Source: Nitrosopumilus sp.
GTDB taxonomy: Archaea; Thermoproteota; Nitrososphaeria; Nitrososphaerales; Nitrosopumilaceae
Assembly (NCBI GenBank): GCA_965204345.1
Contig: OZ241981.1
Span: 1,024,001 to 1,088,000 of the forward strand
Reading direction: 5' to 3'
Length of the DNA: 64,000 nucleotides
Part shown: piece after piece, positions 1 through 64,000 of the stretch
How the letters are laid out: the number at the start of each line of letters is the position of its first letter
Numbering within the stretch: the stretch's first letter is position 1
Program-made: the position numbers and the translations under genes
The notes under the pieces: model-generated
Database searches by the model: none
Told to the model about the DNA's origin: nothing
The model's input: the letters and a program-made list of their open reading frames with translations, nothing else

Positions 1-153
1 GCATCATACTCTTTTTTGCACTCTCTGCATTGCAATGATGTTCTAGTCAAGATCAGTATTTCCCTGTATAGTATAGATAAAAAATCCTAATATCAAGTTA
101 AGTATTACTTAATTTTAACGAATAAAAATATAATGAAAAGTTACGCTGGCACA

Positions 154-214
154 TTAAGGATGTTTTAGTGGATTATGAGGTCTTGATTGGCTGTAAGGTG
201 ACAGGTAGATGATA
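154..214. repeat. 61-bp direct repeat, copy 1 (identical to 1918-1978; degenerate similarity continues to ~260)
   Basis: TTAAGGATGTTTTAGTGGATTATGAGGTCTTGATTGGCTGTAAGGTGACAGGTAGATGATA read at both positions. Confidence 0.95.
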
Positions 215-270
215 TGACCAATGCAAAAATATCTAGGCACAATGCAATTTTTATAAAAAATAACGATCTT

Positions 271-672
271 TCAATGTTTAGTATCTTCAGGATTTGTTGA
301 CCAGGGTTCTATAGTGTATGTTTCATTTTTTCCATCTATTTGCAAATTCCATAAGTTGATTAGATCTCTTCCCAAAAGAACATAGTTCCTTGGCATTGCC
401 ACAACTTCAAAACTATCAAATTTTATATTTCCTATTTGAATACTTACAAAATAATTGAGATGGGTTGTTAGGATTCCATTTACACCTTGTACAGTTGATT
501 CCCTTGTCTTTTTTAGCTTTAGAGTATTTACAAGATAATCTGGAATTACTGTGCGATCTGCACCTGTATCTATTTTTCCTTTTTCAGGAAAATGATCTCC
601 AAATTTGCTCCATACAAAAAGATCTACAACCAATGAACTAGGATTCTCTGTTTTACTGTGATTGAATTTCAA
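271..672 (-). CDS. retropepsin-like (clan AA) aspartyl protease
   Basis: IDTGADRTVIP catalytic motif and LLGRDLI C-terminal motif; 133 aa. Confidence 0.85.
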   Translation of the reverse strand: MKFNHSKTENPSSLVVDLFVWSKFGDHFPEKGKIDTGADRTVIPDYLVNTLKLKKTRESTVQGVNGILTTHLNYFVSIQIGNIKFDSFEVVAMPRNYVLLGRDLINLWNLQIDGKNETYTIEPWSTNPEDTKH

Positions 673-674
673 TG

Positions 675-1127
675 TTAATTAAACTCTGGTGTATCAATTA
701 TAACAATTTCTTTTTCATCTGTAACTTTATCTACATACATATCCACATTGCCAAATTTATCATACATTTTACCAATCAACGCATTTCTCTTATCTCCTAC
801 ACCCTGAAATTTTCCATTAACAAATGCTACAAAGTGGTTCTTGTATTCTGAGTTATTTAGATTAATCTTAACAAAGTCTTCAAATGCTTTTTTGTTTATT
901 GTATTTTCATCGTTTTTAGAATGTGAGTAAGTACGTATAGTTTTCAAGTCATTATCAAATATTTTAAAAAATTCACAAAAACAAATGCTTTTTTTATTAT
1001 CTCCAGTCCAAGAATTCAGATCATGTAAATTAATTTCTTTATTTTCTAAATTATATGATTCAATATAGATATTTTTTTGTTCAAATCTTGTTTTTTCTTT
1101 GAACTCATACAAATTATTCTCAATCAA
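675..1127 (-). CDS. DUF5678-like protein, partner of aspartyl protease
   Basis: C-terminal FVAFVNGKFQGVGDKRNALIGKMYDKFG pattern; directly upstream of protease. Confidence 0.55.
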   Translation of the reverse strand: MIENNLYEFKEKTRFEQKNIYIESYNLENKEINLHDLNSWTGDNKKSICFCEFFKIFDNDLKTIRTYSHSKNDENTINKKAFEDFVKINLNNSEYKNHFVAFVNGKFQGVGDKRNALIGKMYDKFGNVDMYVDKVTDEKEIVIIDTPEFN

Positions 1128-1740
1128 TTATATCATCCCCAAATTTTTTACGGAAATCTTGTATTTCAATTTTTAATGAATTTGCCCCATTATTTAATTC
1201 ATCAATTAGTTCTTTGGCATCTTTCAGACTTAATTGAAGATTAATAGTATGATCAACATCATTGTCTGATTCGTGTGTATTTATACTCAGAATTAAAGAA
1301 GGGATAATTTTTTTAATTCCTTCCTCTGCGTTGGAAATTGGTCTAAATTCTGTAATTGTCTTAAAACCATGTGTGTGTGCAAATCCAAATTCTTTAAGAA
1401 AGCTAGATGTCATGCTGGTCGATATTTTATCTAAATCCGTTTTATCATGAATTTTTTGAACTATTTCTTTTAATATTCTCTTTTTGTCTTCCTCTAATTT
1501 AGAGGTAGAAATAATTTCAAAAATCTTATCAGGATTACGTTTACCTATAGTAAAGTTGTAAAATATTGGTACGAGTTCTCTGATGTCATTTATGTCAAAA
1601 CCACTACCCAAAATTTCCTCTAATTTGGATAAATTTGGAAGTTGAGTTAAAATGGTCTCATCAAAAAAATTGCCTAACTCAATAATTTTTTCCGTAGATA
1701 TTTTATTAAAAATATCTAGTTTTGGCTGGAGATCGGACAC
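1120..1740 (-). CDS. hypothetical protein (helical N-terminus, beta-beta-beta-alpha C-terminus)
   Basis: 206-aa ORF overlapping the next gene, operon-like. Confidence 0.7.
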   Translation of the reverse strand: MSDLQPKLDIFNKISTEKIIELGNFFDETILTQLPNLSKLEEILGSGFDINDIRELVPIFYNFTIGKRNPDKIFEIISTSKLEEDKKRILKEIVQKIHDKTDLDKISTSMTSSFLKEFGFAHTHGFKTITEFRPISNAEEGIKKIIPSLILSINTHESDNDVDHTINLQLSLKDAKELIDELNNGANSLKIEIQDFRKKFGDDIID

Positions 1741-1917
1741 ATTTTTAAACTAGTATATTCATTTTAATATTTTACTCATATTTCAGATTCAGAGAAGGAT
1801 TTGTGTAGAACGATTCTAGTACTCGCCTGTCTTTACAACCAATCAAAATCTTCACTATTCAATCTTAGAGTGTTTTCATCGATTTCAAATGAATGTTAAG
1901 ATGGGGTGCTGACAAAT

Positions 1918-1978
1918 TTAAGGATGTTTTAGTGGATTATGAGGTCTTGATTGGCTGTAAGGTGACAGGTAGATGATA
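1918..1978. repeat. 61-bp direct repeat, copy 2; imperfect inverted partner at 1826-1854
   Basis: identical to 154-214. Confidence 0.95.
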
Positions 1979-2098
1979 CCAACGCAAAAAATCCTGACAC
2001 TAATTTTTTATAAAAAATCTGTTGCTTTGGATTTAGAACAAGCTTTTGCATGAACATTTGCTTTACAAAACATATCGGTTTTTGATTGATTTAATCTC

Positions 2099-2377
2099 TC
2101 AAACACACTTGACAGAGAATTTTTCGATTCCCACAACTATGCCCATATCAGATGTACTAAGTGTAGATATGAGTTCTCTTTTTTGTGCTTGATAGTGTAT
2201 GCTGTCGTTTGAATCTAAGTAATCTTTAGTAGCAATCACTACCTCATCTTTCATTTTTTCTAAATCAACACCTCCAATAATTATCCCAGGAATTTCCATT
2301 ACCTCAAAGGTATTATTTTTCCCATATTTTTTGTGGAGATAGGAAAACTCATGTTGTTGGTGACACAGCATTGCCAT
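2099..2377 (-). CDS. HicB-like antitoxin-fold protein
   Basis: EIPGIIIGGVDLEKMKDEVVIATKDYL resembles the HicB partial RNase H motif. Confidence 0.45.
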   Translation of the reverse strand: MAMLCHQQHEFSYLHKKYGKNNTFEVMEIPGIIIGGVDLEKMKDEVVIATKDYLDSNDSIHYQAQKRELISTLSTSDMGIVVGIEKFSVKCV

Positions 2378-2561
2378 ACTGTATGATACAAATGTATACT
2401 AATTAAAACTATAGTCAATATTCAGTACGAACACATAATATCATTTTCACGTCTGTAGAGTTTTCATATGATTCACCTTTGATTTTTTCATGAGTCAGCA
2501 TGTTTACTTAGAATACCTTTGTTGATTCACATTTTAATACATTTAAAATCATAGTATTACT

Positions 2562-2906
2562 ATGAAAAACCAATCACTACTTCTGCAGTACATGGGATAC
2601 ACTCCCAAACTCAGAATAATGGATTTCTTTTTGGATAACAAAGAGAGTGACTATTCTAAAAAAGAGATTATAGAGTATGTCGGTATTTCTAAAACAACAT
2701 TTTACAAGGTTTGGGATGAAATTTTAAAATTTGAATTTTTAAAAGCTACGAGAAAGTATGACAGGGCACAACTGTATGCACTAAATCCAGATAGTGTACT
2801 TGTTCAGAAATTCAAAGATCTGGATGATGAGCTTGGGAGACAAGCTATAGAAAAAGCAACAGCAAAAGAATCAATTTCTGCCAACCTATCAAAAACCATG
2901 AAATAA
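2562..2906 (+). CDS. winged-helix transcriptional regulator
   Basis: TPKLRIMDFFL...YSKKEIIEYVGISKTTFYKVW HTH; paralogue of 15276-15707 and 20060-20407. Confidence 0.8.
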   Translation: MKNQSLLLQYMGYTPKLRIMDFFLDNKESDYSKKEIIEYVGISKTTFYKVWDEILKFEFLKATRKYDRAQLYALNPDSVLVQKFKDLDDELGRQAIEKATAKESISANLSKTMK

Positions 2907-3167
2907 TTTCTCATTTTAGCATACGGAAAATATTTGAGTCTCTAAATTCCACATTCAATCTCATGTCTTTAGATCTTAAAAAAGAGAACAACACAAAAAT
3001 CAAAATGCTGTGACATCTTTTCAGGAATGCATGCAGAGCAGATCAAGATGTTCATTTAGATGAGACAATAACACTAAGAATGTAACAACCAGAATAGAAC
3101 ATCATAAAGATCCTAAATTGGAACGCTTCTAATCCAGATGAATTTTACATTAAGTTTTTGACTGTTA

Positions 3168-3199
3168 GGTACTGTTGCGTTCACGAGGGATAGGCACGA
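3168..3199 (+). repeat. left terminal inverted repeat GGTACTGTTGCGTTCACGAGGGATAGGCACGA
   Basis: exact reverse complement of 9395-9426; starts like IS6/IS26 ends (GGCACTGTTGC). Confidence 0.95.
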
Positions 3200-3247
3200 A
3201 TCTGTCTGGTAACACACGTTTTAATCAAGACCTGCAAACACACCAGC

Positions 3248-3520
3248 CTACAAGTACCTGGGATCGTTTCTCTGTTCCTTGGCTTCTTTTCTGCATCTAT
3301 CACAGAGCAATACTTTGAGATCATCTTCCACATACTCTTTGAGATCATCACGCTTTTCATCACAAAATTCACAACAGATAGTGTTTCTCTTTGTATTGCC
3401 TGTTCTTTTACATTGCTTGCGCATGTGAGTCAAAATGCCCATGAACAGCACCCTGTCTGCCTTTTGATTATCATCATCATCATAGTTCAAAAAACAGACT
3501 CTGCATCTAAAGCCCGACAT
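3248..3520 (-). CDS. small Cys-rich (zinc-binding) passenger protein
   Basis: several CxxC pairs; ATG at 3520 overlaps the transposase stop; near-identical copy at 37998-38267. Confidence 0.7.
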   Translation of the reverse strand: MSGFRCRVCFLNYDDDDNQKADRVLFMGILTHMRKQCKRTGNTKRNTICCEFCDEKRDDLKEYVEDDLKVLLCDRCRKEAKEQRNDPRYL

Positions 3521-4652
3521 TTCTACTCCTCTCCAAACTTGCATTTTGCATTAGTGTGAGCCACTTGTTATCACCTGATACGAAAATCATGGATTCTTCG
3601 GCAGGCGTTTTATTATTTATGCCACTGTGATTTTTGACAAAGTTATAGTATATTCTAAATTGCCTGAACATTGAACCGTCCTCTTTTTTCAGTCCACGTC
3701 TAACTGTCTCCCAATCCCTCATGGTTCCGTTAAGACGCTCCATCTTGTTATTGTTCATGTCTCTTGCTATGTGGGTATGACGAATGTGGGAAGTCAGTTT
3801 CATGTTTGGATTTCTTTGCCTCCATTCTGCCTTCCATGCATCATGGAAGTTTGGGGCTGAATCTGAGATCAAAGTATGAGGAATCATGCCTGCCTGCTTT
3901 TCTGACATCCTAAACATTGGTCTTATGTTTTCAGTATATTTCTTATCGGATATTTGCTGTGCAATCATGAATCTTGTTTCATCATCCATCATGGTATAGA
4001 CCCATTTTGGCATACCGCTAAACTTGACATGCAGTTCATCAGTTCTCCATCTGTTAGACACCCTTGGGGTTATGGCATTTGTGTATTCGGATATCATATC
4101 AGTATATTTGACCAGCCAGCGATATATCGTGGAATGATTTACAGTCTTGCCTTCTTGCCTGAAATTATCCTTTATGCTTCTAAATGACATCTTTGAACCA
4201 GACATATTCATTGAACGTGTAATGAGTGCAGGGTCATGCTTTATTCGCTCAACCCCCAGATTGTCACTGAATTTCTTTTTGCAACTCTTACAGTAATATT
4301 TTTGAACCGTTATCATTCTGCTCTTGTTATGGCGTGTTCCATCCTTGACAATGTTGCCTGAATCACAATGTCTGCACAACCTTACCTCATTTCTCTCCAT
4401 TATGCGATAGCCCATGGATTCATCAGCCCTGTTTTTCTTGATGTTTTCTAGTGCCACTTTGATGTGTTTGCAGTCTGCCTTTCTGTCTCTATGATCAGGG
4501 CACTCACACACCAGGCCCAGGCCCGTTCTTTTGACAACATATGATGAATTGTGATTGGTCTGGGATCTTACCTGATACACACCGTCTTTGATCACTTTGA
4601 AGGCATTTGGCAGGGACATGATCTCCTTTGCCCTTTTCTGACGTCTGTTCAC
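3507..4652 (-). CDS. tnp: IS6-like DDE transposase with N-terminal SWIM and zinc-ribbon domains
   Basis: CECPD...CKH (SWIM), CRHC...CKSC ribbon, WRTDE, ISDS, NNKMERLNGT DDE triad. Confidence 0.92.
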   Translation of the reverse strand: MNRRQKRAKEIMSLPNAFKVIKDGVYQVRSQTNHNSSYVVKRTGLGLVCECPDHRDRKADCKHIKVALENIKKNRADESMGYRIMERNEVRLCRHCDSGNIVKDGTRHNKSRMITVQKYYCKSCKKKFSDNLGVERIKHDPALITRSMNMSGSKMSFRSIKDNFRQEGKTVNHSTIYRWLVKYTDMISEYTNAITPRVSNRWRTDELHVKFSGMPKWVYTMMDDETRFMIAQQISDKKYTENIRPMFRMSEKQAGMIPHTLISDSAPNFHDAWKAEWRQRNPNMKLTSHIRHTHIARDMNNNKMERLNGTMRDWETVRRGLKKEDGSMFRQFRIYYNFVKNHSGINNKTPAEESMIFVSGDNKWLTLMQNASLERSRNVGL

Positions 4653-4653
4653 A

Positions 4654-4702
4654 TTTACTTAATAAGTAAAAGCACTATAAGAGTTTTACTTAATAGGTAA
4701 AA
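4654..4702. promoter_or_regulatory. two palindromic operator-like sites in the divergent tnp/cargo promoter
   Basis: TTTACTTA-A-TAAGTAAA (4654-4670, perfect) and TTTTACTTA-A-TAGGTAAAA (4684-4702, 1 mismatch), 31 bp apart. Confidence 0.7.
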
Positions 4703-4721
4703 TCTTATTAATGGTTGCAGT

Positions 4722-4889
4722 ATGATACAGGTATTGGCAACTTTTAATCTTGCAGGCTATATTTGTGACAAATGTGGACACCGATGGCCTCCCAGGTCCC
4801 TGGATAATCCAATGCCTAGGATCTGCCCAAGATGCAAGAATCCTAATTGGAATGACCAGGGAAAATCAGGCAAAAAGAAACATAAATGA
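4722..4889 (+). CDS. small zinc-finger protein (55 aa, absent from the ORF track)
   Basis: YICDKCGHRWPPRSLDNPMPRICPRCKNPNWN; homologue at 62727-62870. Confidence 0.8.
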   Translation: MIQVLATFNLAGYICDKCGHRWPPRSLDNPMPRICPRCKNPNWNDQGKSGKKKHK

Positions 4890-4961
4890 AATAAAGCAAG
4901 TACCAAAGTGGCCTCAAAGACTATGCACTCATCATCATCCACAATCAAGACAGATAAACAA

Positions 4962-7093
4962 ATGACAGATGATTATGCCAAATTTGATAAAAATCAACTA
5001 ATTGATAAGATCAAATCACGAGATAATGAAATCAAATCATTAGATAATAAAATCAAGAAACTCAAAAAGAGAAAAAAATACGGGTTGGTCTGGGATGAAG
5101 AAAAGACCGAGGAAAAATTTGATGAGCAACTCAAAAACAAACTGCCAATACTAAAGGAAGTCAAAAGTAACAGTATCTCTCTGAAAAAGGCCGGATTAAC
5201 CCAAGAATCGTCAATAGACGGGGGGGGGGTCGGCCAAAAAATACACCTTGTGACCCCACCAACATACTAATCGAAGGCGACAACTATCACGCGCTTTCAG
5301 TTTTGAATTATACGCATGAAGGTCAAATTGATGTGATCTACATTGATCCGCCGTACAATACTGGTGGAACACTCATGTATAACAATAATTATGTAGATCA
5401 GGATGATCCATACAGACATTCTAAATTTTTATCATTTTTACATAAGAGATTAAAACTAGCAAAAAATGTTTTAAAGAAAAATGGTGTGATTTGTTGTACT
5501 ATTGATGATTATGAATTGATATCTGTCTTAGGAATATTGGAAAAACTCCATGCAAAAATACTGAATATTGTTGTAATTGTGATAAAACCAGAAGGTCGTG
5601 GGCAAGACCATCATATTATGGGTTCTCATGAATATGCAATTTTTGCAACTTGGGGAGATCCAATTTCAAGAAAAATATTGCCTAGAGTTGAAATAAAACA
5701 AAATTATGATGAGGTATCCTCAGATGGCAGACAATATAGATGGGATACATTTTATCGCAGAGGAGACAAAAAGCCAAATCCGGAAAAGGAATCTAGATGG
5801 TATCCAATTTATGTTGATAGCAAAACTCTGAAAATATCTGCTAGTAAGAAAAAAGGTTACAAAAATGTATTTCCTATTGACACAAAAGGTACTAAATGGA
5901 TTTGGGATATGCTGCCTGAGGATTTTGAAGAAGAAATTAAAAATATGGATAGAAATGATCCAGAAATCATTGCAAAGAAAAATAAAAAAACAGATCAAAT
6001 AACAATTCATATTAGACGATACAAAAAATATTTTTCAAAGCCTGTATCATATTGGAAACATGAAGATTATTCTCCACAGGCATATGGCTCAAAACTTGTG
6101 CCTAGAATTATAGGTAAAGATATAAAATTTGATTATCCAAAAAGCGTTTTTGCAGTCTATGATTGTATAGATATTTTTTTACCTGAAAATGGAATATTGT
6201 TGGATTTTTTTGCAGGTTCTGGCACATCAGCACATGCAGTACAGTTACTTAATTTACGAGATATAGATATGGACAATACATTTGTTAGAAAATATGGCCA
6301 AAACTATCATACAAATACAAAATTCCTTGATCATGACGCAAAATTGTATTTGTCTAGTAATGCATTTGGTCGCAAGGAATTATCTCACGATGAACTATCA
6401 AAAAAATGGGCTTTATGGAGAAAAAATCATGGACAGAGGCAATTCATCATATGCACAAATAATGAAATTCCTGAAAAAATTCTTACTAAACTAAGGAAGC
6501 AAAAATCATGGACTAGAAAAAAAGAATTAAAACACCCAGAAGGAATATGTAAAAAAATAACATATCCAAGAATGATAGGCATTTCAAAAGGATACGGGTG
6601 GAACGAATCTCAAGCGAGAAAACTTGTCCATCCAATAAGCTCTCAAGGAGATATACTGCCATATGAAAAATCACTCACGGATAAAATTCCAAAAATCCCA
6701 TTTAGAATGAAATATTTCAAGACAGATTTCATAGAGTCTAAACGAACTGATTCAAACAGACGCAAAATAATGAAATGTATAACTGAGACATTATGCATAA
6801 AGGAAGATTGTTTCAAACTAATTCATAACCAATATCCAAAATATCATGTGTTTGCCAACAACTCACAGAGTAGATACCTGGGTATCTTATATGATAACAA
6901 AGGCGATACTATTTCTGAATTTACAAAATATGTGAAAAAAAACACCAGTCTCAAAAAAATATGCACATATGTAATGTCCTATTCTTCATACATAGACCCT
7001 GATGATTTTCAATCCATAAACAAACGTGTGGAATTACATCCAGTTCCAGACGCATTATTGGATGCATATATGAAACAACGTGGTAAGCTATGA
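4962..7093 (+). pseudogene. mod: type III R-M methyltransferase (Mod), split by a frameshift at a poly-G tract
   Basis: N-terminal KKYGLVWD; after the G tract the other frame reads PTNILIEGDNYHALSVLNYTH, then IDPPY and DFFAGSGT; G11 or G8 gives one ORF. Confidence 0.92.
5220..5229 (+). repeat. G10 homopolymer tract inside mod
   Basis: 10 consecutive G in an AT-rich gene where the reading frame changes. Confidence 0.95.
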
Positions 7094-9381
7094 TCCTGTT
7101 TGAACTAAAAGACTATCAAAAAAGAGCAGCAGAAGAATTGTTGAATGAAACATCCACTGTATTATCCAAGCCCAAAAATGATGTCAGGAAGTTTGTGTTA
7201 GAGTCACCAACAGGTTCGGGTAAAACAGTCATGATGGCAGCATACATGCGAGATCTTGTTGATAAATTCACCAATATTGCGTTTATTTGGTTTGCACCAC
7301 ATACTCTCCATATACAGAGTAAGGAAAGCCTTGAAGAAAAACTTGCAGATATTAGACAGATATCCTGTAGGTACTGGGATGATCTCAATGATAACATGCT
7401 GAATTCTGGAGATATTTTGTTCATAAATTGGGCCAACCTGAATAAAGACATCAATAGAATAATTCGAGAAAATGAACAGGGTAAAAACTTTGAAAATGTA
7501 ATGTCAAACACCCGTGAGAATGGTCGAAAAATTGTACTTGTTATAGATGAATCTCATTTTGGTGCAGGAACAAATATCGCAGAACAAATCTATGACACTA
7601 TAAAACCAAATATAATCATCAATGTCTCTGCGACACCAAAGACCATTGGTGTAGGAATTAAGCGTGTTTCGGTTGAACAGCAAGAAGTTGCAGATGAAGG
7701 AATGATAAAAAAAGACATACAATATAACATGGATCTAGATGATAAAAAACCTGAAAAATTTGGAATAAGTGATGTTATAGAAAAGGCACTAAACAAGCGA
7801 AAAGAATTAAAGGAAATATTTGAGCAATTAGACGATGTTGACTCATCCAAGATTAATCCTCTGGTATTAATTCAATCACCTACTAAATCTAATCTAATAA
7901 AGGAAGATTATGTGACAGAAATTACACGCATATTAAAAATAGATCATGGCATAACAACAGACAATCAAAGATTTGCAATATGGTTATCAGATAAGAAGAT
8001 CAACACTGATAAGGATTTATTAATAGATAATGACGGTCCTGTGGAAGTATTGTTGTTCAAACAAGCAATTGCATTGGGCTGGGATTGTCCACGAGCGCAA
8101 ATACTTGCATCATTTAGAGAATGGCACGATAAGACCACACTTCCCATACAAACATTGGGCAGAATAATGCGTATGCCTGAAAGAAAACATTATGAAAATG
8201 ATGAACTCAATAGAGCCTATGTGTATTCAAATGTTAATGATATTCAAAAGGAAAAACCTGCTTATAGTGAACGTTTTTTCACTAAGACGATAAAAAGAAA
8301 GAAACAATTTGAGACTGTAAACCTTGTTCTGCCTGCGCATTACAAGAAACCTGATCGTCATAAAGAAATACTTGATCAGAAAAAATATTACGAATATTTC
8401 ATAAATCAAATAGAAAAAAATGGCATTAAAGATATCATATCAAAAGGAGAAAGTAATCCCAGTAATCCTAAAAAGGAGGTAATCAAAGGCAAAATTGAAA
8501 AACTAGATCAGGGAAATATGAGCAACGCTGTGGGAATAGATGTTCTTGTAGATGATGAAGATATAACAAAGGAATTTGATTCTGAACTAGAAAAAATTGC
8601 TGTTAAATTTGATACGCACAGCGTAATTGCAAAAATAAAACAATCCCTATACCAATATGCACATGATATCGGTTATGATAAAAATGATGATTATGAAGAC
8701 AAGTTACAAAAAATATTATTGGATGATAAAAATAAGCCTACATTTCAAGCCACAATTCAGGAGTCGTTGGAGGATTACCTAGATGAACATAGTCAAGCAC
8801 AGGTGAATAAGCCGATATCATTTGATTGGAACTTCCCTTCAAAAATTAGAGTGACATTAGATAGTAAGGCCATTCCTGTAAGTTTAGATAAATATTTGAT
8901 GGAAAAATTGGAAGAATCAAGTAAACCTCCCAGTACAGAGATTGGATTCATGAATTATCTGAACAACCAATGTTCAGGTGTAAAATGGTGGTACAAGAAT
9001 GGTAGTGCAAATTCTAGGGAAAATTTTGCTGTAAAATATACTGAACCACTAGAGGATGATTCAAAAGGTGTCAAAGAAAATTGTTTCTATGTGGACTTTA
9101 TAGTCTGTTGTAAAGACGGTTCAATTGGACTCTTTGATACCAAGGGTGGAATACACATCGAAGTGGGTAATACAAAACACAAATCTGACGGTCTTCAAAA
9201 ATACATACAAGAGATGAATAAATCATACAAAGATAATGATCTGTTATCTGGTGGTAAAAGAGTTAGATTTTGGGGCGGCATTGTTAAAAAAGAGGGCGAA
9301 ATATGGAAGTACAATCCTAGTAAAAAATATCATTACGAAAAGGGCTGGGAATCATTGCTGATATGTGAAAAACCAAGTTAA
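7090..9381 (+). CDS. res: type III restriction enzyme Res subunit
   Basis: SPTGSGKT, DESH, QTLGRIMR helicase motifs; C-terminal FYVDF...FDTKG nuclease; ATGA overlap with mod. Confidence 0.92.
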   Translation: MILFELKDYQKRAAEELLNETSTVLSKPKNDVRKFVLESPTGSGKTVMMAAYMRDLVDKFTNIAFIWFAPHTLHIQSKESLEEKLADIRQISCRYWDDLNDNMLNSGDILFINWANLNKDINRIIRENEQGKNFENVMSNTRENGRKIVLVIDESHFGAGTNIAEQIYDTIKPNIIINVSATPKTIGVGIKRVSVEQQEVADEGMIKKDIQYNMDLDDKKPEKFGISDVIEKALNKRKELKEIFEQLDDVDSSKINPLVLIQSPTKSNLIKEDYVTEITRILKIDHGITTDNQRFAIWLSDKKINTDKDLLIDNDGPVEVLLFKQAIALGWDCPRAQILASFREWHDKTTLPIQTLGRIMRMPERKHYENDELNRAYVYSNVNDIQKEKPAYSERFFTKTIKRKKQFETVNLVLPAHYKKPDRHKEILDQKKYYEYFINQIEKNGIKDIISKGESNPSNPKKEVIKGKIEKLDQGNMSNAVGIDVLVDDEDITKEFDSELEKIAVKFDTHSVIAKIKQSLYQYAHDIGYDKNDDYEDKLQKILLDDKNKPTFQATIQESLEDYLDEHSQAQVNKPISFDWNFPSKIRVTLDSKAIPVSLDKYLMEKLEESSKPPSTEIGFMNYLNNQCSGVKWWYKNGSANSRENFAVKYTEPLEDDSKGVKENCFYVDFIVCCKDGSIGLFDTKGGIHIEVGNTKHKSDGLQKYIQEMNKSYKDNDLLSGGKRVRFWGGIVKKEGEIWKYNPSKKYHYEKGWESLLICEKPS

Positions 9382-9394
9382 CCTGATTTAGCTC

Positions 9395-9426
9395 TCGTGC
9401 CTATCCCTCGTGAACGCAACAGTACC
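9395..9426 (-). repeat. right terminal inverted repeat
   Basis: reverse complement of 3168-3199; followed by TSD GACTGTTA. Confidence 0.95.
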
Positions 9427-9457
9427 GACTGTTAAGATAGGCACGTAAAGTATCAAG

Positions 9458-9691
9458 TTAGGGAGATTTGTTTATACAACATTGAGCACGTTTTACACCC
9501 AATGTACCATATTTTCTATAAAGTTCATTTGCTCTAATTTTGGCAGATTCTAAATCAGACACAATTTCCCATCGTGTGTTCTGTGTCACTCTAGTAAGAT
9601 GCCTTTGATAGTGTCCACAGGATGTAACATGTATGTTTGTGGTATTGCATCTTGGCACTCTCCAATCTACAAAAACAACATAGGGACACAC
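9458..9691 (-). CDS. hypothetical protein
   Basis: 77-aa ORF with H...C motif and terminal CC. Confidence 0.5.
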   Translation of the reverse strand: MCPYVVFVDWRVPRCNTTNIHVTSCGHYQRHLTRVTQNTRWEIVSDLESAKIRANELYRKYGTLGVKRAQCCINKSP

Positions 9692-9750
9692 ATAGATAAC
9701 ATACAGGTATTCCTCGAAAACTTTATGACATATTTAGTCAAATACTGAGT

Positions 9751-11415
9751 ATGAATTTGCCTGAACCCATGAATAAGCAATTTTCAAGCTTGATGGATGA
9801 TGTGTCTTCGGGCAGATTAAAAATACCACAGTTTCAGCGGGATTTTGTTTGGGACATAAAAAAATCAGCAAGTTTGTTAGACAGTATCATAAAAGGATAT
9901 CCGGTTGGAACTTTTATTTTCTGGAAGACAAGAGAACGACTTCGATCTGTAAAAGACATAGGGAATTTGAATTTGCCTGAACCTGAGAAAGGGGATTATG
10001 TGAATTTTGTACTTGATGGCCAACAAAGAATAACAAGTCTATTTGCAGCACTAAAAGGTGAAACCATCAGACGAAGCAATGGAAAGGAGGAAGATTTTTC
10101 AAAAATCTTCATCGATCTAGAAGCCAAAGAAGATGAGAAGATCATAACAACAGAAATACACAATAAAAATGAGGGGCAAATAATCAAGTTAGAAACTCTT
10201 CTGTATGGAGGCCTGACAGTATTGTCAGATTATGATTCCAGATATCATCAAAGGTTAGACGAATACAAAAAGAGAATACAGTCATACAACTATTCAGTTA
10301 TTCAAGTAAATAATGTGCCTATTGATGTAGCTACAGAGATTTTTACGAGGATAAACGTAGGAGGTAGACCCCTTTCATTATTTGAGATAATGGTAGCCAA
10401 GACCTATGATTATGATAAGAATTTTGATTTATCAGAGAAATTCGATGCCATGATAGAAAAGCTAGATGATGTAAATTATGAAACGTTATCAGATGCAACC
10501 ATACTGCAGGTCATTTCTCTCATACTAACAAAGGAATGTAAGCGTAAAGTCATTTTATCACTAAAAAAAGAGGACATAATTGAAATCTGGGAGGAGGTCA
10601 TGGATGCTATAGAAAGAACAGTAGATTATTTTAGAAATTATTACCGAATTCCTGTTTCTAATTTGTTACCCTATAACGCTCTGATAGTGCCTTTTGCTTA
10701 TTTCTTCTACAACCATAAAGACAAACCAATAGGAAATATGCAGAAATATCTAGAAGACTTTTTCTGGAGAATTTCATTATCTGGCAGATATTCTTCTGCT
10801 GTAGAAAGCAAGCTTGCCCAAGACACAAAGCGAATTGATAAAATTCTAAATGCAGAATTGCCTGAATATGATTGGGCAATAGATAGATCTGCAGAATACA
10901 TCAAACATAATGGATGGTTCAGTGCCGGAAGAAGCTACATCAAAGCGATTCTTTGCATTTATACATATTATCAACCCAAGTCTTTTGTTGACAATTCTCT
11001 TGTTAACATAAACAATGATTGGCTCAAACAAGCAAATAGCAAAAATTATCATCATTTTTTCCCAAAAGCATATTTAAAGAAATTAAATGAAAGTGAAGAA
11101 AAGATCAACCACATTTTGAACATTACTATTGTGGACGACTTTCTAAATAAGAGAAAAATCAAGCAGAATCCTCCTTCAACATATATGGAGGATTTCAGAA
11201 AAAACAATCCTCAGCTTTCTGAAACTATGAAGACACATCTAATAGACGACTTGGATAATTTTGGAATATGGATAAATGATTATCAAAGGTTCATAGACAA
11301 ACGAGCAAGAAGAATATCCGAAGAAATTGAAAAAAGAATCATCAGGCAGGAGATCGATAAACAGCCTCAACCAGAATTGTTGGAAGATTATTCAGAAGTA
11401 ATAGAAATAGAATGA
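9751..11415 (+). CDS. DUF262 (GmrSD-like) nuclease with C-terminal HNH-like domain
   Basis: IPQFQRDFVW, LDGQQRITSL, IFTRIN and NYHHFFPK motifs. Confidence 0.88.
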   Translation: MNLPEPMNKQFSSLMDDVSSGRLKIPQFQRDFVWDIKKSASLLDSIIKGYPVGTFIFWKTRERLRSVKDIGNLNLPEPEKGDYVNFVLDGQQRITSLFAALKGETIRRSNGKEEDFSKIFIDLEAKEDEKIITTEIHNKNEGQIIKLETLLYGGLTVLSDYDSRYHQRLDEYKKRIQSYNYSVIQVNNVPIDVATEIFTRINVGGRPLSLFEIMVAKTYDYDKNFDLSEKFDAMIEKLDDVNYETLSDATILQVISLILTKECKRKVILSLKKEDIIEIWEEVMDAIERTVDYFRNYYRIPVSNLLPYNALIVPFAYFFYNHKDKPIGNMQKYLEDFFWRISLSGRYSSAVESKLAQDTKRIDKILNAELPEYDWAIDRSAEYIKHNGWFSAGRSYIKAILCIYTYYQPKSFVDNSLVNINNDWLKQANSKNYHHFFPKAYLKKLNESEEKINHILNITIVDDFLNKRKIKQNPPSTYMEDFRKNNPQLSETMKTHLIDDLDNFGIWINDYQRFIDKRARRISEEIEKRIIRQEIDKQPQPELLEDYSEVIEIE

Positions 11416-11842
11416 TCTAATCTCAGGCAAATACAATTCCAAGGTACGTACATTAGATCATTTCAAGTTAGTCATGATGATAATTAAATTATATTTTCAG
11501 AAATCCAGTTAACGATGTGGAGAAGACCTGAATCATATCAATAATGAATTACGTAGAAAAAATATTATGATAAAGATAATTTTTGATAGCATTTTATCTA
11601 TGAGCAAATATTCCAAGAGGAATTTCGTATTGTCCATTCTATGCTAACTGTCTCAATAGTTATTGCAGAACAAATAATTTACAATATGTTCTATCCTTGA
11701 ATTATTTTTATCAAAGATTTAGTTTTATTGCTGAATGGATAAATTTCTCATAAATAGATTTTTTGAGATATACTTGTAGGTCTAGTGTGATGAATATGAA
11801 AGATAAATTAGAATTGAAAAATCAATATTTTCAATTAATGTT

Positions 11843-11932
11843 TTATTTCTTTGGAGGATTATTTCCTCTGCCGCCACCAGATGGTTTGCCTGTTTGACTG
11901 GGTCCATTTGATGGTCCTTTGCTTTTGCCCAT
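11843..11932 (-). CDS. 29-aa Gly/Pro/Ser-rich micropeptide
   Basis: MGKSKGPSNGPSQTGKPSGGGRGNNPPKK; GC-richer open frame in AT-rich DNA. Confidence 0.55.
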   Translation of the reverse strand: MGKSKGPSNGPSQTGKPSGGGRGNNPPKK

Positions 11933-12306
11933 GTATTCTAATTGGTATGAAACGATTTAAGTGTTCAGTACAAATGGTCTAGAATCATGCCATAAAGCAT
12001 ACAAAAAAAGTCAATTATTATTTTTGCTCATGCAACCAACTCTCCAATTCATTTACGGTTTCAAAACGTACAGGTGTGAGGGTCACATACTTGACCTTCA
12101 AAATGGGTAACTAGCATCTAGATTTTGTTCCTAGGTTCAAATAGCAATCATGAGTAAAATTATTACGCCGCTGAATCTTGGGATGGTTTGCCAATTTTTA
12201 TTTCTAAAAAGCCAAGCCACCTAAAATTCAAGTGTAAAAAGAGATGTTGGGAGAGATAGGGCATATGCTTCTCCTCGCCCAAAGTAGAAGAGAACTAGCC
12301 TCAGTT

Positions 12307-12401
12307 TGTATATTTTATGTAATTAATCCCTCTTTAGAAGAAAGAACACATACATAAATTATGTATATTTTATGTAACTAATCTCTCTTTAGAGGAGAGA
12401 A
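12307..12401. promoter_or_regulatory. two 40-bp direct repeats (36/40 identical, period 55) plus a palindrome upstream of the AbiEi-like gene
   Basis: 12307-12346 vs 12362-12401; ATACATAAATTATGTAT palindrome between and overlapping them. Confidence 0.7.
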
Positions 12402-12403
12402 AG

Positions 12404-13228
12404 GTGACACAAAATATACGATTAGGATCACAAGAAAATAAGCTACTATTCAGCTTGGAAACGAAGAAAATAAGCGTCTTTACCTTCAGTGATGCCCGAA
12501 ATATTCTTCAAGGAACCGATTCTGCAACATGGAATGTAATTGGAAGGCTGAAAAAAAAGAAGAGATTACAAGAGATAGAAGGCGGAAAATATCTTCTAGT
12601 ACCAGCTAGAGCTGGTCTTGAAGGATATTGGTCTGAGGATCCTTGGCTAATCGTACCTCAGCTAATTGATGAATATTATGTAGCATTTTGGACTGCAATG
12701 AACTTTTGGGGCATGACAGAGCAGATACCATACACTGTTTTTGTTGCAACTCCAAAAAGAAAGAAAAAACGAATCTTAGAATTTGGAAATCAAAAATTCC
12801 AATTTGTAACTATATCAAAAAAGAAATTTTTTGGGCATGTTGAACAAAAAATAGGAAAAAATAATCATTTTTACATTTCCTCTAGAGAAAAAACAATTGT
12901 GGATGGATTAACTCATCCAGAATATTGTAGTGGAATAGTGGAGGTAACAAAAGCAATGTGGAATTCACGAAGAGAAGCTGATTGGAAAACCATTCTTGCA
13001 ATGGCAAAGAAAGTAGAGATTAACGTGGTTTTACGCAGATTGGGATACCTATTAACGGTTCTTAACATAGAGAAAAATATCTCCTCAAAAATTAAAAAAG
13101 AGATAGTTTGTTATCCTTATAATTTTCTTGATCCTACAACGGCCAAAATCAGAATTTCGTATTCAAAGGATTTTGGATTAATATTGAATAGAACTAGAGA
13201 CGAACTAACAAGCTGGATGGAGTATTAG
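12404..13228 (+). CDS. AbiEi-like type IV toxin-antitoxin antitoxin / regulator
   Basis: N-terminal wHTH, YYVAFWTAMNFWGMTEQIP, SREKTIVDGL, RRLGYLL motifs. Confidence 0.85.
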   Translation: MTQNIRLGSQENKLLFSLETKKISVFTFSDARNILQGTDSATWNVIGRLKKKKRLQEIEGGKYLLVPARAGLEGYWSEDPWLIVPQLIDEYYVAFWTAMNFWGMTEQIPYTVFVATPKRKKKRILEFGNQKFQFVTISKKKFFGHVEQKIGKNNHFYISSREKTIVDGLTHPEYCSGIVEVTKAMWNSRREADWKTILAMAKKVEINVVLRRLGYLLTVLNIEKNISSKIKKEIVCYPYNFLDPTTAKIRISYSKDFGLILNRTRDELTSWMEY

Positions 13229-13230
13229 AT

Positions 13231-13326
13231 ATGGATGTTGATGAAATGAAATTATTAGCTCTTTGCAAGTTTGCATGGATGTCTATTGGAAAAGATATCT
13301 GTTGGCTCAAGCTGATTAATTCATAG
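13231..13326 (+). pseudogene. probable N-terminal stub of the cognate AbiEii-like toxin
   Basis: ATG 2 nt after the antitoxin stop (MDVDEMKLLA...), frame ends after 31 aa; identity inferred from position. Confidence 0.4.
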
Positions 13327-13790
13327 TTTTTTGCAAATAATATCTATCATAATTTTTTCCACTAGAAAGTACTTCATGACACTCATTACACCAATCTTGT
13401 TCTCTTTTTTTGGATGATCCGCATAAACATTTTTTCCGGTCCTTATTTATCACATCATCCATATTCGTAATTTATCATACTAGTATCTAAATTATATTAG
13501 ATTCCGGTTTTGTTAACTTATTGGTATCTACCTGAAAAATTTTCTTCGTATTAACTGTCGGGACCTAGAAATAAAAAACTGGTTTTTACACCAGAACTAA
13601 AATAATCTGTCTATTACTTTGCTGATTACTAGTAAGATTATTCTAGCTATTACTGCATATGTTATTGCATTCATTCTTTAAACCTCCTTTTTTACAACAT
13701 TTGCCATTTAGACAATTTTTTAACAGTCAAACTACAAAAAGTAGTTTGAATCACACATAATTTATTGCTCTATCATTTTTTCATAATTAA

Positions 13791-13968
13791 CTACCACTTA
13801 GACGCATTTTCTATTAAAGTTATCCATTTGTTATTTCCAGTAATTTTAATTCCAGCTCGATCAGCTGGGGTATCGCCATCTAAACTCATGTGTTCTTTAA
13901 TGTAATTATGGTAAATTGAATACCTGTAATTGCTGGGGAATCATCTTTTTTTAAAAAATCTCTAACAA
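13791..13968 (-). pseudogene. C-terminal remnant of a second IS6-like transposase
   Basis: KKDDSPAITG/IYHNYIKEHMSLDGDTPADRAGIKITGNNKWITLIENASKW*, homologous to the end of 3507-4652, frameshifted. Confidence 0.8.
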
Positions 13969-14128
13969 TACATTCAACTTCAATTTCACGTAATAAAACC
14001 ATGATGTGCACAGAGAATTAACGTGGTATTGGATAAAGATTTCAATGATGCCTAAATGCAGTTACAATTATCCTAAACCATTCAAGAGAAAAACCATCGA
14101 GTCATGTAAAGACGGATTGCCAGTCTTT

Positions 14129-14818
14129 CTAATGAGCGGCCTCATATTGCAACAAGTCCTCCTGAACTTTTAGTATGGTGTCACCTGCAAACCGGACTCT
14201 GGTTTTTACCATGTCCCTGTGGGTCAGCATGATTGCTGCAGCATCCAGAAAACTTCTGCCGCCGTTTGCCACACAGTCAAGGAAGACCCTCTCAACGGGA
14301 TTTTCAAAAGAGCCAATCTTTGGAAGAAGTACAATGTTTCCTCTTTTTCCCTCCCTAAACCCGTGGCTTTTCAAAAGCTGAGATACATTTTCTGCATTAT
14401 CAACATACACATACAAGCTAAGAGGAATCTGAAACTTTGTTAGCTCATGAGCTTTGTGATCAAGTGTTATGATTGAGTCTTTTGGGAGATGTTTTTTCAT
14501 AAAGTTAACATCAGTTGGTTTGTAATGCCGTCCAAACCTTCTGGCTTTTTTGAGTGCAATTAGTGAAGGAATGATATTTTGCAAGACAGTATAGGGTTGG
14601 GAAATCACTTCTCTTTTTATTGTAAATTTTCCACGATTGTAATCTGCCAGCCCCAACTCTTCTAGGCAAACCAGCCTTCTTTTGATGGTCTTGGCCGATA
14701 CGCTGAGGGTATCTCCCAGGTTCTTTAGATCATAGATTGGACTGGGGGGCAGCTCCTGTGCAAATCTGATTGCATCCTTTGCCTTTTCAAGTATGGGTGT
14801 GTATTGCTGCATATTCAT
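14129..14818 (-). CDS. wHTH protein, AbiEi-like antitoxin candidate
   Basis: N-terminal HTH; AHELTKFQIP and ERVFLDCV motifs; overlapping downstream ORF (14068-14145) ends after 25 aa. Confidence 0.55.
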   Translation of the reverse strand: MNMQQYTPILEKAKDAIRFAQELPPSPIYDLKNLGDTLSVSAKTIKRRLVCLEELGLADYNRGKFTIKREVISQPYTVLQNIIPSLIALKKARRFGRHYKPTDVNFMKKHLPKDSIITLDHKAHELTKFQIPLSLYVYVDNAENVSQLLKSHGFREGKRGNIVLLPKIGSFENPVERVFLDCVANGGRSFLDAAAIMLTHRDMVKTRVRFAGDTILKVQEDLLQYEAAH

Positions 14819-15238
14819 ACAGTAATAATAACATGTGCAATATATTTATACTTTGGACAAATCTGTCTCTTTGTATATATACTCACACATAAAAAATATC
14901 TCTTATGAATATGATGTAAAATACACAACAAGCATGATGAATAGTCTGAAACACCTCTTCATTACAAATATTTCTTGAATCTTTCTAGTTGGAATTGCAT
15001 TTACTGAACGTCTCTTTTCTCTAGACTGAGATTGAATTATCCATTTCTTTTGGATTGAGAATACTAGTTGATCTAGTGCTATGAGGAATTGCAATGATTA
15101 TGAAATGAATAAAAAATCAAAACAAGTCAAAAAACTTCCTAAAGTAACTAACAATGCAAGAACTGCTAGAAAAAGGGGTTAGGATGAGGAGAAGATTTTT
15201 CATTCAATCTTGTCCTCAAAAGAATTGCTGGTGGATGA

Positions 15239-15740
15239 TTCAAACAAAGACAAATGAAAACTAGATTGTTGAGAATTATTGTACAGAGATTTCTTTGATC
15301 ATATTTTTGGTTAATCTAAGTTCCTCACTGAGAAGTTTTTTTCTAGCATTTAGTGCTTTTGCGTTTGGTTGTGCTTTGATTGATAATGTGATGTCTTTTT
15401 GTGTAGTTTGTCTGCCTGCAATCTGTTCACTTTGATAACTTACAGACTTTTGCATTACTTTGATCAATGGATTTTTCAGGTCAATTTTGTAAGTGAGAGA
15501 TTTTCCAACTTTGCCTGATTGTACAATCATGCCATTATCCAACAATTTTGATATTTCCCTAAATGCAGTCGTACGACTCATACCTACTGCTTGTACTATC
15601 TCTCCGACTGTAAACTCGTTTTTTGGAAAAACCATAAAGTACTCTAGTACCCTCATGCGTGGAGAGTTCCCATAAAGTGCAACAAGTCCTGATTCTGCTT
15701 CTTTCACAACTAATAATTATGAATAATCGACTTAAAGACT
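15239..15740. repeat. ~500-bp direct duplication, copy 1
   Basis: highly similar to 19956-20440. Confidence 0.95.
15276..15707 (-). CDS. winged-helix transcriptional regulator
   Basis: SPRMRVLEYF...FTVGEIVQAVGMSRTTAFREI. Confidence 0.8.
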   Translation of the reverse strand: MKEAESGLVALYGNSPRMRVLEYFMVFPKNEFTVGEIVQAVGMSRTTAFREISKLLDNGMIVQSGKVGKSLTYKIDLKNPLIKVMQKSVSYQSEQIAGRQTTQKDITLSIKAQPNAKALNARKKLLSEELRLTKNMIKEISVQ

Positions 15741-16109
15741 ATGTCAAAACAGTATCATTTGAGTACTATGGGTGAAAAGCACCTTGGGGAATCTGCAATA
15801 TTGGTAATCAGTCAACATTAGGCACCTTTCATTCCCGATGAAATCGTGAGAGGGGGAGTTTGGTAAATTTTAATGATCTGATCACTGGAATTTAACAGCA
15901 AGATTGCAAGGGATGATTTTCTTAAAAATTACCTAGTTCTAATCATCAAAAAATCTCATAGTGCAATTCAAAAATTACTAAATCTGTGAATTTATGGCAT
16001 AGATCATCAAAATTTACCGTAACCTGCAAGAACAAGTGGAAAGCCATAATCCAAAACGTCTTACTGCACAAGACTACAGAATGAAGTCTCAAAGATGTTA
16101 CATAACCCG

Positions 16110-16235
16110 ATGTCTTTAGATCTTGAAGTTATAAAATGGATTGAGGATCAAGTAAAAAATCGCAAGTTTAGAAATAGATCATATGGTTTTGAATATTGTA
16201 CAAGAATTGTAAGAGAACAAAAATTAATTTTCTAA
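16110..16235 (+). CDS. ribbon-helix-helix-like small protein (possibly 5'-eroded)
   Basis: MSLDLEVIKWIEDQVKNRKFRNRSYGFEYC pattern. Confidence 0.5.
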   Translation: MSLDLEVIKWIEDQVKNRKFRNRSYGFEYCTRIVREQKLIF

Positions 16236-16433
16236 TTTATCTACTCTTTTGCTTAATTCTTCATGGTTATTACCATTAGCTTGAACCAACTCAAGAATTT
16301 GTGGTAATAACTGGGTATCTTCCTTTATGCTTTTTACATCAACTGTCAAATCATTAATTTTGGTACAGTTTTGACTAACCTGATCCTTTAGCCCTTTTAT
16401 TTCACCTATCAACATATCTAGTTTGTCTGTCAT
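16224..16433 (-). CDS. small coiled-coil protein
   Basis: 69 aa with heptad pattern. Confidence 0.55.
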   Translation of the reverse strand: MTDKLDMLIGEIKGLKDQVSQNCTKINDLTVDVKSIKEDTQLLPQILELVQANGNNHEELSKRVDKLEN

Positions 16434-16636
16434 AGTGTATACAATTCTGTAACACCTTATTTAAAAATTCTGTAATAGCCAGACCTTTCCTCAATAGCCT
16501 TTATTCGTGCCTTTTTCCAAATCTTTATCCATTCTGATTGATGATATGAAATCTTGTTATAATTATACCAAAAAACACGCTGGACTAAATGTAAAGGATA
16601 GTTGTTGGTTAAAATTACCTTGCTGATTAATTTGTG

Positions 16637-16852
16637 TCAGATTCTCCGTACAACTTGAATTGTTTGTATCTGTTTTCTATTTCTCGTGTTGCGTGGCCTT
16701 GTTCTTAACACATAACTACAACATGGACAGTGCTTGCCATCTCACCATACAAAAATATCACATACTGAGCATATCTTTTGACCTTGGATGTATCGATTAA
16801 TTCCGTTAACTCTTTTTGCCTTGTGTTGGGTACAGATTCCTTTGCATGTCAT
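16637..16852 (-). pseudogene. paralogue of the 71-aa Cys-rich protein at 40132-40347 with an in-frame TGA
   Basis: MTCKGICTQHK...CSVCDIFVW*DGKHCPCCSYVLRTRPR; TGA at 16742-16744 aligns with Trp. Confidence 0.85.
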
Positions 16853-17168
16853 AATGGAATTATTCAAAAAAATGAAATTCTTGATTCTGTATATTTTTCG
16901 TATTATAGAGCTCTGAAAAGAAAAAGAAGAGAACTTGTAAGATTAGGATTATTTGAAGAAGAGAAAAAACGTCTCAATAGACTAGGAAAGCAGAAAAAAC
17001 TTCCTAGACGAGAAAAATACAAAAAAGAACTGATCAATATAATTAAAAAAAAGATCTCAGTAGATTGTTCAGTAAGTTAGCCTATTTTTTACTCTTTAAT
17101 TCAAAAGGCATTCAATTAATTGCAACTACTTCAAAAAAGTTTATGTTATTGAACTGCCTCTCATAATT

Positions 17169-17582
17169 GTGTCAAAAGCAATTCTATCAGTATCCCTCAA
17201 GTGTTATGAGCCTAAAACTTGTGCTAACAGTGATCTAGAACGGAAAAAAGAACTCCGTGACTTAATTTTGTTAAAAATAGACAATGTTTCTGAAATCCAG
17301 AAAAGATGCAGGGGAAAACTACTTTCATTTGATGTTTGTTTCAATCTCTATTCAAATACTGATGTTGAGGGCAGAAAAACCAAAGATCTTGATAATATGT
17401 TGAAAATATTCTGCGATGTCTTTCCAGATTTTATAGATCGTGCCAAAACAGTGAAGGGTTTAGGATTGATTGAGGATGATAGGGATGATTTGATTTTTGA
17501 AATTAATTGTAAGAAGAGGCTTGTAAAATTTGAATCAGACGAAGGAATTGATTTTAGTATTTACGAATATCCAAAACTATAA
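17169..17582 (+). CDS. RusA-like resolvase/nuclease
   Basis: KDLDNMLKIFCD...DDRDDLIFEI acidic motif. Confidence 0.6.
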   Translation: MSKAILSVSLKCYEPKTCANSDLERKKELRDLILLKIDNVSEIQKRCRGKLLSFDVCFNLYSNTDVEGRKTKDLDNMLKIFCDVFPDFIDRAKTVKGLGLIEDDRDDLIFEINCKKRLVKFESDEGIDFSIYEYPKL

Positions 17583-17949
17583 TGCTTTCTGGTTTGTCTT
17601 GATTATCACATTATTAGCAATTTGTTTATCATAATTTTCAACTATGATTGCTGACTATATCAAAAACATACAAACTCGATAATCTCATACTGAAAAATAA
17701 AAAATAGAAGAGGAAGTATCTATTAGACAAAAAACAATCTTGGAATACAGAGGACAAATTTTTGAAAAATATCGTATCAGGGATTGTTGAAAGTCTTGAT
17801 AATGATACAGAATGGATAAAAGCAACTTCCTCCTCTGTCAAAATACAAACATCCAAAACAAATGCGCAACAAATGCGATGGCCAGTTATATTGTATGGAT
17901 TGTAATGAAGATCTTTAACTAATATAGAAATGAGTGTTGGTAGTGAAAA

Positions 17950-18686
17950 TCAAATAATTAAACCCCAATTATTTTTGAAATATGTTGCATCGTTTTTGAG
18001 ATTTCCAAGATATATGTTGCCATCTCTCAGTGTAAAGTTGACTCTGTATCTTTTGCCATGATCAATAACTCGAATATTTTTTTGATCGATGTTTTTCTGT
18101 ACTTCCACGTAAGGCAGAATCAAAAAATTTTCTTCCTTGCCCCTAAGGACAAAGATGTAAAATGTGTTCGAAGAGTTGTGTTTTTGATAGGAGCTTATAT
18201 TGATATCAGCTACATACTTTTCATATTTTTCGTTTGCAGTTTTAACTTGAATGTTGTATAGTCTGTCTTTCCTTGTGGCAACGATGTCTATTCCTTCGTC
18301 AACACTCATGACATTTGCATTGAATTCTTGGAAGAGTAGTTTGCTCACCACAAGATGTTCACCTGCTTTTCCAATGAATCGAGAATGTTTGGTTTCAATT
18401 TCTTTTTCTTCAATTTCTCTGATTTCTTGTTTCTCTTTTTGCTTTTGCTCTTCTTTAGAATATTTTGGATTTAATTGAAATATGCCTGGTTTTATTCGGA
18501 TAAAAGCAGATTTGTCTTTTTCGTGCTTAATACTGATGTAATCCGTGAGTTCATAGTGGCATCAGGTGTTGCACCGGACGTCACAATAAGATCTTGCTCT
18601 ATTGCACGTTTTGTGATTTCGTCATAGTGTAGCGGTTCTTTTGATTTTCTTAAGACTTTGATTGCAGCAATCTTAAAAGAACACAT
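17950..18686 (-). pseudogene. HARE-HTH + PD-(D/E)XK endonuclease, single frameshift near 18532
   Basis: N-terminal AAIKVL...LHYDEIT...GATPDATM; other frame continues IKHEKDKSAFIRIKPGIF...IGKAGEHLV...DEGID...IQVK. Confidence 0.8.
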
Positions 18687-18780
18687 ATTGGTTATCCATA
18701 GTCCAGTATTATAATAATAATATTAGCAAGTAATCTATCAAGATTCTTTTAATATAATGCACCATTCTTGAGCTTACAGA

Positions 18781-19629
18781 ATGCAAAATACGATTGCTAT
18801 AATATGTGACTGTGATGAGACACTTGCGCCAGATACAACAAATTTCTTACTAGAACAAAATGATATCAAAGTAAAACAATTTTGGAAAAATATTACTAAA
18901 ATGGTCTCTCAAGGCTGGGATCCTCCTATTGCATGGATGACTGAAATATACAAAATGATGCAATCCGGAGAAATACAGCAAGACACTAACAAAAAACTTG
19001 CACAGCTAGGAAAGAAAATAGTCCCATACGATGGCGTACCAGATTTCATTCCACAACTAAACTCACTTCTAAATAGAGACAAAGATTTTGTGGAGGCAGG
19101 TGTCAGCATAGAGTTTTACATAATCTCTTCAGGCTTTGAAGATTTGATTAAAGGAAGCGTCTTATCAGAACATTTCACAGATATTTTTGCAGGAAGGTTC
19201 AATGAGGATCTTAAAACTAAAAAGATCAACGGAATAAAATCGGCAGTTACATTCACAGAGAAAACAAAATTCCTTTATGCAATCAACAAGGGAATTACAG
19301 GAAAAGAACTCAGACGGTGTCCATTCAGTGTCAATGATTCAATAAAAAATGAAGATAGGCGTATTCCTTTTGAGTACATGGTTTACTTGGGAGACAGTCC
19401 AGGAGACATTCCCTGCTTTTCTACTGTAAAAGGATACGGTGGAAATTGTATTGGAATAGTAGGAAAAGATTCAGTCAGCAAAGGATATCAGCTTGCTCGT
19501 GGAAAAAGAACCACAGTAGGTCCGTATTCTGGAAACTATAGAAAAGGAAGTGATCTACGAAATGTGCTAGATGCTATTGTGAAAAAAATAGGCTACGACA
19601 TGGTAGATAAAAAGAAGAGACACCTATAA
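18781..19629 (+). CDS. HAD-superfamily hydrolase
   Basis: DCDETL motif I, ISSG motif II, GDSPGDIP motif IV. Confidence 0.85.
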   Translation: MQNTIAIICDCDETLAPDTTNFLLEQNDIKVKQFWKNITKMVSQGWDPPIAWMTEIYKMMQSGEIQQDTNKKLAQLGKKIVPYDGVPDFIPQLNSLLNRDKDFVEAGVSIEFYIISSGFEDLIKGSVLSEHFTDIFAGRFNEDLKTKKINGIKSAVTFTEKTKFLYAINKGITGKELRRCPFSVNDSIKNEDRRIPFEYMVYLGDSPGDIPCFSTVKGYGGNCIGIVGKDSVSKGYQLARGKRTTVGPYSGNYRKGSDLRNVLDAIVKKIGYDMVDKKKRHL

Positions 19630-19955
19630 CAAATAGGTTAAAATGTAATTTTTTACATTTTAGAAAACTCTCAAAGTGCAACAGATGCTATTCCCTCTGT
19701 TTCTATTTTCACCATGTTCTCAGAATTTTCTTTTACTGTTAGCACATATGGCAGGGCCTCCTTTACATCCCCCACATGGGTATTGATTAGAATTTGTTTG
19801 AAATGTCTCATTTATTATTTTTTAAAAAATAAAATGTTTCTAACCATTACAATCCTATGTATCTGTGACTTGTAAGAGATGTACACTGGTAATCAAACTT
19901 GTGTGATTCAGATTATTTTTTTGTAAAAAAATAGAATAATTTTTGATTATCTAGG

Positions 19956-20440
19956 TTCAAACAAAGACAAATGAAAACTAGGTTGTTGAGAATTATTGTA
20001 CAGAGATTTCTTTGATCATATTTTTGGTTAATCTGAGTTCCTCACTGAGAAGTTTTTTTCTAGCATTTAGTGCTTTTGCGTTTGGTTGTGCTTTGATTGA
20101 TAATGAGATGTCTTTTTGCAATCTGTTCACTCCGATAACTTACAGACTTTTGCATTACTTTGATCAGTGGGTTTTTCAGGTCAATTTTGCAAGTGGGAGA
20201 TTTTCCAACTTTACCTGATTGTATAATCATGCCATTATCCAACAATTTTGATATTTCCCTAAATGCAGTTGGACGGCTCATACTTACTCCTTCTACTATC
20301 TCTCCGACTGTAAACTCGTTTTTTGGGAAAACCATAAAGTATTCTAGTACCCTCATGCGTGGAGAGTTCCCATAAAGTGCAATAATTCCGGATTCTGCTT
20401 CTTTCATAACTAATAATTATGAATAATCTACTTAAAGACT
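19956..20440. repeat. ~500-bp direct duplication, copy 2 (17-bp deletion)
   Basis: highly similar to 15239-15740. Confidence 0.95.
20060..20407 (-). pseudogene. duplicate wHTH regulator truncated by a 17-bp deletion
   Basis: near-identical to 15276-15707 up to the frameshift. Confidence 0.8.
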
Positions 20441-20486
20441 TGGCTTGTCTTTCATGAATTACATAAACCAGATACAAAATATCTAT

Positions 20487-21254
20487 TTATGCTATTAAAC
20501 CAATATAGGGTCTTACAAGATCCCAAAATTCGAATGGTCTTATCAAAGTTATGCCCGTAAAATTCTTGACTTGGTTCTTGTTCTTCATTAGTTTTTCATC
20601 CATAGTCATAAAATAATTACATTGAAACCTTATTGCATCAAATATCAATTTCTTATCATCATTACTTAGAAATCCAATTTTTGAATTAAATTGTTCTAGT
20701 ATTTGCTGGTTTTTATCATGGAATGTTGCGAGAGTACCATCATATTCGTTTATCATATCACAATAATCTTTCAAGTCATAGACATATTGCTCATAACGAA
20801 CGTTATCTTTTTCTGTTACCTCTTTGATTACATTTGGAGAAATTACCAGTCGAAAATTGCTTCGCGAAAATCCGAATAAATTCCTTAGCGATTCAACATT
20901 TTGTGTTCCATCCTTATTTCTAGATAGTGTATCACATAGAAGAACATCCTGATTATCAAATATCTCTTCACCATATCGTACCAAGCAATGAACTATGTTT
21001 GTATCTAGAAAAACCCTCTGGGAAATTCTTTCATAGTCTGATAATGATGAATTTGACAATATTCTACTTTGGAATAATGCTATATAAAAAAAATTATTTA
21101 AATGCAATTTTGTTTGTTTTGAAGATATTTCAGATGATTTTATGAATTTTGTAAAAGGTAACATCAAAGATCTTGATGTAGAATTCACAGAAATATTGTA
21201 TATGGAAAAGAAGAAAAGAAATTTCAAATTCAAAGTAAAGTACAACCAATCCAC
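20487..21254 (-). CDS. PIN-domain protein (true start probably downstream of the ORF start)
   Basis: VFLDTNIV...DKKLIFDA...FMTMDEKL...IRP PIN acidic motifs. Confidence 0.7.
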   Translation of the reverse strand: MDWLYFTLNLKFLFFFSIYNISVNSTSRSLMLPFTKFIKSSEISSKQTKLHLNNFFYIALFQSRILSNSSLSDYERISQRVFLDTNIVHCLVRYGEEIFDNQDVLLCDTLSRNKDGTQNVESLRNLFGFSRSNFRLVISPNVIKEVTEKDNVRYEQYVYDLKDYCDMINEYDGTLATFHDKNQQILEQFNSKIGFLSNDDKKLIFDAIRFQCNYFMTMDEKLMKNKNQVKNFTGITLIRPFEFWDLVRPYIGLIA

Positions 21255-21281
21255 TGAATGTGCTATTCTCTTGTACGAAAA

Positions 21282-21716
21282 TTATGTCCGCCTAAGCTCA
21301 GGCTTCAGGTAAGGGATTATTACCGCATATACCGATCATGAATAATGAAGAGGACTAGACTAAAGGAGGACCAGATCAGATACATCATACGGCAACGTCA
21401 GAAGGGCACAGGTGCAGCAATTCTGGCCTGGACCATGCAGATCAGCGCAAGACACGTCAGATACATATGGGCAGCTTACCACAAGACCAGAACAATACGC
21501 CCCCACAGAAGATCAGGAAGATCCAGAAATACAATATTGTGGTTGAATATCTTTACTATTGCATCCTCCCACGCCCACAGAAGATCAGGAAGATCCAGAA
21601 ATACAATATTGCCTGAGGATGTATGTCGTGTTCTTAAGACACCTGATGGCTCTGGGCCAAAAAGGTTCCTGATGCGATCAGGAAAAGCAATCAAAAATGG
21701 ATGGAGGCGGACATAA
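21282..21716 (+). mobile_element. internally deleted IS481-like remnant
   Basis: HTH N-terminus KEDQIRYIIRQRQKG...ISARHVRYIW; 12-bp inverted repeats TTATGTCCGCCT (21282-21293) / AGGCGGACATAA (21705-21716). Confidence 0.65.
21502..21611. repeat. 38-bp exact duplication flanking a 34-bp insert
   Basis: 21502-21539 = 21574-21611; insert 21540-21573. Confidence 0.95.
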
Positions 21717-22007
21717 ATGACTAGCGGATATGATTTTCATATAATACAACAGTGTCGATAAATGAAAGGCTATAATAAAGAACGTAAGTAAATTGTACTG
21801 TACTGTACTGTAATGTTATTTACTCCGTACCGTACTATAGCTCAGGCGAGAAGGAAATTATTATATTATCATTTTGTAAGTTATAAATTATGAATAAAAC
21901 ATCCCCAAAAGATTGGACAGATGACCAAATTAAAAAAGCATCAGAGATTAAAAAGAAATTCCAAGAAGGAAAAGTCAAAGTATTAGCAAAATAATTGTAC
22001 TAAGGAT

Positions 22008-22238
22008 ATGCCTGACGACTACGATATATTTGATACATGTATTATTGATGATCCTTCTAAAGATATTAAAGTAATTATCAAAAAATATGTTGAAAATGAA
22101 TTTAATTATGCTGATCCCAATATTTGCAAAAATGAGCATGAAATTGGTAAAAATTACATCCCTGAGGAGAACATAACTTTATTTTGGATTAATTTGGACA
22201 AAAGATATTTCTTTGATGTTCAAAAAGGTAATCAATAA
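22008..22238 (+). CDS. hypothetical protein (possibly truncated)
   Basis: 76-aa ORF at the island edge. Confidence 0.4.
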   Translation: MPDDYDIFDTCIIDDPSKDIKVIIKKYVENEFNYADPNICKNEHEIGKNYIPEENITLFWINLDKRYFFDVQKGNQ

Positions 22239-22308
22239 TTCACGACTATAACCCGACTGAAAACACTAAGAATTTTGTTCCCATAAACTACATAGAATCG
22301 TTTGAATT

Positions 22309-22923
22309 ATGAGCAAGGTTTTTAGTGATTTTAGAGATAACATTTTTGTGAATAGCAGGATTGTGATTCTGGTTTTGGTTGGAATTGCAGTAGCAACATC
22401 AGTAGCAATAGCAGCAACAACAAGCACAACCACTAAAGAGCCTCCAGCAGAGAATCCAGATGACAAGTCAGTGCCAGAACAGCCCGTACCGCCAGATATC
22501 CAAAAAAAGCTAGACGATGTGACAAAAACAAAGTTGGAAAACAAGTATTCCCCAAAACAGAGGGACTGGCCCACATCCGGACCGTTTCAGATTGACAGAA
22601 GTGAGTATATTCTAGGTGAGAAAATTTTTCTCATAATCGGCCAGTTAGACCCTAATGAAAAGGGAGAAGTTGTGTTTCTTAGGCCATCAAACAGCACACA
22701 CTATGCAGTTTATTGGAAGATCCCTTTTGATGGTGCAGATAATGCAGTATTCAACAATTATTTACAGCCACAACTCTCAAAATCCCAAGGGTACTGTACA
22801 GCAGATGCCTTCATCGGGGATTGGAGGGTTGTGTTTTCACAAACAAACTATGCCAATCTAGAATTCAAAATTACCGGAGACATTCTTCCCGGAGATGAGG
22901 AAAACTATGAGCCAGTCTGCTAG
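22309..22923 (+). CDS. membrane-anchored hypothetical protein
   Basis: N-terminal TM helix and soluble beta-rich domain. Confidence 0.75.
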   Translation: MSKVFSDFRDNIFVNSRIVILVLVGIAVATSVAIAATTSTTTKEPPAENPDDKSVPEQPVPPDIQKKLDDVTKTKLENKYSPKQRDWPTSGPFQIDRSEYILGEKIFLIIGQLDPNEKGEVVFLRPSNSTHYAVYWKIPFDGADNAVFNNYLQPQLSKSQGYCTADAFIGDWRVVFSQTNYANLEFKITGDILPGDEENYEPVC

Positions 22924-23250
22924 TTATCTCAAAGAGTTGTGAAAGCAGACTTTATTGCCCAGATGGCAGGCAGGACCGGAGGGTTCAACAAGGTAGATAA
23001 CTGCATCTGAATCACAGTCAACTAGGATTTCCCTGATTTTTTGAGTGTTGCCAGACTCTTCACCCTTCATCCAGAGTTTGTTTCTAGAGCGACTCCAAAA
23101 CCAAGAGTTTCCAGTCTTTTTTGCAAGTTCCAGTGATTCCTTGTTTGTGTAGGCTAGGGTCAGAACGTCTTTTGTGTTTGCATCCTGAACAATCACAGGT
23201 ACAAGGCCCCCACTCTTTTCAAAGTCTATATCGCCAACTGATTTGTCCAC
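22924..23250 (-). CDS. hisI: phosphoribosyl-AMP cyclohydrolase
   Basis: SRSRNKLWMKGEESG, DCDSD, ACHLG...CF. Confidence 0.95.
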   Translation of the reverse strand: MDKSVGDIDFEKSGGLVPVIVQDANTKDVLTLAYTNKESLELAKKTGNSWFWSRSRNKLWMKGEESGNTQKIREILVDCDSDAVIYLVEPSGPACHLGNKVCFHNSLR

Positions 23251-23273
23251 AAGAAAAATCTGTAAAATAGCTA

Positions 23274-24077
23274 TTATAACCTTACAGGGATTTGTCGGTT
23301 TTTCAGATATGACTTTACGCTGTTTACCCCGTGGGTTTCATAGTGAAAGATTGAGGCGGCAAGTGCGGCATCAACGTCTGATTCTGTAAAAACGTCAACC
23401 ATGTCATCAGGCCTCCCACAGCCTCCTGAGGCAATAACAGGTATGGAGAGTGACTCAACAACCTTTTGTGTCAGCAAGATATCATACCCGTCTTTTGTTC
23501 CATCATTGTCAATGCTGGTAAGAAGAATTTCCCCGGCTCCCAGTCTTTCGGCATTCTGAACCCAGTCAATCACGTCAATTCCGGTACCCTCTTTGCCGCC
23601 ATAAATGAAGACCTCAAACCAGAATTGCCTGTTGTTTTCAGCAAAGACATTTTTTTTCTCTGCAATGTCGTAATTGCGTTTTGCATCTACTGCCACCACA
23701 ACGCATTGGCGTCCAAACAACTCCATTAGTTCCGTGATAACCCCGGGATTTTTTATCGCACCGGTATTAATTCCGACCTTGTCTGCGCCGTTTAGCAAGA
23801 TGTTTCTTGCATCATCCAAAGAGTTTACCCCGCCGCCTACCGTAAACGGTATGTCAATTACAGAGGCCACCCTTCTAACCAAATCCTGAATCGTCTTTCG
23901 CCGCTCATCAGATGCAGTAATATCAAGAAAAACCAGCTCGTCTGCACCCTCGTTGCTGTACCTTTCTGCCAGTTCCACGGGATCCCCTGCATCCCTGATG
24001 GACTCAAAGTGCAGTCCCTTAACCACCCTGCCGTTTTTTACATCCAAGCATGGAATGATTCGCTTAGTCAGAGTCAT
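23274..24077 (-). CDS. hisF: imidazole glycerol phosphate synthase cyclase subunit
   Basis: RIIPCLDV, GADELVFLDI, DGTKDGYD. Confidence 0.97.
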   Translation of the reverse strand: MTLTKRIIPCLDVKNGRVVKGLHFESIRDAGDPVELAERYSNEGADELVFLDITASDERRKTIQDLVRRVASVIDIPFTVGGGVNSLDDARNILLNGADKVGINTGAIKNPGVITELMELFGRQCVVVAVDAKRNYDIAEKKNVFAENNRQFWFEVFIYGGKEGTGIDVIDWVQNAERLGAGEILLTSIDNDGTKDGYDILLTQKVVESLSIPVIASGGCGRPDDMVDVFTESDVDAALAASIFHYETHGVNSVKSYLKNRQIPVRL

Positions 24078-24781
24078 GATAACCCTTTTGCGCCTTTTAT
24101 TGAAATTCTGTTCTCATAGAGTGCCTTTCCAAGTATTACGCCAAACGCGTTTTTTTCCTTTACAGACTTGACATCATTACTATTAGAGATCCCCCCGCTT
24201 GCAATTACATTGGCATTTGGCAGTGCACATGCCTGCCCCAGAAATTCCAAGTCAGGTCCCTCAAGTGTTCCATCACGGCCAACATCAGTTAGTAAAAATT
24301 CAGTAAATCCCATATCAAGGAATTCCCTGATTGCAGGTATTAACTTAATTCCGGTGCCGGCCTGCCAGCCATGTATTACAATCTCATTATCCTTATGATC
24401 AACTGATATTACAATTTTTTGCGGCCCAAGTTCTGACAAGAGTGCCTGCAGGAGGGGCCTGTCCTTAAATGCCAGGGTCCCAAGTACAATCCGCTCTGAA
24501 AGACGGGCCATCTCAAGGGCAAGTGATCTGCTTCGTAGTCCTCCTGCCACCTGCACAGGTATGGATATGACTCTGAGAATTTTTTTAATCATGTCTAGGT
24601 TAGAGCCTATGCCAAGAGTCGCATCCAAGTCCACCAGGTGAAGAATGTCAGCCCCTGCTGATTCCCACCGTTTTGCCATCTCTACAGGATTGTCACTGTA
24701 CACTGTCTTTTGGGCGGGATCGCCCTTGTACAGTCTGACTACTTGGCCACCCATTAAATCAATAGCAGGTATGACTTTCAT
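24074..24781 (-). CDS. hisA: ProFAR isomerase
   Basis: VIPAIDLMGGQVVRL, HLVDLD, DGTLEGPD. Confidence 0.96.
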   Translation of the reverse strand: MKVIPAIDLMGGQVVRLYKGDPAQKTVYSDNPVEMAKRWESAGADILHLVDLDATLGIGSNLDMIKKILRVISIPVQVAGGLRSRSLALEMARLSERIVLGTLAFKDRPLLQALLSELGPQKIVISVDHKDNEIVIHGWQAGTGIKLIPAIREFLDMGFTEFLLTDVGRDGTLEGPDLEFLGQACALPNANVIASGGISNSNDVKSVKEKNAFGVILGKALYENRISIKGAKGLS

Positions 24782-25383
24782 TTCTTACACTCTTTTAGGA
24801 AATTATTTAGCATTATCTTCCCTGCCGCACTTGACTTTTCAGGATGAAACTGCGTGCCAAAAAAATTCCCATGCTCAACAACTGCCGGAACTTTGATTCC
24901 GTAATCAGATTCGGCAGTAATCACATCAGGGGAGTCAGGCTTGACTCTGTATGAGTGGACAAAATAGGCCCAAGAGCCATCTTTTACTCCCTCAAGGATT
25001 TTGCCGGGTTTTTTGATTTCAAGGCTGTTCCATCCCATGTGGGGCACTTTCATAGAGGCAGGCAGCACTATGACTTGGCCGTCAATTACATTGAGGCCCT
25101 CCTGTACACCTTCCTCACTCTTTGCAAAAAACATCTCCATCCCAAGACAGATTCCAAGAACGGGCATGTCTCCCACGTAATCTTGGAACTGTGTTTTGGA
25201 AAAATTCCTGATGCTGTTCATGGCAGGATCAAAGTTTCCCACGCCCGGAAGCAACAGGCCAGAGTATACGTTTGCACTATCAAAATTAGTTATCACATCA
25301 ACTGTGGCACCAACTTTTTGAAGGGAATTTTTCAGGCTAAAGATATTTCCGGCACCATAGTCAAAAATTGCAACGCTGACCAT
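24778..25383 (-). CDS. hisH: imidazole glycerol phosphate synthase glutaminase subunit
   Basis: LPGVG, GICLGM, PHMGWN, QFHPEKS. Confidence 0.96.
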   Translation of the reverse strand: MVSVAIFDYGAGNIFSLKNSLQKVGATVDVITNFDSANVYSGLLLPGVGNFDPAMNSIRNFSKTQFQDYVGDMPVLGICLGMEMFFAKSEEGVQEGLNVIDGQVIVLPASMKVPHMGWNSLEIKKPGKILEGVKDGSWAYFVHSYRVKPDSPDVITAESDYGIKVPAVVEHGNFFGTQFHPEKSSAAGKIMLNNFLKECKK

Positions 25384-25973
25384 TACATCGAGCCCTTTGT
25401 GCTTGGAATCCCCTTTTGTTTTTTGTCTATGGCAGATGCATGTCTTAGTGCGACTGCAAGTGATTTTATTGCAGCTTCGACCTTGTGGTGATCATTGTCC
25501 CCATACTTTACGGTAAGGTGGATGCAGCTGTTGAGATTCTGCAGCAGCGACTGGAAAAAATGCTCGAGATCCTCTTTTGATACGCCCTCAATCTTGTTAC
25601 GCTTGACATGCAGGCTCAGCTTTGAGAATGGCCGCTTTACCAGATCAATGGAGGCCTCAGCAAGGGATTCGTCCATCGGGACAGAGGCATAACTGAATCT
25701 TGCAATTCCACCCCTAGAGCCCAGTGCCTTGTCAATGGTTTGGCCCAGTGCAATTGCAGTGTCCTCAATTAGATGGTGCTCAATGCCGTCATTTGACTTT
25801 GCCTCGACCCTGAGATCCATCATGGCATGCTTGCCAAAAGACACAATCAGGTGATCCAGGAAGTTTATTCCGGTCTTAATTGATGTCTTTCCAGTTCCGT
25901 CCAGGTTTGCAGACACGCAAATGCTGGTTTCCTTGGTGTCCCGTTTAGTTGATGCCTTTCTTGGTGTTGCCAT
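25383..25973 (-). CDS. hisB: imidazoleglycerol-phosphate dehydratase
   Basis: [23 protein letters not shown]. Confidence 0.96.
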
Positions 25974-26000
25974 GTTATCACAGATATGATGTATTATGCA

Positions 26001-26987
26001 TCACTCTAAATTTAATACCTTTGGCAGCAGGTGGATTGAATCCAATGCCAGGATGGCACCGTTTTGCTCAAATAGCTGTAATTTTTCTTGTGGATTTGTG
26101 CTAGTACCCACAATGCCACAAAAGACAGTCTTGTGACCCAATTCAGTGGCCTTTTTTGCCATGATAAAGTCCTCCATAGAATCACCAACATACAAAGTGA
26201 ACTTGCCATCCATTCCACAGATTGAATCCACAAGAGGCTGTGGGTTGGGCTTTGCAAGCTCGCGCGGTTCATCCTCAAGAAACACAGAGTTGCCAAGATT
26301 GAACTTGTTGAGCAGGGATTTTAGGGAATATCTGACTGATTCCTGGCCTCTGCCTGTAACCATGGATATCCTTGAGGGAAATTTTTTTAATAGCCGATCA
26401 AGTAATGCGTCATTTAGAATTACGTCGTCCTGCTCGATTAGGCCGGGTTTGGAAAAAACTAAAGGTTTTTTTTGAAATAATTTTTCATACAGTGCAGGGC
26501 CGTAAAAAATCTGATCAAAGATCTGATACAGTATACTTTGATGATGCGCTATTCCAGGATAAGACAGTTGTCTTTTGATCTCACTGATATCAACTAGACT
26601 CTCAACATATCTTTGTGCAGAAACAATGCCGTCAGAGTCAGAGTTCTCAATTACATCACAGATAAAGCTGGCCTGATCTTTTTCTAGTTTTGCTGCACCG
26701 ACAATAGAAATTATTGCAGCATATGTCAGATCAACCTCGTCATTAAAGCCGCCCGTAGACTTGAACCCGTCAATAATTTTAAAAAAATCAAAGTCAACTG
26801 CATCATCAATTTTTGCAAGGTTCTTTAAGACATATCGAGTCGTTTTGATAATTGTCAGATCATAGGATTTTGTAATATCAATTAGTACCCCATCGCAGTC
26901 AAAGACCACAGTATCTATCTGGTGCAGTGCCGCATCAATTTTGGAGGAGTTCACATAGATTCCGTCAGATTTTTTGCTCAGAGTCAT
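26001..26987 (-). CDS. HAD-family phosphatase in the his operon (candidate histidinol-phosphate phosphatase)
   Basis: FDCDGVL, KPNP, YVGDSMED; located between hisC and hisB. Confidence 0.75.
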   Translation of the reverse strand: MTLSKKSDGIYVNSSKIDAALHQIDTVVFDCDGVLIDITKSYDLTIIKTTRYVLKNLAKIDDAVDFDFFKIIDGFKSTGGFNDEVDLTYAAIISIVGAAKLEKDQASFICDVIENSDSDGIVSAQRYVESLVDISEIKRQLSYPGIAHHQSILYQIFDQIFYGPALYEKLFQKKPLVFSKPGLIEQDDVILNDALLDRLLKKFPSRISMVTGRGQESVRYSLKSLLNKFNLGNSVFLEDEPRELAKPNPQPLVDSICGMDGKFTLYVGDSMEDFIMAKKATELGHKTVFCGIVGTSTNPQEKLQLFEQNGAILALDSIHLLPKVLNLE

Positions 26988-28054
26988 CCCAACAAGTCAC
27001 GAATTGCCAATAAGAATTTTGAGTTCATCTCTTTTGTTCCAACAGTTACTCTAAGACAGCCATTGTGATTGCCGATTTTGCCCAGCTTGCGAATCGAGAT
27101 TCCCTGTTCTACAAGTGCCGAATAGACGCGCTTGTAGGCACCGTGGGCATCAAAAAGGACAAAGTTGGCCTCAGAGTCAAACACCTCAAAGGCATCATAT
27201 CTTTGCAAGGTTTCAATGATTCTGGTCCTTTCAGTTCTGACATTACTGATGGCCTCCCTTACGATATGAGATTTCTCCAAGGATTCAATTCCGGATTCAA
27301 TTGTAATAGTGCCAAGGGGATACGGATACTGCAAGACATTCATGAAGGCCTCGGTGAATTTTTTATTGGCAACAAAGTAACCCAGTCTCAGTCCTGCCAG
27401 GCCAAATGACTTTGAGAGCGTATGTACAACAACCAGGTTGTTTTGGGTCTTGGCCATGCTTGAAAGGGAATACCTGCCAAATTCCCCGTATGCCTCATCA
27501 ATTATTACAAGGCCGGCAAAGGATCTCACAAGCTTTTGTAGCTCGCTTTTTGGGAATTGAAATCCCGTAGGATTGTTGGGAGAATCAAGATAAAGGATGC
27601 TGGCCTTTCTGGATTGTCTTATGAAATCCTCAATATCCAACTTCATATCATCAGAAAAGGGGATTGCAAGTAACGGAATGCCATATAGCTTGCAGCGTTC
27701 CTCAAAAAATCCAAACGTAGGATTGGAGGTCAAGACCTTGGTCTTTTTGGATGCAAAGTTAGAAAGAATCAGATCCAAAATTTGATCCGAACCGTTGCCT
27801 ACGCCAATCATTGAGGCAGGCATCTTGGCAAGCTTTGATATGGCAAGTACCAGTCTCTCAACGCCGCCAAGGGGGTACTCTCGTATGTCAGAATTTTTTC
27901 TTGCAGATGAGATTACATCGTTTTGAAATTGTTTTGGCACAACGTAATTTTCATTTGAATCAAGCTTTACTGAATCCTGGATGAGATCAGGCTTTTGGTA
28001 TCCGCCTATGGAGTCAAGCCTCTTGATCCTATCCTCAAGCCAATTCTTTTTCAA
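26984..28054 (-). CDS. hisC: histidinol-phosphate aminotransferase
   Basis: PNNPTG, DEAY, TLSKSFGLAGLRLGY. Confidence 0.93.
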   Translation of the reverse strand: MKKNWLEDRIKRLDSIGGYQKPDLIQDSVKLDSNENYVVPKQFQNDVISSARKNSDIREYPLGGVERLVLAISKLAKMPASMIGVGNGSDQILDLILSNFASKKTKVLTSNPTFGFFEERCKLYGIPLLAIPFSDDMKLDIEDFIRQSRKASILYLDSPNNPTGFQFPKSELQKLVRSFAGLVIIDEAYGEFGRYSLSSMAKTQNNLVVVHTLSKSFGLAGLRLGYFVANKKFTEAFMNVLQYPYPLGTITIESGIESLEKSHIVREAISNVRTERTRIIETLQRYDAFEVFDSEANFVLFDAHGAYKRVYSALVEQGISIRKLGKIGNHNGCLRVTVGTKEMNSKFLLAIRDLLG

Positions 28055-29328
28055 TCCAGTCTACCTCTTACTGCCTCATAGTGGTTGGGTAAGCCCTCGG
28101 CATCTGTTAGGGCTTTGAGATGTCTTGATATTTTTGATAGTGACTTTTTTGACGAGGTAACGCAGGTGTTTACCTTGACAAAGTCCAAAACGGAGAGCGG
28201 ACCTCGGATTCTTCCAAATCCGTTTGTGGGAAGAATGTGATTTGAGCCTAAAACATAGTCACTGGCAGATGAGGGCGTGTTATTTCCAATTAGGATCAGT
28301 CCAGGAGAGGTAATTTTTGCAGACATGGATTGCGCATTTTTGGTCATTACTTGCAGGTGTTCTGGTGCCAAGATATTTGCAAGTTTTATCATATCAGAAT
28401 TGGTTTTACAGATTCCAATAAATCCATTATTTTTGAGGCTGGAGGAGGCGATGTCTCTGCGTTGGACCGTAGAAATCAGTTCTGAGATTATACTCTCAAC
28501 TGATCGTGCAAGTTTTAACGAGGTGGTAAGCAGATAGCAAAAGGTATCACTGCTGTGTTCTGCCTGAGAGATTAGATCCAATGCGACAAACTTTGGATTT
28601 GCAGACGCATCTGCAATGATTCCCAACTCGGTGGGACCTGCAAGCATGTCAATTCCTGTCTGGTTGCTGACCAGGGATTTTGCAGCAGTAACAAACGCGT
28701 TACCTGGGCCGACTATCTTATCAACCCTCAAGATAGATTTTGTCCCATAAGCTAGTGCGGCAATGGATTGCACGCCGCCTGTCTTGTAGATTTCATTGGC
28801 GCCGCAGATATCGGCAGCAACAACTGTCAGGGGGTCAATCTTTCCATCAGGGTCTGGTGGGGATACAACAACTATCCTCTTGACACCTGCAATTTTAGCC
28901 GGGGTTACAGACATGACTACGGAGCTGGGATATCTTGCCAGCCCGCCGGGAATATAGCATCCCACGCTCTGAATGGGGGTAAAGGTCTTTGAAATTTTTA
29001 CTCCGTCATGGCTAATCGTCTTGCCCCCTAGAAGCGATTTAACAGCAGATTCCTCCGTCTTGGCAAGCCTGGCTTTTGCCAGTCTTAATGCAACAAGTTG
29101 AGTCTTTGAAACTTTAGAGTATGCACCTCTGATCTCGTTTTGGGATACGCGCAAAGACGAGATGACTGCCTTGCTGAACTTTTTCTCATACCTTTTAACG
29201 GCATCATCGCCATTTTTTTTGACGTTCCTTAGGATGGATTCAACTATCGCCTTGTTGTCTTGGGGCTGTCTTGGCGTGATTTTTTCTGCAAACTTTTCAA
29301 CATTGGATACTTTGATTATTCTCATCAA
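28051..29328 (-). CDS. hisD: histidinol dehydrogenase
   Basis: KIVGPGN, AGPTE, SQAEH, APEHL. Confidence 0.96.
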   Translation of the reverse strand: MMRIIKVSNVEKFAEKITPRQPQDNKAIVESILRNVKKNGDDAVKRYEKKFSKAVISSLRVSQNEIRGAYSKVSKTQLVALRLAKARLAKTEESAVKSLLGGKTISHDGVKISKTFTPIQSVGCYIPGGLARYPSSVVMSVTPAKIAGVKRIVVVSPPDPDGKIDPLTVVAADICGANEIYKTGGVQSIAALAYGTKSILRVDKIVGPGNAFVTAAKSLVSNQTGIDMLAGPTELGIIADASANPKFVALDLISQAEHSSDTFCYLLTTSLKLARSVESIISELISTVQRRDIASSSLKNNGFIGICKTNSDMIKLANILAPEHLQVMTKNAQSMSAKITSPGLILIGNNTPSSASDYVLGSNHILPTNGFGRIRGPLSVLDFVKVNTCVTSSKKSLSKISRHLKALTDAEGLPNHYEAVRGRLD

Positions 29329-30308
29329 TTTTCTTCGTCACGCTTTATCTCCTCAAGTTCAAGTATTTGTCTTGGTTCATGAACCACAAGACCCTGAGCA
29401 ATCTTCCTTAGCTTGGGAATGAGTTTATGGAACTCTTCTTTTTTAATCACCGTGTTTACGCCAAACCACCCTTCCTCGCTTAGCGGGCTGATGGTGGGCT
29501 TTTTTAAAGACGGCATCTGTGTCAAGAGCTTTTTTAGGTTCTTCTCCTCCACATTCAGATAGATGTGCAGGAATTTTCTGCCATAGACTGCACCCCTCAT
29601 CAACGTAATGATATCAAATATTTTTTCCCTCTTTTTGGAATCCTTTAACGACTTTTTGTTTGCAATCAGGTGTGCAGTGGAGGTCAGCACTTGATCAACA
29701 ATCTTGAGTTTGTTTTGTTTAAGGGTGGTTCCAGTCTCAGTGACGTCCATAATTGCATCAACGTCTTCGGGGGGTTTTGCCTCAGTTGCGCCAAATGATA
29801 AGTGAATCTGGACGCTTTTGTTATCTCCCAATCTGACCCAGGGAGTGACAATTAGCGGATCTTGGGATCCATAATATTTTTTGTAAGACTGAGACTGCTT
29901 TAGAAATTTGGAAGCAGTGGTAAGATACTCTGATGAGATTCGAAGCGTCTTTTTCTTTTTGCCATAGTCTGCAATCATTTCATCAAGATTTTTGTAACGA
30001 TACTTGTCAGGAAAGGCAATCACTAGCTTGATTTTTCCATATTCCAAATCCAAGACAGGCTCAACATCAGAGTTTGTCTCCTTTACCCAGTCCTTGCCTG
30101 TAATTCCCACATCATACAGTCCCTCTGCAACCAGCGTGGGGATTTCTTGGGGGCGCAGCATCTTTACAATAATGCTGGGATCATCCAGATAAACCCGATA
30201 TGTTCTGCTTTTTCTGTTTACCCTAGTCCAAGACTTTTCTAGCAATTTGAAAGTGGCATCCTCAAGACTGCCCTTTGGAATAGCAAATTTTACTTCAGAC
30301 ATTCTCAA
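29325..30308 (-). CDS. hisG: ATP phosphoribosyltransferase
   Basis: AIPKGSL, DVGITGKD, DVTETGTTL. Confidence 0.95.
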   Translation of the reverse strand: MRMSEVKFAIPKGSLEDATFKLLEKSWTRVNRKSRTYRVYLDDPSIIVKMLRPQEIPTLVAEGLYDVGITGKDWVKETNSDVEPVLDLEYGKIKLVIAFPDKYRYKNLDEMIADYGKKKKTLRISSEYLTTASKFLKQSQSYKKYYGSQDPLIVTPWVRLGDNKSVQIHLSFGATEAKPPEDVDAIMDVTETGTTLKQNKLKIVDQVLTSTAHLIANKKSLKDSKKREKIFDIITLMRGAVYGRKFLHIYLNVEEKNLKKLLTQMPSLKKPTISPLSEEGWFGVNTVIKKEEFHKLIPKLRKIAQGLVVHEPRQILELEEIKRDEEN

Positions 30309-30340
30309 TTTTTTGACTTTTTAGGTATATAATCGCATGT

Positions 30341-31606
30341 TTAGATTTGCTCAAGCAGCTCTTTGGCCCTCTCAAGTGAGATGTTCTTTTCTTCAATCAT
30401 TTTTTGAACGATTTGATCTATTTGATCAGGTGTGGCACCATCACCGGCAGCTGCTGCGGCCAGGTTTCTTGCATGAAGGCGCATGTGTCCTTTTTGTATT
30501 CCTTCAGTTGAAAGGGCCCTGATTGCACTGTAGTTTTGGGCCAGCCCGGTGGCTGCCATGACACATGCAAGTTCTTGTGCAGAACCGACCCCCAAAATTT
30601 TGGCACATACCTTTGCCACAGGATGGACGTTTGCAATCCCGCCAACAATGCCAACAGAAAGAGGAATCTCCAAGGTTCCAACCAGATCTCCATTACCATC
30701 CTTGCTCCATCTGCTTAGGGAACGGTATCTTCCGGATTGTGCAGCATATGCATTTGCTGCAGCCTCAATAGCCCTGCTGTCCTGACCGACGGCATTTGCA
30801 ACAGCTATGGTTCCATTCATGATACCCTTGTTATGAGTCACTGCCCTGTACACGTCATTGTCTGCAAATTCAAACGCAGAGACAATATTATCAACTACAT
30901 CCTCACCCCCCACGGCCTCTTTTTCAAACACAGCTCTTGCCTTTGCCATTCTTCTGGTGGAATAGTTTGAGAGTATGCGCAGCAGTGCTCGCCCGCCGGT
31001 AATCTTTTCAATTAGCGGAGAGACTGCCTCACACATGGTATTAGTTACGTTTGCACCCATTGCATCGCCTACATCAATTAGCAGTTCGACAATCAGCATT
31101 GTCCCGGACGGGGCATTGATTTCTTTGCAGGAAACTTTTTTGGCGCCCTTGCCCATCTTTGATAGTGTGTTGCTTTTGGAATTTGCCAGCTGTAGAATGT
31201 CATTTGCGGAATTTTTTATCTGTGAAATTGCCAAGGATGAGTCAGCGTCTAGAATCTGTATTTGGCCAATGCTAAAGGACTCATCGGCTGTTGCCTCAAA
31301 GCCGCCCTTGATTCGTGCTATCTTTGCTCCCTTGGATGCAGCAGCTATTACAGAGGGCTCCTCAATTACCATCGGAACCACATAGTCCTTTCCGTTGATT
31401 CTAAAGTTGGTGGCAACTCCCAGTGGAAGTGAAAATGTTCCAATGGCATTCTCTACCATCCTGTCAGCTTTTTCAAAGGAGATTCCGCCATTATCGCCCT
31501 GTAAAATCTTTAGTTCTTCAGGCGTAAGGCTTGCAAAGTCTGCGACAATGTCTAGCCTCTCCTTTCTGGACTTTTCAAAAAACTTTGAAACTGATGAATC
31601 AGGCAT
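30341..31606 (-). CDS. mvaA: class II HMG-CoA reductase
   Basis: EEPSVIAAAS, DAMGAN, HNKGIMNG, GIQKGHMRLH. Confidence 0.95.
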   Translation of the reverse strand: MPDSSVSKFFEKSRKERLDIVADFASLTPEELKILQGDNGGISFEKADRMVENAIGTFSLPLGVATNFRINGKDYVVPMVIEEPSVIAAASKGAKIARIKGGFEATADESFSIGQIQILDADSSLAISQIKNSANDILQLANSKSNTLSKMGKGAKKVSCKEINAPSGTMLIVELLIDVGDAMGANVTNTMCEAVSPLIEKITGGRALLRILSNYSTRRMAKARAVFEKEAVGGEDVVDNIVSAFEFADNDVYRAVTHNKGIMNGTIAVANAVGQDSRAIEAAANAYAAQSGRYRSLSRWSKDGNGDLVGTLEIPLSVGIVGGIANVHPVAKVCAKILGVGSAQELACVMAATGLAQNYSAIRALSTEGIQKGHMRLHARNLAAAAAGDGATPDQIDQIVQKMIEEKNISLERAKELLEQI

Positions 31607-31607
31607 T

Positions 31608-32699
31608 TTATTTTAATATCCTCAACAGTTTATCATCCATGCTGTCTGGAAAACCTTTTCCATCCGTATTTGAAGTAATTACATAAAGGCTGCCGTCCTG
31701 GCCTTCTGCCACATCCCTGACCCTGCCTATGCCACTGAGTATTGACTTTTGGGAGCTTAGGCCCTCATCAAAGTCTAATTGGTATAGGTTGGCAGCCCGC
31801 AGAGAGGCCATAATAAATGAGGACTCAAAATCCAGAGAGTCCCCCGAGTAGTGTAGGATACCGCCAGGTTCAATACTTGGATCATAGCAAAGAATGGCCC
31901 CTTCAAAATTCTCATCTCCGGAACATTGCTGTTCAGGCCATCCATAGTTCTTACCTGCTTGAACTAGGTTGATCTCATCGTTTTTTTCTGGTCCAAACTC
32001 TGCCACAAACATGTTTTGATTGGCATCCCAAGTCATTCCCTGAGGGTTTCGGTGTCCTAGCGAATAAACCGGGGAATCAGAAAAAGGATTGTCCTCAGGG
32101 ATGGTGCCATCATCGTTTAGTCTTAAGATTTTTCCTGACAGGGACTCAAGATCCTGTGGAAGATGAGATGCATCAGAAACAGTTCCTGTTCCCACGTACA
32201 GCTTGTTATCAGGTCCAAACTTCATAAAGCCTCCATTTGTAAACGAAGATCCGGGGATTTTATCCAAGATTGTCTTGGCATTAACAAGTTTATTATCAGA
32301 TTCGGTAATTTGGAGAATTTTGTTCCACAGCTTGTCATCTTCCTCATAGGTCAAAAACACATACAGTTTATGATTGGCAGAAAAGTTTGGATGCAACGCT
32401 ATTCCCAACAATCCGCCATCAAAGACATCAGCAGTACGTAATGTGGTCAAAGGCGATTCTAACAGTGTGCTGTTTTGTATGACCCTGATTTTTCCATCTT
32501 TTTCAGTTACAAAGATTCGATCATCGGATATGGCAATGGCACGAGGCTTGTTGAGATTCTCAGCCAGTACAGTTACAAAAGCATTCTCAGGAGTCGAGTT
32601 TGGTTCAGGCAAGGGTATGGGATCATCAGGAGACGTCAAGACCAATACAGAAAATGCAATGGCGACAACAATTGCGCCAATCTGGATTCTTTTATCCAT
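31608..32699 (-). CDS. PQQ-dependent sugar (glucose/sorbosone) dehydrogenase-like protein
   Basis: GLLGIALHP, GKILRL, GHRNPQG, GKNYGWP. Confidence 0.88.
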   Translation of the reverse strand: MDKRIQIGAIVVAIAFSVLVLTSPDDPIPLPEPNSTPENAFVTVLAENLNKPRAIAISDDRIFVTEKDGKIRVIQNSTLLESPLTTLRTADVFDGGLLGIALHPNFSANHKLYVFLTYEEDDKLWNKILQITESDNKLVNAKTILDKIPGSSFTNGGFMKFGPDNKLYVGTGTVSDASHLPQDLESLSGKILRLNDDGTIPEDNPFSDSPVYSLGHRNPQGMTWDANQNMFVAEFGPEKNDEINLVQAGKNYGWPEQQCSGDENFEGAILCYDPSIEPGGILHYSGDSLDFESSFIMASLRAANLYQLDFDEGLSSQKSILSGIGRVRDVAEGQDGSLYVITSNTDGKGFPDSMDDKLLRILK

Positions 32700-32780
32700 G
32701 AAGAGAAATCTTTTGAAATCCTATTAATTACTTTCAAAGATTAGATAAAGCGTATATACCGCACAACTTCATTTATCTTC

Positions 32781-32855
32781 AGCGGGGTGGGGAAGCCAGG
32801 TCATCCCGGCGGGCTCATAACCCGCAGTTCAGTAGTTCAAATCTACTCCCCGCTA
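32781..32855 (+). tRNA. initiator tRNA-Met (CAT)
   Basis: AGCGGGG/CCCCGCT acceptor with A1-U72, GCGGG-CTCATAA-CCCGC anticodon arm, GTTCAAATC T-loop. Confidence 0.95.
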
Positions 32856-32862
32856 CTACCAG

Positions 32863-34203
32863 TTAATTTCTGTAAACGCAAAACCATGAAAGCGACGCAT
32901 CAAATTTTGAGGAGTCGTTTTTTGCACCAATTCGTTGCAAGGGTCTTGTAAGATGCCTGTGTGCGGAGATTTTTGGAAGATAAAGCTGCCTTTTGATCTT
33001 TCTTGAAATTTCAACAGGTATTTTTTTGGAGGCCTTTTTTCCACATCGAATACACTCAAATCCCTGATTGAGGCCTTTTGATTTCATTTTTTTGCTACAT
33101 TTTTTGCATGCAGGATTGGATGCAGTAATGTCCTTTGCAAGAGAAACAACGTCAATAAATTCCAGATTGATAGTCCTAGGATAATTTTTGGAGGCCTTTC
33201 GAACTCCGCCGCCCACGGATATCTTATCTCCCCTTAGCAGATTTGAGGCGATGTGAGTCATTCCGGTAGGTTTGTAGACAGCACACCAGAATTCATGATT
33301 GTTTGAAATGATTTTAAAGGATACATGCCCTCCCTTTGTGATTTTTGGGACGTTGCATACAACACCAGCAAGTCTTCCAGAAGCATAAGGCTTGATATTT
33401 TCAAAAGTTAGCTCGTTTTTCAAATGATCACCGGTTCCTTGATTTGATTTGAAGATCATATAACCATCAAGTTTTTCAGGAGTCTTTAGGATTTTAGTGG
33501 CATGAACTAGCGAGTCTACGTTTTCGCCCCTAACTCCATAGAAGACAGGATCAGGTCCATGAGGAGTAATCAAAACTCGGCCTTTTTTGGTATCAAAGCT
33601 ATTAAAGGTATCAGGAAAAGTTTTCTCTTGCATATCTTTTACGCTTTGAGCAGAAATTTTTCTTTCCTTTCCAAATTTTGGCTTTTTGCGATAGCTCAAA
33701 AGCTCCAAAGTATGATCATTAAAATCATAACCCATAGCGCCGATTGCGCCAACTAGTCCTTGTCCATTTCCTTGATAGTAAACTTCGAGATTATTTTTTT
33801 TGGCAAACTTTTTTGCTGTGTTACGACTGATTAGTTGCCATAAGGCTAGTTTGCTAAAACTAGTAAAGTCTGGCGGAATCAAGCTGCTTTGAAAGAATAC
33901 TAGCCCGGGGTTTGCGCCATTTTTAGTATCAGAATATTTTGAAACATAGTCTTTGATTTGGCTTTTTATTTTTGTGGGATTTTTTGTTTTGATTTTCATG
34001 GAAACGGCCCCGTTTCCTCTGGTTTTCCACGGAATGTTAGGATTAAATCGGATTAGCCTGGGAAAATCTAAAAATTCTGCATGTTGCTTTTGTAGTAAAT
34101 CGACTATTTTGTAAGCCAGAAAAGTCGTACACATTCCCTTAGGCGAATCAGTATCATCAAAGCCAACATGAAGAACAGTCTCTTTTTCCACAGATTTCCT
34201 CAC
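32863..34203 (-). CDS. tiaS: tRNA(Ile2) agmatinylcytidine synthetase
   Basis: DDTDSPKGMCTT, NPNIPWKTRGNGA, C-terminal zinc ribbon, RHLTRP. Confidence 0.93.
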   Translation of the reverse strand: MRKSVEKETVLHVGFDDTDSPKGMCTTFLAYKIVDLLQKQHAEFLDFPRLIRFNPNIPWKTRGNGAVSMKIKTKNPTKIKSQIKDYVSKYSDTKNGANPGLVFFQSSLIPPDFTSFSKLALWQLISRNTAKKFAKKNNLEVYYQGNGQGLVGAIGAMGYDFNDHTLELLSYRKKPKFGKERKISAQSVKDMQEKTFPDTFNSFDTKKGRVLITPHGPDPVFYGVRGENVDSLVHATKILKTPEKLDGYMIFKSNQGTGDHLKNELTFENIKPYASGRLAGVVCNVPKITKGGHVSFKIISNNHEFWCAVYKPTGMTHIASNLLRGDKISVGGGVRKASKNYPRTINLEFIDVVSLAKDITASNPACKKCSKKMKSKGLNQGFECIRCGKKASKKIPVEISRKIKRQLYLPKISAHRHLTRPLQRIGAKNDSSKFDASLSWFCVYRN

Positions 34204-34254
34204 CAGCTAAGACATTTTTAGTTGTTGAGGCTACAGTTGGTTTAAATTAATAAT

Positions 34255-35268
34255 ATGATATTCCAAGCTGAATTGATCATAGTAGACAATGAAAGGATTT
34301 TCAAGGAAATCGAGGAAAAAAACCCTGCATCAGTTTCATTAAACGGACCTGACGGGATACTGCCGCAAGTTCAAGAGACTGCAATGAAGATTACAAAAAA
34401 GTTTGGAATTCCCGCATATGTTCTAGCCGATACAACTTGGGGAACATGCGATCTCAATGTCAACGGTGCAAAGGTTTTGGGCTCTGAAATTCAATTTAAC
34501 ATCGGACACACAATCAATACAGAATCACTAGAAAAAAATTTGGTGTTAATTGATGCATTTGATGATGTTGAGTTTGATAGTGTTGCAAAAAAATGCACAG
34601 AGATCCTAAGGGGAAAAATCATCTCATTGGTTACAGACAGCCAGCATTTGCATCAAGTCGACAAAGTAGAAAAGATACTAGCCCAAGGCGGAATTAAAGT
34701 CAGAATCGGAAAAGGCAGGGGGCAGCTAAATGACGGACAGGTTTTTGGTTGTGAGTTTTACCCTGCATCGGAATTAAAAAAAGAGGTTGACGCGTATGTC
34801 TTTTTGGGACAGAGTAACTTTCATGCAGCAGGAATTGCACTGTCAACTAATTTGCCAACATATGTTTTGGATCCATACTTTAACGAAGTCAGGGAAGTTA
34901 CAGAATTTGCCCAGAAACTAAAAAAGAAAGCCACTCTTGCAATATACAAGGCAGCTGAGGCACAGTCGTTTGGCGTAATTGTGGGGTTAAAAGAAGGTCA
35001 GCTATCCAAAGTCTTTGCATTAAAGATCAAAAAAGAGTTGGAATCAGAAGGCAAGGATGTTCAGTTGTTTGCATTAACTGACATTACAAATGACAGACTG
35101 AGAAATTTGAAAGGGATAGATGCGTTTATCCAAGTGGCATGCCCAAGAATTTCTACAGACAACCAGTTTGACAAGCCTGTTTTGTCCACTCCACAAGCAA
35201 ATGCCCTCTTGAAAATTTTAAGAAAAGAGAGTATTGATGAATACTTGGAAATTCCGCACTGGTTATAG
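34255..35268 (+). CDS. dph2: diphthamide biosynthesis enzyme
   Basis: WGTCD, GQVFGC, ACPRI Fe-S cysteines. Confidence 0.92.
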   Translation: MIFQAELIIVDNERIFKEIEEKNPASVSLNGPDGILPQVQETAMKITKKFGIPAYVLADTTWGTCDLNVNGAKVLGSEIQFNIGHTINTESLEKNLVLIDAFDDVEFDSVAKKCTEILRGKIISLVTDSQHLHQVDKVEKILAQGGIKVRIGKGRGQLNDGQVFGCEFYPASELKKEVDAYVFLGQSNFHAAGIALSTNLPTYVLDPYFNEVREVTEFAQKLKKKATLAIYKAAEAQSFGVIVGLKEGQLSKVFALKIKKELESEGKDVQLFALTDITNDRLRNLKGIDAFIQVACPRISTDNQFDKPVLSTPQANALLKILRKESIDEYLEIPHWL

Positions 35269-35270
35269 CG

Positions 35271-35897
35271 TTACAGCACTAGATTTTGAAATCTAGAGTT
35301 GTTGGAGAATTTTTCAAATAGTTTTGATTTTTTTGCCTTAGTTTTGTATTGCATGCCCTGAGAAATGGCATGCTCCAACAAATCCAGAGCCTCATCGTAC
35401 TGGGATAGCATTACAAGGCAGCAGGATTTGTCAAACAACACATCTCCATTATCAGGATAATCATTCAATATTTCATTGCAGCATAAAACGGATTCTTTAA
35501 AACTGCCCATAGAAAACAAAATTCTTTCCTTATGATATAGGGCAATATTGTATCTTGGGTTATCACTTAGAATCGCATCACAAATAGATAGTGCCTCCTC
35601 GTTGAGTGTGCCCCGCTTACGAAATGACGAGATTTTATTAACTAGTACAGATGTGTCGCCTGGAGAAATAGCCAATGCCGCATCATAGCACTTTATCGCG
35701 CCATCAAAATCTTTTAGTTTGCTCAGCGCATATCCCTTGTTGTTAAGGGAGCTAAGATGTTTAGGGTTTTCATTTAAGATCTTATCATAATAACGGACTG
35801 CTTGCTGGAATTTTCCCTGTAGGAACAGCCTGTTTGCCTCATCCAAAATAGAATTTGTTTTAGAATGAACGTCATTATCAGGATTCATATCAGTCAA
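35271..35897 (-). CDS. tetratricopeptide repeat protein
   Basis: multiple TPR motifs. Confidence 0.88.
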   Translation of the reverse strand: MTDMNPDNDVHSKTNSILDEANRLFLQGKFQQAVRYYDKILNENPKHLSSLNNKGYALSKLKDFDGAIKCYDAALAISPGDTSVLVNKISSFRKRGTLNEEALSICDAILSDNPRYNIALYHKERILFSMGSFKESVLCCNEILNDYPDNGDVLFDKSCCLVMLSQYDEALDLLEHAISQGMQYKTKAKKSKLFEKFSNNSRFQNLVL

Positions 35898-36981
35898 GAC
35901 CTGGTTTGATCAGGATTTTTCCAAACATGCCCTTTCCAGTCAACATCTTCGTATGAGCCTTGGGGGCATCTTCCAAGGAATATACAGAATCAATGACTGA
36001 CCTTATTTTTCCCTTTGACATCCAATACAGGCCTTCTTCTAATTCAGCCCTTGTGCCCTGCGTGGAACCCAGAATGTTTATGCCCTTAAAGAAAATATGG
36101 CGCAGATCAGTTTTAGCATCATAACCTGTTGTTGCACCGGTTGTAATAATAGTCCCACCATAATTTAGCAGAGTCAATTCCTTGTTCCAATGAGAACCTC
36201 CAATATGTTCAAAAATCACATTTACGCCGGTGGCATCACCAAACGGTCTTGGGATTTTCTTTGCAATTGATCTTACTTTTTTGTGCCAATCTTCCCTTCT
36301 GTGATCTACTGCAAAATCAGCCCCAAGGTCTAATAATTTGTCTAGTTTGTCAGGACTTGCAGTTGCTATAACGGTACATCCAAAAAGCTTGGCAATTTGA
36401 ATTCCATAGTTTCCTACTCCAGAACTGCCACCCATGATCAAGACTATTTGACCGGGCTGAATTTTTGCCCTGCCAACTAACATATGCCAGGAAGTCAGCA
36501 GAGTCATTGATGCTGCCGCAGCCTGATCATATGAGAGGCCCTCTGGAATTTTTACAACGTTAACTTCTGGAAGATGTGTAAATTCACAATAGCCTCCCCA
36601 TAGCGGACCGGTTTGAAAACCCCAAATGGTTCGCCTCCTACAATCAAATTCCCTTCCATCAGTGCACGCTTTGCAAACCCTGCAAGACATGTTTCCATGT
36701 GAAACCACTCTGTCTCCAACCTTGATATTTTTGACATCGCTGCCAACTGCAGTTACTACACCTGCAGCGTCCGTTCCAGAAATATGTGGCAGGGGGATTG
36801 CCAAGGGTTTTCCTCGCATTCCCCAAATATCATCATAATTCAGAGCAGCTGCCTTTACTTTGAATACAACTTCGTTTGATTTTGGCTGGGGGATTGGGAT
36901 ATCCTTGACCTGTAGGATTTTAGAAAAATTATCATCTGTGGTATATTCGTCATAGACTAGTGCCCTCATGATTTTTATCAA
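35890..36981 (-). CDS. zinc-binding medium-chain dehydrogenase/reductase
   Basis: CRVCKAC...C structural Zn site, GGSSGVG Rossmann motif. Confidence 0.9.
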   Translation of the reverse strand: MIKIMRALVYDEYTTDDNFSKILQVKDIPIPQPKSNEVVFKVKAAALNYDDIWGMRGKPLAIPLPHISGTDAAGVVTAVGSDVKNIKVGDRVVSHGNMSCRVCKACTDGREFDCRRRTIWGFQTGPLWGGYCEFTHLPEVNVVKIPEGLSYDQAAAASMTLLTSWHMLVGRAKIQPGQIVLIMGGSSGVGNYGIQIAKLFGCTVIATASPDKLDKLLDLGADFAVDHRREDWHKKVRSIAKKIPRPFGDATGVNVIFEHIGGSHWNKELTLLNYGGTIITTGATTGYDAKTDLRHIFFKGINILGSTQGTRAELEEGLYWMSKGKIRSVIDSVYSLEDAPKAHTKMLTGKGMFGKILIKPGLD

Positions 36982-37364
36982 ATTTTTAAAGATATATGAT
37001 TTGTTGGGCTCTTAGGGTATACACAGAAAGATGGAGTATTATTAGCATATTTGGAACATGTCCAATCAAGGCTCCTTTTTGAGCTGTATTTACCATATAT
37101 CCATTGTCTCAAAATATGTCACAATTTCACAAATAACTTACAGGTATTTTTTGTTAGATTTGATATAATATTTCATAAGCCATTTTAGGAAATGAATTTC
37201 ATCGTTGTTGTTTAAGTGAGATTTTTCGATTCTGTTGCGTTCATGAGGGATAGACACTAGAGCTAAATTTGGTTTAGCCTGGTTTTTCACATATCAGTAA
37301 TGATTCCCGGCAGTAATAGATTTACACAATCTTAAACATTAACGTACCCTTTCTTTGTTCCAGT

Positions 37365-38011
37365 AAGGCAAGACTGTAAATCATTCTACGATATATCGCT
37401 GGCTGGTCAAATATACTGATATGATATCCAAACACACAGACGCCATAACCCCAATGGTGTCTAACAGATGGAGAACTGATGAACTGCATGCCAAGTTTAG
37501 CGGTATGCTAAAATGGGTCTATACCATGATGGATGATGAAACAAGATTCATGATTGCACAGCAAATATCCGATAAGAAATATACTGAAAACATAAGACCA
37601 ATATTTAGGATGTCAGAAAGGCAGGCAGGCATGATTCCTCATACTTTGATCTCAGATTCAGCCCCAAACTTCCATGATGCATGGAAGGCAGAATGGAGGC
37701 AAAGAAATTCAGACAGAAAATTGACTTCCCATGTTCGTCATACCCACATAGCAAGAGACATGAACAATAACAAGATGGAGCGTCTTAACGGAACCATGAG
37801 GGATTGGGAGACGGTTAGACGTGGACTGAAAAAAGAGGACGGTTCAATGTTCAGGCAATTTAGAATATACTATAACTTTATCAAAAATCACAGTGGCATA
37901 AATGGCAAGATGTCTGCTGAAGAATCCCTGATTTTCGTATCCGGTAATAACAAGCAGCTCACACTAATGCAAAACGCAAGTTTGGAGAGGAGTAGAAATG
38001 TCGGGCTTTAG
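37365..38011 (+). pseudogene. 5'-truncated IS6-like transposase
   Basis: near-identical to the C-terminal half of 3507-4652; lacks SWIM/zinc-ribbon part. Confidence 0.9.
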
Positions 38012-38267
38012 ATGCAGAGTCTGTTTTTTGAACTATGATGATGATGATCAAAAGGCAGATAGTGTGCTGTTCATGGGCATTTTGACTCACATGTGCAAGG
38101 AATGTAAAAGAACAGGCAATACAAAGAGAAACACCATCTGCTGTGAATTTTGTGATGAAAAGCGTGATGATCTCAAAGAGTATGTGGAAGATGATCTCAA
38201 AATATTGCTCTGTGATAGATGCAGAAAAGAAGCCGAGGAACAGAGAAACGATCCCAGGTACTTGTAA
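37998..38267 (+). CDS. Cys-rich passenger protein (copy of 3248-3520)
   Basis: near-identical translation. Confidence 0.7.
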   Translation: MSGFRCRVCFLNYDDDDQKADSVLFMGILTHMCKECKRTGNTKRNTICCEFCDEKRDDLKEYVEDDLKILLCDRCRKEAEEQRNDPRYL

Positions 38268-38390
38268 GCTGGTGTGTTTGCAGGTCTTGATTAAAACTTG
38301 TTCTACCAGACAGATTCGCGCCTATACCTCATGAACGCAACAGAACCTGCAATACCGAACCTTTAAAAAATAGTAATTGATAGTGTTATT

Positions 38391-38450
38391 ACGGTTCCGT
38401 TGGTGTAATGCTAACTATGAGACTTGGAAACAAGAGCTCAGGAATCGCCT
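38391..38450 (-). ncRNA. candidate structured RNA immediately downstream of the DUF3800 gene
   Basis: minus strand CGATTCC...GGAACCG closing stem enclosing a TGAG..CTTG-TTTC-CAAG..CTCA hairpin. Confidence 0.4.
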
Positions 38451-39194
38451 TTAGATTTCAACATTCTCTACTTTGTACGACCCATAATCTAATCGATAAT
38501 ACTTGTCTTTGATTGACAACCATCTAGTTTGAGAGGAATTAGAAGTGGTTTGCTTTATCCATACAGCATATGCAAAAAAATCTGCAAGTTGCAGTATTGG
38601 TGATGTTTTGGGATCTCCATTTTCTACATGACCTCGTATATTATCAAGCTTCTTGTAATGCCTAAACTGCAAAATTTCTTTTAATCCTTTGATGGTTCGT
38701 TCTGTCTTTTTTCTAGCCTTTTTGTTAAATTTCTCATAAATTGCCCTGCCTTCAGCATCATGCTCTTCAAGAAAATCTTGGAATCTCTCCAGCAGTATCA
38801 AGATAGCATATGCTTTGGGGTCTGCTGACATACCATATTTTGTACAGTGACTGTCTAGATTTATTGTAACTGACAAAAGATGACAGTTTGATTTTTTGAT
38901 AAGTTCAAACATATCATTGGCTAGCTGAAATCTTTGAGTGTCTAATAATTTATCATATGGAGGGCGTTTGTTTCTTAATGGATGATAATGAATCTTGAAA
39001 TTTTCAGGTAGTATTGTCTTTGAAAAATATCTGTTACTTATGGAGTTAATTTCATTATTGAGTTTTATTTTTAATATATCATCTACTATGATCCCAGCTA
39101 GAGTGAAAAATTTAGAACTTCCATCTATTACTTTATTATGTTTGTCTAAATAATCCCCTGCATCTCCACTTTCATCAATATACAAGTAATACAC
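38451..39194 (-). CDS. DUF3800 domain protein
   Basis: YIDESG N-terminal motif and LQLADFFAY C-terminal motif. Confidence 0.88.
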   Translation of the reverse strand: MYYLYIDESGDAGDYLDKHNKVIDGSSKFFTLAGIIVDDILKIKLNNEINSISNRYFSKTILPENFKIHYHPLRNKRPPYDKLLDTQRFQLANDMFELIKKSNCHLLSVTINLDSHCTKYGMSADPKAYAILILLERFQDFLEEHDAEGRAIYEKFNKKARKKTERTIKGLKEILQFRHYKKLDNIRGHVENGDPKTSPILQLADFFAYAVWIKQTTSNSSQTRWLSIKDKYYRLDYGSYKVENVEI

Positions 39195-39702
39195 AGTTTC
39201 AAAATATAGTATATGTGATAAAAAAATTGAATGTGTTTACTGTTAACTTGAAGATTTATTATTTTGACAACAAGATTTAATTTTTAAAATTTTGATTTTA
39301 ACATTAACTATTGACTGTGGCGATCAGTCTACTATCAGACACTAGAGAATATTTCATATAACTCCCACATCACTTTTCTCACAATGGTCAGCCATGATTT
39401 TGTAATTCTAGATTATTCTCATATGAGATAATATAGAAATCATACATGTGTAAAGTGTGAGAAATCAGTTATAATTGGTGGCTCTAGTCACTCTCAAAGA
39501 ACAAAACGTTCGAAAAAATCACACCATAAAACATGTTGGGAAGCAATGTACCATTAGTATGAAAAGCCTCTACTGCAAAGCGGTTTTACATGTGTTTTAT
39601 TGCCTGTATTTTGTATTTGAAAACTCAAAAAATGAAATTCTGAAATCTCTTATCATACATCAATTCGAAATTTCTAAATTATGCTAAATATAATGATACA
39701 AA

Positions 39703-40047
39703 ATGGATTTAGATAAAATACAAAAGGTACAAGATCTGATTGACTCAGGCAGGGGAGACATGGGAAGAAATGAATTTATTTTAAATTCACTTCAAAATGG
39801 AAAGAAACTATACAATACAGATATACTGTATCTCAAGATTCAGACTCAAAAGCTAGATGAGAAGATAGTATCACTGCAACCCTCCAAAAAGAAGCCAAAA
39901 AGAGAGCCTGCATTAAGCGATGATGAGATTGACAAAATTTTAGCAGAACATGACAAAAAATATGCACAAAAGAAGAAAATCCCCCAAGAACCAATGCCTA
40001 AAAATACAGTTAGAGCCAAAATAAAGAATTTCTTTTCAAGAAACTAG
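39703..40047 (+). CDS. hypothetical protein
   Basis: 114-aa ORF with clean ATG. Confidence 0.7.
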   Translation: MDLDKIQKVQDLIDSGRGDMGRNEFILNSLQNGKKLYNTDILYLKIQTQKLDEKIVSLQPSKKKPKREPALSDDEIDKILAEHDKKYAQKKKIPQEPMPKNTVRAKIKNFFSRN

Positions 40048-40049
40048 AT

Positions 40050-40156
40050 GTAATGTAATATCAATTTCTTTTTTCTTGTTGTACCCAAACAGTATCATCT
40101 CGTACCGGTGCCGCCACGTAGTAATGTAATATCAATTTCTTTTTTCTTGTTGTACC
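40050..40156. repeat. 36-bp exact duplication flanking a 35-bp GC-richer insert
   Basis: 40050-40085 = 40121-40156; insert 40086-40120. Confidence 0.95.
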
Positions 40157-40347
40157 AGCAATAATCTCTGCCTTGCTTGGTTACCCCTTGGCTTTGTTCT
40201 AAGAGCCATTCCACAACAGGGACAGTTGGTGCCATCCCAATGTATGAAAATTTCACAAGAGGTGCAACGCTTTTGGCCAGATCTGTACCTTGTCTCTCCA
40301 ACCTTTTTTAGTGCTCTATATCTTGTGCAGATTCCACGACAGGGCAT
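40132..40347 (-). CDS. small Cys-rich zinc-binding protein
   Basis: CRGIC, CTSC, CPCC; paralogue pseudogene at 16637-16852. Confidence 0.8.
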   Translation of the reverse strand: MPCRGICTRYRALKKVGETRYRSGQKRCTSCEIFIHWDGTNCPCCGMALRTKPRGNQARQRLLLVQQEKRN

Positions 40348-40386
40348 GTTTTGAATATATGAAAATGATTATTTCTAGTCTTGGAA

Positions 40387-41259
40387 TTATCTTTTTTTGA
40401 GCCAGTCAGACAAAATCTTGTTTGCCATCTGATCAGGATTCACATTGTTTTTGCTTGCATGTTTTTTTAATTTTCTTGCAGCACCCTTTGTCAACTCAAG
40501 TTTGATTTTTTGTTGCAGCATGCGGGATTTTGCAATTTTTAATAATTTTTTATGGGATGACTTTGGACTGCGAGCCAATACACGCAGGTATTCTTTTCGG
40601 AGCTTTATGTCCAATGGGGCTATTTTTTGTATAATGTTTTCAATTTTTTGGATGTTGGAGACTATTTGGTATAGTTTGGTGATATCATCACGAGAAATTT
40701 CTTGTGGGACATACTGTCTTAATCTATCTGGAACCGCTGCAAATCCAAGGTATTTCTTTAGGGTCTGGGATGAAATTCCAAGGGATTGTGCGGCCTTTGA
40801 CTTGCCAGTTTTTTCAGTCAAGAAGACACATGCAGCAGTCATATCTCTGGTATTCATCTTGTTTCTGTGCAGGTTTTCGACTACCGATGCTGCCTTTGCA
40901 TCCTCAAGATCATACTTTGAGGAGTTAGTTAATAGCAATACGGGAATTTTCTTTGCCCTCAGCCTCTTGAGAGCTGCCAGCCTTCTTTGGCCGGACATCA
41001 GGAGATAGGAATTTTTTGCTTCCTTTTGGACCATTGGAGGATTTTGCAATCCCTCATTTTTGATAGAGCGTGCAAGCTCGGCAATCCCTTCTTTGTCTAG
41101 TTTTCTGGCCTGAGCCTGCCTCCATACTTTGATGTATTTGATTGGAATCTCAGTTAGCCTGTAATTGATCTTAGAATTGTAACGTTTAGCCACGCTAACT
41201 TGCGGGATTGATTTTTGATAAAACATGCTAGCTGTAATTAGTTGACAAAAAACAGACAT
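40387..41259 (-). CDS. ParB/Spo0J-like protein
   Basis: LARSIKNEGLQNPP...SGQRRLAA...ENLHR ParB/Srx motifs plus HTH. Confidence 0.88.
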   Translation of the reverse strand: MSVFCQLITASMFYQKSIPQVSVAKRYNSKINYRLTEIPIKYIKVWRQAQARKLDKEGIAELARSIKNEGLQNPPMVQKEAKNSYLLMSGQRRLAALKRLRAKKIPVLLLTNSSKYDLEDAKAASVVENLHRNKMNTRDMTAACVFLTEKTGKSKAAQSLGISSQTLKKYLGFAAVPDRLRQYVPQEISRDDITKLYQIVSNIQKIENIIQKIAPLDIKLRKEYLRVLARSPKSSHKKLLKIAKSRMLQQKIKLELTKGAARKLKKHASKNNVNPDQMANKILSDWLKKR

Positions 41260-41498
41260 TCATTAAAGTATTTTTTCATATTTTACGATTAAAAACAAAT
41301 GCAGAAAAGAGAAAAATGGTTTTATAATCTCTAGTGTGAAGGAACAGTTGGATTTTCAGTATCAGGTGTTTCTTGCAATGCGATGTTTTTCTCTGCAATG
41401 AATCCGTGTTATCATTGTAACCCAGCCTCCATATGATTTCCAGTCAGAGAGACACCTTCTTCTTTGAACATAAATTAGATGCAGATTAATTTCAAAAT

Positions 41499-41581
41499 GC
41501 ATGGGTTTGAGCCTGGTCAAAATAGATCGACTATCAGTTGATTACCACAGGGTTTCGTGGGTTCAAATCCCACTCCATACA
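41499..41581 (+). pseudogene. degenerate tRNA-Leu-like element
   Basis: GAGCCTGGTCAAA D-loop, long variable arm, GTGGGTTCAAATCCCAC T-arm; abnormal D-stem and anticodon loop CTATCAG. Confidence 0.7.
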
Positions 41582-42075
41582 TCATTGATGTGCCTGAAAA
41601 AATAACAACTGTTAATTATAATTATTGTGGTTAGATTAATGATAGTCGATTACCTGATGGTAATTATGATTGAGCTTGAAAATGGTTCCTAGTCTTTTTT
41701 AATTTAAAACTTTAATTCAATTTATCCCATAAAATTATCTTGCTTTTGCATTCTCATTTAACCAAACATATACCACTCAAAGAAGTCGATTCTGTTAAGT
41801 AACCAAACCTACACTGTATCTTCTTTGCGTTAAGCATAAAGACCTAAAGTTCATTCTCATATTTTCTTAAAAATTATAAAATATTATTGATTATTTGGAT
41901 GGATCTCTTTTAAATAAGAACGGTTTATTCTGGTGAGAATTTCCTTTATGGCATTATGTAAAATATCTACAATTTCCTCTTCGTTATACCAATCCGATAA
42001 AAAAGAAAAGAAAGAGGTGGCTTAACAGAACCTCAGACCACAAACAATTATAATCATAAAAACAAAAACCCCAGC

Positions 42076-42627
42076 ATGTCTGAAAATACCGTACTCCCAG
42101 GTGAGAAAATAGCGGCAATTGAAGAATATGAGGCAGGAGACAACGCCTTTGATGATGGAGATATGGTCAGAGCGGCAACAGTTGGAGAGAAAGATATTGA
42201 CAAGGCATCACGAACAGCCAACATAAAAAATCCAAAACTTTTGTCAATTCCCAAAGTTGGGGACATCATAATTGGAACAGTTGCAGCAGTAATGTCATCA
42301 ATGATTGCAGTTTCAATAGACTACATTAACGGCAAGCCAACCACCTCAAAAGTTGAATGCGTATGCGCAACAAGAAATTTACGAATAAGAAATATAGCTC
42401 TAGTCAATGACATAGTAACACTGAAAATTCTTAATCATCTTAACGGCACAATCCATGCTGGAATTAGCGAGCCGAATCTGGGAATTTTGTTCACTAAATG
42501 TAGAAAGTGCGGGGGCAAGGTTGTCCCAATGCGTGATGCAATAAAGTGCACGGACTGTGCATGGATTGATGAAAGAAAACTTTCCTCAAATTTTGGAAAC
42601 AGTGATTTCGTAAATCTAAGAGGCTAA
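42076..42627 (+). CDS. csl4: exosome RNA-binding subunit Csl4
   Basis: VLPGE, S1 domain, CRKCG...CTDC...ERKLS. Confidence 0.93.
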   Translation: MSENTVLPGEKIAAIEEYEAGDNAFDDGDMVRAATVGEKDIDKASRTANIKNPKLLSIPKVGDIIIGTVAAVMSSMIAVSIDYINGKPTTSKVECVCATRNLRIRNIALVNDIVTLKILNHLNGTIHAGISEPNLGILFTKCRKCGGKVVPMRDAIKCTDCAWIDERKLSSNFGNSDFVNLRG

Positions 42628-42630
42628 GAG

Positions 42631-43446
42631 ATGATACGCGTATCGTTCCAGGGTGAACGAGGTGCATATAGTGAGGCAGCAGCAAAATCATTTTTTACCG
42701 AAAAGGTTCAGACTGTTCCCCTTTCTACGTTTGCCGAAGCGTTACAAAGCACATCTGAGAATAAAACCCAGTATGCGGTTTTACCAGTAGAGAATTCACT
42801 GGAAGGCAGTGTCGGGGAAAGCTATGATTTGCTGTATTTGACATCACTAAATGCAGTAGGTGAGATCTATCACAGAATTGAGCACTGCCTAATTGGAAGG
42901 GGTAAAAAAGACGAGATTGATACTGTATATTCACATCCACAGGCATTGGGTCAGTGCAGAAAATTTATTGAGGAAAACAATATGAAAACGATTCCTGCAT
43001 ACGATACAGCAGGTAGTGTAAAAATTGTCAAAGAATTAAACAATGATAACTGCGCAGGCATTGCAAGTAAGGACGCGGCAGAAATTTATGATATGCCAAT
43101 AATTTTAAGCAACATTGCAAATAATCTAAATAATTACACAAGATTTTTGATTTTATCAAAAGAATACAGTCCAAAGACAGATAACGACAAGACATCAATC
43201 ATATTCTCAATAAAGCACGAGCCTGGCTCACTATATAGGATCATAGAGAGCTTTCACAAGAACAATGTCAATCTTACAAAAATCGAATCAAGGCCAACCA
43301 AAGAAAATACGTGGGAGTATAATTTCTATGTGGATTTTGAGGGGCACAGGGATGATTCCAAGATTTCAGAGATGCTAGATAAGATAAAACAAGAGGCACT
43401 TTTCATCAAAGTTTTGGGGTCATATCCGTCTGCAAGACTAAATTAA
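42631..43446 (+). CDS. pheA: prephenate dehydratase
   Basis: PVENSLEG, SHPQALGQC, NYTRF, TKIESRP. Confidence 0.95.
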   Translation: MIRVSFQGERGAYSEAAAKSFFTEKVQTVPLSTFAEALQSTSENKTQYAVLPVENSLEGSVGESYDLLYLTSLNAVGEIYHRIEHCLIGRGKKDEIDTVYSHPQALGQCRKFIEENNMKTIPAYDTAGSVKIVKELNNDNCAGIASKDAAEIYDMPIILSNIANNLNNYTRFLILSKEYSPKTDNDKTSIIFSIKHEPGSLYRIIESFHKNNVNLTKIESRPTKENTWEYNFYVDFEGHRDDSKISEMLDKIKQEALFIKVLGSYPSARLN

Positions 43447-43447
43447 G

Positions 43448-43915
43448 TTAAAATCCCTTAGGCTTTCTTAAGGTAAAGCCCATGCTAAATCCCATAATGA
43501 TGATTCCAGAGGTCATGACCATTAGATCATATGTGAACCAGATGGGATCAGAGCTTCTAATTAGTTGACCAGTAATTGTTAGTTCTGCATCACCGGTATT
43601 TTGAATCAAAATTTTTGTTTCGCCATCCTCGACATGAGTCCAATCAAGAACTAGTTCCTCCTTGTATGACGTATTTGGAATCTGCCTTCCCTCTCCCGGG
43701 CTTTGAAGCTTTAGATCAAAAGAGTCGCCTGTGATCACCATGTGTTGCGGGGTGTCAGCCGGTGCAGGGATTGTGTAGGGTATTGAGTCACCTACTGACA
43801 AGATGTAATTCTCATTTATAGTAATTGGACCCACATGTGATATTAGAGAATAGCCTCCAATTGCAATGATTATACTGCCAACTGCCAATCCAATAATGGT
43901 TCTTTTAGATAGCAC
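43448..43915 (-). CDS. hypothetical membrane protein
   Basis: N- and C-terminal TM helices. Confidence 0.75.
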   Translation of the reverse strand: MLSKRTIIGLAVGSIIIAIGGYSLISHVGPITINENYILSVGDSIPYTIPAPADTPQHMVITGDSFDLKLQSPGEGRQIPNTSYKEELVLDWTHVEDGETKILIQNTGDAELTITGQLIRSSDPIWFTYDLMVMTSGIIIMGFSMGFTLRKPKGF

Positions 43916-43950
43916 AATTCAATGATTCTAGGTGCTGGTTAAAAAATTAT

Positions 43951-45381
43951 CTACATTAAAGAAACATCATGTGGCTGGCTTTCTGCAAATCCGGCTCTTG
44001 ACATCTTGATAAATTCCGCATTTTCTTGCATTTGAGGTATTGTATGAGCACCGCAATAGCTCAGGCCGGAACGTACCCCGCCTGTGAGCTGCTTTAGAAT
44101 ATCAGTAACGGTGCCCTTGTAAGGAACCATTGCCTCAACACCCTCTGCAACATAGTCATTAAGATCATCATCAAGGGACAGTGAGCCTGTTTCCTTGGAT
44201 TTTCTTCCAATGGATGCGGCCAATGATGCCATTCCTCGATAAACCTTGAATCGTTTTCCATTTTTGGTCAGAACCGTACCGGGGGATTCATCAGTTCCGC
44301 CCAGCATGCTGCCAACCATTACTGAGCAAGCACCGGAGGCCAATGCCTTTGTTGCATCGCCAGAAGTCCTAGTCCCGCCATCAGATATGATTGGAATCCC
44401 ATGGTCCTTTCCAACTTTGGCACAATCCATTACTGCTGTTAGCTGGGGTACGCCTGAACCGGTAATTACTCTGGTAATACAAATCGAGCCAGAACCTACG
44501 CCAACTTTTACTGCATCAACTCCTGCCCTAATCAAGTCTTCAACGCCTTGAGCAGTCGCAATATTTCCTGCAATCAGTTCACAGTCAGGAAATGCCTTTT
44601 TGATGTTGCGAATTGTACTTAGGGCATTCTCACTGTGTCCGTGAGCTATATCAACTACAAGTACATCAGCGCCTGCCTCTAAAAGGGATTCACTTCTTTC
44701 CAGAAAATCACCCCTCACCCCAACTGCAGCCCCGACTAGGGGTCTGCCTTTCTTGTCCTTAGACGCATTTGGAAAATCGGCATTATTTGTAATGTCTTTG
44801 CTTGTAATCAAGCCCCTTGCGATTCCAGAATCATCAACTATTGGCAGTTTTTCAATCCTGTGCTGATGTAAGAGTTTTTTGGATTCATCTAGTGTGACGC
44901 CAACCTTTGCAGTTACCACATCCCTGGTCATAACATCCTGAATTGTGGCAGTCTTGCTAGCAAACAGCAGGTCCCGCTCAGTTACAATCCCAATCAATTT
45001 GGAATCAGAATCAACAACCAACAAGCCTGATACCTCCTTGTCTTCTGCATAGTCTAGGGCATCTTGGATTGATTTTTCAACAGAGATAGAGTATGGATTT
45101 TCTATCATTATGCTGCCTGAACGTTTTACCTTAAGGACCTCATTTGCCTGTTCTTTAATTGTCAAAAATCTGTGAATGATTCCTATGCCCCCGGCACGAG
45201 CCATGGCACCTGCCATGGACGACTCGGTGACAGTGTCCATATTTGCACTCACAAACGGAATGCTAATTGAGATATTTCTAGATAGTTTGGTAGTTAGATC
45301 AGTCTGACTCCTGCTTGTAATATCAGAATATTTGGGTACAAGAAGAACATCGTCAAAAGTTAATCCTTCTTTAAATTCCAA
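43951..45381 (-). CDS. guaB: IMP dehydrogenase
   Basis: LTFDDVLLVP, CBS pair, GSICITR. Confidence 0.97.
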   Translation of the reverse strand: MEFKEGLTFDDVLLVPKYSDITSRSQTDLTTKLSRNISISIPFVSANMDTVTESSMAGAMARAGGIGIIHRFLTIKEQANEVLKVKRSGSIMIENPYSISVEKSIQDALDYAEDKEVSGLLVVDSDSKLIGIVTERDLLFASKTATIQDVMTRDVVTAKVGVTLDESKKLLHQHRIEKLPIVDDSGIARGLITSKDITNNADFPNASKDKKGRPLVGAAVGVRGDFLERSESLLEAGADVLVVDIAHGHSENALSTIRNIKKAFPDCELIAGNIATAQGVEDLIRAGVDAVKVGVGSGSICITRVITGSGVPQLTAVMDCAKVGKDHGIPIISDGGTRTSGDATKALASGACSVMVGSMLGGTDESPGTVLTKNGKRFKVYRGMASLAASIGRKSKETGSLSLDDDLNDYVAEGVEAMVPYKGTVTDILKQLTGGVRSGLSYCGAHTIPQMQENAEFIKMSRAGFAESQPHDVSLM

Positions 45382-45426
45382 TGAGACCTTGTTAAGAAGG
45401 TAAAATATCGATTATAAGCCTTTGTG

Positions 45427-46293
45427 TTATTTGGATAGTTGAGAGGCGATCAGTATTGCATCCCTGGCTGCCTCCACATTATGAGTACGAACGATATTAG
45501 CACCGTTCATCACAGAAACAGTTTCTGCTGCAATTGTGCCAAATAGTCGATCAGATGGATTTTCTTTTCCTAGGATTTTTCCTAGAAAGGATTTGTTGGA
45601 AACGGAGATCAGAAGAGGGTGGTTTTGTTTTAAGGAATTCAGATTCTTAATTATTGATAAATCCCGTTTTAGCCAGTCAGAATTAATTTTTGTAAAAAAC
45701 TGGCCCCTGCCAACTCTTCTAAAAAATCCAATAGCAGGATCCAACACAATTTTGTCAGAGGAGATATCGGATTTTTTTGCCAATTCAAGGCTCTCTTTAA
45801 GAAGTCTTCTAGTAGCAACCAGAGAAGAATTTTCAGGAGATGCTTTTGGACCATATGCGCATAAGATCAAAGAAGGGGAAAACTTTGAAACAACATCAGA
45901 CATCCTTTTGTCATATTTTAGTCCGGAAATATCATTGACTATTTCAACGCCGAGTTCCAAGGCATCTTTGGCGACTCTTGCCCTACAGGTATCAACGGAT
46001 ATTGGAAGATTGGTAAAGTTTTGTATTATTTTAATTGCACTGAGAATCCTTTCTGATTCAACTTGTTCTGAAACCACAGTGGACAGATACGGTGCAGTGG
46101 ACATGCCGCCAACATCAATAAAATCTGCCCCCTGATCTTCCATCAGTTTTACACGGTTTTTTATGCTGGATTTGCCGGTACTCACAGATTTTTTGTAAAA
46201 TGATTCGGGACTGGTGTTTAGAATCCCCATAACACGTACAGGGCTGTCTTTACCTACTCGGAGATTGCCAATTTTTGCCACATGGTTTATCAA
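45427..46293 (-). CDS. folP: dihydropteroate synthase
   Basis: MGILNTSPESF, NDISG, SNKSF, VRTHNV. Confidence 0.9.
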   Translation of the reverse strand: MINHVAKIGNLRVGKDSPVRVMGILNTSPESFYKKSVSTGKSSIKNRVKLMEDQGADFIDVGGMSTAPYLSTVVSEQVESERILSAIKIIQNFTNLPISVDTCRARVAKDALELGVEIVNDISGLKYDKRMSDVVSKFSPSLILCAYGPKASPENSSLVATRRLLKESLELAKKSDISSDKIVLDPAIGFFRRVGRGQFFTKINSDWLKRDLSIIKNLNSLKQNHPLLISVSNKSFLGKILGKENPSDRLFGTIAAETVSVMNGANIVRTHNVEAARDAILIASQLSK

Positions 46294-46306
46294 AAACTAA
46301 TGTAAT

Positions 46307-47053
46307 TTGAGTTATATTATGATTTTAGGTTGGAAAAAGAGATACTCAAAAATTTTAAAAGATTTCAAGTATGATCAAAAAGCTGACAAGGAATCGGCAA
46401 TTCGCTTAAATTCAGTCTTAAAAAAATCTGACATTCATAAAAAAATCGCCGGTCTAATTGAAGGCCAGACGGTCCTAGTTATTGGCTCAGGGCCATCACT
46501 GTCATCTGCGATTCCAAGATTAAAAAAATACAAAAAGACGCTAAAAATTGCCGCAGACAGTTCAGTAAAACCGCTTGTAGAGAACGGAATCATGCCAGAC
46601 ATTATTACTACTGACCTGGATGGAGACGAAAAGACGCTAAGAAAAGTCGGAAGAACAAAGTGCATTTTTGTCGTACATGCACATGGCGACAACATAGAAA
46701 AGTTGGAACTTGCCAGAAAATTTAAAAATTGTATTGGAACAACACAATCTGTTCCCTTTGGTAAAATTGAGAACTTTGGAGGATTTACAGATGGCGACAG
46801 AGGGGTATTTCTAGCAAATTATTTTCACGCAAAAAGGATCATCCTCTTTGGAATGGATTTTGACAAGCAGATAGGAAAATTCTCAAATACAAAAAAATCA
46901 GACCGAAAAACAAAGTTGAAGAAATTGAAAACAGGGGAGATTCTTTTAGAGTGGCTATCAACCATTACAAAATCAGAATTATTTACCACGTCAAGATCAA
47001 TTAAGGGATTTGAAAAAATATCATACAGGGATCTGGATATCATAATTACCTAG
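46307..47053 (+). CDS. mptE: 6-hydroxymethyl-7,8-dihydropterin pyrophosphokinase (MptE-like)
   Basis: TDLDG, HAHGDN, NFGGFTDGDR. Confidence 0.85.
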   Translation: MSYIMILGWKKRYSKILKDFKYDQKADKESAIRLNSVLKKSDIHKKIAGLIEGQTVLVIGSGPSLSSAIPRLKKYKKTLKIAADSSVKPLVENGIMPDIITTDLDGDEKTLRKVGRTKCIFVVHAHGDNIEKLELARKFKNCIGTTQSVPFGKIENFGGFTDGDRGVFLANYFHAKRIILFGMDFDKQIGKFSNTKKSDRKTKLKKLKTGEILLEWLSTITKSELFTTSRSIKGFEKISYRDLDIIIT

Positions 47054-47088
47054 AATGTATTTAATACCCATAAACCATTTATCAAATC

Positions 47089-47655
47089 ATGAAATTCTCA
47101 GAGGAGCAAGTAAAGGAAATTGTTGCACTAAAGGAAAGCTTGATCGAGCAAATAGATAAGCACCAAGAGGGAATAGAGATGTTAGAAAAAAATATCACGG
47201 TCCTAGACTTGTTCCTAAAAGATTCCAGTTTTACAAAGGCTTCTCAATTAGAAATAAAGACAAAAGAGAAAGGAGAAACGCAAGAAGAAAAACCAATTGA
47301 AAATTCGATTCCAATCAAGAGGAGCAGCGATGGCAAGATAATTGCAAATGCGTTTGTTACACCGGATCAGGTTTCCATAGTTGTGGATAATGAGATTGCA
47401 ATTGATGCAGATACGCCGCCCTTCAAATCATTCTTCCTGGATAGAATAATCGGGGAGATGAAAAAGAAAGACGCCATTGAGGCAGAAAACGGAAAAATCC
47501 AAAAGGAATCAATGATTGACTATATCATAAGCAAAAATGGTGCAGACATTAGAGAGATCATAATCAAAAACTATAGGCAAAAGGAAAGAATAAACGAGCT
47601 GATCAGTACGGCAGGATGGTCACTAAGCAGGATGCTTGAGAATATCAACAAGTGA
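47089..47655 (+). CDS. conserved hypothetical protein
   Basis: 188-aa ORF coupled to guaA. Confidence 0.75.
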   Translation: MKFSEEQVKEIVALKESLIEQIDKHQEGIEMLEKNITVLDLFLKDSSFTKASQLEIKTKEKGETQEEKPIENSIPIKRSSDGKIIANAFVTPDQVSIVVDNEIAIDADTPPFKSFFLDRIIGEMKKKDAIEAENGKIQKESMIDYIISKNGADIREIIIKNYRQKERINELISTAGWSLSRMLENINK

Positions 47656-49183
47656 TAGCATGGATAAAATCGTTGTTTTAGATTTTGGATCACAGTATAG
47701 TCACTTAATTTGTAGAAGAATCAGAGAGTTCTCAGTTTATGCAGAATTGGTTCCATATGACATTGGCTATGACGAGTTGCAAAAACTAAATCCTGCAGGA
47801 ATAATTTTTTCAGGGGGTCCATCAAGCGTGTATAATTCAGACGCCCCGGTTCCAGAAAATAGGATTTTTGATATGAATTTGCCCCTGCTTGGAATTTGTT
47901 ACGGACATCAGCTGATTGTTGACAGATATGGCGGAAAGGTAAAGAGGGCAAATAAAGAATATGGATCATCATTGCTAACTATTGATAGCGACAAAGATCT
48001 TCTAAACGGTCTGGGTGAATCAGTAAGGGCATGGATGAGTCATGGTGATGAGGCAGAACAGATTCCAGAAGGGTTCAAAGTGATTGGGCATACTAAGAGC
48101 GCAAAAGCGGCGGCAATTGCATCAGAGGAAAAGTCAATCTACGGTATTCAGTTTCATCCCGAGGTAGTACATACAGAACAAGGCACGGAGATTCTCAAGA
48201 ACTTTGTCTTGAAAGTCTGTGGGGCAAAGCAAGAGTGGACAATGGAAGGCTTTGTAGATGCTGCTGTTGAAAAAATTTCAAAAATTCAGGGAAATGTGCT
48301 TTGTGGGGTAAGTGGAGGAATAGATTCCACAGTAGTGGCATTGCTAATTCACAAAGCAATTGGAGACAGACTAAAGTGTGTTTTTGTGAATAATGGCGTG
48401 TTACGACTAGATGAAGAAAAAGAGGTTGAGGAGATGTTCAGGGATAATTTCAAAGTGAATTTCACGTCAGTTGATGCGGCAAAAATATTTCTTGAGAAGC
48501 TAAGGGGAGTAGAGGATCCTGAAAAGAAAAGAAAGGTTGTAGGAGAAGAGTTTGTTCGTGTTTTCACCGAATTTGCCAAAGAAAACGGTCCGTTCAAATG
48601 GTTAGCTCAAGGTACGTTATATCCGGACGTAATTGAAAGTGGCGTATCAAAAGGACCTGCCGCGGTAATAAAGTCCCATCACAATGTTGGAGGGTTGCCA
48701 GAATGGCTCAATTTAGAAATTTTGGAGCCTTTGAGGGACTTGTATAAGGATGAAGTAAGAAAGATTGCAAGAATTCTTCAAGTTCCTCAAAAACTTTTCA
48801 TGAGACATCCATTTCCAGGTCCAGGCTTGTCAGTCAGAATTATTGGGCAAGTTACCCCAAAGAAGCTGGAGATTTGTAAGGTGGCAAGTAAAATTGTGGA
48901 GGAAGAATTGATCGAGGCAGGTTGGTACGAAAAAGTATGGCAGGCATATGCAGCCGTAGGCGATGACAGGGCCGTAGGCGTTGTAGGAGATGAAAGAAGA
49001 TACGGAAATATTGTAATGATTAGGGTAGTAGATTCAATTGATGCAATGACTGCAGATTGGACAAGACTCCCACATGGTTTATTAGAAAAAATGAGCAACA
49101 GGATAACAAATGAAATCGAGGATGTTACATGGGTTACCTATGCAATTTCAAGCAAACCGCCAGCCACGATTGAGCCGCAATAG
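47636..49183 (+). CDS. guaA: GMP synthase (glutamine-hydrolysing)
   Basis: LDFGSQY, GICYG, QFHPEV, SGGIDS, KPPATIE. Confidence 0.97.
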   Translation: MRISTSDSMDKIVVLDFGSQYSHLICRRIREFSVYAELVPYDIGYDELQKLNPAGIIFSGGPSSVYNSDAPVPENRIFDMNLPLLGICYGHQLIVDRYGGKVKRANKEYGSSLLTIDSDKDLLNGLGESVRAWMSHGDEAEQIPEGFKVIGHTKSAKAAAIASEEKSIYGIQFHPEVVHTEQGTEILKNFVLKVCGAKQEWTMEGFVDAAVEKISKIQGNVLCGVSGGIDSTVVALLIHKAIGDRLKCVFVNNGVLRLDEEKEVEEMFRDNFKVNFTSVDAAKIFLEKLRGVEDPEKKRKVVGEEFVRVFTEFAKENGPFKWLAQGTLYPDVIESGVSKGPAAVIKSHHNVGGLPEWLNLEILEPLRDLYKDEVRKIARILQVPQKLFMRHPFPGPGLSVRIIGQVTPKKLEICKVASKIVEEELIEAGWYEKVWQAYAAVGDDRAVGVVGDERRYGNIVMIRVVDSIDAMTADWTRLPHGLLEKMSNRITNEIEDVTWVTYAISSKPPATIEPQ

Positions 49184-49548
49184 TGATGCATATGGAATAT
49201 GAGAAAATTTGTGATCAGATTTTAGAATGTGATGAATATATTCGGTATGTGGGGATTTACGACTATGGGGAACTTTATGAGAAGATGAGAGCCGGATTAA
49301 AAAGCTATTTAACAAGAGAGGAGACTGAGATGTCTTTATCTCAGGCAGTTTATCGTTGGTCTACACGCAAAAAGACAGCAGACAAGATTGGGAATCCGTT
49401 ATTTGCATTAGCAAAATATGAGAAGGTTTATCGGATAACTGTCCCAATTGGGGGCGCAGGGCTGATTCTAGTAAATACAGAGCTAGACATTGATGTAAAT
49501 ACGATTGTAGAAAAAATTATAACAATTAAAAATCAACATTCCACATAG
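49183..49548 (+). CDS. roadblock/profilin-like thaumarchaeal protein
   Basis: 121 aa, IRYVGI...YEKVYRITVP pattern. Confidence 0.6.
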   Translation: MMHMEYEKICDQILECDEYIRYVGIYDYGELYEKMRAGLKSYLTREETEMSLSQAVYRWSTRKKTADKIGNPLFALAKYEKVYRITVPIGGAGLILVNTELDIDVNTIVEKIITIKNQHST

Positions 49549-49559
49549 TTGTAATTGAT

Positions 49560-49820
49560 ATGGATTTTCATGTTTTTGATACATACGTAAAGGCAAGAGA
49601 CGGGCATACAATGCATTTTGATGTCATAACAGATGCAAATGAAACAGAAAAAGCAATCTCTTTTGCTAAAAGATGGCTAAAATCTATTGGAGAAGAATCA
49701 TCTGCAGTAACTACAAATGAATGTAAGTTTTGCCATACTCAATCCGTTCCAGAAGATATGGAGATTCAAATAATGACAGATGGCTATTTTATTTCCAAGA
49801 TGGAAGGATGTCCAGATTAA
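49560..49820 (+). CDS. DUF2024 family protein
   Basis: HVFDTYV...MHFDV...CKFCH. Confidence 0.8.
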   Translation: MDFHVFDTYVKARDGHTMHFDVITDANETEKAISFAKRWLKSIGEESSAVTTNECKFCHTQSVPEDMEIQIMTDGYFISKMEGCPD

Positions 49821-49909
49821 TCAGAAGGAATGCCAGGAATAATCAGATATCTGATTGCAGTTGCGTATAATTGAGAATTTTTTGATAATTAATTCCAAAA
49901 TGGTGTAAA

Positions 49910-50782
49910 TCAGTCAAGCATGCACGCACCAAAGACGCCTGCAGAATCGCCCAGTTTGTTTTTCAATATTGGCGTATCAACAATATCTGAGAAGACCTTG
50001 GCATGAACCGATTCCTTTCCTTCAGTATACAAAAAATCAATGTTTGACAGGCCTCCGCCCAAAACAATTGCATCCGGATCCAAAATGTCAATTACATTTG
50101 CAAGACCGTGCCCAAAATTTTCTAAAAATTCATGCTTCCACTGCTTACCTGCTGCTGCACTATCAACATTACAAAGAATCTCCGGCATGGTTTTAGACTC
50201 ACCAGTTAATTTGGTCCATCTGCTTTCAAGTGCACGACCGCTAATGTAGGTCTCAACACATCCGGTTTTACCACAGTAGCAGGGATTTCCATTATGATGT
50301 AATGTATGATGGCCCCACTCTCCCCCAATGTTGGTCCTTCCAGGATAGAGTTTCTTATCAATGACGATTCCGCCGCCCACTCCAGTTCCAATAATAACAC
50401 CAAAAACTAAATCATAGTCAGCTGCCACACCTAGCGTTGTTTCAGCCATTGTAAAACAGTTAGCGTCATTTTCCATGGAAATTTTTTTTCCAAGCTTATT
50501 TTCCAGATCCTTTTTGAATGGCTTTCCAATCAAGCATTGCGTGTTGCTATTTTTGATCAGTCCGCTCTGCTTAGAAACTGCGCCAGGCGTACAAACACCT
50601 AATGAAAAATCAGAGATGTTCTGTGATAGATCTAAGACAAGTGAGGAGATTGAATCAAGAATTTGATCATAGTCACTTTGGGGTGTTGGAATTCTTTTTC
50701 GTTTGATAACGCCATAATTCTCATCTAATAAAACTGCCTCTATCTTAGTTCCACCTAGATCTACGCCAAGTTTGTACCGCAA
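49910..50782 (-). CDS. ROK family sugar kinase
   Basis: GVDLGGTK, ENDANC, GTGVGGG, GEWGH, CYCG..GC. Confidence 0.93.
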   Translation of the reverse strand: MRYKLGVDLGGTKIEAVLLDENYGVIKRKRIPTPQSDYDQILDSISSLVLDLSQNISDFSLGVCTPGAVSKQSGLIKNSNTQCLIGKPFKKDLENKLGKKISMENDANCFTMAETTLGVAADYDLVFGVIIGTGVGGGIVIDKKLYPGRTNIGGEWGHHTLHHNGNPCYCGKTGCVETYISGRALESRWTKLTGESKTMPEILCNVDSAAAGKQWKHEFLENFGHGLANVIDILDPDAIVLGGGLSNIDFLYTEGKESVHAKVFSDIVDTPILKNKLGDSAGVFGACMLD

Positions 50783-50823
50783 TTATTTACAAGAATTAAA
50801 GTGCCTGAGCTTTAATTAAAATT

Positions 50824-52461
50824 TTATCCCATTGGAGGCATGCCGCCACCGCCTGGTGCTCCGCCGCCAGGAGCTCCTGATATGGAAATGACATCGTCAA
50901 TTCTAAGTACCATGCATGATGCCTCAGTAGCAGATTTTATAATTTGCTCCTTTACTGCAATTGGTTCTACTACAGCAATTCCCATCATGTCAGATATCTT
51001 CATATTTCTGGCATCAATTCCGGTCCATTTTTGGCCCTGATTGTGTTTTGCTATAAGATTGGCCATCGTATCAATAGGATCCATTCCTGCATTTTCAGCA
51101 ATAGTCAACGGAATTGTTTCTAATGCTTCGGCATATTTTTTAATTGCAAGCTGTTCCCTGCCATCGAAATTATCTGCCCAATCCTTGAGTACCGAGGCTG
51201 CAAATGCTTCTGGGGCACCTCCTCCTGCCACTATAGCTGGTTTTTCAATTACGTCTTTTACGACCATCAAGGAATCATGAATGGAACGATCAACCTCATC
51301 AATTACCCTTTGAGTCCCACCCCGAATTAACAGTGTAACTGACTGGGGATGTTTGCATCCTTCAATGAAAACCCATTTGTCAGATTCAATTTTCTTTTGC
51401 TGTGCCAGGTCAGCAGAGCCAAGATCATTTTCTGAGAGATCATCAAGATTGCTAATTACACGCCCTCCGGTGGCTTTGGAGAGTTTAATCATATCACTTT
51501 CTTTGACACGGCGCACTGCCATAATGCCATATTTTGCCAGATAATGCTGCGAGATATCATCAATTCCTTTCTGACAAATTAATACATTGACGCCTACGTC
51601 ATGCAGCTTATCAACCATCGTTTTTAGCATCCTGTTTTCCTCCTCTAGGAACATCTGCATTTGTGTTGGATCAGTAATTTTAATTTCTGAACTAAGTTCG
51701 GTTTTTTCAATTTCTAATGCCGAATTAATTAATGCAATTTTTGCCCTTTCAATTTTTGTTGGCATTCCACTATGAACAATCTCTTTGTCTAAAACAATTC
51801 CTTTTACAACCTGTGTATCATCAATTGAGCCGCCAGCCTTTTTTTCTACTTTAATATTCTCAAGGTCAACAGAGTAGGCATCATCCTTTTTTGTTGCAAT
51901 GCTTAGCACTGCATCGACAATAATTTTTGAAAGTAACGAGCTATCTTCAGAAATCAGTTTTGATTGCATGCTAGTAGTTGCAATTTTGATAAGAGATTCT
52001 CGGTCATCAGGTTGGATTTTCTTTGCTAATTCAGAGTAGATTTCAAGGACCTTATCTGATGCTGCCTGATATCCATCAATAATAGTTGATGCGTGAACAT
52101 CCTTTTTGAGAAGATCCTCTGCTCTTGCTAGCAATGCACCGCCAAAGATAACAGATGATGTTGTACCGTCACCTACCTCATTGTCTACAGTTTTAGAAAC
52201 CTCAACCATCATTTTTGCTGCCGGATGCTGAACGTCAATTTCTTTTAGGATGGTTGCACCGTCATTTGTAATTGTAACATCACCTAATGAGTCAACCAGC
52301 ATTTTATCAAGGCCCCTAGGTCCAAGGCTGCTTCTAACTAATTGTGCAACTAGCTTGGCTGCTGCGATGTTATTTTGTTGAGCATCCTTGCCTTTTTGTT
52401 GTAACGCACTTTCTTTAAGAACTAAGACAGGTCCATTTGGTCCTTGCTGAATTGATGCCAT
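50824..52461 (-). CDS. ths: thermosome (group II chaperonin) subunit
   Basis: [23 protein letters not shown]. Confidence 0.96.
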
Positions 52462-52505
52462 TTAGATTCAGTTTCAATCCGCTAAATCCCCCTTTTTAAC
52501 ATTAC

Positions 52506-54269
52506 TTAGTTGATCGGTGAAATGTAGCTCCGTTTTTTCACATCAACGATACCGCCAGAAAGAATTCGAACTGAGGGCAAGGCCAAAAAAGGCAGAAACA
52601 AAGGAATGAGGTGAGGCTTGGAAAATTTAGAGCCAGAATCAACAATGACATCATTGATTTTTTGGAAGTTGGATGAAACCCTTTCAAAGGGTTCAGTTGA
52701 AACAATTCCTCCAAACTGCAGTGGCAATGAGGCAATAATTTTTCCGGATTTAACAACTACAAGTCCGCCTTGATTTCTGATAAGATGGTTAGATGCAACT
52801 GCCATATCAGAATCATTTGAACCAATGACAATCATATCGTTTTCGTGGAAACTCCAAGTTGAAGCAAATGCCCCTATATCTGCGCCAAAATTTTCAAGAA
52901 AGCCAATGGCATGCTTATTGGTCCGGTGAATTCTGTCAAATGCTGCAACCTTCCAGATATCAGAATCCGGCGAGGATGATACGCAGCCATCTTTTGGGTG
53001 AAGCTCAGCGGAGCCTATCTTTGTAATAATCTCTGTCTGCATGGAAATGGTATTTGCAACGACATCTCTCTTCTTTGATTTTACAAGAAAATCATTTTTA
53101 GAGAAATTTTTTAGCCTTACGGTATTTTTGGCCCAGGAAGAGATTATTTTCTTTCTAATAGGAGTGACAATTCGCCCATTAGATACTACAAGTTTCCCTC
53201 CAACAAAGACCTTGTTTGGCCTGAATGATTTCAAGTCATCAAGGATTAAAATGTCTGCTAATTTTCCAGGCGCTATTCCACCAAGATCTTTTCCCATGTT
53301 ATAATAATCAAAATTATTCTTTGATGCCATTGTAATTGCATCTATGGGTTTCAGTCCAAGTCTGACAGACTCGCGTATGCAGTGATCTATGTGTCCAAAT
53401 CTGGAAATATCAAGAGGATCAAGTCCGTCAGAGCAGAACATTAAGCGATCAATATATGTCCCATGAGATAAGACACGGGGAATTATTTCTTTTAAATCAC
53501 GTCGAATTGATCCCTCCCTGATCATTATCCACATTCCAAGACGTAGTCTTTCTAAAACCTGATCAAAGTTAATTGGTTCATGACAAGACAGTACGCCAGA
53601 AGAGATGTAAGCATTAAGCTTTTTTTCACTTGCACCAGCAGTGTGTCCATTAATTATGCAATCACATTCTAGCATTGCTGAGAGTGATTTCATGGTTTTT
53701 GGTTCACGTAGAGTGACTTTGGTCCATGAAAAGACCTCGCCCATTCCAAGTACGTGCGGATGTTTGACTGCAGATTTTTCTTGTGATACAGTTAGTGACT
53801 TGCTATTACTGAATTTTTCATCCACAGGCAATCCTCCCGGAACCACCTGAAAGATCCTGATTGGGAGATCTTCCCCAAGTTTAAGAAATTCTTTAAAGCC
53901 CTGATTTCCTCCCACACAGACAATGTCAATTGGATCAGAAAAAAGGGAAGTAACGCCACAAAGCAAGGCCTGTTTTGCAAATTCAGATGGCAAAACAAAT
54001 TGATCAATATGCAAATGGGGATCTGCAAAGCCAGGACTGACATATTTTTCTTTTACATCAATTACAATAGTCTTTGGTCCAGCTGTATGTGTTGCATCCG
54101 GGCCAACATATGCAATTCTTTGATTTACAATGGCAATCTGAATTTTTGGAATAATCTCTCTGGTGTAAACAGACAGTAATCTACAATTTTTTAAAATCAG
54201 ATCGGCTTTCTTATCACCCATTGCCACTGAGTTAAGAACAGAGATCGAATTTGCTAGGCTCAAAGTCAC
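52506..54269 (-). CDS. ade: adenine deaminase
   Basis: DPHLHID, MIREGS, amidohydrolase fold with adenine deaminase C-terminal domain. Confidence 0.88.
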   Translation of the reverse strand: MTLSLANSISVLNSVAMGDKKADLILKNCRLLSVYTREIIPKIQIAIVNQRIAYVGPDATHTAGPKTIVIDVKEKYVSPGFADPHLHIDQFVLPSEFAKQALLCGVTSLFSDPIDIVCVGGNQGFKEFLKLGEDLPIRIFQVVPGGLPVDEKFSNSKSLTVSQEKSAVKHPHVLGMGEVFSWTKVTLREPKTMKSLSAMLECDCIINGHTAGASEKKLNAYISSGVLSCHEPINFDQVLERLRLGMWIMIREGSIRRDLKEIIPRVLSHGTYIDRLMFCSDGLDPLDISRFGHIDHCIRESVRLGLKPIDAITMASKNNFDYYNMGKDLGGIAPGKLADILILDDLKSFRPNKVFVGGKLVVSNGRIVTPIRKKIISSWAKNTVRLKNFSKNDFLVKSKKRDVVANTISMQTEIITKIGSAELHPKDGCVSSSPDSDIWKVAAFDRIHRTNKHAIGFLENFGADIGAFASTWSFHENDMIVIGSNDSDMAVASNHLIRNQGGLVVVKSGKIIASLPLQFGGIVSTEPFERVSSNFQKINDVIVDSGSKFSKPHLIPLFLPFLALPSVRILSGGIVDVKKRSYISPIN

Positions 54270-54339
54270 ATCTTTTTGTTGGATTTTGTGCCTATTATAG
54301 ATTCAATGCTTAAATTACGGATGAAGAGGTTTTGTTGAT

Positions 54340-54621
54340 ATGAACATTCCTAAGGTGATCCGAAAGTATTGTGCAAAATGTAAGACACATACTGAGCAAA
54401 AGGTCTCCATTTACAAGGCTGGAAAAAGGCGTGGCTCTGCAAGGGGTGAGCGCAGGCATGCAGAACGTAAAGAGGGATATGGTGGGCAAAAATTCCCAAA
54501 ACTGGCAAAGCCGGCCAAGGTTACAAAGAAGGTAACTCCTCTTATGACATGTACTGTTTGTAAAAAGAAATACAATAAAAAAGGCGTTAGAATTAAGAAA
54601 TTTGAGTTGGTAGCAGCATGA
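54340..54621 (+). CDS. rpl44e: 50S ribosomal protein L44e (eL42)
   Basis: YCAKCKTHT, GYGGQKFP, CTVC. Confidence 0.96.
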   Translation: MNIPKVIRKYCAKCKTHTEQKVSIYKAGKRRGSARGERRHAERKEGYGGQKFPKLAKPAKVTKKVTPLMTCTVCKKKYNKKGVRIKKFELVAA

Positions 54622-54812
54622 AAAAAGATCACGTTGAAATCCCAAAGCCCTCAAGTAATTTTCAAAGGGTCAATTGTAATGAATGTGGGGAGCTGCAAGT
54701 AATTTATTCACATGCATCAACGCAAATTGCATGCAATTCCTGTGGCAATACTATTTCAGAGCCAACAGGCTCAAAAGCTATGATAAATGGCAAGATCTTA
54801 GGCAGTGCCTAG
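54618..54812 (+). CDS. rps27e: 30S ribosomal protein S27e
   Basis: CNECG...CNSCG...PTGSKA. Confidence 0.94.
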   Translation: MKKDHVEIPKPSSNFQRVNCNECGELQVIYSHASTQIACNSCGNTISEPTGSKAMINGKILGSA

Positions 54813-55382
54813 TAAATCATAATCCTGCTTGGAGTTTAGATTAAAGGCGATTCTCTTATCGTCGATTATGACATAATTTTCTTCTAAATGTTCCAATGAA
54901 GAAATATCCTCTGAATTAACCAAAGAAATTCCAGCATAATGACATTTTTGTCCATTGTAATTTACAGATAAATCCGATTCAAGCCCAAGAGAAGTTAAAA
55001 ACTTGTTTGTAACAAGGATGCTAGTCCAAGTTTTTGTAGCATCAAAGTAAGTAAGAATATTTTGTATTATCTCCACATCCAAAAGGGGCAAGTCTCCGGA
55101 TGTAACTAGAACCTTGTCACGAATGGTCTTTAGTACAGAATTTAGATCTTTGGCATAACCAATTCCAAAAGTATCAAAAGTTTCAACATTATTTTCCTCA
55201 AGAAATTTTTTTGTTTTTGGAGAATTGGAGCTAGTTATTGCCAATATTTTTGAAAAGGAATTTGAGTCATGTAATGAATCAATTACGTGAAGAATTACTG
55301 GTTTTTTATATTTAAGCAGTAATTTTTCTTGATCTAGATTCATCCTGGTTCCCTTGCCGCCTGCCATTACAAGCCCAATCAT
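54798..55382 (-). CDS. cobY: adenosylcobinamide-phosphate guanylyltransferase (CobY-like)
   Basis: MAGGKGTRM NTP-transferase motif in a cob cluster. Confidence 0.82.
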   Translation of the reverse strand: MIGLVMAGGKGTRMNLDQEKLLLKYKKPVILHVIDSLHDSNSFSKILAITSSNSPKTKKFLEENNVETFDTFGIGYAKDLNSVLKTIRDKVLVTSGDLPLLDVEIIQNILTYFDATKTWTSILVTNKFLTSLGLESDLSVNYNGQKCHYAGISLVNSEDISSLEHLEENYVIIDDKRIAFNLNSKQDYDLLGTA

Positions 55383-56104
55383 ACTGAAACAAACACCATC
55401 AAAGAGGCTAACCGTGTGAATTCATTGGTAGCACCAAGTACGTCGCCGGTTATCCCGCCAAAACTGCGAGCAGATAAGGCCAGCAGAAACAATGTCAGAA
55501 TAATAGTTGCTCCAAGCATTACAAGTCCGGTAGTTTCACCAATTAATACTACTGGAACTAGCATTATGAGAAAAGCGGCTGATATCTTTTTCTTGTCTTT
55601 CATAAATGCAACAAAGGGCGAATTTGACCCTAGCGAAGCGGATTTGCCCATACTGGCCATCAGCACCATGGAGAATTTTGCTAGAATCTCGCTAATCAAG
55701 ACAGCCTTGAACAAATCAAGCCCACTTGTCATGGAAATGGTAATTATCAAGCCGACAAGATACAAGACAATTGCAACAATTCCTGCCGAACCAGTGGAAA
55801 GATCCTTCATGGCTTGAAGTTTTTTATCCTTGGTACCTTTTGCCATAAGGCCGTCTGCAAAATCTGCTAGGCCATCTGCATGATGTATGCCAGTTACAAT
55901 TGCAATAGAGGCAACAACCAATAAGCTGACTAGCAAGGGTTCGAGGATCAAGGATAGCCCAAATCCCAATGAACCAATTAACAGTCCAATTGCAATTCCT
56001 ACCAGGGGGAAAACAAACATGTACTTTGCAATATTTTCCAATGTTGCATTTGGTGATGGAAAGATTGTTAAGAACGAAAAAACAGAGCCGATTTCTTTAA
56101 GCAT
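55379..56104 (-). CDS. cobS: adenosylcobinamide-GDP ribazoletransferase
   Basis: HHADGLADFADG, FGGITGDVLGA. Confidence 0.93.
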   Translation of the reverse strand: MLKEIGSVFSFLTIFPSPNATLENIAKYMFVFPLVGIAIGLLIGSLGFGLSLILEPLLVSLLVVASIAIVTGIHHADGLADFADGLMAKGTKDKKLQAMKDLSTGSAGIVAIVLYLVGLIITISMTSGLDLFKAVLISEILAKFSMVLMASMGKSASLGSNSPFVAFMKDKKKISAAFLIMLVPVVLIGETTGLVMLGATIILTLFLLALSARSFGGITGDVLGATNEFTRLASLMVFVSV

Positions 56105-57074
56105 GTATCCACCATCCAGTTATTGACAAGATAGTAATTATTGGAACAGTTACGATTCCAAAAAACAGTATAGAAGTGAGTTTCATAATTGAAATTGCAG
56201 AATGTACGTGTTCTTTTGTAAGAATTGTTTGGCCATCACCTAGTTGGTAGTGATTAATTTTTTCAAATCTTGTTTCCAGGGCTCCGGCCAAGGCAGCCAT
56301 GGGGTATCCTGCATTTGGACTTTGAGTTTTTTTGCCATCACTAATCATTACTTTGTAAGATTTTCTCCAATTATTTTGCAAAATTGCAGCCGAAATGATC
56401 ATGACTAGTCCTGTAAGTCTGGATGGAATATAGTTTAAGATGCTATCACAGTTTGCTGCAAACCAACCAATATTCTTGAAGATGTCTGTCTTGTAGCCAA
56501 TCATTGAATCTGCTGTATTTACTACGCGATAAACAAATGCGCCAGGCAAGCCCAACAAAGCATAGTAAAATAATGGGCCGGTAATTCCATCAACTGTGTT
56601 TTCACTGATACTCTCAAGCACGCCTGAGATAATGTGATTCTTGTCCAAATTCTTGGTATTTCTCTTTACAATCATAGATAAATGGGCTCTAGCTGCATCA
56701 AGATTTTCCTCGTCAATAGATTCCAATACAGAAATGGCATGTTTTTCCATTCCACGAATGGCAATTGTGGTTTTTAGCAGGATGCTGCCAGCAATCACCG
56801 AACCAGCTAATAAAACCAGTTCAATGGTAATCAGGGATGATATTCCAGCATCCAGTGCGAAAAGCAGCAAGACAACTGCACCACAAGTAATTCCCACAAC
56901 ACACATGCCGCCAAGTTTTTCTATAATTGCATGATCATTTTTTGCCATGGGAGCAAGTTTGGCAATCAAAGAACCAATCCAAGCTGTCGGATGATACTTG
57001 TTTTTGGGATCTCCAAATTTCAAATCAAGTAAAACTGCAAGACCAACAACAAGTAAGGATTCTACAACAGTCAT
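56097..57074 (-). CDS. cbiB: adenosylcobinamide-phosphate synthase
   Basis: ESISENTVDG, NTADSMIGY, SPNAG. Confidence 0.93.
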   Translation of the reverse strand: MTVVESLLVVGLAVLLDLKFGDPKNKYHPTAWIGSLIAKLAPMAKNDHAIIEKLGGMCVVGITCGAVVLLLFALDAGISSLITIELVLLAGSVIAGSILLKTTIAIRGMEKHAISVLESIDEENLDAARAHLSMIVKRNTKNLDKNHIISGVLESISENTVDGITGPLFYYALLGLPGAFVYRVVNTADSMIGYKTDIFKNIGWFAANCDSILNYIPSRLTGLVMIISAAILQNNWRKSYKVMISDGKKTQSPNAGYPMAALAGALETRFEKINHYQLGDGQTILTKEHVHSAISIMKLTSILFFGIVTVPIITILSITGWWIHA

Positions 57075-57910
57075 TGTAACATTCTCTCAATGGATTTTAT
57101 GTCAATGCTAGATTTTACAGTTTTTGCCAGCATGCCTAATTGATGATCAATCTTTGAAAGATTTTTCCTAGTCCATTTAATCTCTTTGGGATTGGCATGG
57201 AGTGAATCCTCTTCTGGTAGATCCAAATTCATTAACGGAATAGTTCCCATTACAGGAATCTTTGTAATGTTTTCAAGTCTCTTAAATCCAGGTTTTAAAA
57301 CTTTTAAATCTCCTCTGAATTTGTTTAATACAAAACCTTTTACAAATTGTTGGTATTTTTTTTCGATTAGAGCCATCGTTCCAACAAGGCTGGCAAAAGA
57401 TCCTCCCTTGTCTATATCTGAAACTAGTAGTACAGAGGCACCAGCCTTTTGGGCAATTTTCATGTTTGCAATGTCATATTTTTGTAAATTGATTTCTGCA
57501 GGAGAGCCAGCACCTTCTAAAATTACCAAGTCATTGTTCTTTTGTAGTGTTCTTAGGGATTTTGTTGCAATTTTAATTCCTTCATGGTTTACAAATTTTT
57601 CATAGTATTCCTTTGCATGCATTCTCTTGTAGCGCTTCCCATTGAGATAGAGGACACTGCTGTAATTGCCAATAGGCTTGAGTAAAATTGGATTAAGGTC
57701 GGCAGTAATTTCGCACCTTGAGCCCATAGCTTGGATAGCTTGAGCACGAGATATCTCAAGTTCAGGCGTAGCATATGCAAAATTAGACATGTTTTGAGAT
57801 TTGAATGGCGCTACACGATAGCCTTTATCAGAGAAAATTCTGCATAGTGCAGCCACCAGTGTTGTTTTGCCTGCACCAGACGATGTGCCCTGAATCATCA
57901 AAGATTTCAA
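57071..57910 (-). CDS. cobQ: cobyric acid synthase (short, synthetase domain only)
   Basis: QGTSSGAGKT, PFKSQNMS, EGAGSPAEIN, LPEEDS. Confidence 0.9.
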   Translation of the reverse strand: MKSLMIQGTSSGAGKTTLVAALCRIFSDKGYRVAPFKSQNMSNFAYATPELEISRAQAIQAMGSRCEITADLNPILLKPIGNYSSVLYLNGKRYKRMHAKEYYEKFVNHEGIKIATKSLRTLQKNNDLVILEGAGSPAEINLQKYDIANMKIAQKAGASVLLVSDIDKGGSFASLVGTMALIEKKYQQFVKGFVLNKFRGDLKVLKPGFKRLENITKIPVMGTIPLMNLDLPEEDSLHANPKEIKWTRKNLSKIDHQLGMLAKTVKSSIDIKSIERMLQ

Positions 57911-59055
57911 TTGACATTCTCCAATGCTTTTACTAGTTTTAGATTCTCTTTATGAGATTTGACGGCGATACGAATATGGTGATTGCTTAGACCCCTAAAA
58001 TTTTTACAGTCACGTACTAGAATCTTCTGTCCGAGTAATTTTTTTTGCAAGCTCGTTGAATTTTTTTTTGTTTTAATCAGAATAAAATTTGTGGATGATT
58101 TGCTGCAATCAAAACCATCCAACCGGCTGATTTTGTTTGTCAAATAGTCTAATTCTTTTTTTATTACCAAGTTAGATTTTGTAATATGTGATTTATTTTT
58201 GAGGGCAGTGTTAGCTGCGTCTTGGGCTAAAGAATTCACGCTCCATGGAATTTTAATTTTCTGCAGTATTTTTATCATGTGTTCTGATGATGCAGCATAC
58301 CCAATTCTTATTCCTGGCAATGCAAAAGATTTAGTCAATGAACGTAAAACAAAAAGATTATCATGTTTTTTAACATATGAGATTACAGATTCGTTTGATT
58401 CTGGAACCATTTCGATAAAACACTCATCAACAAACACAATTGTGGAAAGTTTCTTTGCTTTTTTAATAATTTGGAGTATTTGGCGTTTTTCTAATAGTTT
58501 TCCTGTGGGATTGTTGGGATTACAGATGAAGATACAGCCATTTTTTGGAATCTTTGAGATAAGTTGATCAAGGTTTTCTGACAGATTCATTGTTTTAAAA
58601 TATGAAATATGGCAATTGTTTAGTTTAGCTGCTGTCTCATATTCTTGAAAAGTTGGGATCGGAATCAAAACCTTAGTTTTTTCAGATAAAAATGCAAAAC
58701 AGAAATTGTAGATTATTTCAATTGCGCCATTGCCGACTAAAAGATTTGGCTTCTCTAACTGCGTGTATTTTTTTAGGCTCAAAACAACAGCAGATGAACT
58801 AAAATCAGGATAGTTCTCGATATTTTTGATATTTTTTTTAAGGATTTTTTTTACTGACGTTGGGGTTCCGATAGGGGAAATATTTGAGCTAAAATCAATA
58901 ATACCTGAATCAGTGCTTTGAAGGGTATTTTTTCCACCATGAACTACAGGTATATGTCTGGTGATGGAGGGTTTTGTCCGTATTTTCACAGTTCCAAATA
59001 GAATTTGCCGATTTAGTATGTTGTGGTAATCCAGAAAACGATTACTGTGGGGCAA
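57907..59055 (-). CDS. cobD: threonine-phosphate decarboxylase-like PLP enzyme
   Basis: HGG, DFSSN, NPNNPTG, SLTKSFALPGIRIGY; cob cluster context; start probably ~58989. Confidence 0.8.
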   Translation of the reverse strand: MPHSNRFLDYHNILNRQILFGTVKIRTKPSITRHIPVVHGGKNTLQSTDSGIIDFSSNISPIGTPTSVKKILKKNIKNIENYPDFSSSAVVLSLKKYTQLEKPNLLVGNGAIEIIYNFCFAFLSEKTKVLIPIPTFQEYETAAKLNNCHISYFKTMNLSENLDQLISKIPKNGCIFICNPNNPTGKLLEKRQILQIIKKAKKLSTIVFVDECFIEMVPESNESVISYVKKHDNLFVLRSLTKSFALPGIRIGYAASSEHMIKILQKIKIPWSVNSLAQDAANTALKNKSHITKSNLVIKKELDYLTNKISRLDGFDCSKSSTNFILIKTKKNSTSLQKKLLGQKILVRDCKNFRGLSNHHIRIAVKSHKENLKLVKALENVN

Positions 59056-59357
59056 AAGGATTCGGTGTAATATTTGGGATCAAATATGATTAAGACTTGG
59101 CAAATTGCTCTGACAATATGAAAATTTAGTTGAATGGATGGTATGGGGAGGAGGAAAATTAAAGCCAGCAGGACATCTGCATATCTTGCGGGAAGAAGCG
59201 CCGTATGCCTGCTGAGAAGAGTCATGAATTTATCTTGGATGTTTTTAGCAAACAAGCTAAAAGCATCATTTGTCTGGGATATTTCTGATAACTGATACAG
59301 AACATGAATAAAAATACCCATAATAACGATTATAATTGAAGACGAACATTATCGTAT

Positions 59358-60434
59358 ATGGACAAGAAGAGAGTGGCAATTATTGGGGTTACAGGTTCTG
59401 TAGGTCAGGAATTTGTGCAGTCATTAAATAACCACCCATGGTTTGAAGTGACTCAAATTGCTGCATCTGAGCGTTCGGCAGGAAAAAACTATCTTGATGC
59501 AATAAAGGATGCAAGTGGGATAGTAGCATGGGATGTAGGTGGTGAAATTCCAGAATATATCAAAAAAATGACAGTAAAGAAAATTGATGAATTAGATGTT
59601 TCCCAATTGGACTTGGTATTTTCAGCAGTTGAATCAGTAGCTGCCAGAGACATAGAGACCAAGATGGCAGCAGATTTACCAGTAATTTCAACTAGTTCAG
59701 CATATAGATATGAAGAGGATGTGCCGATTCTAATTCCAGGTATTAACGATGAACAAACAGAGTTACTTGAAACGCAAAAGAGGAACAGGAATTGGAAAGG
59801 GTGGGTAGCACCATTGCCAAATTGCACTACAACAGGTTTAGTAATCACATTAAAACCATTGCTGGAAAAATATGGAGCAACAAAAGTTATGATGACTTCC
59901 ATGCAAGCAATATCTGGAGGAGGCAAGTCAGGAGTGTCAGCTATGGGAATTACAGATAATATCATTCCTTTCATTCCAAATGAAGAAAGAAAAGTTAGAT
60001 TAGAAACAAGGAAAATTTTAGGCAGGCTAAAAGACGGAAAAATTGAAGATGCAGATATCAGAATCAGTTGTACCTGTACAAGAGTTCCAGTAATTGACGG
60101 ACATACAGAATCAGTCTTTGTTGAGACAAAGGAGAAAATTGATCCTTTAAAGGCCAAAGAGACCTACAGTGAGTATAACAGAAATATTTCAGTAACAGGA
60201 CTGCCATCGGCTCCAGAAAAATACTATGCATTTCATGAAGATCCAACCAGACCTCAACCAAGAATGGAGAGAACCGTCGGTGATGGAATGACTACAACAA
60301 TTGGAAGAGTAGAAAAAGAAGAATTATTTGATAATGGTCTCAAATACATGTTGTTCTCACATAACAAAAAAATGGGTTCGGCAAAAGGCGCAGTTTTGTT
60401 AGCAGAAATGTTATACAAAAAAGGCAAGATTTAG
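59358..60434 (+). CDS. asd: aspartate-semialdehyde dehydrogenase
   Basis: GVTGSVG, PNCTT, QAISGGG, RVPVIDGH. Confidence 0.94.
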   Translation: MDKKRVAIIGVTGSVGQEFVQSLNNHPWFEVTQIAASERSAGKNYLDAIKDASGIVAWDVGGEIPEYIKKMTVKKIDELDVSQLDLVFSAVESVAARDIETKMAADLPVISTSSAYRYEEDVPILIPGINDEQTELLETQKRNRNWKGWVAPLPNCTTTGLVITLKPLLEKYGATKVMMTSMQAISGGGKSGVSAMGITDNIIPFIPNEERKVRLETRKILGRLKDGKIEDADIRISCTCTRVPVIDGHTESVFVETKEKIDPLKAKETYSEYNRNISVTGLPSAPEKYYAFHEDPTRPQPRMERTVGDGMTTTIGRVEKEELFDNGLKYMLFSHNKKMGSAKGAVLLAEMLYKKGKI

Positions 60435-60505
60435 AGAATTTTTTGCAATTTTTACAATAATAACTTTATAAGATCCAGAAATCTAGATCGACTCAGATGT
60501 TTTAG

Positions 60506-60973
60506 ATGGCAAAAGTAGATGACCTAGATTTACAAATTTTATCAGAATTATCCAATGATGCATCAATTTCTGTTCCTCGCCTATCAAAAAAAATCAATGT
60601 TAATTCCTCTGTCGTATATTCAAGAATCAAGAGATTAGTGAAAAGAAAACTAATTGAACGTTTTACAATCGTTGTCAATGATGCTGAGCTTGGGTATAAT
60701 GTCAAAGCATTAACTGGCATTAATATGGATACAAAAAAGCGGGATCATATCATTGAAGAATTATTCAAAATTGACGGAGTTAGAGAGGTTGCAGAAGTTA
60801 CAGGCAGATTTGATATTTTAGTAACAATGTACTCCAAATCTTTAGATCAGATGCATAAGATGGTATCAGAAAGGATTGGCAGGATTGAGGGAATTCAATC
60901 ATCTGAATCGTTTATTGAAATGAAGTCAAGAATGAAAGCAATGCCATATATGCCATCAAAGGACAGTGACTAA
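60506..60973 (+). CDS. Lrp/AsnC family regulator
   Basis: DDLDLQIL...HTH...VTGRFD. Confidence 0.92.
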   Translation: MAKVDDLDLQILSELSNDASISVPRLSKKINVNSSVVYSRIKRLVKRKLIERFTIVVNDAELGYNVKALTGINMDTKKRDHIIEELFKIDGVREVAEVTGRFDILVTMYSKSLDQMHKMVSERIGRIEGIQSSESFIEMKSRMKAMPYMPSKDSD

Positions 60974-60975
60974 CA

Positions 60976-61905
60976 ATGCAAAAGCAAAAATCAGAATCCA
61001 GAGTCGCTGTATATTATGAATTAACAAAACCAAAGATTTGGTATTTGTTGGTATTTACTGCATTTGGAACTGCATTAACAGCATCTAATGTTTATGATAT
61101 TGAAATTTCCCCTGCAACATGGGTTTTAATGCTGTTTTCAGTGGCTGCAGGATCAGCCGCTGCAAATACGCTAACAAATTATCATGACAGAGACATTGAT
61201 GCAATTATGGAGAGAACAAAGGATAGGCCTTTGCCATCAAAAAGAATCCATCCTGCAGTTAAAGCAAGGAACTTTGGATTAGCATTAGCTGGAATATCAC
61301 TAGTTTTGGCATTTGGAATTTCCTTTACTACCACACTAGAACAAGGTGCATGGGCAACTGCTTTCATTGCGTTTGGACTGGTTAACAATATTCTGATTTA
61401 TTCATATGTGTTAAAACGGAACTCAAGAAGTAACATAATTTTAGGTGGATTATGTGGTGGTTCACCCCCAATGATTGGATGGGTATCTGTAAGCATGTCA
61501 GATTTATGGACTATGGGTCTTGCAATGGCAGGTTTAGTGTTTATCTGGATTCCAATGCATATTTGGGCATTGACATTGCATTTCAAAGATGACTATAACA
61601 AAGTAAATGTTCCAATGTTAACTGCTGTACAATCAGAAAAAACTTCTGCTAGAGCCATTGCATTATCCACAGTTGTGATGGTAGCATTTTCAATAGCCCC
61701 ATTCTTTATCACAACGCAGGATGGTGAAGAGATGGTTGATGCAGTATATCTTTGGACGGCAGTTGCATCAGGCGCATTAATGCTTGGATTATCAGTGTGG
61801 GTAATTATCAAGCCTATGGAAAAAGCTGCGTGGACACTGTTTAAATTTTCTAGTCCATATTTGGCAGTATTGTTCATTGCATTAATGGTTGACTCTGCTC
61901 TATAA
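60976..61905 (+). CDS. ctaB: protoheme IX farnesyltransferase
   Basis: ELTKPKI, DRDIDAIMERTKDRPLPS, DDYNKVNVPML. Confidence 0.93.
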   Translation: MQKQKSESRVAVYYELTKPKIWYLLVFTAFGTALTASNVYDIEISPATWVLMLFSVAAGSAAANTLTNYHDRDIDAIMERTKDRPLPSKRIHPAVKARNFGLALAGISLVLAFGISFTTTLEQGAWATAFIAFGLVNNILIYSYVLKRNSRSNIILGGLCGGSPPMIGWVSVSMSDLWTMGLAMAGLVFIWIPMHIWALTLHFKDDYNKVNVPMLTAVQSEKTSARAIALSTVVMVAFSIAPFFITTQDGEEMVDAVYLWTAVASGALMLGLSVWVIIKPMEKAAWTLFKFSSPYLAVLFIALMVDSAL

Positions 61906-62109
61906 CATACTGGCCTTATCATCCAAGCTGTTAATCTCTTTTGTAATTTCAGAATGATTGTCAACTAGAGTCTTGAGTTCATTTTTTAATTCTTCAGAAT
62001 TCCATTCAGTAGAAATTAGATATGTCAGTTTTGCAACAATTCTCCATTGAATATTGGTTTGATCATCAATTAATTTTAAAAATCTTTTTCCTTTCTCATC
62101 ATCATTCAT
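61900..62109 (-). CDS. hypothetical protein
   Basis: 69-aa helical ORF convergent with ctaB. Confidence 0.65.
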   Translation of the reverse strand: MNDDEKGKRFLKLIDDQTNIQWRIVAKLTYLISTEWNSEELKNELKTLVDNHSEITKEINSLDDKASML

Positions 62110-62647
62110 AATCTTTTAGGATAGCAGTCATTAAAGAAAGTTAGCATTGGCAATTACAGTAACTGTAGAGTTTTTAAAAAATTTCGATTATTAATAATTT
62201 TTATATTTACTGAATTTAATCAGTACATTCTAGTAGATATGGATACATCCAATAATAATAATAATTGTTAAATTGAGTTTTTTTTTTTGAATTAACAGTG
62301 GCTCAAACCAGAATTCTCTTAAAAGCTGAAAAAATAAAAAAGAAAAGGCTAGTGTAAATTAGCATGTTCCCCTATGCTAAGAACACGAATAAAACAGAAT
62401 ACACAATTCTTTTCTTGGCAATGATTTTACTAATACCTGTTGATATGAATAATTCATTTGTGCAGTAAATGCCAGGAGAAGAAGAGTTTGAAGAACAGGA
62501 CCCCCCATCTAATCCTGGAGGTCATTATCTCGAATTGCTGGTGCAATTACATTTTAGAATCTTGGCTACCAATTTACTTCACTGCTAGAACGCCACATCA
62601 TGGATCAACTAATGCATATGTTGCTGCTAGAATATCTGATTAAATGC

Positions 62648-62722
62648 TACACTGTTCAATCTTAGTGTCATTTGCCTGTTTTAAACAGACTGTTCAATTC
62701 GAGTGTACACTGTTCAATCTTA
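62648..62722. repeat. stacked ACTGTTCAAT motifs (17-bp TACACTGTTCAATCTTA twice plus a central partial copy)
   Basis: 62648-62664, 62689-62698, 62706-62722. Confidence 0.85.
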
Positions 62723-62726
62723 AACA

Positions 62727-62870
62727 TTAACGTACCCTTTCTTTGTTCCAGTATGGAGAATTGCATTTTTTATTATTGCAGTTTTTGGGAGATTCATTTC
62801 GACTATACCAAATCTCATTACATCTATTGCATTCATGTCTCCAATATGCACCATCTACTTTCACACTCAT
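62727..62870 (-). CDS. small zinc-finger protein (47 aa, absent from the ORF track)
   Basis: MSVKVDGAYWRHECNRCNEIWYSRNESPKNCNNKKCNSPYWNKERVR; same pattern as 4722-4889. Confidence 0.78.
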   Translation of the reverse strand: MSVKVDGAYWRHECNRCNEIWYSRNESPKNCNNKKCNSPYWNKERVR

Positions 62871-62907
62871 ATTCAAACGATAAATTTAGCATTATATAAT
62901 AATTTAC

Positions 62908-62955
62908 TATATGTAGTTAAAAAGTATAGTATATATGTAGGTGAAAAGTATAGTA
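62908..62955. promoter_or_regulatory. tandem 24-bp repeat upstream of the zinc-finger gene
   Basis: TATATGTAGTTAAAAAGTATAGTA / TATATGTAGGTGAAAAGTATAGTA. Confidence 0.6.
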
Positions 62956-63213
62956 TGATGTGAGAGATATGATGATGATAAAAAATATCAAAGGCTCTGG
63001 AAAGCCGATGATGTGTTTAATAGGCTCTGAATATTTCTCACATTCCCACTTTATAATTTTTGAGGTTGAATCCAAATGAACTTAAATTCTAATCTTGATG
63101 CAGTTTGCTGTGATACTTTTGCAATTGTAATTTGCCGACTTTGATTTTACAACAACGCATAGGGATAACACGCAAAATTTCCGTTTTAAATACAAACTGT
63201 ATTCTGATGTGTA

Positions 63214-63348
63214 ATGGTACAGCTAACAACTGAAAACATCAAATGGCTGGCACTAACTGCTGTCATTGCAGTAGCTGCAATCGCCGTGATAGGTACAGGT
63301 GTGCTTACCGGACTGTCTTCTGATTCCATAGAGATAACAGAGGCTTAA
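63214..63348 (+). CDS. 44-aa single-TM small protein
   Basis: MVQLTTENIKWLALTAVIAVAAIAVIGTGVLTG... Confidence 0.55.
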   Translation: MVQLTTENIKWLALTAVIAVAAIAVIGTGVLTGLSSDSIEITEA

Positions 63349-63414
63349 ATGCAATAAATATAAAAATTATAAGTAATCAAAATTTTATTAGGAAATAATT
63401 GTGATTTTATCATA

Positions 63415-63570
63415 TTGCAATGTAGTATTTCAGAATGTAAAGAAAAAGCTGTTCAGACGGTGAAAATTAGTTATAGAGAGACTAGAAATCTATGTGATAA
63501 GCACTACAAGTTGTTCAAAAATAAAGATAGAAAGCATTTTCCAAGATTTTCAAAAGCATCAGACTATTAG
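63415..63570 (+). CDS. 51-aa small Cys/His protein
   Basis: MQCSISECKEKA...NLCDKHY (TTG start). Confidence 0.6.
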   Translation: MQCSISECKEKAVQTVKISYRETRNLCDKHYKLFKNKDRKHFPRFSKASDY

Positions 63571-63640
63571 TGAAAGCAAAAGGAATATCAAAAACAGAAA
63601 TGATTGAAAGATTTAACATCTACTATTTATAGATCAGAGT

Positions 63641-64000
63641 ATGGTAGGCAGGAAAAAAAGCACTTCAAAGAAAACAGTGAAAAAGACTGCTTCAAAACCA
63701 AAACAACGAGTTAAAACTTCATCAAAGAAACCTGAATTTGAAAAAGCATGGAAAGATTACAATTCTGCCCTGAACGGATGGAAAGAATCTCTTGCGCAAT
63801 GGCAAAAGGCTACAAATGAAACTTTGATAACATATCATGATGCATGCCAAAAGGCATTAGAATCAGATGCTGAAATGTTAAAAAAAGTAAGTACTAGTTG
63901 GGAAAACACATGGCAAGAAATTGGACCAGAATATATCAAACAGCAAACAAAGATGATGGAAAATATATTTAAAGAAACAAACATTGAATCAATAAAAAAA
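63641..64000 (+). CDS. hypothetical helical protein with Lys-rich N-terminus (runs off the window)
   Basis: open frame MVGRKKSTSKK...FEKAWKDYNSALNGWKESLAQWQK to the window end. Confidence 0.7.
   Translation, partial: MVGRKKSTSKKTVKKTASKPKQRVKTSSKKPEFEKAWKDYNSALNGWKESLAQWQKATNETLITYHDACQKALESDAEMLKKVSTSWENTWQEIGPEYIKQQTKMMENIFKETNIESIKK

Follow-up and report, generated by a model that had tools for sequence, protein, structure and literature searches.

A probable IS6-related unit transposon with a type III mod-res gene pair as cargo in a sponge-associated Nitrosopumilus

The segment, its genes and its empty site

The window considered here is a 64,000-nt stretch of contig OZ241981.1 from Nitrosopumilus, a sponge-associated ammonia-oxidising archaeon (AOA). 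Within it, a pair of 32-bp terminal inverted repeats (TIRs), at positions 3168–3199 (forward strand) and 9395–9426 (reverse strand), encloses a segment that measures 6,259 bp between the outer ends; compared as inverted ends, the repeats agree at every one of their 32 bases, and the left one carries a GG tip and a CTGTT motif. Immediately outside lie two exactly matching copies of the octanucleotide GACTGTTA, at 3160–3167 and 9427–9434, that is, a direct repeat forming an 8-bp target-site duplication (TSD). When up to three mismatches were allowed, the end sequence was matched twice in the window, both times by the ends of the segment, with none expected (100 shuffles). The segment holds five to six genes, including one transposase gene only, and just this one pair of end sequences. 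The first-pass annotation of this DNA had described perfect TIRs and an intact TSD around 6,259 bp, a res gene terminating 13 bp before the right TIR (its stop lies at 9381) and a content of a Cys-rich gene, a transposase, a divergent zinc-finger gene, mod and res, all of which was borne out.

At the left, the segment begins with a Cys-rich small ORF (98 aa, four CxxC pairs; 3248–3544, reverse strand), which was identified by ORF calling, overlaps the 3' end of the transposase gene (tnp) and matched no Pfam, NCBIfam or PADLOC family. The tnp gene (3507–4652, reverse strand) encodes a 381-aa protein in which Pfam, NCBIfam and alignment delineate a SWIM-like CxC..CxH module, a zinc ribbon (residues 93–130), an HTH and a DDE domain. 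Upstream of it are two copies of an 18-bp palindromic motif (4654–4701, seen as direct and inverted repeat pairs), a candidate operator, followed by a divergently transcribed 55-aa gene with a CxxC..CxxC pattern (4722–4889, forward strand), for which only weak matches to zinc-ribbon profiles were obtained. This small gene is not to be counted among the cargo: in relatives (L107, L146, L139, L073, twice, L136, L133, L097, L135, L145 and L011/L012), tblastn places its homologues at ~100–130 bp from the transposase gene, on its upstream side and in divergent orientation, so that it is a conserved partner of the transposase and a part of the transposition module. The Cys-rich ORF is 94% identical in a sister copy located in the same window (37228–38347, discussed below); in L054, the nearest relative, identity is 49% and the arrangement of Cys residues is preserved. 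No homologue was found in the remaining relatives, and the ORF is specific to the element's own sub-clade. Both small zinc proteins presumably have their roles within the transposition module.

The remaining space up to the right end is occupied by a type III restriction-modification (R-M) gene pair on the forward strand. The mod gene (4908–7093; PADLOC MTase_III) is directly followed by the co-directional res gene (7090–9381, 763 aa; Pfam ResIII, E 2.2e-21; PADLOC REase_III, E 4.8e-18), the stop of the former and the start of the latter overlapping by 4 nt (7090–7093). As in the type III systems EcoP15I and Mbo45V, mod precedes an overlapping res, Mod, in keeping with a beta-class N6-adenine methylase, contains a DPPY motif and an FxGxG motif (FAGSGT in the read-through translation), along with a central variable region, and Res contains helicase motifs and a PD-(D/E)xK motif; among the solved structures in the PDB, the relatives of Mod are Mbo45V (7dsu) and EcoP15I Mod (4zcf). 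In a five-sequence alignment, the Res motifs PTGSGKT, DESH and the C-terminal VDF...FDTKG are kept with respect to four homologues; with motif names read off this alignment, Res would combine the motifs of an SF2 helicase with that of a C-terminal PD-(D/E)xK nuclease. At 763 aa, this Res is shorter than the PADLOC profiles (883–898 positions).

The frame of res is intact, whereas that of mod is not. The latter is split into an N-terminal ORF (4908–5270) and a body whose frame is open from about 5171, with the first start codon at 5303 and the end at 7093. The sequence and its read-through translation place the frameshift in a run of ten G residues (G10, 5220–5229), corresponding to codons 105–107, where one additional G would restore the frame. 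When the frameshift is read through (GGGG=G), a stop-free Mod of 727 aa is obtained; the MTase_III match of the body (E 1.3e-42) then improves to 2e-49, and the match to PDLC03642 rises from 125.2 to 156.3 bits, covering residues 33–289 and thereby spanning the break. Thus, the initial statement that a whole type III R-M system is carried holds inasmuch as mod and res are both present and match type III profiles, but not with respect to mod, which is frameshifted. Since a type III Res needs Mod, and mod is out of frame as assembled, the system is probably off for both methylation and restriction.

Phase-variable mod genes ("phasevarions") occur in Haemophilus, Neisseria and Helicobacter. The mod gene considered here resembles them in having a homopolymer run, a simple-sequence repeat that sets the frame, within the 5' part of its reading frame; unlike the known type III and phasevarion systems, it belongs to an archaeal host and is transposon-borne, and no variation in run length was observed. 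In particular, the contig of sequencing run X11 that covers 4101–5346 is identical to the window, G10 included, and the contigs list no indel at the run (one X1 contig ends nearby). Altogether, the 2.12-Mb host genome contains eight G/C runs of at least 10 nt, G10 in mod among them; a G/C run of 10 nt (C1:722756–722765) also splits a second methylase gene there, of the N6_N4 type. The off state may be phase-variable and hence reversible, or it may simply reflect an inactivating mutation.

The first-pass annotation had proposed the search for an empty site as a check that might refute it. The exact empty allele was found, beside the occupied form, in the contigs of four out of four public runs compared (X11, X1, X2 and X3, from four studies); runs X10–X13 are possibly the source of the assembly itself, in which case they are not independent of it. 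The joint leads from 3159 to 9427, skipping 6,267 bases, with eight letters that fit either side, as is the case when a single TSD copy is kept. The empty-site contigs include one of 2,413 nt (X1) and one of 1,488 nt (X3), the shorter side measuring 216 nt. For X11, depths were 174–184 for the flank contigs, 125.8 for the cargo contig and 46 for the empty-site contig; in X1, they were 155 for the flank and empty-site contig and about 12 for the cargo, all such proportions being rough, as Logan contigs carry one depth per contig and drop rare variants. The samples with the empty form date from 2010 to 2024. The recency of the insertion, initially suggested from the perfect ends, is reinforced by the other copies in the genome, whose ends differ at 2–6 of 32 positions, and by the coexistence of empty and occupied forms: the insertion is of recent date, and natural populations are still polymorphic for it.

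The transposase and its relatives

The transposase exceeds the cut-off of the Pfam family DDE_Tnp_IS240 (PF13610; 34.2 bits against 27). Its best NCBIfam family is transpos_IS6 (NF033587; E 2.5e-22), the profile of which is covered end to end (positions 2–202 of 202) by residues 135–340, with a score of 79.6 bits, below the curated cut-off of 125; the cautious term "IS6-like", used from the beginning, was accordingly well chosen. A tblastn search against plasmids retrieved 2,551 records with identities of 23–27%; among the 12 matches listed, eight are annotated as IS6 family transposases and two as IS3 family ones, two being unannotated. The protein is full length, and comparison with 20 relatives reveals 12 invariant residues, namely C49, C51, C61, H63, C93, C96, C121, C124, D205, D264, E305 and R312. 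Taken together, these sequence data suggest a distant, zinc-finger-extended relative of the IS6 transposases; given the score under the cut-off and the low identity to canonical members, the IS6 mechanism is not to be simply assumed.

The host genome contains further copies with such ends. The sister copy (37228–38347, reverse strand), 34 kb away from the full element, is an internally deleted form of 1,120 bp recognized by its similarity to element positions 1–986 (95% nucleotide identity) and 6177–6255 (87.5%); it lacks a matching duplication. It retains both ends, the Cys-rich ORF, tnp residues 165–381 (90% amino acid identity, with one TAA stop) and the last ~13 codons of res, which adjoin its inverted end. 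As Res homologues outside any such element terminate in the same W-K/E-S/P-L motif, the stretch belongs to res itself rather than to the inverted end; since the copy keeps the res C-terminus beside an end, the R-M-bearing unit has sat at two sites at least. In addition, four MITEs of 318–321 bp with the ends of the element and seven solo ends were found. One of these MITEs (C1:1436992–1437312) has the same GGTACTG tip as the element and a perfect 8-bp duplication, GTACAAAG; both ends of the element carry a rare A at position 4, where most other copies have T. Of the six paired copies in the genome, four lack matching duplications, which, together with the solo ends, is compatible with replicative events within one molecule or with copies recombining with each other, without proving either. 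A second intact 6.3-kb unit was not found in the host genome, in 150 other genomes of the genus (where Res homologues are at most 38% identical) or in JGI metagenome contigs (0 matches), so that movement of exactly this unit rests on the empty site and the decayed sister copy.

Relatives of the transposase are common in the genus, with matches at E≤1e-40 in 55 of 151 Nitrosopumilus genomes. The search for TIR-bounded homologues with cargo, also suggested in advance as a test, yielded 22 delimited single-transposase relatives of 1.7–6.9 kb. Exact 8-bp duplications flank 16 of them, and in nine of the 22 the cargo comprises a DNA methylase, alone or accompanied by REase or S genes; represented among these are a further type III system, a type II system of the BglII type, one that matches PADLOC REase_II and a type IIG+S pair. 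In the species-representative collection, at least 462 related transposase loci were counted; 23 of 79 loci passed strict delimitation, spanning 1,983 bp (the smallest) to 6,348 bp, with exact 8-bp duplications, and three of these 23 carry a methylase. R-M cargo is therefore common in Nitrosopumilus, yet not shared by the whole family. The family is also present in Bathyarchaeia, Methanoregula and Methanocellaceae; hence, the notion of a unit transposon family in AOA stands as far as bounded relatives in Nitrosopumilus are concerned, but the family is not confined to AOA.

Affinities with known mobile elements

According to the family review (Varani et al. 2021, PMC7986276), IS6 elements measure 0.7–1.8 kb, contain the transposase as the sole gene, have IRs of 15–20 bp in which a GG tip is combined with cTGTt and caaa motifs further inside, and move cargo only as pseudo-compound transposons with two direct copies. 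The element described here is like IS26, IS257 and IS240 in its best-matching families (IS240/IS6), in its GG tip with CTGTT (GGTACTGTTGCG...) and in the 8-bp duplication, which is also seen in 16 relatives from the genus and 23 from the wider set; the N-terminal zinc-finger extension of its transposase resembles those of the long IS6 clades h and i (340–350 and 450 aa, respectively) in the same review. It differs in that GCGTT stands where caaa is expected, the IRs are 32 bp long, the transposase adds a SWIM-like module, and the 6.3 kb with five to six genes place the cargo within one end pair and not between two direct IS copies; its archaeal host group is absent from the passages of PMC7986276 on the IS6 tree.

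Two precedents come closer in organization. ISDsp3, presented in PMC7986276 as the only IS6 element known to include a passenger gene, encoding one hypothetical protein, exemplifies the "transporter IS" (tIS) concept and, like the element here, is an IS-type element with passenger sequence between its own ends; unlike it, the family described here bears 1–5 kb of cargo, often complete R-M systems. Bacterial R-M units with inverted repeats, 8-bp duplications and empty-site comparisons were reported by Furuta, Abe & Kobayashi (2010, PMC2853133); these have no clear transposase (apart from one likely inactivated transposase-like gene), and no archaeal case passed the authors' selection. Our element shares with them the R-M genes within inverted repeats, the 8-bp duplication and the comparison with an empty site, but it has an intact transposase, belongs to a defined family and resides in an archaeon. 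As for archaea, the survey by Krupovic et al. (2019, PMC6563490) characterizes IS of thaumarchaea, the same phylum, as having "typically 1 or 2 genes", mentions IS6 (four occurrences) and lists passenger-carrying DNA transposons among the classes undetected in archaea. In the literature searched, no account of unit transposons of IS6 type that carry R-M genes was found, and this large family of cargo-carrying IS6 relatives is apparently undescribed.

How the insertion arose and what it means

We consider it very probable that the segment represents a unit transposon of the autonomous, "transporter IS" kind, with an IS6-related DDE transposase and a type III mod-res pair as its cargo. Under this scenario, the Cys-rich ORF, tnp and the divergently transcribed zinc-ribbon gene would constitute a transposition module at the left end, with the mod-res operon taking up the rest of the segment as far as the right end; the transposase would recognize the two 32-bp ends, move the entire 6,259-bp segment and create the 8-bp duplication. 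By analogy with IS6, the movement may well be replicative, via a cointegrate that host recombination would then resolve.

One could, alternatively, envisage stepwise assembly in place, with an IS of this family (~1.8 kb) arriving first and mod-res entering it later or becoming enclosed between it and a stray end, so that the 6.3-kb segment never moved as such. The solo ends and MITEs scattered in the genome could supply stray ends, and no second intact unit was found; still, this history seems highly improbable, as the two ends are fully identical down to the rare A, the unit as a whole is bordered by an exact duplication, the empty-site contigs are missing the complete segment, with no intermediate joint reported in the four runs, res already abuts an end in the sister copy at another locus, and cargo within one end pair is the rule among relatives. 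The element might also be old and fixed, the empty form having arisen by precise loss (recombination between the 8-bp repeats or excision by the transposase), which would make the polymorphism uninformative on recency. Gain and loss look alike in contigs, and the sister copy, diverged by 5–12%, indicates that the lineage is no newcomer to this genome. Yet the ends are perfect, as opposed to those of the other copies, repeats of only 8 bp that are separated by 6.3 kb rarely give rise to deletions, and the empty form recurs in samples from 2010 to 2024 and greatly outweighs the cargo in X1, which fits an ancestral allele better; precise loss is thus quite improbable.

It is also improbable that the segment is a defective relic, a passive island with dead transposase or ends and a pair of R-M pseudogenes. 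The frameshifted mod may indeed mean dead cargo, there is a single full copy, and most family copies in the genome are MITEs, solo ends or deleted forms. However, the transposase is full length with all family-invariant residues, the ends show no decay, the MITE with the same tip and an intact duplication suggests a recent supply of transposase in trans, and res is open over 763 codons and the rest of mod over 727.

The autonomous unit transposon may, more speculatively, belong to an archaeal IS6-derived "defence shuttle" family that normally carries R-M or other defence/addiction modules within one end pair, in this case with a homopolymer-switched mod that arrives or persists in the off state and flips on. 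We regard this extension as doubtful; if true, the ammonia-oxidising archaeon would have epigenetic and defence states that are phase-variable and travel on a transposon, and post-segregational killing through the R-M module would stabilize the transposon.

The exact empty site, the dozens of bounded relatives and the at least 462 loci together show widespread archaeal IS6 relatives that act as unit transposons. In Nitrosopumilus, such elements often ferry complete R-M systems; they offer a tangible carrier to account for the patchiness with which R-M systems and defence islands are distributed across AOA. The element is, in addition, a natural, compact, single-protein archaeal gene shuttle and a possible genetic tool, and the G10 run in mod, together with the second methylase gene that is split in the same manner, makes phase-variable methylation in archaea directly testable.

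Boundaries, empty site and copies of the element

A repeat search of the window delimits the element by a perfect 32-bp inverted repeat at 3168-3199 and 9395-9426, flanked by the 8-bp direct repeat GACTGTTA at 3160-3167 and 9427-9434. The unit is 6,259 bp long, with the res stop codon 13 bp from its right end, and its boundaries and content are those written down in the first-pass annotation. With up to 3 mismatches allowed, the 32-bp end occurs at these two sites only in the window (0 expected, 100 shuffles), and neither an internal end nor a second transposase gene was found within the unit. One transposase, two ends and an 8-bp duplication are thereby shown for what is a clean insertion.

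The same annotation had proposed a search for the empty site in relatives or in reads. A joint from 3159 to 9427, which skips 6,267 bases and leaves 8 letters that fit either side, is present in contigs of all four public sequencing runs compared, from four studies; it is the exact empty site with a single copy of the duplication. The long empty-site contigs measure 2,413 nt (run X1) and 1,488 nt (run X3), with a shorter side of 216 nt each. By contig depth, admittedly a crude measure, run X11 has flank contigs at 174-184, a cargo contig at 125.8 and an empty-site contig at 46, and X1 has flank and empty site at 155 versus about 12 for the cargo; the assembly may itself have been built from runs X10-X13, X1, X2 and X3 being from other studies. 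Occupied and empty alleles coexist. Two other joints, 5365 to 8144 and 8205 to 9321, were rejected as too weak (depth 4 in X11, shorter side of 18 letters in X1). In relatives, a 10-kb query against 40 genomes never found both flanks together: it matched the flanking HTH gene in four genomes (82-84%) and the GmrSD gene in two. Among JGI metagenome contigs, there were 0 exact matches to a 30-mer of the res-to-end junction and 0 matches to a degenerate 26-mer of the end, a scan of a single collection for exact matches only, which does not argue for absence.

Sub-family ends with at most 3 mismatches occur in three of the 151 genomes of the genus set, namely, at 19 sites in the source genome and at two each in G055 and G140, so that this end sub-family is nearly private to the source genome. 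Of the 19 ends, seven stand alone and the others bound two larger copies and four MITEs of 318-321 bp. The MITEs, on contig C1 at 187524-187844, 1436992-1437312, 1711379-1711699 and 2016454-2016771, possess both ends of the element and none of its genes; one of the four has a perfect 8-bp duplication and another a 6/8 match. The MITE at 1436992-1437312 shares the rare GGTACTG tip with the element and is flanked by the perfect duplication GTACAAAG, and a MITE with the same tip and an intact duplication suggests a recent supply of transposase in trans. The sister copy, an internally deleted 1,120-bp version at window 37228-38347, is 95% identical to positions 1-986 of the element and 87.5% identical to positions 6177-6255, a stretch that takes in about 13 codons from the 3' end of res. 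Since Res homologues elsewhere, not adjoining such ends, terminate with the same W-K/E-S/P-L motif, these codons are res and not end sequence; the sister copy descends from an R-M-bearing element at another site. That the element moves as a unit is indicated by the empty site, by the further copies that the genome carries, the sister copy among them, and by the absence of hidden structure.

The insertion lies 254 bp past the stop of an HTH gene and 24 bp past that of a 77-aa minus-strand ORF, where no promoter is obvious. The small HTH_7-like gene to the left (2562-2906, plus strand) is the sole flanking gene with conserved counterparts in further species of the genus (G021, G017, G014 and G009, 82-84% nucleotide identity); there is no synteny beyond it, as expected of a variable island. 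A GmrSD_N-domain gene (9751-11415, plus strand; Pfam E 5.2e-32; PADLOC PDC-M55C / HEC-05) adjoins the insertion, which places the transposon in a defence-gene neighbourhood. In the right flank, 2 bp past the duplication, the 10-mer GATAGGCACG (9436-9445) resembles the element's own end; its six occurrences in the 2.12-Mb genome are five in end sequences and this one, and the duplication GACTGTTA itself includes the ACTGTT of the end tip. The insertion may have gone into a relic end; alternatively, the element may prefer targets like its own ends.

The transposase and its zinc-ribbon partner

The transposase ORF (3507-4652, minus strand, 381 aa) matches Pfam DDE_Tnp_IS240 above the cut-off, and its best NCBIfam family is IS6: residues 135-340 cover the profile end to end, at 79.6 bits against a curated cut-off of 125. 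The stretch 93-130 is recognised by zinc-ribbon models of transposases. Across 20 aligned relatives, the SWIM-like CxC...CxH motif (C49, C51, C61, H63), a further ribbon of four Cys (C93, C96, C121, C124) and D205, D264, E305 and R312 are invariant; Pfam SWIM is also matched by one relative. Given these profile matches and invariant residues, the initial description of a SWIM/zinc-ribbon/DDE transposase holds. A tblastn search of 72,556 plasmids matched 2,551 records at 23-27% identity, mostly from Staphylococcus, Enterococcus and Lactococcus; among the 12 records listed, eight are annotated as IS6 family transposase and two as IS3 family, and two are unannotated at the match. Judging from these comparisons, the kinship with IS6 appears to be real but distant.

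The 55-aa zinc-ribbon gene (4722-4889, plus strand) is divergent from the transposase gene. A tblastn search of related loci places its homologues some 100-130 bp upstream of the transposase gene, and in divergent orientation to it, at L107, L146, L139, L073 (twice), L136, L133, L097, L145 and L135 (Nitrosotalea devanaterra), and in two further copies in the source genome. With the same position kept in many related loci, the gene belongs to the transposition module, as a conserved partner of the transposase, and not to the cargo. Between the two genes, an 18-bp palindrome is present in two copies, which could serve as a candidate operator. For the Cys-rich ORF (3248-3544, minus strand), just two homologues were found, one in the sister copy (94%) and one, with the Cys pattern kept, in the nearest relative (49%). 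Neither small zinc protein matched a PADLOC or NCBIfam family, and Pfam gave sub-threshold zinc-ribbon matches only.

The restriction-modification cargo and its frameshift

As cargo, the element has a type III R-M pair; the body of mod matches PADLOC MTase_III (E 1.3e-42) and res matches REase_III (E 4.8e-18). The earlier reading of a whole type III system stands for the pair as such and for res, which is intact and, compared with four homologues, has kept PTGSGKT, DESH and the C-terminal VDF...FDTKG; it fails for mod, which is frameshifted. The Mod proteins of relatives begin with MIEGDNYH, and in the window this motif is found in another frame, right after a run of ten G residues (G10) at 5220-5229. 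A single frame step in this run yields 727 residues with no stop; with this product, the alignment to a type III methylase profile extends over the break (residues 33-289) and gains in score from 125.2 to 156.3 bits. By this read-through and profile alignment, ORF 4908-5270 was rejected as a separate gene and is the N-terminus of Mod. Hence, mod is out of frame as assembled. Type III Res depends on Mod; because of the frameshift, the R-M system as assembled would be off, or would at least have no normal Mod.

Is the frameshift biological? The genome (38.7% G+C, main contig) contains just eight G/C runs of at least 10 nt, and two of these split N6_N4 DNA methylase genes, namely, mod in the window and a second gene (locus L169), which is broken into two frames at a 10-nt run at C1:722756-722765. 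Genes whose starts adjoin other G/C runs (9-11 nt) encode a subtilase, an Ig-domain protein, an ABC permease, TFIIB and an 822-aa protein of no known family. This pattern resembles that of bacterial contingency loci, and by this analogy the genes are possible contingency loci. It is also possible that the frameshifts are homopolymer miscalls or errors of assembly, which would look identical. The X11 contig has the same G10 as the window, and contigs are blind to minority run lengths. Reversible switching of mod at the G10 run is put forward tentatively, as possible but less likely than not.

Close relatives of Res are found in 11 of the 151 genomes at E<=1e-10, the best non-self match having 38% identity, and the same cargo was not found elsewhere. 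In X1, a 2019 sponge metagenome, a variant of the res region (window 7604-8575) occurs at a depth of about 11-12 with 39 differences per 978 nt, 3-nt insertions behind 7652 and 7890 and, close together, a 1-nt insertion (7892) and a 1-nt deletion (7899); this variant points to a diverged allele of the cargo in another population.

The wider family and the mode of transposition

Transposase matches at E<=1e-40 are present in 55 of the 151 genomes of the genus, Nitrosopumilus, often in many copies, the nearest non-self one at 63% identity. In a first sample (33 loci of 4 kb and 20 loci of 20 kb, partly the same places), flanking inverted repeats were sought. Probing with a 20-mer of the window's end found no ends in most relatives because the ends diverge; they were located by a seed-and-extend inverted-repeat search. 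The 22 delimited elements annotated span 1.7-6.9 kb, and 16 are flanked by exact 8-bp duplications. Pfam/PADLOC annotation finds a DNA methylase in nine of the 22, a figure that is descriptive and not a rate because the sample was chosen by transposase similarity and findable ends. The methylase is accompanied by an S subunit in L054 and L069, by REase_II (PADLOC) in L058 and by a BglII-type REase in L067; L059 carries a type IIG enzyme with S, L064 methylase-HNH fusions, L062 a type III mod-res pair unlike that of the window, and L055 and L057 N6_N4 methylases adjoining ORFs without family match (428 and 369 aa, respectively).

The relative at L062:7796-14688 (G141) is 6,893 bp long, with a perfect duplication CTATTATA, a 767-aa Res and the transposase in the middle; its 466-bp inverted ends include the 5' part of the methylase gene and, therefore, it has a complete mod and, inverted relative to it, a partial one. 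L073 (G021, C1:1774000-1793900) has three family transposase genes in a span of 8 kb, and the divergent zinc-ribbon gene accompanies two of them; the locus may be a cluster or nest of elements. The duplications TTAAAAAG in L044 (G091), TTAAAAAG in L051 (G163) and TTAAAAAT in L048 (G104) could mean that one sub-clade prefers TATA-box-like targets.

A second sample comprised 79 loci from a species-representative collection that holds at least 462 transposase relatives. The hosts are Nitrosopumilaceae, Nitrosotalea, Nitrososphaerales, Bathyarchaeia, Methanoregula and Methanocellaceae, so that the family, first proposed as one of AOA, extends to the last three groups as well. Strict delimitation (G tip, at least 16 matched bases, exact 8-bp duplication) succeeded at 23 of the 79 loci (1,983-6,348 bp), two of which repeat first-sample places. 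Methylase or R-M genes occur in three of these 23, L118 (MmeI type), L129 and L165; GmrSD-type genes are found in L164 and L165, a MazF-type gene in L125 and a SocA-type gene in L090, and the other cargo ORFs are mostly without a Pfam match. None of the strictly delimited elements is as short as a transposase gene plus ends. As predicted, end-bounded transposase homologues with cargo were found in both samples. Carrying passenger DNA is the norm for this family, R-M genes are a common cargo in Nitrosopumilus, and the cargo as a whole is diverse.

How does this compare with known systems? The IS6 review names ISDsp3 as the single IS6 member with a passenger gene and describes zinc-finger-extended transposases (clades h and i) as mainly clostridial (PMC7986276). 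A thaumarchaeal mobilome survey describes IS-like transposons of "typically 1 or 2 genes" and lists passenger-carrying transposons as a class undetected in archaea (PMC6563490), and in a 2026 archaeal IS survey (PMC13343696) "passenger" and "restriction-modification" occur 0 times and "cargo" twice, once in a reference title. Furuta et al. 2010 (PMC2853133) reported R-M units of bacteria that have inverted repeats and 8-bp duplications; unlike the element studied here, these units lacked a clear transposase, and the authors' selection left no archaeal case. Within the article text covered, no description of archaeal IS6-type unit transposons with R-M cargo was found.

By analogy with IS6, as portrayed in the review (PMC7986276), transposition would proceed via a replicative cointegrate and subsequent host recombination, a route that would move whatever DNA sits between the ends. 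Four of the six paired copies in the source genome have no matching duplications, and there are seven solo ends; both facts fit, without proving, intramolecular replicative events or recombination between copies. Cut-and-paste transposition is possible, too, given the distant relationship to IS6.

Whichever the route, the exact empty allele and the bounded relatives with cargo bear out the original reading of a recently inserted unit transposon: this is a real, recently mobile, single-transposase IS6-like element with a type III R-M system whose mod is out of frame. It is a member of a large family of archaeal elements that carry cargo as a rule. It is relevant, above all, to specialists in mobile elements and archaeal defence.

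Follow-up and report, generated by a model that had tools for sequence, protein, structure and literature searches.

What process leaves an exact repeat, a short insert and the same repeat again within the coding sequence of an insertion sequence (IS)? The question is raised by positions 21502-21611 of the window, that is, of the whole 64,000-nucleotide stretch of a Nitrosopumilus genome analysed here (C1:1024001-1088000, in a genome of 2.12 Mb in nine contigs with 38.7% G+C). It is established that Cas1-Cas2 inserts a spacer into a CRISPR array with duplication of the CRISPR repeat, and a preliminary description of the window took this locus for a naturally fixed ectopic integration of the same kind. 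As described below, the geometry of the unit, the cas genes of the genome and the empty sites in related IS copies support that reading.

The unit at 21502-21611 and its host

The unit has a total length of 110 bases and consists of two 38-mers, 21502-21539 and 21574-21611, which are 100% identical with a start-to-start spacing of 72 nt, and of a 34-nt insert TGGTTG...CCCACG between them (21540-21573), which confirms by sequence comparison the exact repeat-insert-repeat arrangement of 38 + 34 bp with a period of 72 that had been claimed. It lies within the ORF at 21345-21716 (+), whose translation gives the N-terminal HTH part of the transposase of a decayed IS; here the unit adds 24 codons without shifting the frame, so that the translation contains HRRSGRSRNTIL twice. 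The name IS481-like remnant, which had been given to the host, is a reasonable one: an intact paralogue has an HTH protein followed by an rve/rve_3 integrase, and of the window copy BLAST recovers only some 385 nt at the 5' side and some 100 nt at the 3' end. In BLAST against the genome, at least 12 paralogous IS copies with 80-89% identity align on either side of the unit, and both 38-mers map to one single place in them. Direct alignment with two of the paralogues shows a clean 72-nt gap, equal to one 38-nt copy plus the insert. The related copies carry the 38-mer, which is native IS coding sequence, only once and have no insert, just as the proposal of an ectopic integration had anticipated. 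The nearest genomes are about 81% identical and the surroundings of several units are not conserved there, so that paralogues, together with Cas1 orthologues, served as empty sites in this work. The contig cover over the IS remnant (21000-21700) is fragmentary in four public runs.

As the IS copy that was hit had died before, the unit serves no function at this site. The 38-nt duplication exceeds the canonical repeat of 36-37 nt by 1-2 nt, an excess that could be explained by chance identity of the spacer ends with the flanks. The junctions read acgcc/CCCAC and, on the minus strand, ctcagg/CAATA (the slash marks the junction), and the CT motif described below is absent from them. An Rfam scan and a tandem-repeat finder returned nothing relevant in the window. 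That the insert is foreign, as had been described, is not shown: searches against self, viral, metagenome, phage and genus sequences gave no source, and no PAM was found for this unit. In the own genome, the insert has only an 18-nt partial match, to IS copies; there is no exact match in viral_contigs or metagenome_contigs, none of 150 other genomes of the genus has a match even when 3 mismatches are allowed, and the phage collection gave chance-level matches only, to Bacillus phages with E = 0.1.

A matching geometry had been pointed out at 40050-40156, and this second unit is real. Its 36-nt duplication (40050-40085 identical to 40121-40156) encloses a 35-nt insert (40086-40120), which has no self match and no exact match in metagenome_contigs or viral_contigs. 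The second copy contains the stop and the final codons of a small ORF at 40132-40347 (-), and the minus-strand junction is tgct/GGTAC. In three public runs belonging to two studies, with 99.6% identity to the window in one case, contigs stop inside the first copy at 40079 and resume inside the second at 40127. No empty-site allele was seen, that is, no joint skipping 71 or 72 nt in the contigs of four runs, a negative of little weight since rare variants are invisible in contigs. Exact duplications of 36-38 nt as in these two units are not producible by chance.

Units of one geometry across the genome

To place the two units among the repeats of the genome, isolated two-copy direct repeats were scanned at every period of 25-200 nt (match +1, mismatch -3, score at least 22), where isolation means no other repeat within 250 nt. 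The period is 69-76 nt in 34 of the 66 pairs obtained and exactly 72 in 15, a concentration in 8 of 176 periods with a binomial p = 4e-28; outside this band each period has 0-2 pairs, except for a protein-repeat family at 147 and 150 nt. With a looser criterion (at least 27 of 34 bases identical), this band takes 41 of the 65 pairs, and about seven more units come to light, which are degenerate and presumably older. For the catalogue, three units near other repeats were added by hand and six were dropped, namely five later copies within repeated elements and one redundant contig copy, which leaves 32 independent units with periods of 66 (1), 69 (2), 70 (6), 71 (5), 72 (12), 74 (2), 75 (3) and 76 nt (1). 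Where the duplication reaches at least 31 nt, as in 25 units, its length is mostly 33-39 nt, with the bulk at 35-38 nt, and the inserts are mostly 33-38 nt, with the bulk at 33-37 nt; the periods are 66-76 nt with a mode of 72. The preliminary description had suggested looking at the spread of these sizes across the genome, and it is narrow rather than broad. The assembly also contains small redundant contigs, for example C8, which repeats a segment of C1 including one unit.

Each of the 32 units has its own repeat, which is the local sequence, be it coding DNA, the 3' end of a tRNA-Ser gene, IS copies or cas1. The inserts are all different and have no terminal repeats. In none of the units of this genome has a second spacer been added on the same repeat to form a neo-array; the adjacent units at the tRNA-Ser gene are built on different duplications. 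Moreover, several units were later duplicated along with repeated elements including IS, among them a set of three identical copies spaced by 3.6 kb and two pairs in inverted orientation. Of the units within ORFs of 290 aa or more, 10 of 10 have a length divisible by 3, whereas the proportion is 8 of 22 for the others (Fisher p = 7e-4, with the 290-aa threshold picked after the data had been seen), and the frame is left open by seven of these ten. Four of the seven lie in a subtilase, a 2559-aa HYR/Ig surface protein, a D12 DNA methyltransferase and a PLD-SNF2 helicase. These lengths show that units in long genes have been under selection for frame.

As for the origin of the inserts, six of the 32 match distant chromosomal genes at 91-100% identity; the matches start and stop at the insert ends or a few bases from them, and in four of the six they cover the full insert. 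The two matches of 100%, in the units with apparent repeat/insert lengths of 40/32 and 42/30 nt, extend 4+1 and 4+5 nt into the apparent repeat. The 40- and 42-nt apparent repeats here include spacer ends, and the real lengths of spacer and duplication are about 37 and 35 nt in the first unit and about 39 and 33 nt in the second. Apparent duplications are often longer than 36-37 nt because the spacer ends extend into the apparent repeat. As sources one finds ordinary genes, including those of large membrane or housekeeping proteins, and one of them reads in translation like a tryptophan synthase alpha-like gene. No PAM is common to the flanks of the six traced protospacers in either orientation. 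Since the spacers differ from their sources more than the repeat copies from each other (7 mismatches in 214 against 1 in 215, p = 0.03 in a small sample), there is a hint that the donor DNA came from close kin and not from the own chromosome.

The junctions of the units bear a cue that is also found at CRISPR leaders. In six of seven relatives with CRISPR loci, the leader ends in ..CT (..gct, ..act or similar) before the first repeat (GTC.., GTT..), and the leader-repeat junction of this genome is ..ggct/CTGAATAG. At offsets -2, -1 and 0, CT occurs 12, 10 and 12 times in the 64 junctions of the 32 units, where about 3.6 would be expected each. It stands at one of these offsets on at least one side in 23 of the 32 units, with 9.5-9.9 expected (binomial p = 1e-6, the motif having been spotted by eye ahead of the test), a count not reached in any of 2000 sets of random sites, and no dinucleotide of the 16 other than CT stands out clearly. 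The frequent junctions ct/GT.. or ct/CTG.. are the canonical junction. In an independent set, CT is found at a junction in all five unique-sequence units of the relatives. It is lacking in 9 of the 32 units, the one at 21502-21611 included. Similarity to the whole repeat was considered as the targeting principle and rejected, for the targets share a mean of 13.2 matches with the canonical repeat against 12.5 at random sites (p = 0.03), barely above random; from the sequences compared, it would be the junction bases alone that matter for targeting.

The CRISPR locus of this genome and its relatives

The proposed origin calls for a CRISPR integrase in the lineage, and cas1, cas2 and cas4 are indeed present in the genome, while Cas1 is present in 52 of 121 genomes of the genus. 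Only one Cas1-family gene exists here, at C1:1887727-1888668 (-), followed by cas2 and then cas4. After cas4 lies an array of six degenerate repeats (C1:1886280-1886669) with periods of 72, 68, 70, 72 and 72 nt. Its leader-proximal unit, the newest in the array, is out of register by about 7 nt: there, 40 nt, made up of the end of the previous spacer and 27 nt of repeat, are duplicated around a 32-nt insert. The repeat ends ATTGAAAC as in the seven relatives described below, and since the canonical repeat of this genome itself has no match in 60 relatives, its length was deduced from orthologous loci.

These loci belong to seven relatives chosen for a Cas1 score similar to that of this genome. 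All seven have large arrays of 48-127 repeats beside the orthologous cas1, with repeats of 36-37 nt ending in the same bases, spacers of 34-38 nt (mode 35 in six and 36 in one) and periods of 70-76 nt. The sizes of the units match these arrays as well as the own decayed array, a comparison that the preliminary description had proposed. One of the loci, that of G094, is a complete type I-B system with cas8b-like, cas7, cas5, cas3, cas6b, cas1, cas4 and the array (cas2 lies outside the scan).

No complete type I-B gene set is found at the locus of the present genome. In tblastn with the G094 proteins, cas1 and cas4 match at 58% and 49% identity, cas8b, cas7 and cas5 have no match in the genome, cas3 gives only a weak generic helicase match, and cas6b is truncated, matching over residues 92-214 only, with a tyrosine-integrase ORF 45 nt from the start of the fragment. 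None of the Pfam families DevR, Cas5, RAMP and Cas6 was found in this genome (Cas_Cas7, PF05107, was outside the set). Moreover, cas1 itself is interrupted at C1:1888134-1888243 by a 38/34 unit that contains two stop codons. Its removal in silico restores a 337-aa frame; by alignment, the 24 extra codons are absent from all seven orthologues, and the remainder of Cas1 is intact and 47-61% identical to them. The CRISPR system of this genome is decayed, with the effector genes gone, cas6b truncated, the array down to six degenerate repeats and cas1 broken. Because cas1 is broken, integration at present is impossible unless another integrase exists.

The units are not confined to this genome. By one method applied to samples of 0.4 Mb, one sample being taken from each of four other genomes, this genome has 9, 4, 4, 9 and 6 units per 0.4 Mb (32 in 2.0 Mb). 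Among the genomes with an intact type I-B system, G094 has three units, one of them with a canonical-type repeat, and G088 has one; the genomes without a Cas1 match, G002 and G018, have one weak unit (30/42) and none, respectively. Two further units adjoin the arrays of G094 and G014, within 241 kb of other relatives' loci. The unit density follows the presence of cas1, and the density in this genome is unusual, being above that of the I-B relatives (32 of 36 units on 2.0 of 2.8 Mb, p = 0.01 on small samples).

Origin of the units and comparison with known systems

Taken as sequence evidence, these results make it very probable that 21502-21611 goes back to a single off-target (ectopic) spacer integration, since fixed, by a type I-B Cas1-Cas2, probably with Cas4. 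Off-target products of this kind are reportedly composed of a spacer-sized insert with a repeat-length duplication of chromosomal DNA, and their sites reportedly bear a partial likeness to the leader-repeat junction. The integrase would have been loaded with a prespacer of about 34-35 bp, probably trimmed by Cas4, whose two 3'-OH ends would each attack one of the two strands of ordinary chromosomal DNA, with about 36-38 bp between the cuts, the distance normally set by the CRISPR repeat, as if by a ruler of the integrase. In the units at large, one end would attack a leader-like CT junction and the other a position about 36 nt off, and gap repair would then duplicate the stretch between the cuts, giving target copy, spacer and target copy. 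For the genome as a whole we infer an order of events in which the effector genes would have been lost, the proper junction would have decayed, a burst of ectopic integration would have followed and cas1 would have been struck last.

Could another process have made the units? A replication or repair accident independent of Cas proteins, either a staggered break with captured filler or a duplication with templated insertion, does make duplications with filler, and the 30/42 unit with a period of 72 nt lies in one Cas1-less genome; yet such accidents give no reason for a stagger of 35-38 nt with a filler of 33-37 nt 32 times while other periods stay almost empty, would not favour a CT junction identical to the CRISPR leader end and would not follow the presence of cas1, and we regard this origin as very unlikely. 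Hardly more credit, and if anything slightly less, is due to another integrase or transposase, such as a casposase, an IS transposase or the tyrosine integrase beside the cas locus. The genome is indeed rich in IS copies, the tyrosine integrase gene abuts the truncated cas6b, and casposases, which are Cas1 homologues, are reported in this archaeal group. The differing inserts without terminal repeats and the single Cas1-family gene nevertheless speak against it; casposons and IS elements insert as whole elements, and the target stretch that they duplicate is far shorter (about 14-15 bp or less); tyrosine integrases are not known to make target duplications of this type.

It might also be asked whether the units are functional (orphan) CRISPR mini-arrays that yield guide RNAs, as their repeat-spacer-repeat geometry with CRISPR-like sizes and the canonical-type repeat of one solitary unit in G094 could suggest. 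This is exceedingly improbable when every unit here has its own repeat of local sequence with no common repeat, homologous sequences carry that stretch once, the repeats, if 2-5 nt at one end are set aside, resemble the canonical repeat no more closely than random DNA, and, among the genes that would be called upon, cas6b is truncated, cas8b, cas7 and cas5 are not found and cas3 has only its generic helicase match. Finally, the small redundant contigs could raise the suspicion of assembly or sequencing artefacts, a chance we consider negligible: contigs from two other studies or samples break precisely within the two copies of the second unit, which is the effect expected of a true repeat that exceeds the assembler word in length, and none joins across an empty site, while the lengths in long ORFs show selection for frame, units were copied along with IS elements and inserts trace to specific distant genes. 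The alternatives are weak, each contradicted by several results, and we see no other process that fits.

With ectopic Cas1-Cas2 integration as the preferred origin, the genome preserves some 32 natural events whose boundaries are clean, and from these properties of the integrase can be read out of evolution: its ruler (35-38 bp), its minimal cue (the leader-end CT) and the sources of its spacers (own or near-own genes). The selective filter can be read as well, for in long genes only in-frame units survive, and a CRISPR integrase is seen here destroying its own gene. Together with the units at lower density in relatives with intact systems, this record suggests a measurable cost of CRISPR adaptation across the genus. 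A wider reading is offered tentatively, and we would put its chance somewhat below even: across the genus, the type I-B adaptation module may act as a chronic genome-wide insertional mutagen that needs little beyond a CT junction. In this genome, the loss of interference and the decay of junction and array would have left the integrase unanchored, with at least 32-40 units of about 72 bp as the result, largely of own or close-kin DNA; some would have been kept as in-frame insertions of 22-25 residues, as in the subtilase, surface protein, methyltransferase and helicase named above, and the process would have been stopped only by a spacer in cas1. If this were true, part of the variation in protein length and of the gene decay in natural archaeal populations would measurably be due to Cas1-Cas2, and CRISPR adaptation modules could die, among other ways, by inactivating themselves.

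Full-text searches on off-target integration and on this genus together with CRISPR turned up no account of such units, and they are unmentioned in the accessible part of a survey of mobile elements in this archaeal phylum, which describes I-B systems on integrated elements (PMC6563490). In the same genus, canonical type I-B adaptation shares with the units the Cas1 clade (47-61% identity), the period of 70-76 nt and the leader end ..CT; the relatives, in contrast, integrate overwhelmingly at the leader-proximal repeat, as their arrays of 48-127 repeats witness, whereas only six degenerate repeats are left here. For Pyrococcus furiosus, the accessible text of a study reports that Cas1-Cas2 integrates in vitro into non-CRISPR DNA with repeat-like features (PMC6698737). 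That work, as far as this text goes, is biochemical and concerns plasmids and a 30-nt repeat, whereas the evidence here is genomic, with a spacing of 35-38 nt and a cue made of the leader-end CT and the first 1-3 repeat bases.

The closest parallel is the off-target integration described in E. coli by Nivala, Shipman and Church (2018, Nat Microbiol 3:310), with, according to papers that cite it, circumstantial evidence in two other species. The neo-CRISPR units of that work are reportedly like those found here in having a spacer-sized insert and a repeat-length duplication of ordinary DNA. They differ in that they arose from an induced type I-E system in E. coli, while the present ones are natural and fixed in an archaeal type I-B lineage, with about 32 independent units in one genome of 2.1 Mb and at least six self-derived spacers. 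In further contrast, several here lie in frame in proteins, one lies in cas1, and none has grown into a multi-spacer neo-array. The units of this genome are a new natural example of a known process, notable for their number, their readable target cue, their self-derived spacers and the self-inflicted break in cas1.

A unit within the cas1 gene

The sole cas1 gene of the Nitrosopumilus sp. genome studied here (G000) is disrupted by a unit of the 38/34 geometry, that is, a 38-nt direct duplication around a 34-nt insert, which lies outside the window at C1:1888134-1888243 and brings two stop codons. The 24 codons of this unit are absent from seven orthologues in the alignment, and apart from the inserted unit the gene is intact.

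Clustering of units and the source of their inserts

Three units stand beside a tRNA-Ser(CGA) gene outside the window, at C1:485793-486486, within a span of less than 700 nt; two of them are separated by just 3 nt, and one duplicates the 3' end of the tRNA. As homology with the relatives starts precisely at this gene, the three units are located in an island, which is probably an integrated element. As for the target at window 21502-21539, which belongs to the main unit in the decayed IS copy, it and the target of the three-copy unit at C1:1406775-1406884 are independent hits in different copies of one IS family, and on the coordinates of the IS the two 38-nt targets lie only some 11 nt from each other, which may mark a local hot spot. 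Where the last part of copy 1 in the main unit runs into the first part of its insert, the sequence also forms an imperfect palindrome (window 21518-21553, around CAATATTG, with 22-nt arms of 73% complementarity), which is probably due to chance.

Six units, at C1:330574, 486267, 500922, 1385280, 1886549 and 1947301, were traced to chromosomal sources. Spacers differ from these sources at 7 of 214 positions, while the two repeat copies differ from each other at 1 of 215, and since the former divergence exceeds the latter, the donor DNA may have come from a close relative instead of the cell's own chromosome.

Variation in the population and the assembly

In contigs of all four sequencing runs compared, the 778 nt at window 38792-39569, which overlap a 247-aa ORF, are swapped in one form for the same 15 letters, and this is an insertion/deletion polymorphism of the population. 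The small contigs C6, C8 and C9 duplicate parts of C1. C8:746-846 carries the unit at C1:905180 in reverse-complement form, the stretch of C1 duplicated by C6 lies at about 246-252 kb, and C9 has 95% identity with C1 at about 498 kb. These contigs may represent either redundancy in the assembly or variants between strains. The control genomes lacking a Cas1 match, G002 and G018, are classified under the same genus, and have a G+C content of 53-54% (opening 400 kb of each) against 38.7% in G000.

The array and the cas locus compared with relatives

In G094, a relative with a complete type I-B locus, a solitary repeat-spacer-repeat unit (C1:43914-44022) carries a canonical-type repeat, GTCAAATTGAC...ATTGAAAC, is distant from the array of that genome and has a repeat unlike the array's; the unit resembles a genuine orphan mini-array.

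With G094 proteins as tblastn queries, no cas8b, cas7, cas5 or cas3 was found in G000, the last giving only a weak generic helicase match, and of cas6b only the C-terminal half is left (residues 92-214), its start 45 nt away from that of a 563-aa tyrosine-integrase ORF (C1:1882556-1884660, outside the window). Compared with the G094 arrangement, the block of cas1, cas2, cas4 and the array has the opposite orientation with respect to cas6b. At the leader-repeat junction of the array (C1:1886280-1886752, also outside the window), the relatives read gct followed by GTC, whereas G000 reads ggct followed by CTGAATAG; the opening two bases of the 36-nt repeat vary among its own repeats, and this variation suggests that the cut on the leader side was imprecise.

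What the first reader, a model, noticed from the sequence alone, without database searches (positions are those of the whole stretch)
40050..40156. Repeat-spacer-repeat scar no. 2: 36-bp duplication around a 35-bp GC-richer insert
Seen: the gene's last codons, stop and 11 downstream bases are duplicated exactly around CAAACAGTATCATCTCGTACCGGTGCCGCCACGTA; period 71 bp, leaving the gene intact. The duplicated sequence is unrelated to scar no. 1 but the dimensions nearly match. Inference: a ruler-type integrase (Cas1-like) writing short foreign fragments at non-CRISPR sites, i.e. nascent neo-arrays; an att scar of a lost element is the alternative.
Basis: partly seen in the sequence, partly recalled or inferred. 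Interest (0 to 1): 0.72.

Follow-up and report, generated by a model that had tools for sequence, protein, structure and literature searches.

The report
Stray CRISPR spacer insertion scar
This 107-base repeat-insert-repeat is most likely a CRISPR "memory" that the archaeon's own Cas1-Cas2 integrase pasted outside its CRISPR array, one of some thirty such stray insertions across the genome, one of which broke the cas1 gene itself.

Summary
An exact 36-nt direct repeat (40050-40085 and 40121-40156) flanks an unrelated 35-nt insert, period 71. A same-genus relative, G009, has the same gene pair with one copy of the target and no insert.

The unit is not isolated. The chromosome has 27 isolated exact repeat-insert-repeat units at periods 66-79, out of 34 at periods 40-130. 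I curated 21 independent ones: duplication about 37 nt, insert about 35 nt.

This geometry matches the CRISPR unit of the genome's own mini-array and of relatives' type I-B arrays (36-nt repeat, period 70-72). The genome encodes cas1-cas2-cas4 but no effector genes were found.

- Six inserts copy other loci of the same chromosome.
- Target junctions resemble the leader-repeat junction.
- One unit interrupts cas1 with two stop codons.

Verdict: off-target Cas1-Cas2 spacer integration, known from laboratory work as "neo-CRISPR". Here it is natural and genome-wide, in a sponge-associated ammonia-oxidising archaeon. The donor of this particular insert was not found.

The parts
40050..40085 (.). 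Target-site duplication, copy 1. It is an orphan copy of the 3' end, stop and 11 downstream bases of the minus-strand gene.
   Evidence: Exact 36-nt repeat. The outer junction reads ctaGAT|GTAATG, with G at -3.
40086..40120 (.). 35-nt spacer-like insert, GC 0.54, donor unknown.
   Evidence: No match in the own genome, in 400 other genomes of the family at up to 3 mismatches, in viral contigs by exact match, or in phage and plasmid records. Absent from the G009 orthologous site.
40121..40156 (.). Target-site duplication, copy 2. It carries the functional 3' end and stop codon of the 71-aa gene.
   Evidence: Read on the minus strand, the outer junction is attGCT|GGTACA, the same GCT| as the end of the genome's own CRISPR leader.
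40132..40347 (-). Conserved 71-aa Cys-rich (zinc-ribbon-like) gene, left intact by the insertion.
   Evidence: ORF. 82% aa identity to the G009 orthologue, including the C-terminal LLLVQQEK. No Pfam family.
39703..40047 (+). Convergent 114-aa gene that ends 2 nt before copy 1.
   Evidence: ORF. 70% aa identity to the G009 orthologue. No Pfam family.
21502..21611 (.). Sister unit in the same window ('scar no. 1'): 38-nt duplication, 34-nt insert, period 72. It lies in frame inside a 123-aa ORF of a multi-copy IS-like element.
   Evidence: Paralogous copies of the element (for example C1:1000900-1001212) have the target once and no insert.

Best explanation
The unit is the product of one off-target (non-canonical) spacer integration by the organism's own type I-B-derived Cas1-Cas2(-Cas4) adaptation module.

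Inferred mechanism: the integrase held a prespacer of about 35 bp and attacked the two strands of ordinary chromosomal DNA about 36 bp apart. That spacing is the one its ruler normally measures across a CRISPR repeat. The attacks fell at two short junctions that resemble the leader-repeat junction (G-N-N|N-T). Gap repair then duplicated the 36 bp between the nicks, giving repeat-spacer-repeat in the 3' overlap zone of two convergent genes.

Because the duplicated segment contained the 3' end and stop of the 71-aa gene, that gene stayed intact and the insertion was tolerated and fixed. It is a fossil, not a working CRISPR locus, because the genome shows no processing or effector genes.

Shown: the anatomy, the empty site in a relative, the matching geometry, the presence of cas1-cas2-cas4, the self-derived sister inserts, the junction motif and the hit in cas1.

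Inferred: that Cas1-Cas2 was the catalyst, and the order of events.
For: 1. Anatomy. Exact 36-nt duplication around an unrelated 35-nt insert with sharp edges.

2. Empty site. G009 has both flanking genes (70% and 82% aa identity) and one copy of the target; the alignment shows a 65-column gap.

3. Geometry. Relatives' arrays next to orthologous cas1 have 36-nt repeats (37 nt in G401). Their periods are 70:10, 71:33, 72:19 and 73-75:3 (G053), and 69:2, 70:36, 71:47, 72:30, 73:9 and 75:1 (G320). The genome's own mini-array has periods 68-72.

4. Genome-wide series. 27 of 34 isolated exact repeats (31 nt or more, insert 20 nt or more, periods 40-130) lie at periods 66-79. In 21 curated independent units the duplication has mean 36.9 and median 38 nt, the insert mean 34.6 nt and the period mean 71.5. 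Flank identity at the same shift is 25.8%.

5. Enzyme present. cas1 (split), cas2 and cas4 lie beside the mini-array.

6. The inserts are captured DNA. Six have donors elsewhere in the same chromosome: 34/36, 34/35, 30/32, 33/34, 32/32 and 30/30. Three donors lie in named ordinary genes: trpA, an NFACT-family gene and a UPF0182 gene.

7. Target preference.
- G at -3 in 26 of 42 junctions, against a background of 0.194 (p = 1.8e-9).
- The genome's own leader ends ...gGCT|CTGAATAG and relatives' leaders end gACT| or tGCT|.
- Target sites match leader plus repeat ends better than random sites: 12.9 against 10.6 +/- 2.3 of 34 positions (p = 9e-6). The same test one base out of register gave p = 0.56.

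8. The newest unit of the canonical array is itself off-register: a 40-nt duplication that includes 13 nt of the older spacer.

9. Selection filter.
- Units whose period is a multiple of 3 sit inside open frames of 100 aa or more in 10 of 18 cases. The others do so in 0 of 13 (p = 0.0013).
- 12 of 21 units have periods that are multiples of 3, against 53 of 190 canonical units (p = 0.011).

10. Controls, first 400 kb of each relative.
- G002 (no Cas1 hit): 0 units.
- G320: 0 sharp-edged units.
- G018: 1.
- G053: 2, plus one orphan canonical-type repeat pair.
- G000: 3-8 per 400 kb.
Against: - No donor (protospacer) was found for this particular insert. The metagenome scan failed twice.
- No biochemical evidence exists, and cas1 is now interrupted, so present activity cannot be claimed.
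- Duplication lengths range from 31 to 42 nt, looser than in canonical arrays.
- No PAM is evident among the six donors.
- The link between such units and this CRISPR type across genomes rests on 5 genomes, 4 of them sampled for only 400 kb. G320 has an intact module and a 126-repeat array but no unit in its sample. G018, with no Cas1 hit to my query, has one.
- Insert-to-donor mismatches (6/199) exceed repeat-to-repeat mismatches (1/229; p = 0.053). A purely 'own chromosome, same age' model does not predict this.
Confidence: 0.9

Rival explanations
1. Attachment-site scar: a mobile element integrated here by a site-specific recombinase and left, leaving duplicated att sites.
For: The region looks mobile-element-like, with ParB-like and DUF3800 genes nearby. 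Tyrosine-recombinase genes exist in the genome, for example near the cas locus.
Against: Site-specific excision restores a single att site and leaves no unrelated 35-nt filler (established knowledge). At least 20 other units have different repeats but the same 35-38 + 33-37 geometry. Six inserts are copies of ordinary chromosomal genes. G009 has an empty site, not an element.
Confidence: 0.02
2. Another ruler-type integrase or transposase, such as a casposase or an unknown enzyme, made the units, or they are footprints of a small transposon.
For: Cas1-like proteins of about 560 aa, outside the orthologous 330-360 aa cas1 group, occur in relatives. My reading of them as casposase-like rests on their length and weak Cas1 similarity only. 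One 37+35 unit occurs in G018, where my Cas1 query found nothing.
Against: Only one Cas1-family match exists in this genome, and it is the cas1 beside cas2, cas4 and the array. From recalled knowledge, casposons give duplications of about 14-15 bp and carry terminal inverted repeats and a polymerase. The inserts here are unrelated to each other, so they are not copies of one element. The geometry equals the cognate CRISPR unit.
Confidence: 0.04
3. A replication or repair accident: template switching, or filler DNA captured at a staggered double-strand break.
For: Some inserts are copies of distant chromosomal loci, as filler DNA can be. Two units show 4-5 nt of identity between donor flank and target, reminiscent of microhomology.
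Against: There is no reason for a fixed duplication of about 36-38 nt together with a fixed insert of about 35 nt in more than 20 independent events. Nor is there a reason for a junction motif that matches the CRISPR leader end. The control genome G002 shows none in 400 kb.
Confidence: 0.03
4. Assembly artefact or chance repeat.
For: The genome is a 9-contig assembly with 3.49% estimated contamination.
Against: Four runs from four studies each contain a contig piece spanning the insert at flank depth, and the 36-nt repeat piece at about double depth. A chance exact 36-mer repeat at 71 nt is negligible, and the period histogram peaks sharply.
Confidence: 0.01

Closest known systems
Neo-CRISPR units from non-canonical spacer integration (Nivala, Shipman & Church 2018, Nat Microbiol). 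I saw only passages in citing papers; the paper itself was not held.
   Same: Cas1-Cas2 integrates a spacer-sized fragment at a non-CRISPR chromosomal site and duplicates a repeat-length stretch of target, creating repeat-spacer-repeat. Site choice is biased toward sequences like the leader-repeat junction.
   Different: That work used E. coli type I-E with over-produced Cas1-Cas2 and supplied oligonucleotides. Natural evidence was described as circumstantial, in two other species. This case is natural and archaeal, derived from type I-B, with a stagger of about 36 bp. There are dozens of fixed events, many in frame inside genes, one in cas1, in a genome where no effector genes were found.
Off-target integration by Pyrococcus furiosus Cas1-Cas2 in vitro (PMC6698737; passages read)
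   Same: An archaeal integrase alone performs full-site integration into non-CRISPR DNA that shares a few features with repeats. The two attacks lie a repeat length apart, at preferred border bases.
   Different: That was an in vitro plasmid assay with a spacing of about 30 bp. Here the products are fixed in a wild genome and the spacing is about 36 bp.
Ectopic spacer acquisition inside CRISPR arrays (Streptococcus thermophilus, PMC7999890; search listing and abstract start only)
   Same: Integration away from the leader-proximal repeat.
   Different: Those events use genuine repeats within the array. Here the targets are unrelated chromosomal sequences, apart from the one off-register event in the mini-array.
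Orphan and mini CRISPR arrays (Shmakov et al. [quoted passage not shown] The citation was seen, the paper was not held, and its content is recalled.
   Same: Short arrays remote from cas genes, some proposed to arise de novo by off-target integration.
   Different: Each unit here has its own unique 'repeat' and a single spacer, so array finders keyed to a shared repeat would miss them.
Casposon target-site duplications (recalled knowledge)
   Same: A Cas1-family integrase creates a target duplication.
   Different: Casposons insert kilobase-sized elements with terminal inverted repeats and short duplications. None of these features is present here.

Membership tests
Off-target Cas1-Cas2 integration product (neo-CRISPR unit) | Direct duplication of the target equal in length to the cognate CRISPR repeat | tested here: met
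   36 nt here. The repeat is 36 nt in four relatives' arrays and 37 nt in one. The own array has a 34-nt conserved core within periods of 68-72.
Off-target Cas1-Cas2 integration product (neo-CRISPR unit) | Insert of cognate spacer length, unrelated to the flanks | tested here: met
   35 nt. The modal canonical period of 71 minus 36 gives 35. Flank identity at the same shift is 4/25 and 6/25.
Off-target Cas1-Cas2 integration product (neo-CRISPR unit) | Cognate cas1 and cas2 in the genome or lineage | tested here: met
   cas1 (now interrupted), cas2 and cas4 lie beside a mini-array. Orthologues at 49-61% identity occur in six genus genomes.
Off-target Cas1-Cas2 integration product (neo-CRISPR unit) | Orthologous site without the insert and with a single target copy | tested here: met
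   G009 locus L003. This is one relative only, at 72-77% nucleotide identity.
Off-target Cas1-Cas2 integration product (neo-CRISPR unit) | Insert traceable to a protospacer (donor) | tested here: not met
   None found for this insert; the metagenome scan failed. Met for six sister units.
Off-target Cas1-Cas2 integration product (neo-CRISPR unit) | Target junctions resemble the leader-repeat junction | tested here: met
   This unit has GAT| and GCT|, and the own leader ends GCT|. For the series, G at -3 occurs in 26/42 junctions (p = 1.8e-9), and the site-similarity test gives p = 9e-6.
Off-target Cas1-Cas2 integration product (neo-CRISPR unit) | Reaction catalysed by Cas1-Cas2 | not testable with these tools
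   Needs biochemistry or heterologous expression.
Functional CRISPR array | Shared repeat in several copies, a leader, crRNA processing (Cas6) and effector genes | tested here: not met
   It is a single unit with a unique repeat. No match in the own genome to Cas6_C, RAMPs or DevR/Cas7. The G053 Cas8-like, Cas7, Cas5 and Cas3 proteins found nothing by tblastn. There is only a weak HD-domain hit (22 bits) and a 123-aa remnant of a 215-aa cas-operon protein. Other Cas6 families were not searched.
att sites of an integrated or excised mobile element | Identical repeats bounding an element, or a single att site after excision, with a cognate recombinase | tested here: not met
   A 35-nt unrelated filler lies between the repeats. 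The relative's site is empty. More than 20 size-matched units have unrelated repeats.
Transposon, MITE or casposon footprint | Inserts share termini or sequence; short duplication typical of the element | tested here: not met
   The inserts do not match each other, apart from units copied later with their surrounding repeats. The duplication is 31-42 nt.

The most novel reading that the evidence does not exclude
An adaptation module that outlived its effector genes (cas1-cas2-cas4 of a decayed type I-B system) acted for a long time as an endogenous, size-ruled insertional mutagen in a sponge-associated ammonia-oxidising archaeon.
- It wrote dozens of 35-nt fragments all over the chromosome, at least some of them copied from the host's own genes.
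- It added in-frame segments of 22-25 residues to about ten open reading frames.
- It seeded single-spacer proto-arrays, one of which may have been hit twice.
- It finally inactivated itself by integrating into cas1.

This would be natural evidence that CRISPR adaptation carries a mutagenic cost that limits it, and that it can seed new arrays and protein insertions.
Probability: 0.6. Interest if true: 0.8.

Novelty: new member of a known kind. Interest (0 to 1): 0.68.

Why it matters
Off-target spacer integration has mostly been studied with over-produced integrase in E. coli or in vitro. [quoted passage not shown]

This is a wild genome where the stray events are more numerous than the spacers in the array itself: 20 curated, against 5. 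They were filtered by selection for reading frame. They partly derive from self DNA. One of them hit cas1.

That makes three questions directly testable with one lineage:
- the fitness cost of adaptation;
- the sequence rules of an archaeal type I-B integrase (a natural target-site logo);
- the de novo birth of CRISPR repeats.

It is also a practical warning. Such units each have a unique repeat and are invisible to CRISPR finders, and they can be mistaken for att sites or tandem duplications.

In the held library I found no report of this in ammonia-oxidising archaea or sponge symbionts (searches; titles and abstract starts only). Two key papers were not held, and supplements were not seen.

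Tried and rejected
**Donor of the scar-2 insert**
- No other match in the own genome.
- 0 exact matches in viral contigs.
- 1 of 401 family genomes at up to 3 mismatches, and that one is the genome itself.
- No match in phage or plasmid records at E <= 1.
- The metagenome-contig scan gave no answer twice, so it remains untested there.

**Empty allele in populations**
Contigs from the four runs laid showed no joint skipping the unit. Contigs drop rare variants, so this does not show absence.

**PAM**
The flanks of the six donors show no common motif; the sample is too small.

**Similarity of target sites to the canonical site**
My first version was one base out of register and gave p = 0.56. 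Corrected, it gave p = 9e-6. I keep the first as an accidental control.

**Frame test**
My first table (10/19 against 0/12) was a miscount. The corrected table is 10/18 against 0/13. With exact units only it is 5/12 against 0/9, p = 0.045.

**Mismatch-tolerant scan**
It picks up diverged 25-residue protein tandem repeats at period 75. All 16 G320 hits are of this kind or too degenerate. I therefore relied on exact repeats plus the flank-identity check.

**Rows dropped from the curated 21**
- Later copies of the same unit: C1 1410373, 1413971, 1424895, 1848731.
- Regular units of the canonical array.
- Period-79 to -81 hits: 250576, 1829816, 1881277.
- Degenerate units, which were used only.

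**Other**
- Cas4 as a query for related loci in genome contigs found nothing.
- PMC5832444 and PMC7757702 were not held.
- The att-scar, transposon-footprint, repair-accident and artefact readings were considered and rejected (see rivals).

Full report
**1. The observation**

One search finds two exact copies of a 36-nt sequence at 40050-40085 and 40121-40156, with a start-to-start spacing of 71. A 35-nt insert lies between them at 40086-40120 (sequence). Insert GC is 0.543, against 0.25 for the repeat and 0.387 for the genome.

Repeat copy 2 contains its last 22 coding bases, its stop codon (40132-40134) and 11 bases downstream. Copy 1 is an orphan duplicate lying 2 nt after the stop of a convergent 114-aa gene (39703-40047). 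Outside the repeat, identity at the same 71-nt shift drops to 4/25 and 6/25. This is therefore a sharp-edged duplication around unrelated DNA, not a decayed tandem repeat.

**2. It is real and fixed in nature**

The stretch is held by 13 listed runs from 4 studies. These are sponge metagenomes from 2010, 2019 and 2024, plus runs labelled as an organism. I laid four runs from four studies, all as contigs.
- Each contains a 95-nt piece (40056-40150) spanning the insert, with no differences and at the depth of the flanks.
- Each has the 36-nt repeat as a separate piece at about twice that depth.
- Three of the four differ from the window at three flank positions (39940, 40029, 40312).

The unit is therefore shared by slightly different strains. 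No contig skipped the unit, but contigs cannot show that a rare empty allele is absent.

**3. The empty site**

In a search of 41 genomes, the same-genus genome G009 has the orthologous locus. Both flanking genes are conserved: 70% aa identity for the 114-aa protein and 82% for the 71-aa Cys-rich protein, including its C-terminus. A DUF3800-like ORF follows, as in the window.

The DNA alignment shows one copy of the target and a 65-column gap where the window has the insert plus the second copy. The region is 72-77% identical and AT-rich, so a few other indels blur the exact 71.

For scar no. 1 the empty state is visible in paralogues. The unit sits in a multi-copy IS-like element, and other copies (for example C1:1000900-1001212) match the repeat once and lack the insert.

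**4. A genome-wide series**

The window is C1:1024001-1088000 of a 2.12-Mb, 9-contig genome. The genome carries archaeal amoA, so it is an ammonia-oxidising archaeon. Its name was not given by any tool.

An exact-repeat scan and a mismatch-tolerant one show many units of the same design. Of 67 non-tandem repeat hits at periods 40-130, 49 lie at periods 68-76, with 20 at the peak of 72. This count includes the canonical array units and some tandem-like false positives.

With a stricter definition (isolated, exact repeat of 31 nt or more, insert of 20 nt or more), 27 of 34 lie at periods 66-79.

I curated 21 independent exact units, 20 ectopic and one inside the array. I dropped later copies of the same unit and the regular array units.
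- Duplication: mean 36.9 nt, median 38, range 31-42.
- Insert: mean 34.6 nt.
- Period: mean 71.5.
- All have sharp edges, with mean flank identity 25.8%.

About ten further units have 1-5 mismatches between their repeats and are presumably older.

**5. The geometry is that of this lineage's CRISPR unit**

The genome has one Cas1-family match. It lies in a cas1-cas2-cas4 cluster on the minus strand, next to a six-repeat mini-array at C1:1886281-1886667 with periods 68-72. On the minus strand the repeat ends ATTGAAAC.

Orthologous Cas1 proteins (49-61% identity over the C-terminal fragment, intact frames of 331-364 aa) occur in six of 61 genus genomes searched. In all, 25 of the 61 have some Cas1-like match.

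Beside five of the six orthologues, the loci I fetched hold large arrays with 36-nt repeats (37 nt in G401). In G053 the periods are 70:10, 71:33, 72:19 and 73-75:3. In G320 they are 69:2, 70:36, 71:47, 72:30, 73:9 and 75:1. So 36 + 35 = 71 is exactly the modal canonical unit.

The G053 operon reads 553-aa protein, Cas7 (Csh2), Cas5b, Cas3, 215-aa protein, Cas1, Cas2, Cas4, array. That is a type I-B-like layout.

In the genome under study, tblastn with those proteins finds only Cas1, Cas2, Cas4 and a 123-residue remnant of the 215-aa protein. Family searches for Cas6_C, RAMPs and DevR/Cas7 are negative. The only Cas3_HD match is a weak 22-bit HD hit elsewhere. The system has therefore lost its effector genes, as far as these queries can see, and kept the adaptation genes.

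**6. The inserts are captured DNA, at least partly self**

BLAST of all inserts against the genome and the alignments give donors elsewhere on the same chromosome for six units.

| Unit (C1) | Donor (C1) | Match |
|---|---|---|
| 330574 | 1275229-1275264 | 34/36 |
| 486264 | 262049-262083 | 34/35 |
| 500922 | 964067-964098 | 30/32 |
| 1385280 | 174508-174541 | 33/34 |
| 1886549 | 1209418-1209449 | 32/32 |
| 1947301 | 1288999-1289028 | 30/30, extendable to 39 |

- The donor alignments fix true spacer lengths at about 34-37 nt and duplications at about 35-38 nt.
- Three donors lie in named ordinary genes: an NFACT-family gene, trpA and a UPF0182 gene.
- No PAM is apparent in six donors.
- Insert-to-donor mismatches (6/199) exceed repeat-to-repeat mismatches in the same units (1/229; p = 0.053). 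This hints that some donors were DNA of a sister strain rather than the cell's own copy. That is inference only.
- The scar-2 insert has no donor in any collection I could search (searches failed).

**7. Target choice**

I read each junction 5'-3' on the attacked strand, as flank|duplication. The 42 junctions of the 21 units show:
- G at -3 in 26 (background 0.194, p = 1.8e-9);
- C or G at -2 and T or C at -1;
- T at +2 in 23 (p = 0.0013);
- an A-rich +4 to +7.

The genome's own leader-repeat junction is ...gaGGCT|CTGAATAGAA. Relatives' leaders end gACT| or tGCT|. Scar 2 has ctaGAT|GTAATG on one side and attGCT|GGTACA on the other.

A position-wise comparison of the 20 ectopic targets with the leader end plus both repeat ends gives 12.9 matches of 34, against 10.6 +/- 2.3 for 20,000 random sites (p = 9e-6). 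The same test run by mistake one base out of register gave p = 0.56.

This agrees with what is reported for P. furiosus Cas1-Cas2 in vitro. There, off-target sites share a few repeat-like features, and the two attacks fall a repeat length apart (PMC6698737, passages).

**8. Signs of a sloppy integrase, and self-inactivation**

The leader-proximal unit of the mini-array is itself off-register. Its 40-nt duplication comprises the last 27 nt of the repeat plus 13 nt of the older spacer, and its spacer is an exact copy of C1:1209418-1209449.

One unit (38-nt duplication, 34-nt insert, period 72) lies inside cas1. G053 Cas1 aligns to the locus in a single frame at 58% identity over 346 residues. 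The only lesion is a 24-codon insertion in which 'VIKIKPYQKHYA' appears twice around a segment with two stop codons (stops also flagged). cas2 and cas4 are intact.

**9. A selection filter**

Among 31 units (21 exact and 10 degenerate), those with a period divisible by 3 lie within an open frame of 100 aa or more that spans them in 10 of 18 cases. I do not count the cas1 unit. Those with other periods do so in 0 of 13 (p = 0.0013). With exact units only the figures are 5/12 against 0/9 (p = 0.045).

Periods divisible by 3 make up 12 of 21 units, against 53 of 190 canonical units in relatives (p = 0.011).

Frame-breaking units survive only between genes or at gene ends where the duplication regenerates the end. 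Scar 2 does this for the 71-aa gene. The unit at C1:486377 does it for the 3' end of a tRNA gene.

**10. Controls in relatives (first 400 kb of each)**

| Genome | Cas1 status | Result |
|---|---|---|
| G002 | no hit to my query | 0 isolated exact repeats |
| G320 | intact module, 126-repeat array | 3 hits, all period-75 protein tandem repeats (flank identity 10-20 of 25) |
| G018 | no hit | 5 such protein repeats and one sharp-edged 37+35 unit |
| G053 | intact module | two sharp-edged units (37+36 and 36+35) plus an orphan pair of a canonical-type 37-nt repeat |

G053 also has a further 35-nt repeat at period 69 just beyond its array. The genome under study has 5, 4, 3, 8 and 7 hits per successive 400 kb.

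The phenomenon is therefore not unique to this genome, but it is much denser here. Five genomes are too few for a test of association.

**11. Interpretation**

The best explanation is off-target, full-site spacer integration by the cognate Cas1-Cas2 (with Cas4 present). The ruler that normally spans the 36-nt repeat sets the stagger, and the prespacer length sets the insert. The anatomy, the empty site, the geometry match, the donors, the junction motif and the presence of the genes are shown. Catalysis by Cas1-Cas2 and the order of events are inferred.

Loss of the effector genes would remove any autoimmune penalty for self-derived spacers. Whether it preceded the burst is unknown. G053 shows that stray events also happen with a complete system.

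The att-scar alternative, a transposon or casposon footprint, a repair accident and an artefact are each contradicted by several results (see rivals).

**12. Comparison with what is known, and novelty**

The mechanism is the one described as non-canonical integration producing neo-CRISPR loci in E. coli over-producing Cas1-Cas2. Natural evidence there was called circumstantial, in two other species. I know this only from citing papers, since the paper was not held.

Scar 2 meets every structural membership criterion I could test except a traceable donor. It does not qualify as a functional CRISPR array.

What appears new is the natural scale: 20 curated stray units against 5 spacers in the array. 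Also new are the archaeal type I-B context in a sponge-associated ammonia oxidiser, the in-frame survival inside genes, the self-derived spacers and the hit in cas1.

Searches of the held library found no such report (titles and abstract starts only). The novelty claim is therefore provisional. I rate it a new member of a known kind, with interest of about 0.68.

Noticed in passing
G000:C1:1888134-1888243 (outside the window; L010 about 10134-10243): The only cas1 gene of the genome is interrupted by a unit of the same design (38-nt duplication + 34-nt insert, 24 codons, two in-frame stops). It is otherwise 58% identical to an intact orthologue in a single frame.
   Followed up: yes
G000:C1:1886549-1886660 (canonical mini-array): The leader-proximal unit of the real array is off-register. 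Its 40-nt duplication takes in 13 nt of the older spacer, and its spacer is an exact copy of C1:1209418-1209449.
   Followed up: yes
window 21502-21611: Scar no. 1 lies in frame inside a 123-aa ORF of an IS-like element. One search matched that element at well over a dozen other places in the genome, at 80-89% identity over its main piece. Other copies show the empty site. Three tandem 3.6-kb copies of a related element (C1:1406775, 1410373, 1413971) each carry another, identical unit, so that unit was copied after integration.
   Followed up: partly
G000:C1:486264-486486: Two independent units lie 113 nt apart beside the 3' end of a tRNA gene. The duplication of the second contains the tRNA's last 21 or so nt, so the gene end is regenerated, as in scar 2.
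   Followed up: partly
G000:C1:250490-250720, paralogue C1:253432-253580 (also on contig C6): The paralogue has an old unit (about 41-nt repeat with 5 mismatches, 33-nt insert, period 74). The first locus has a third copy (period 79, 52-nt shared stretch, 27-nt insert). This may be a second, off-register hit into a neo-repeat, that is, a proto-array with two spacers. The geometry is atypical and it remains unresolved.
   Followed up: partly
G053:C1:61661, G053:C1:381767, G053:C1:43914; L019:16658; G018:C1:134676: Relatives also carry a few sharp-edged 36-37 + 35-36 units. G053 has an orphan pair of a canonical-type 37-nt repeat far from its cas locus. G018 has one unit although my Cas1 query found nothing there.
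   Followed up: partly
G320:C1:166000-166500, 333862-334000, 388797-389300; G018:C1:45464-53100, 276139-278600: Period-75 repeats encoding 25-residue protein tandem repeats mimic the spacing of CRISPR-like units and are false positives for spacing-based scans. A flank-identity check separates them.
   Followed up: yes
G000:C1:1884292-1884660 and L010:4556-6247: A 123-residue remnant of the 215-aa protein that precedes cas1 in relatives' operons lies about 2 kb from the mini-array. It sits next to a 563-aa ORF with a phage-integrase domain, possibly marking how the effector genes were lost.
   Followed up: no
window 22001-32000: A block of higher GC (0.41-0.46, against 0.29-0.37 for the 22 kb before it) filled with a run of minus-strand ORFs. 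A tRNA-Met lies at 32781-32856.
   Followed up: no
window 12307-12416 and 62908-62955: A 55-nt tandem pair (80% identity) and a 24-nt tandem pair (92%), unrelated to the CRISPR-like units.
   Followed up: no
window 40393-40800 and G000:C1:1003768-1004177: The 3' part of the ParB-like gene next to scar 2 has a 97% identical second copy 60 kb away, suggesting the neighbourhood belongs to a repeated or mobile region.
   Followed up: no
G000 contigs C6 and C8: C6 (35 kb) duplicates C1:246-253 kb, and C8 carries the same unit as C1:905180. These are probably strain variants or assembly redundancy (contamination estimate 3.49%).
   Followed up: no
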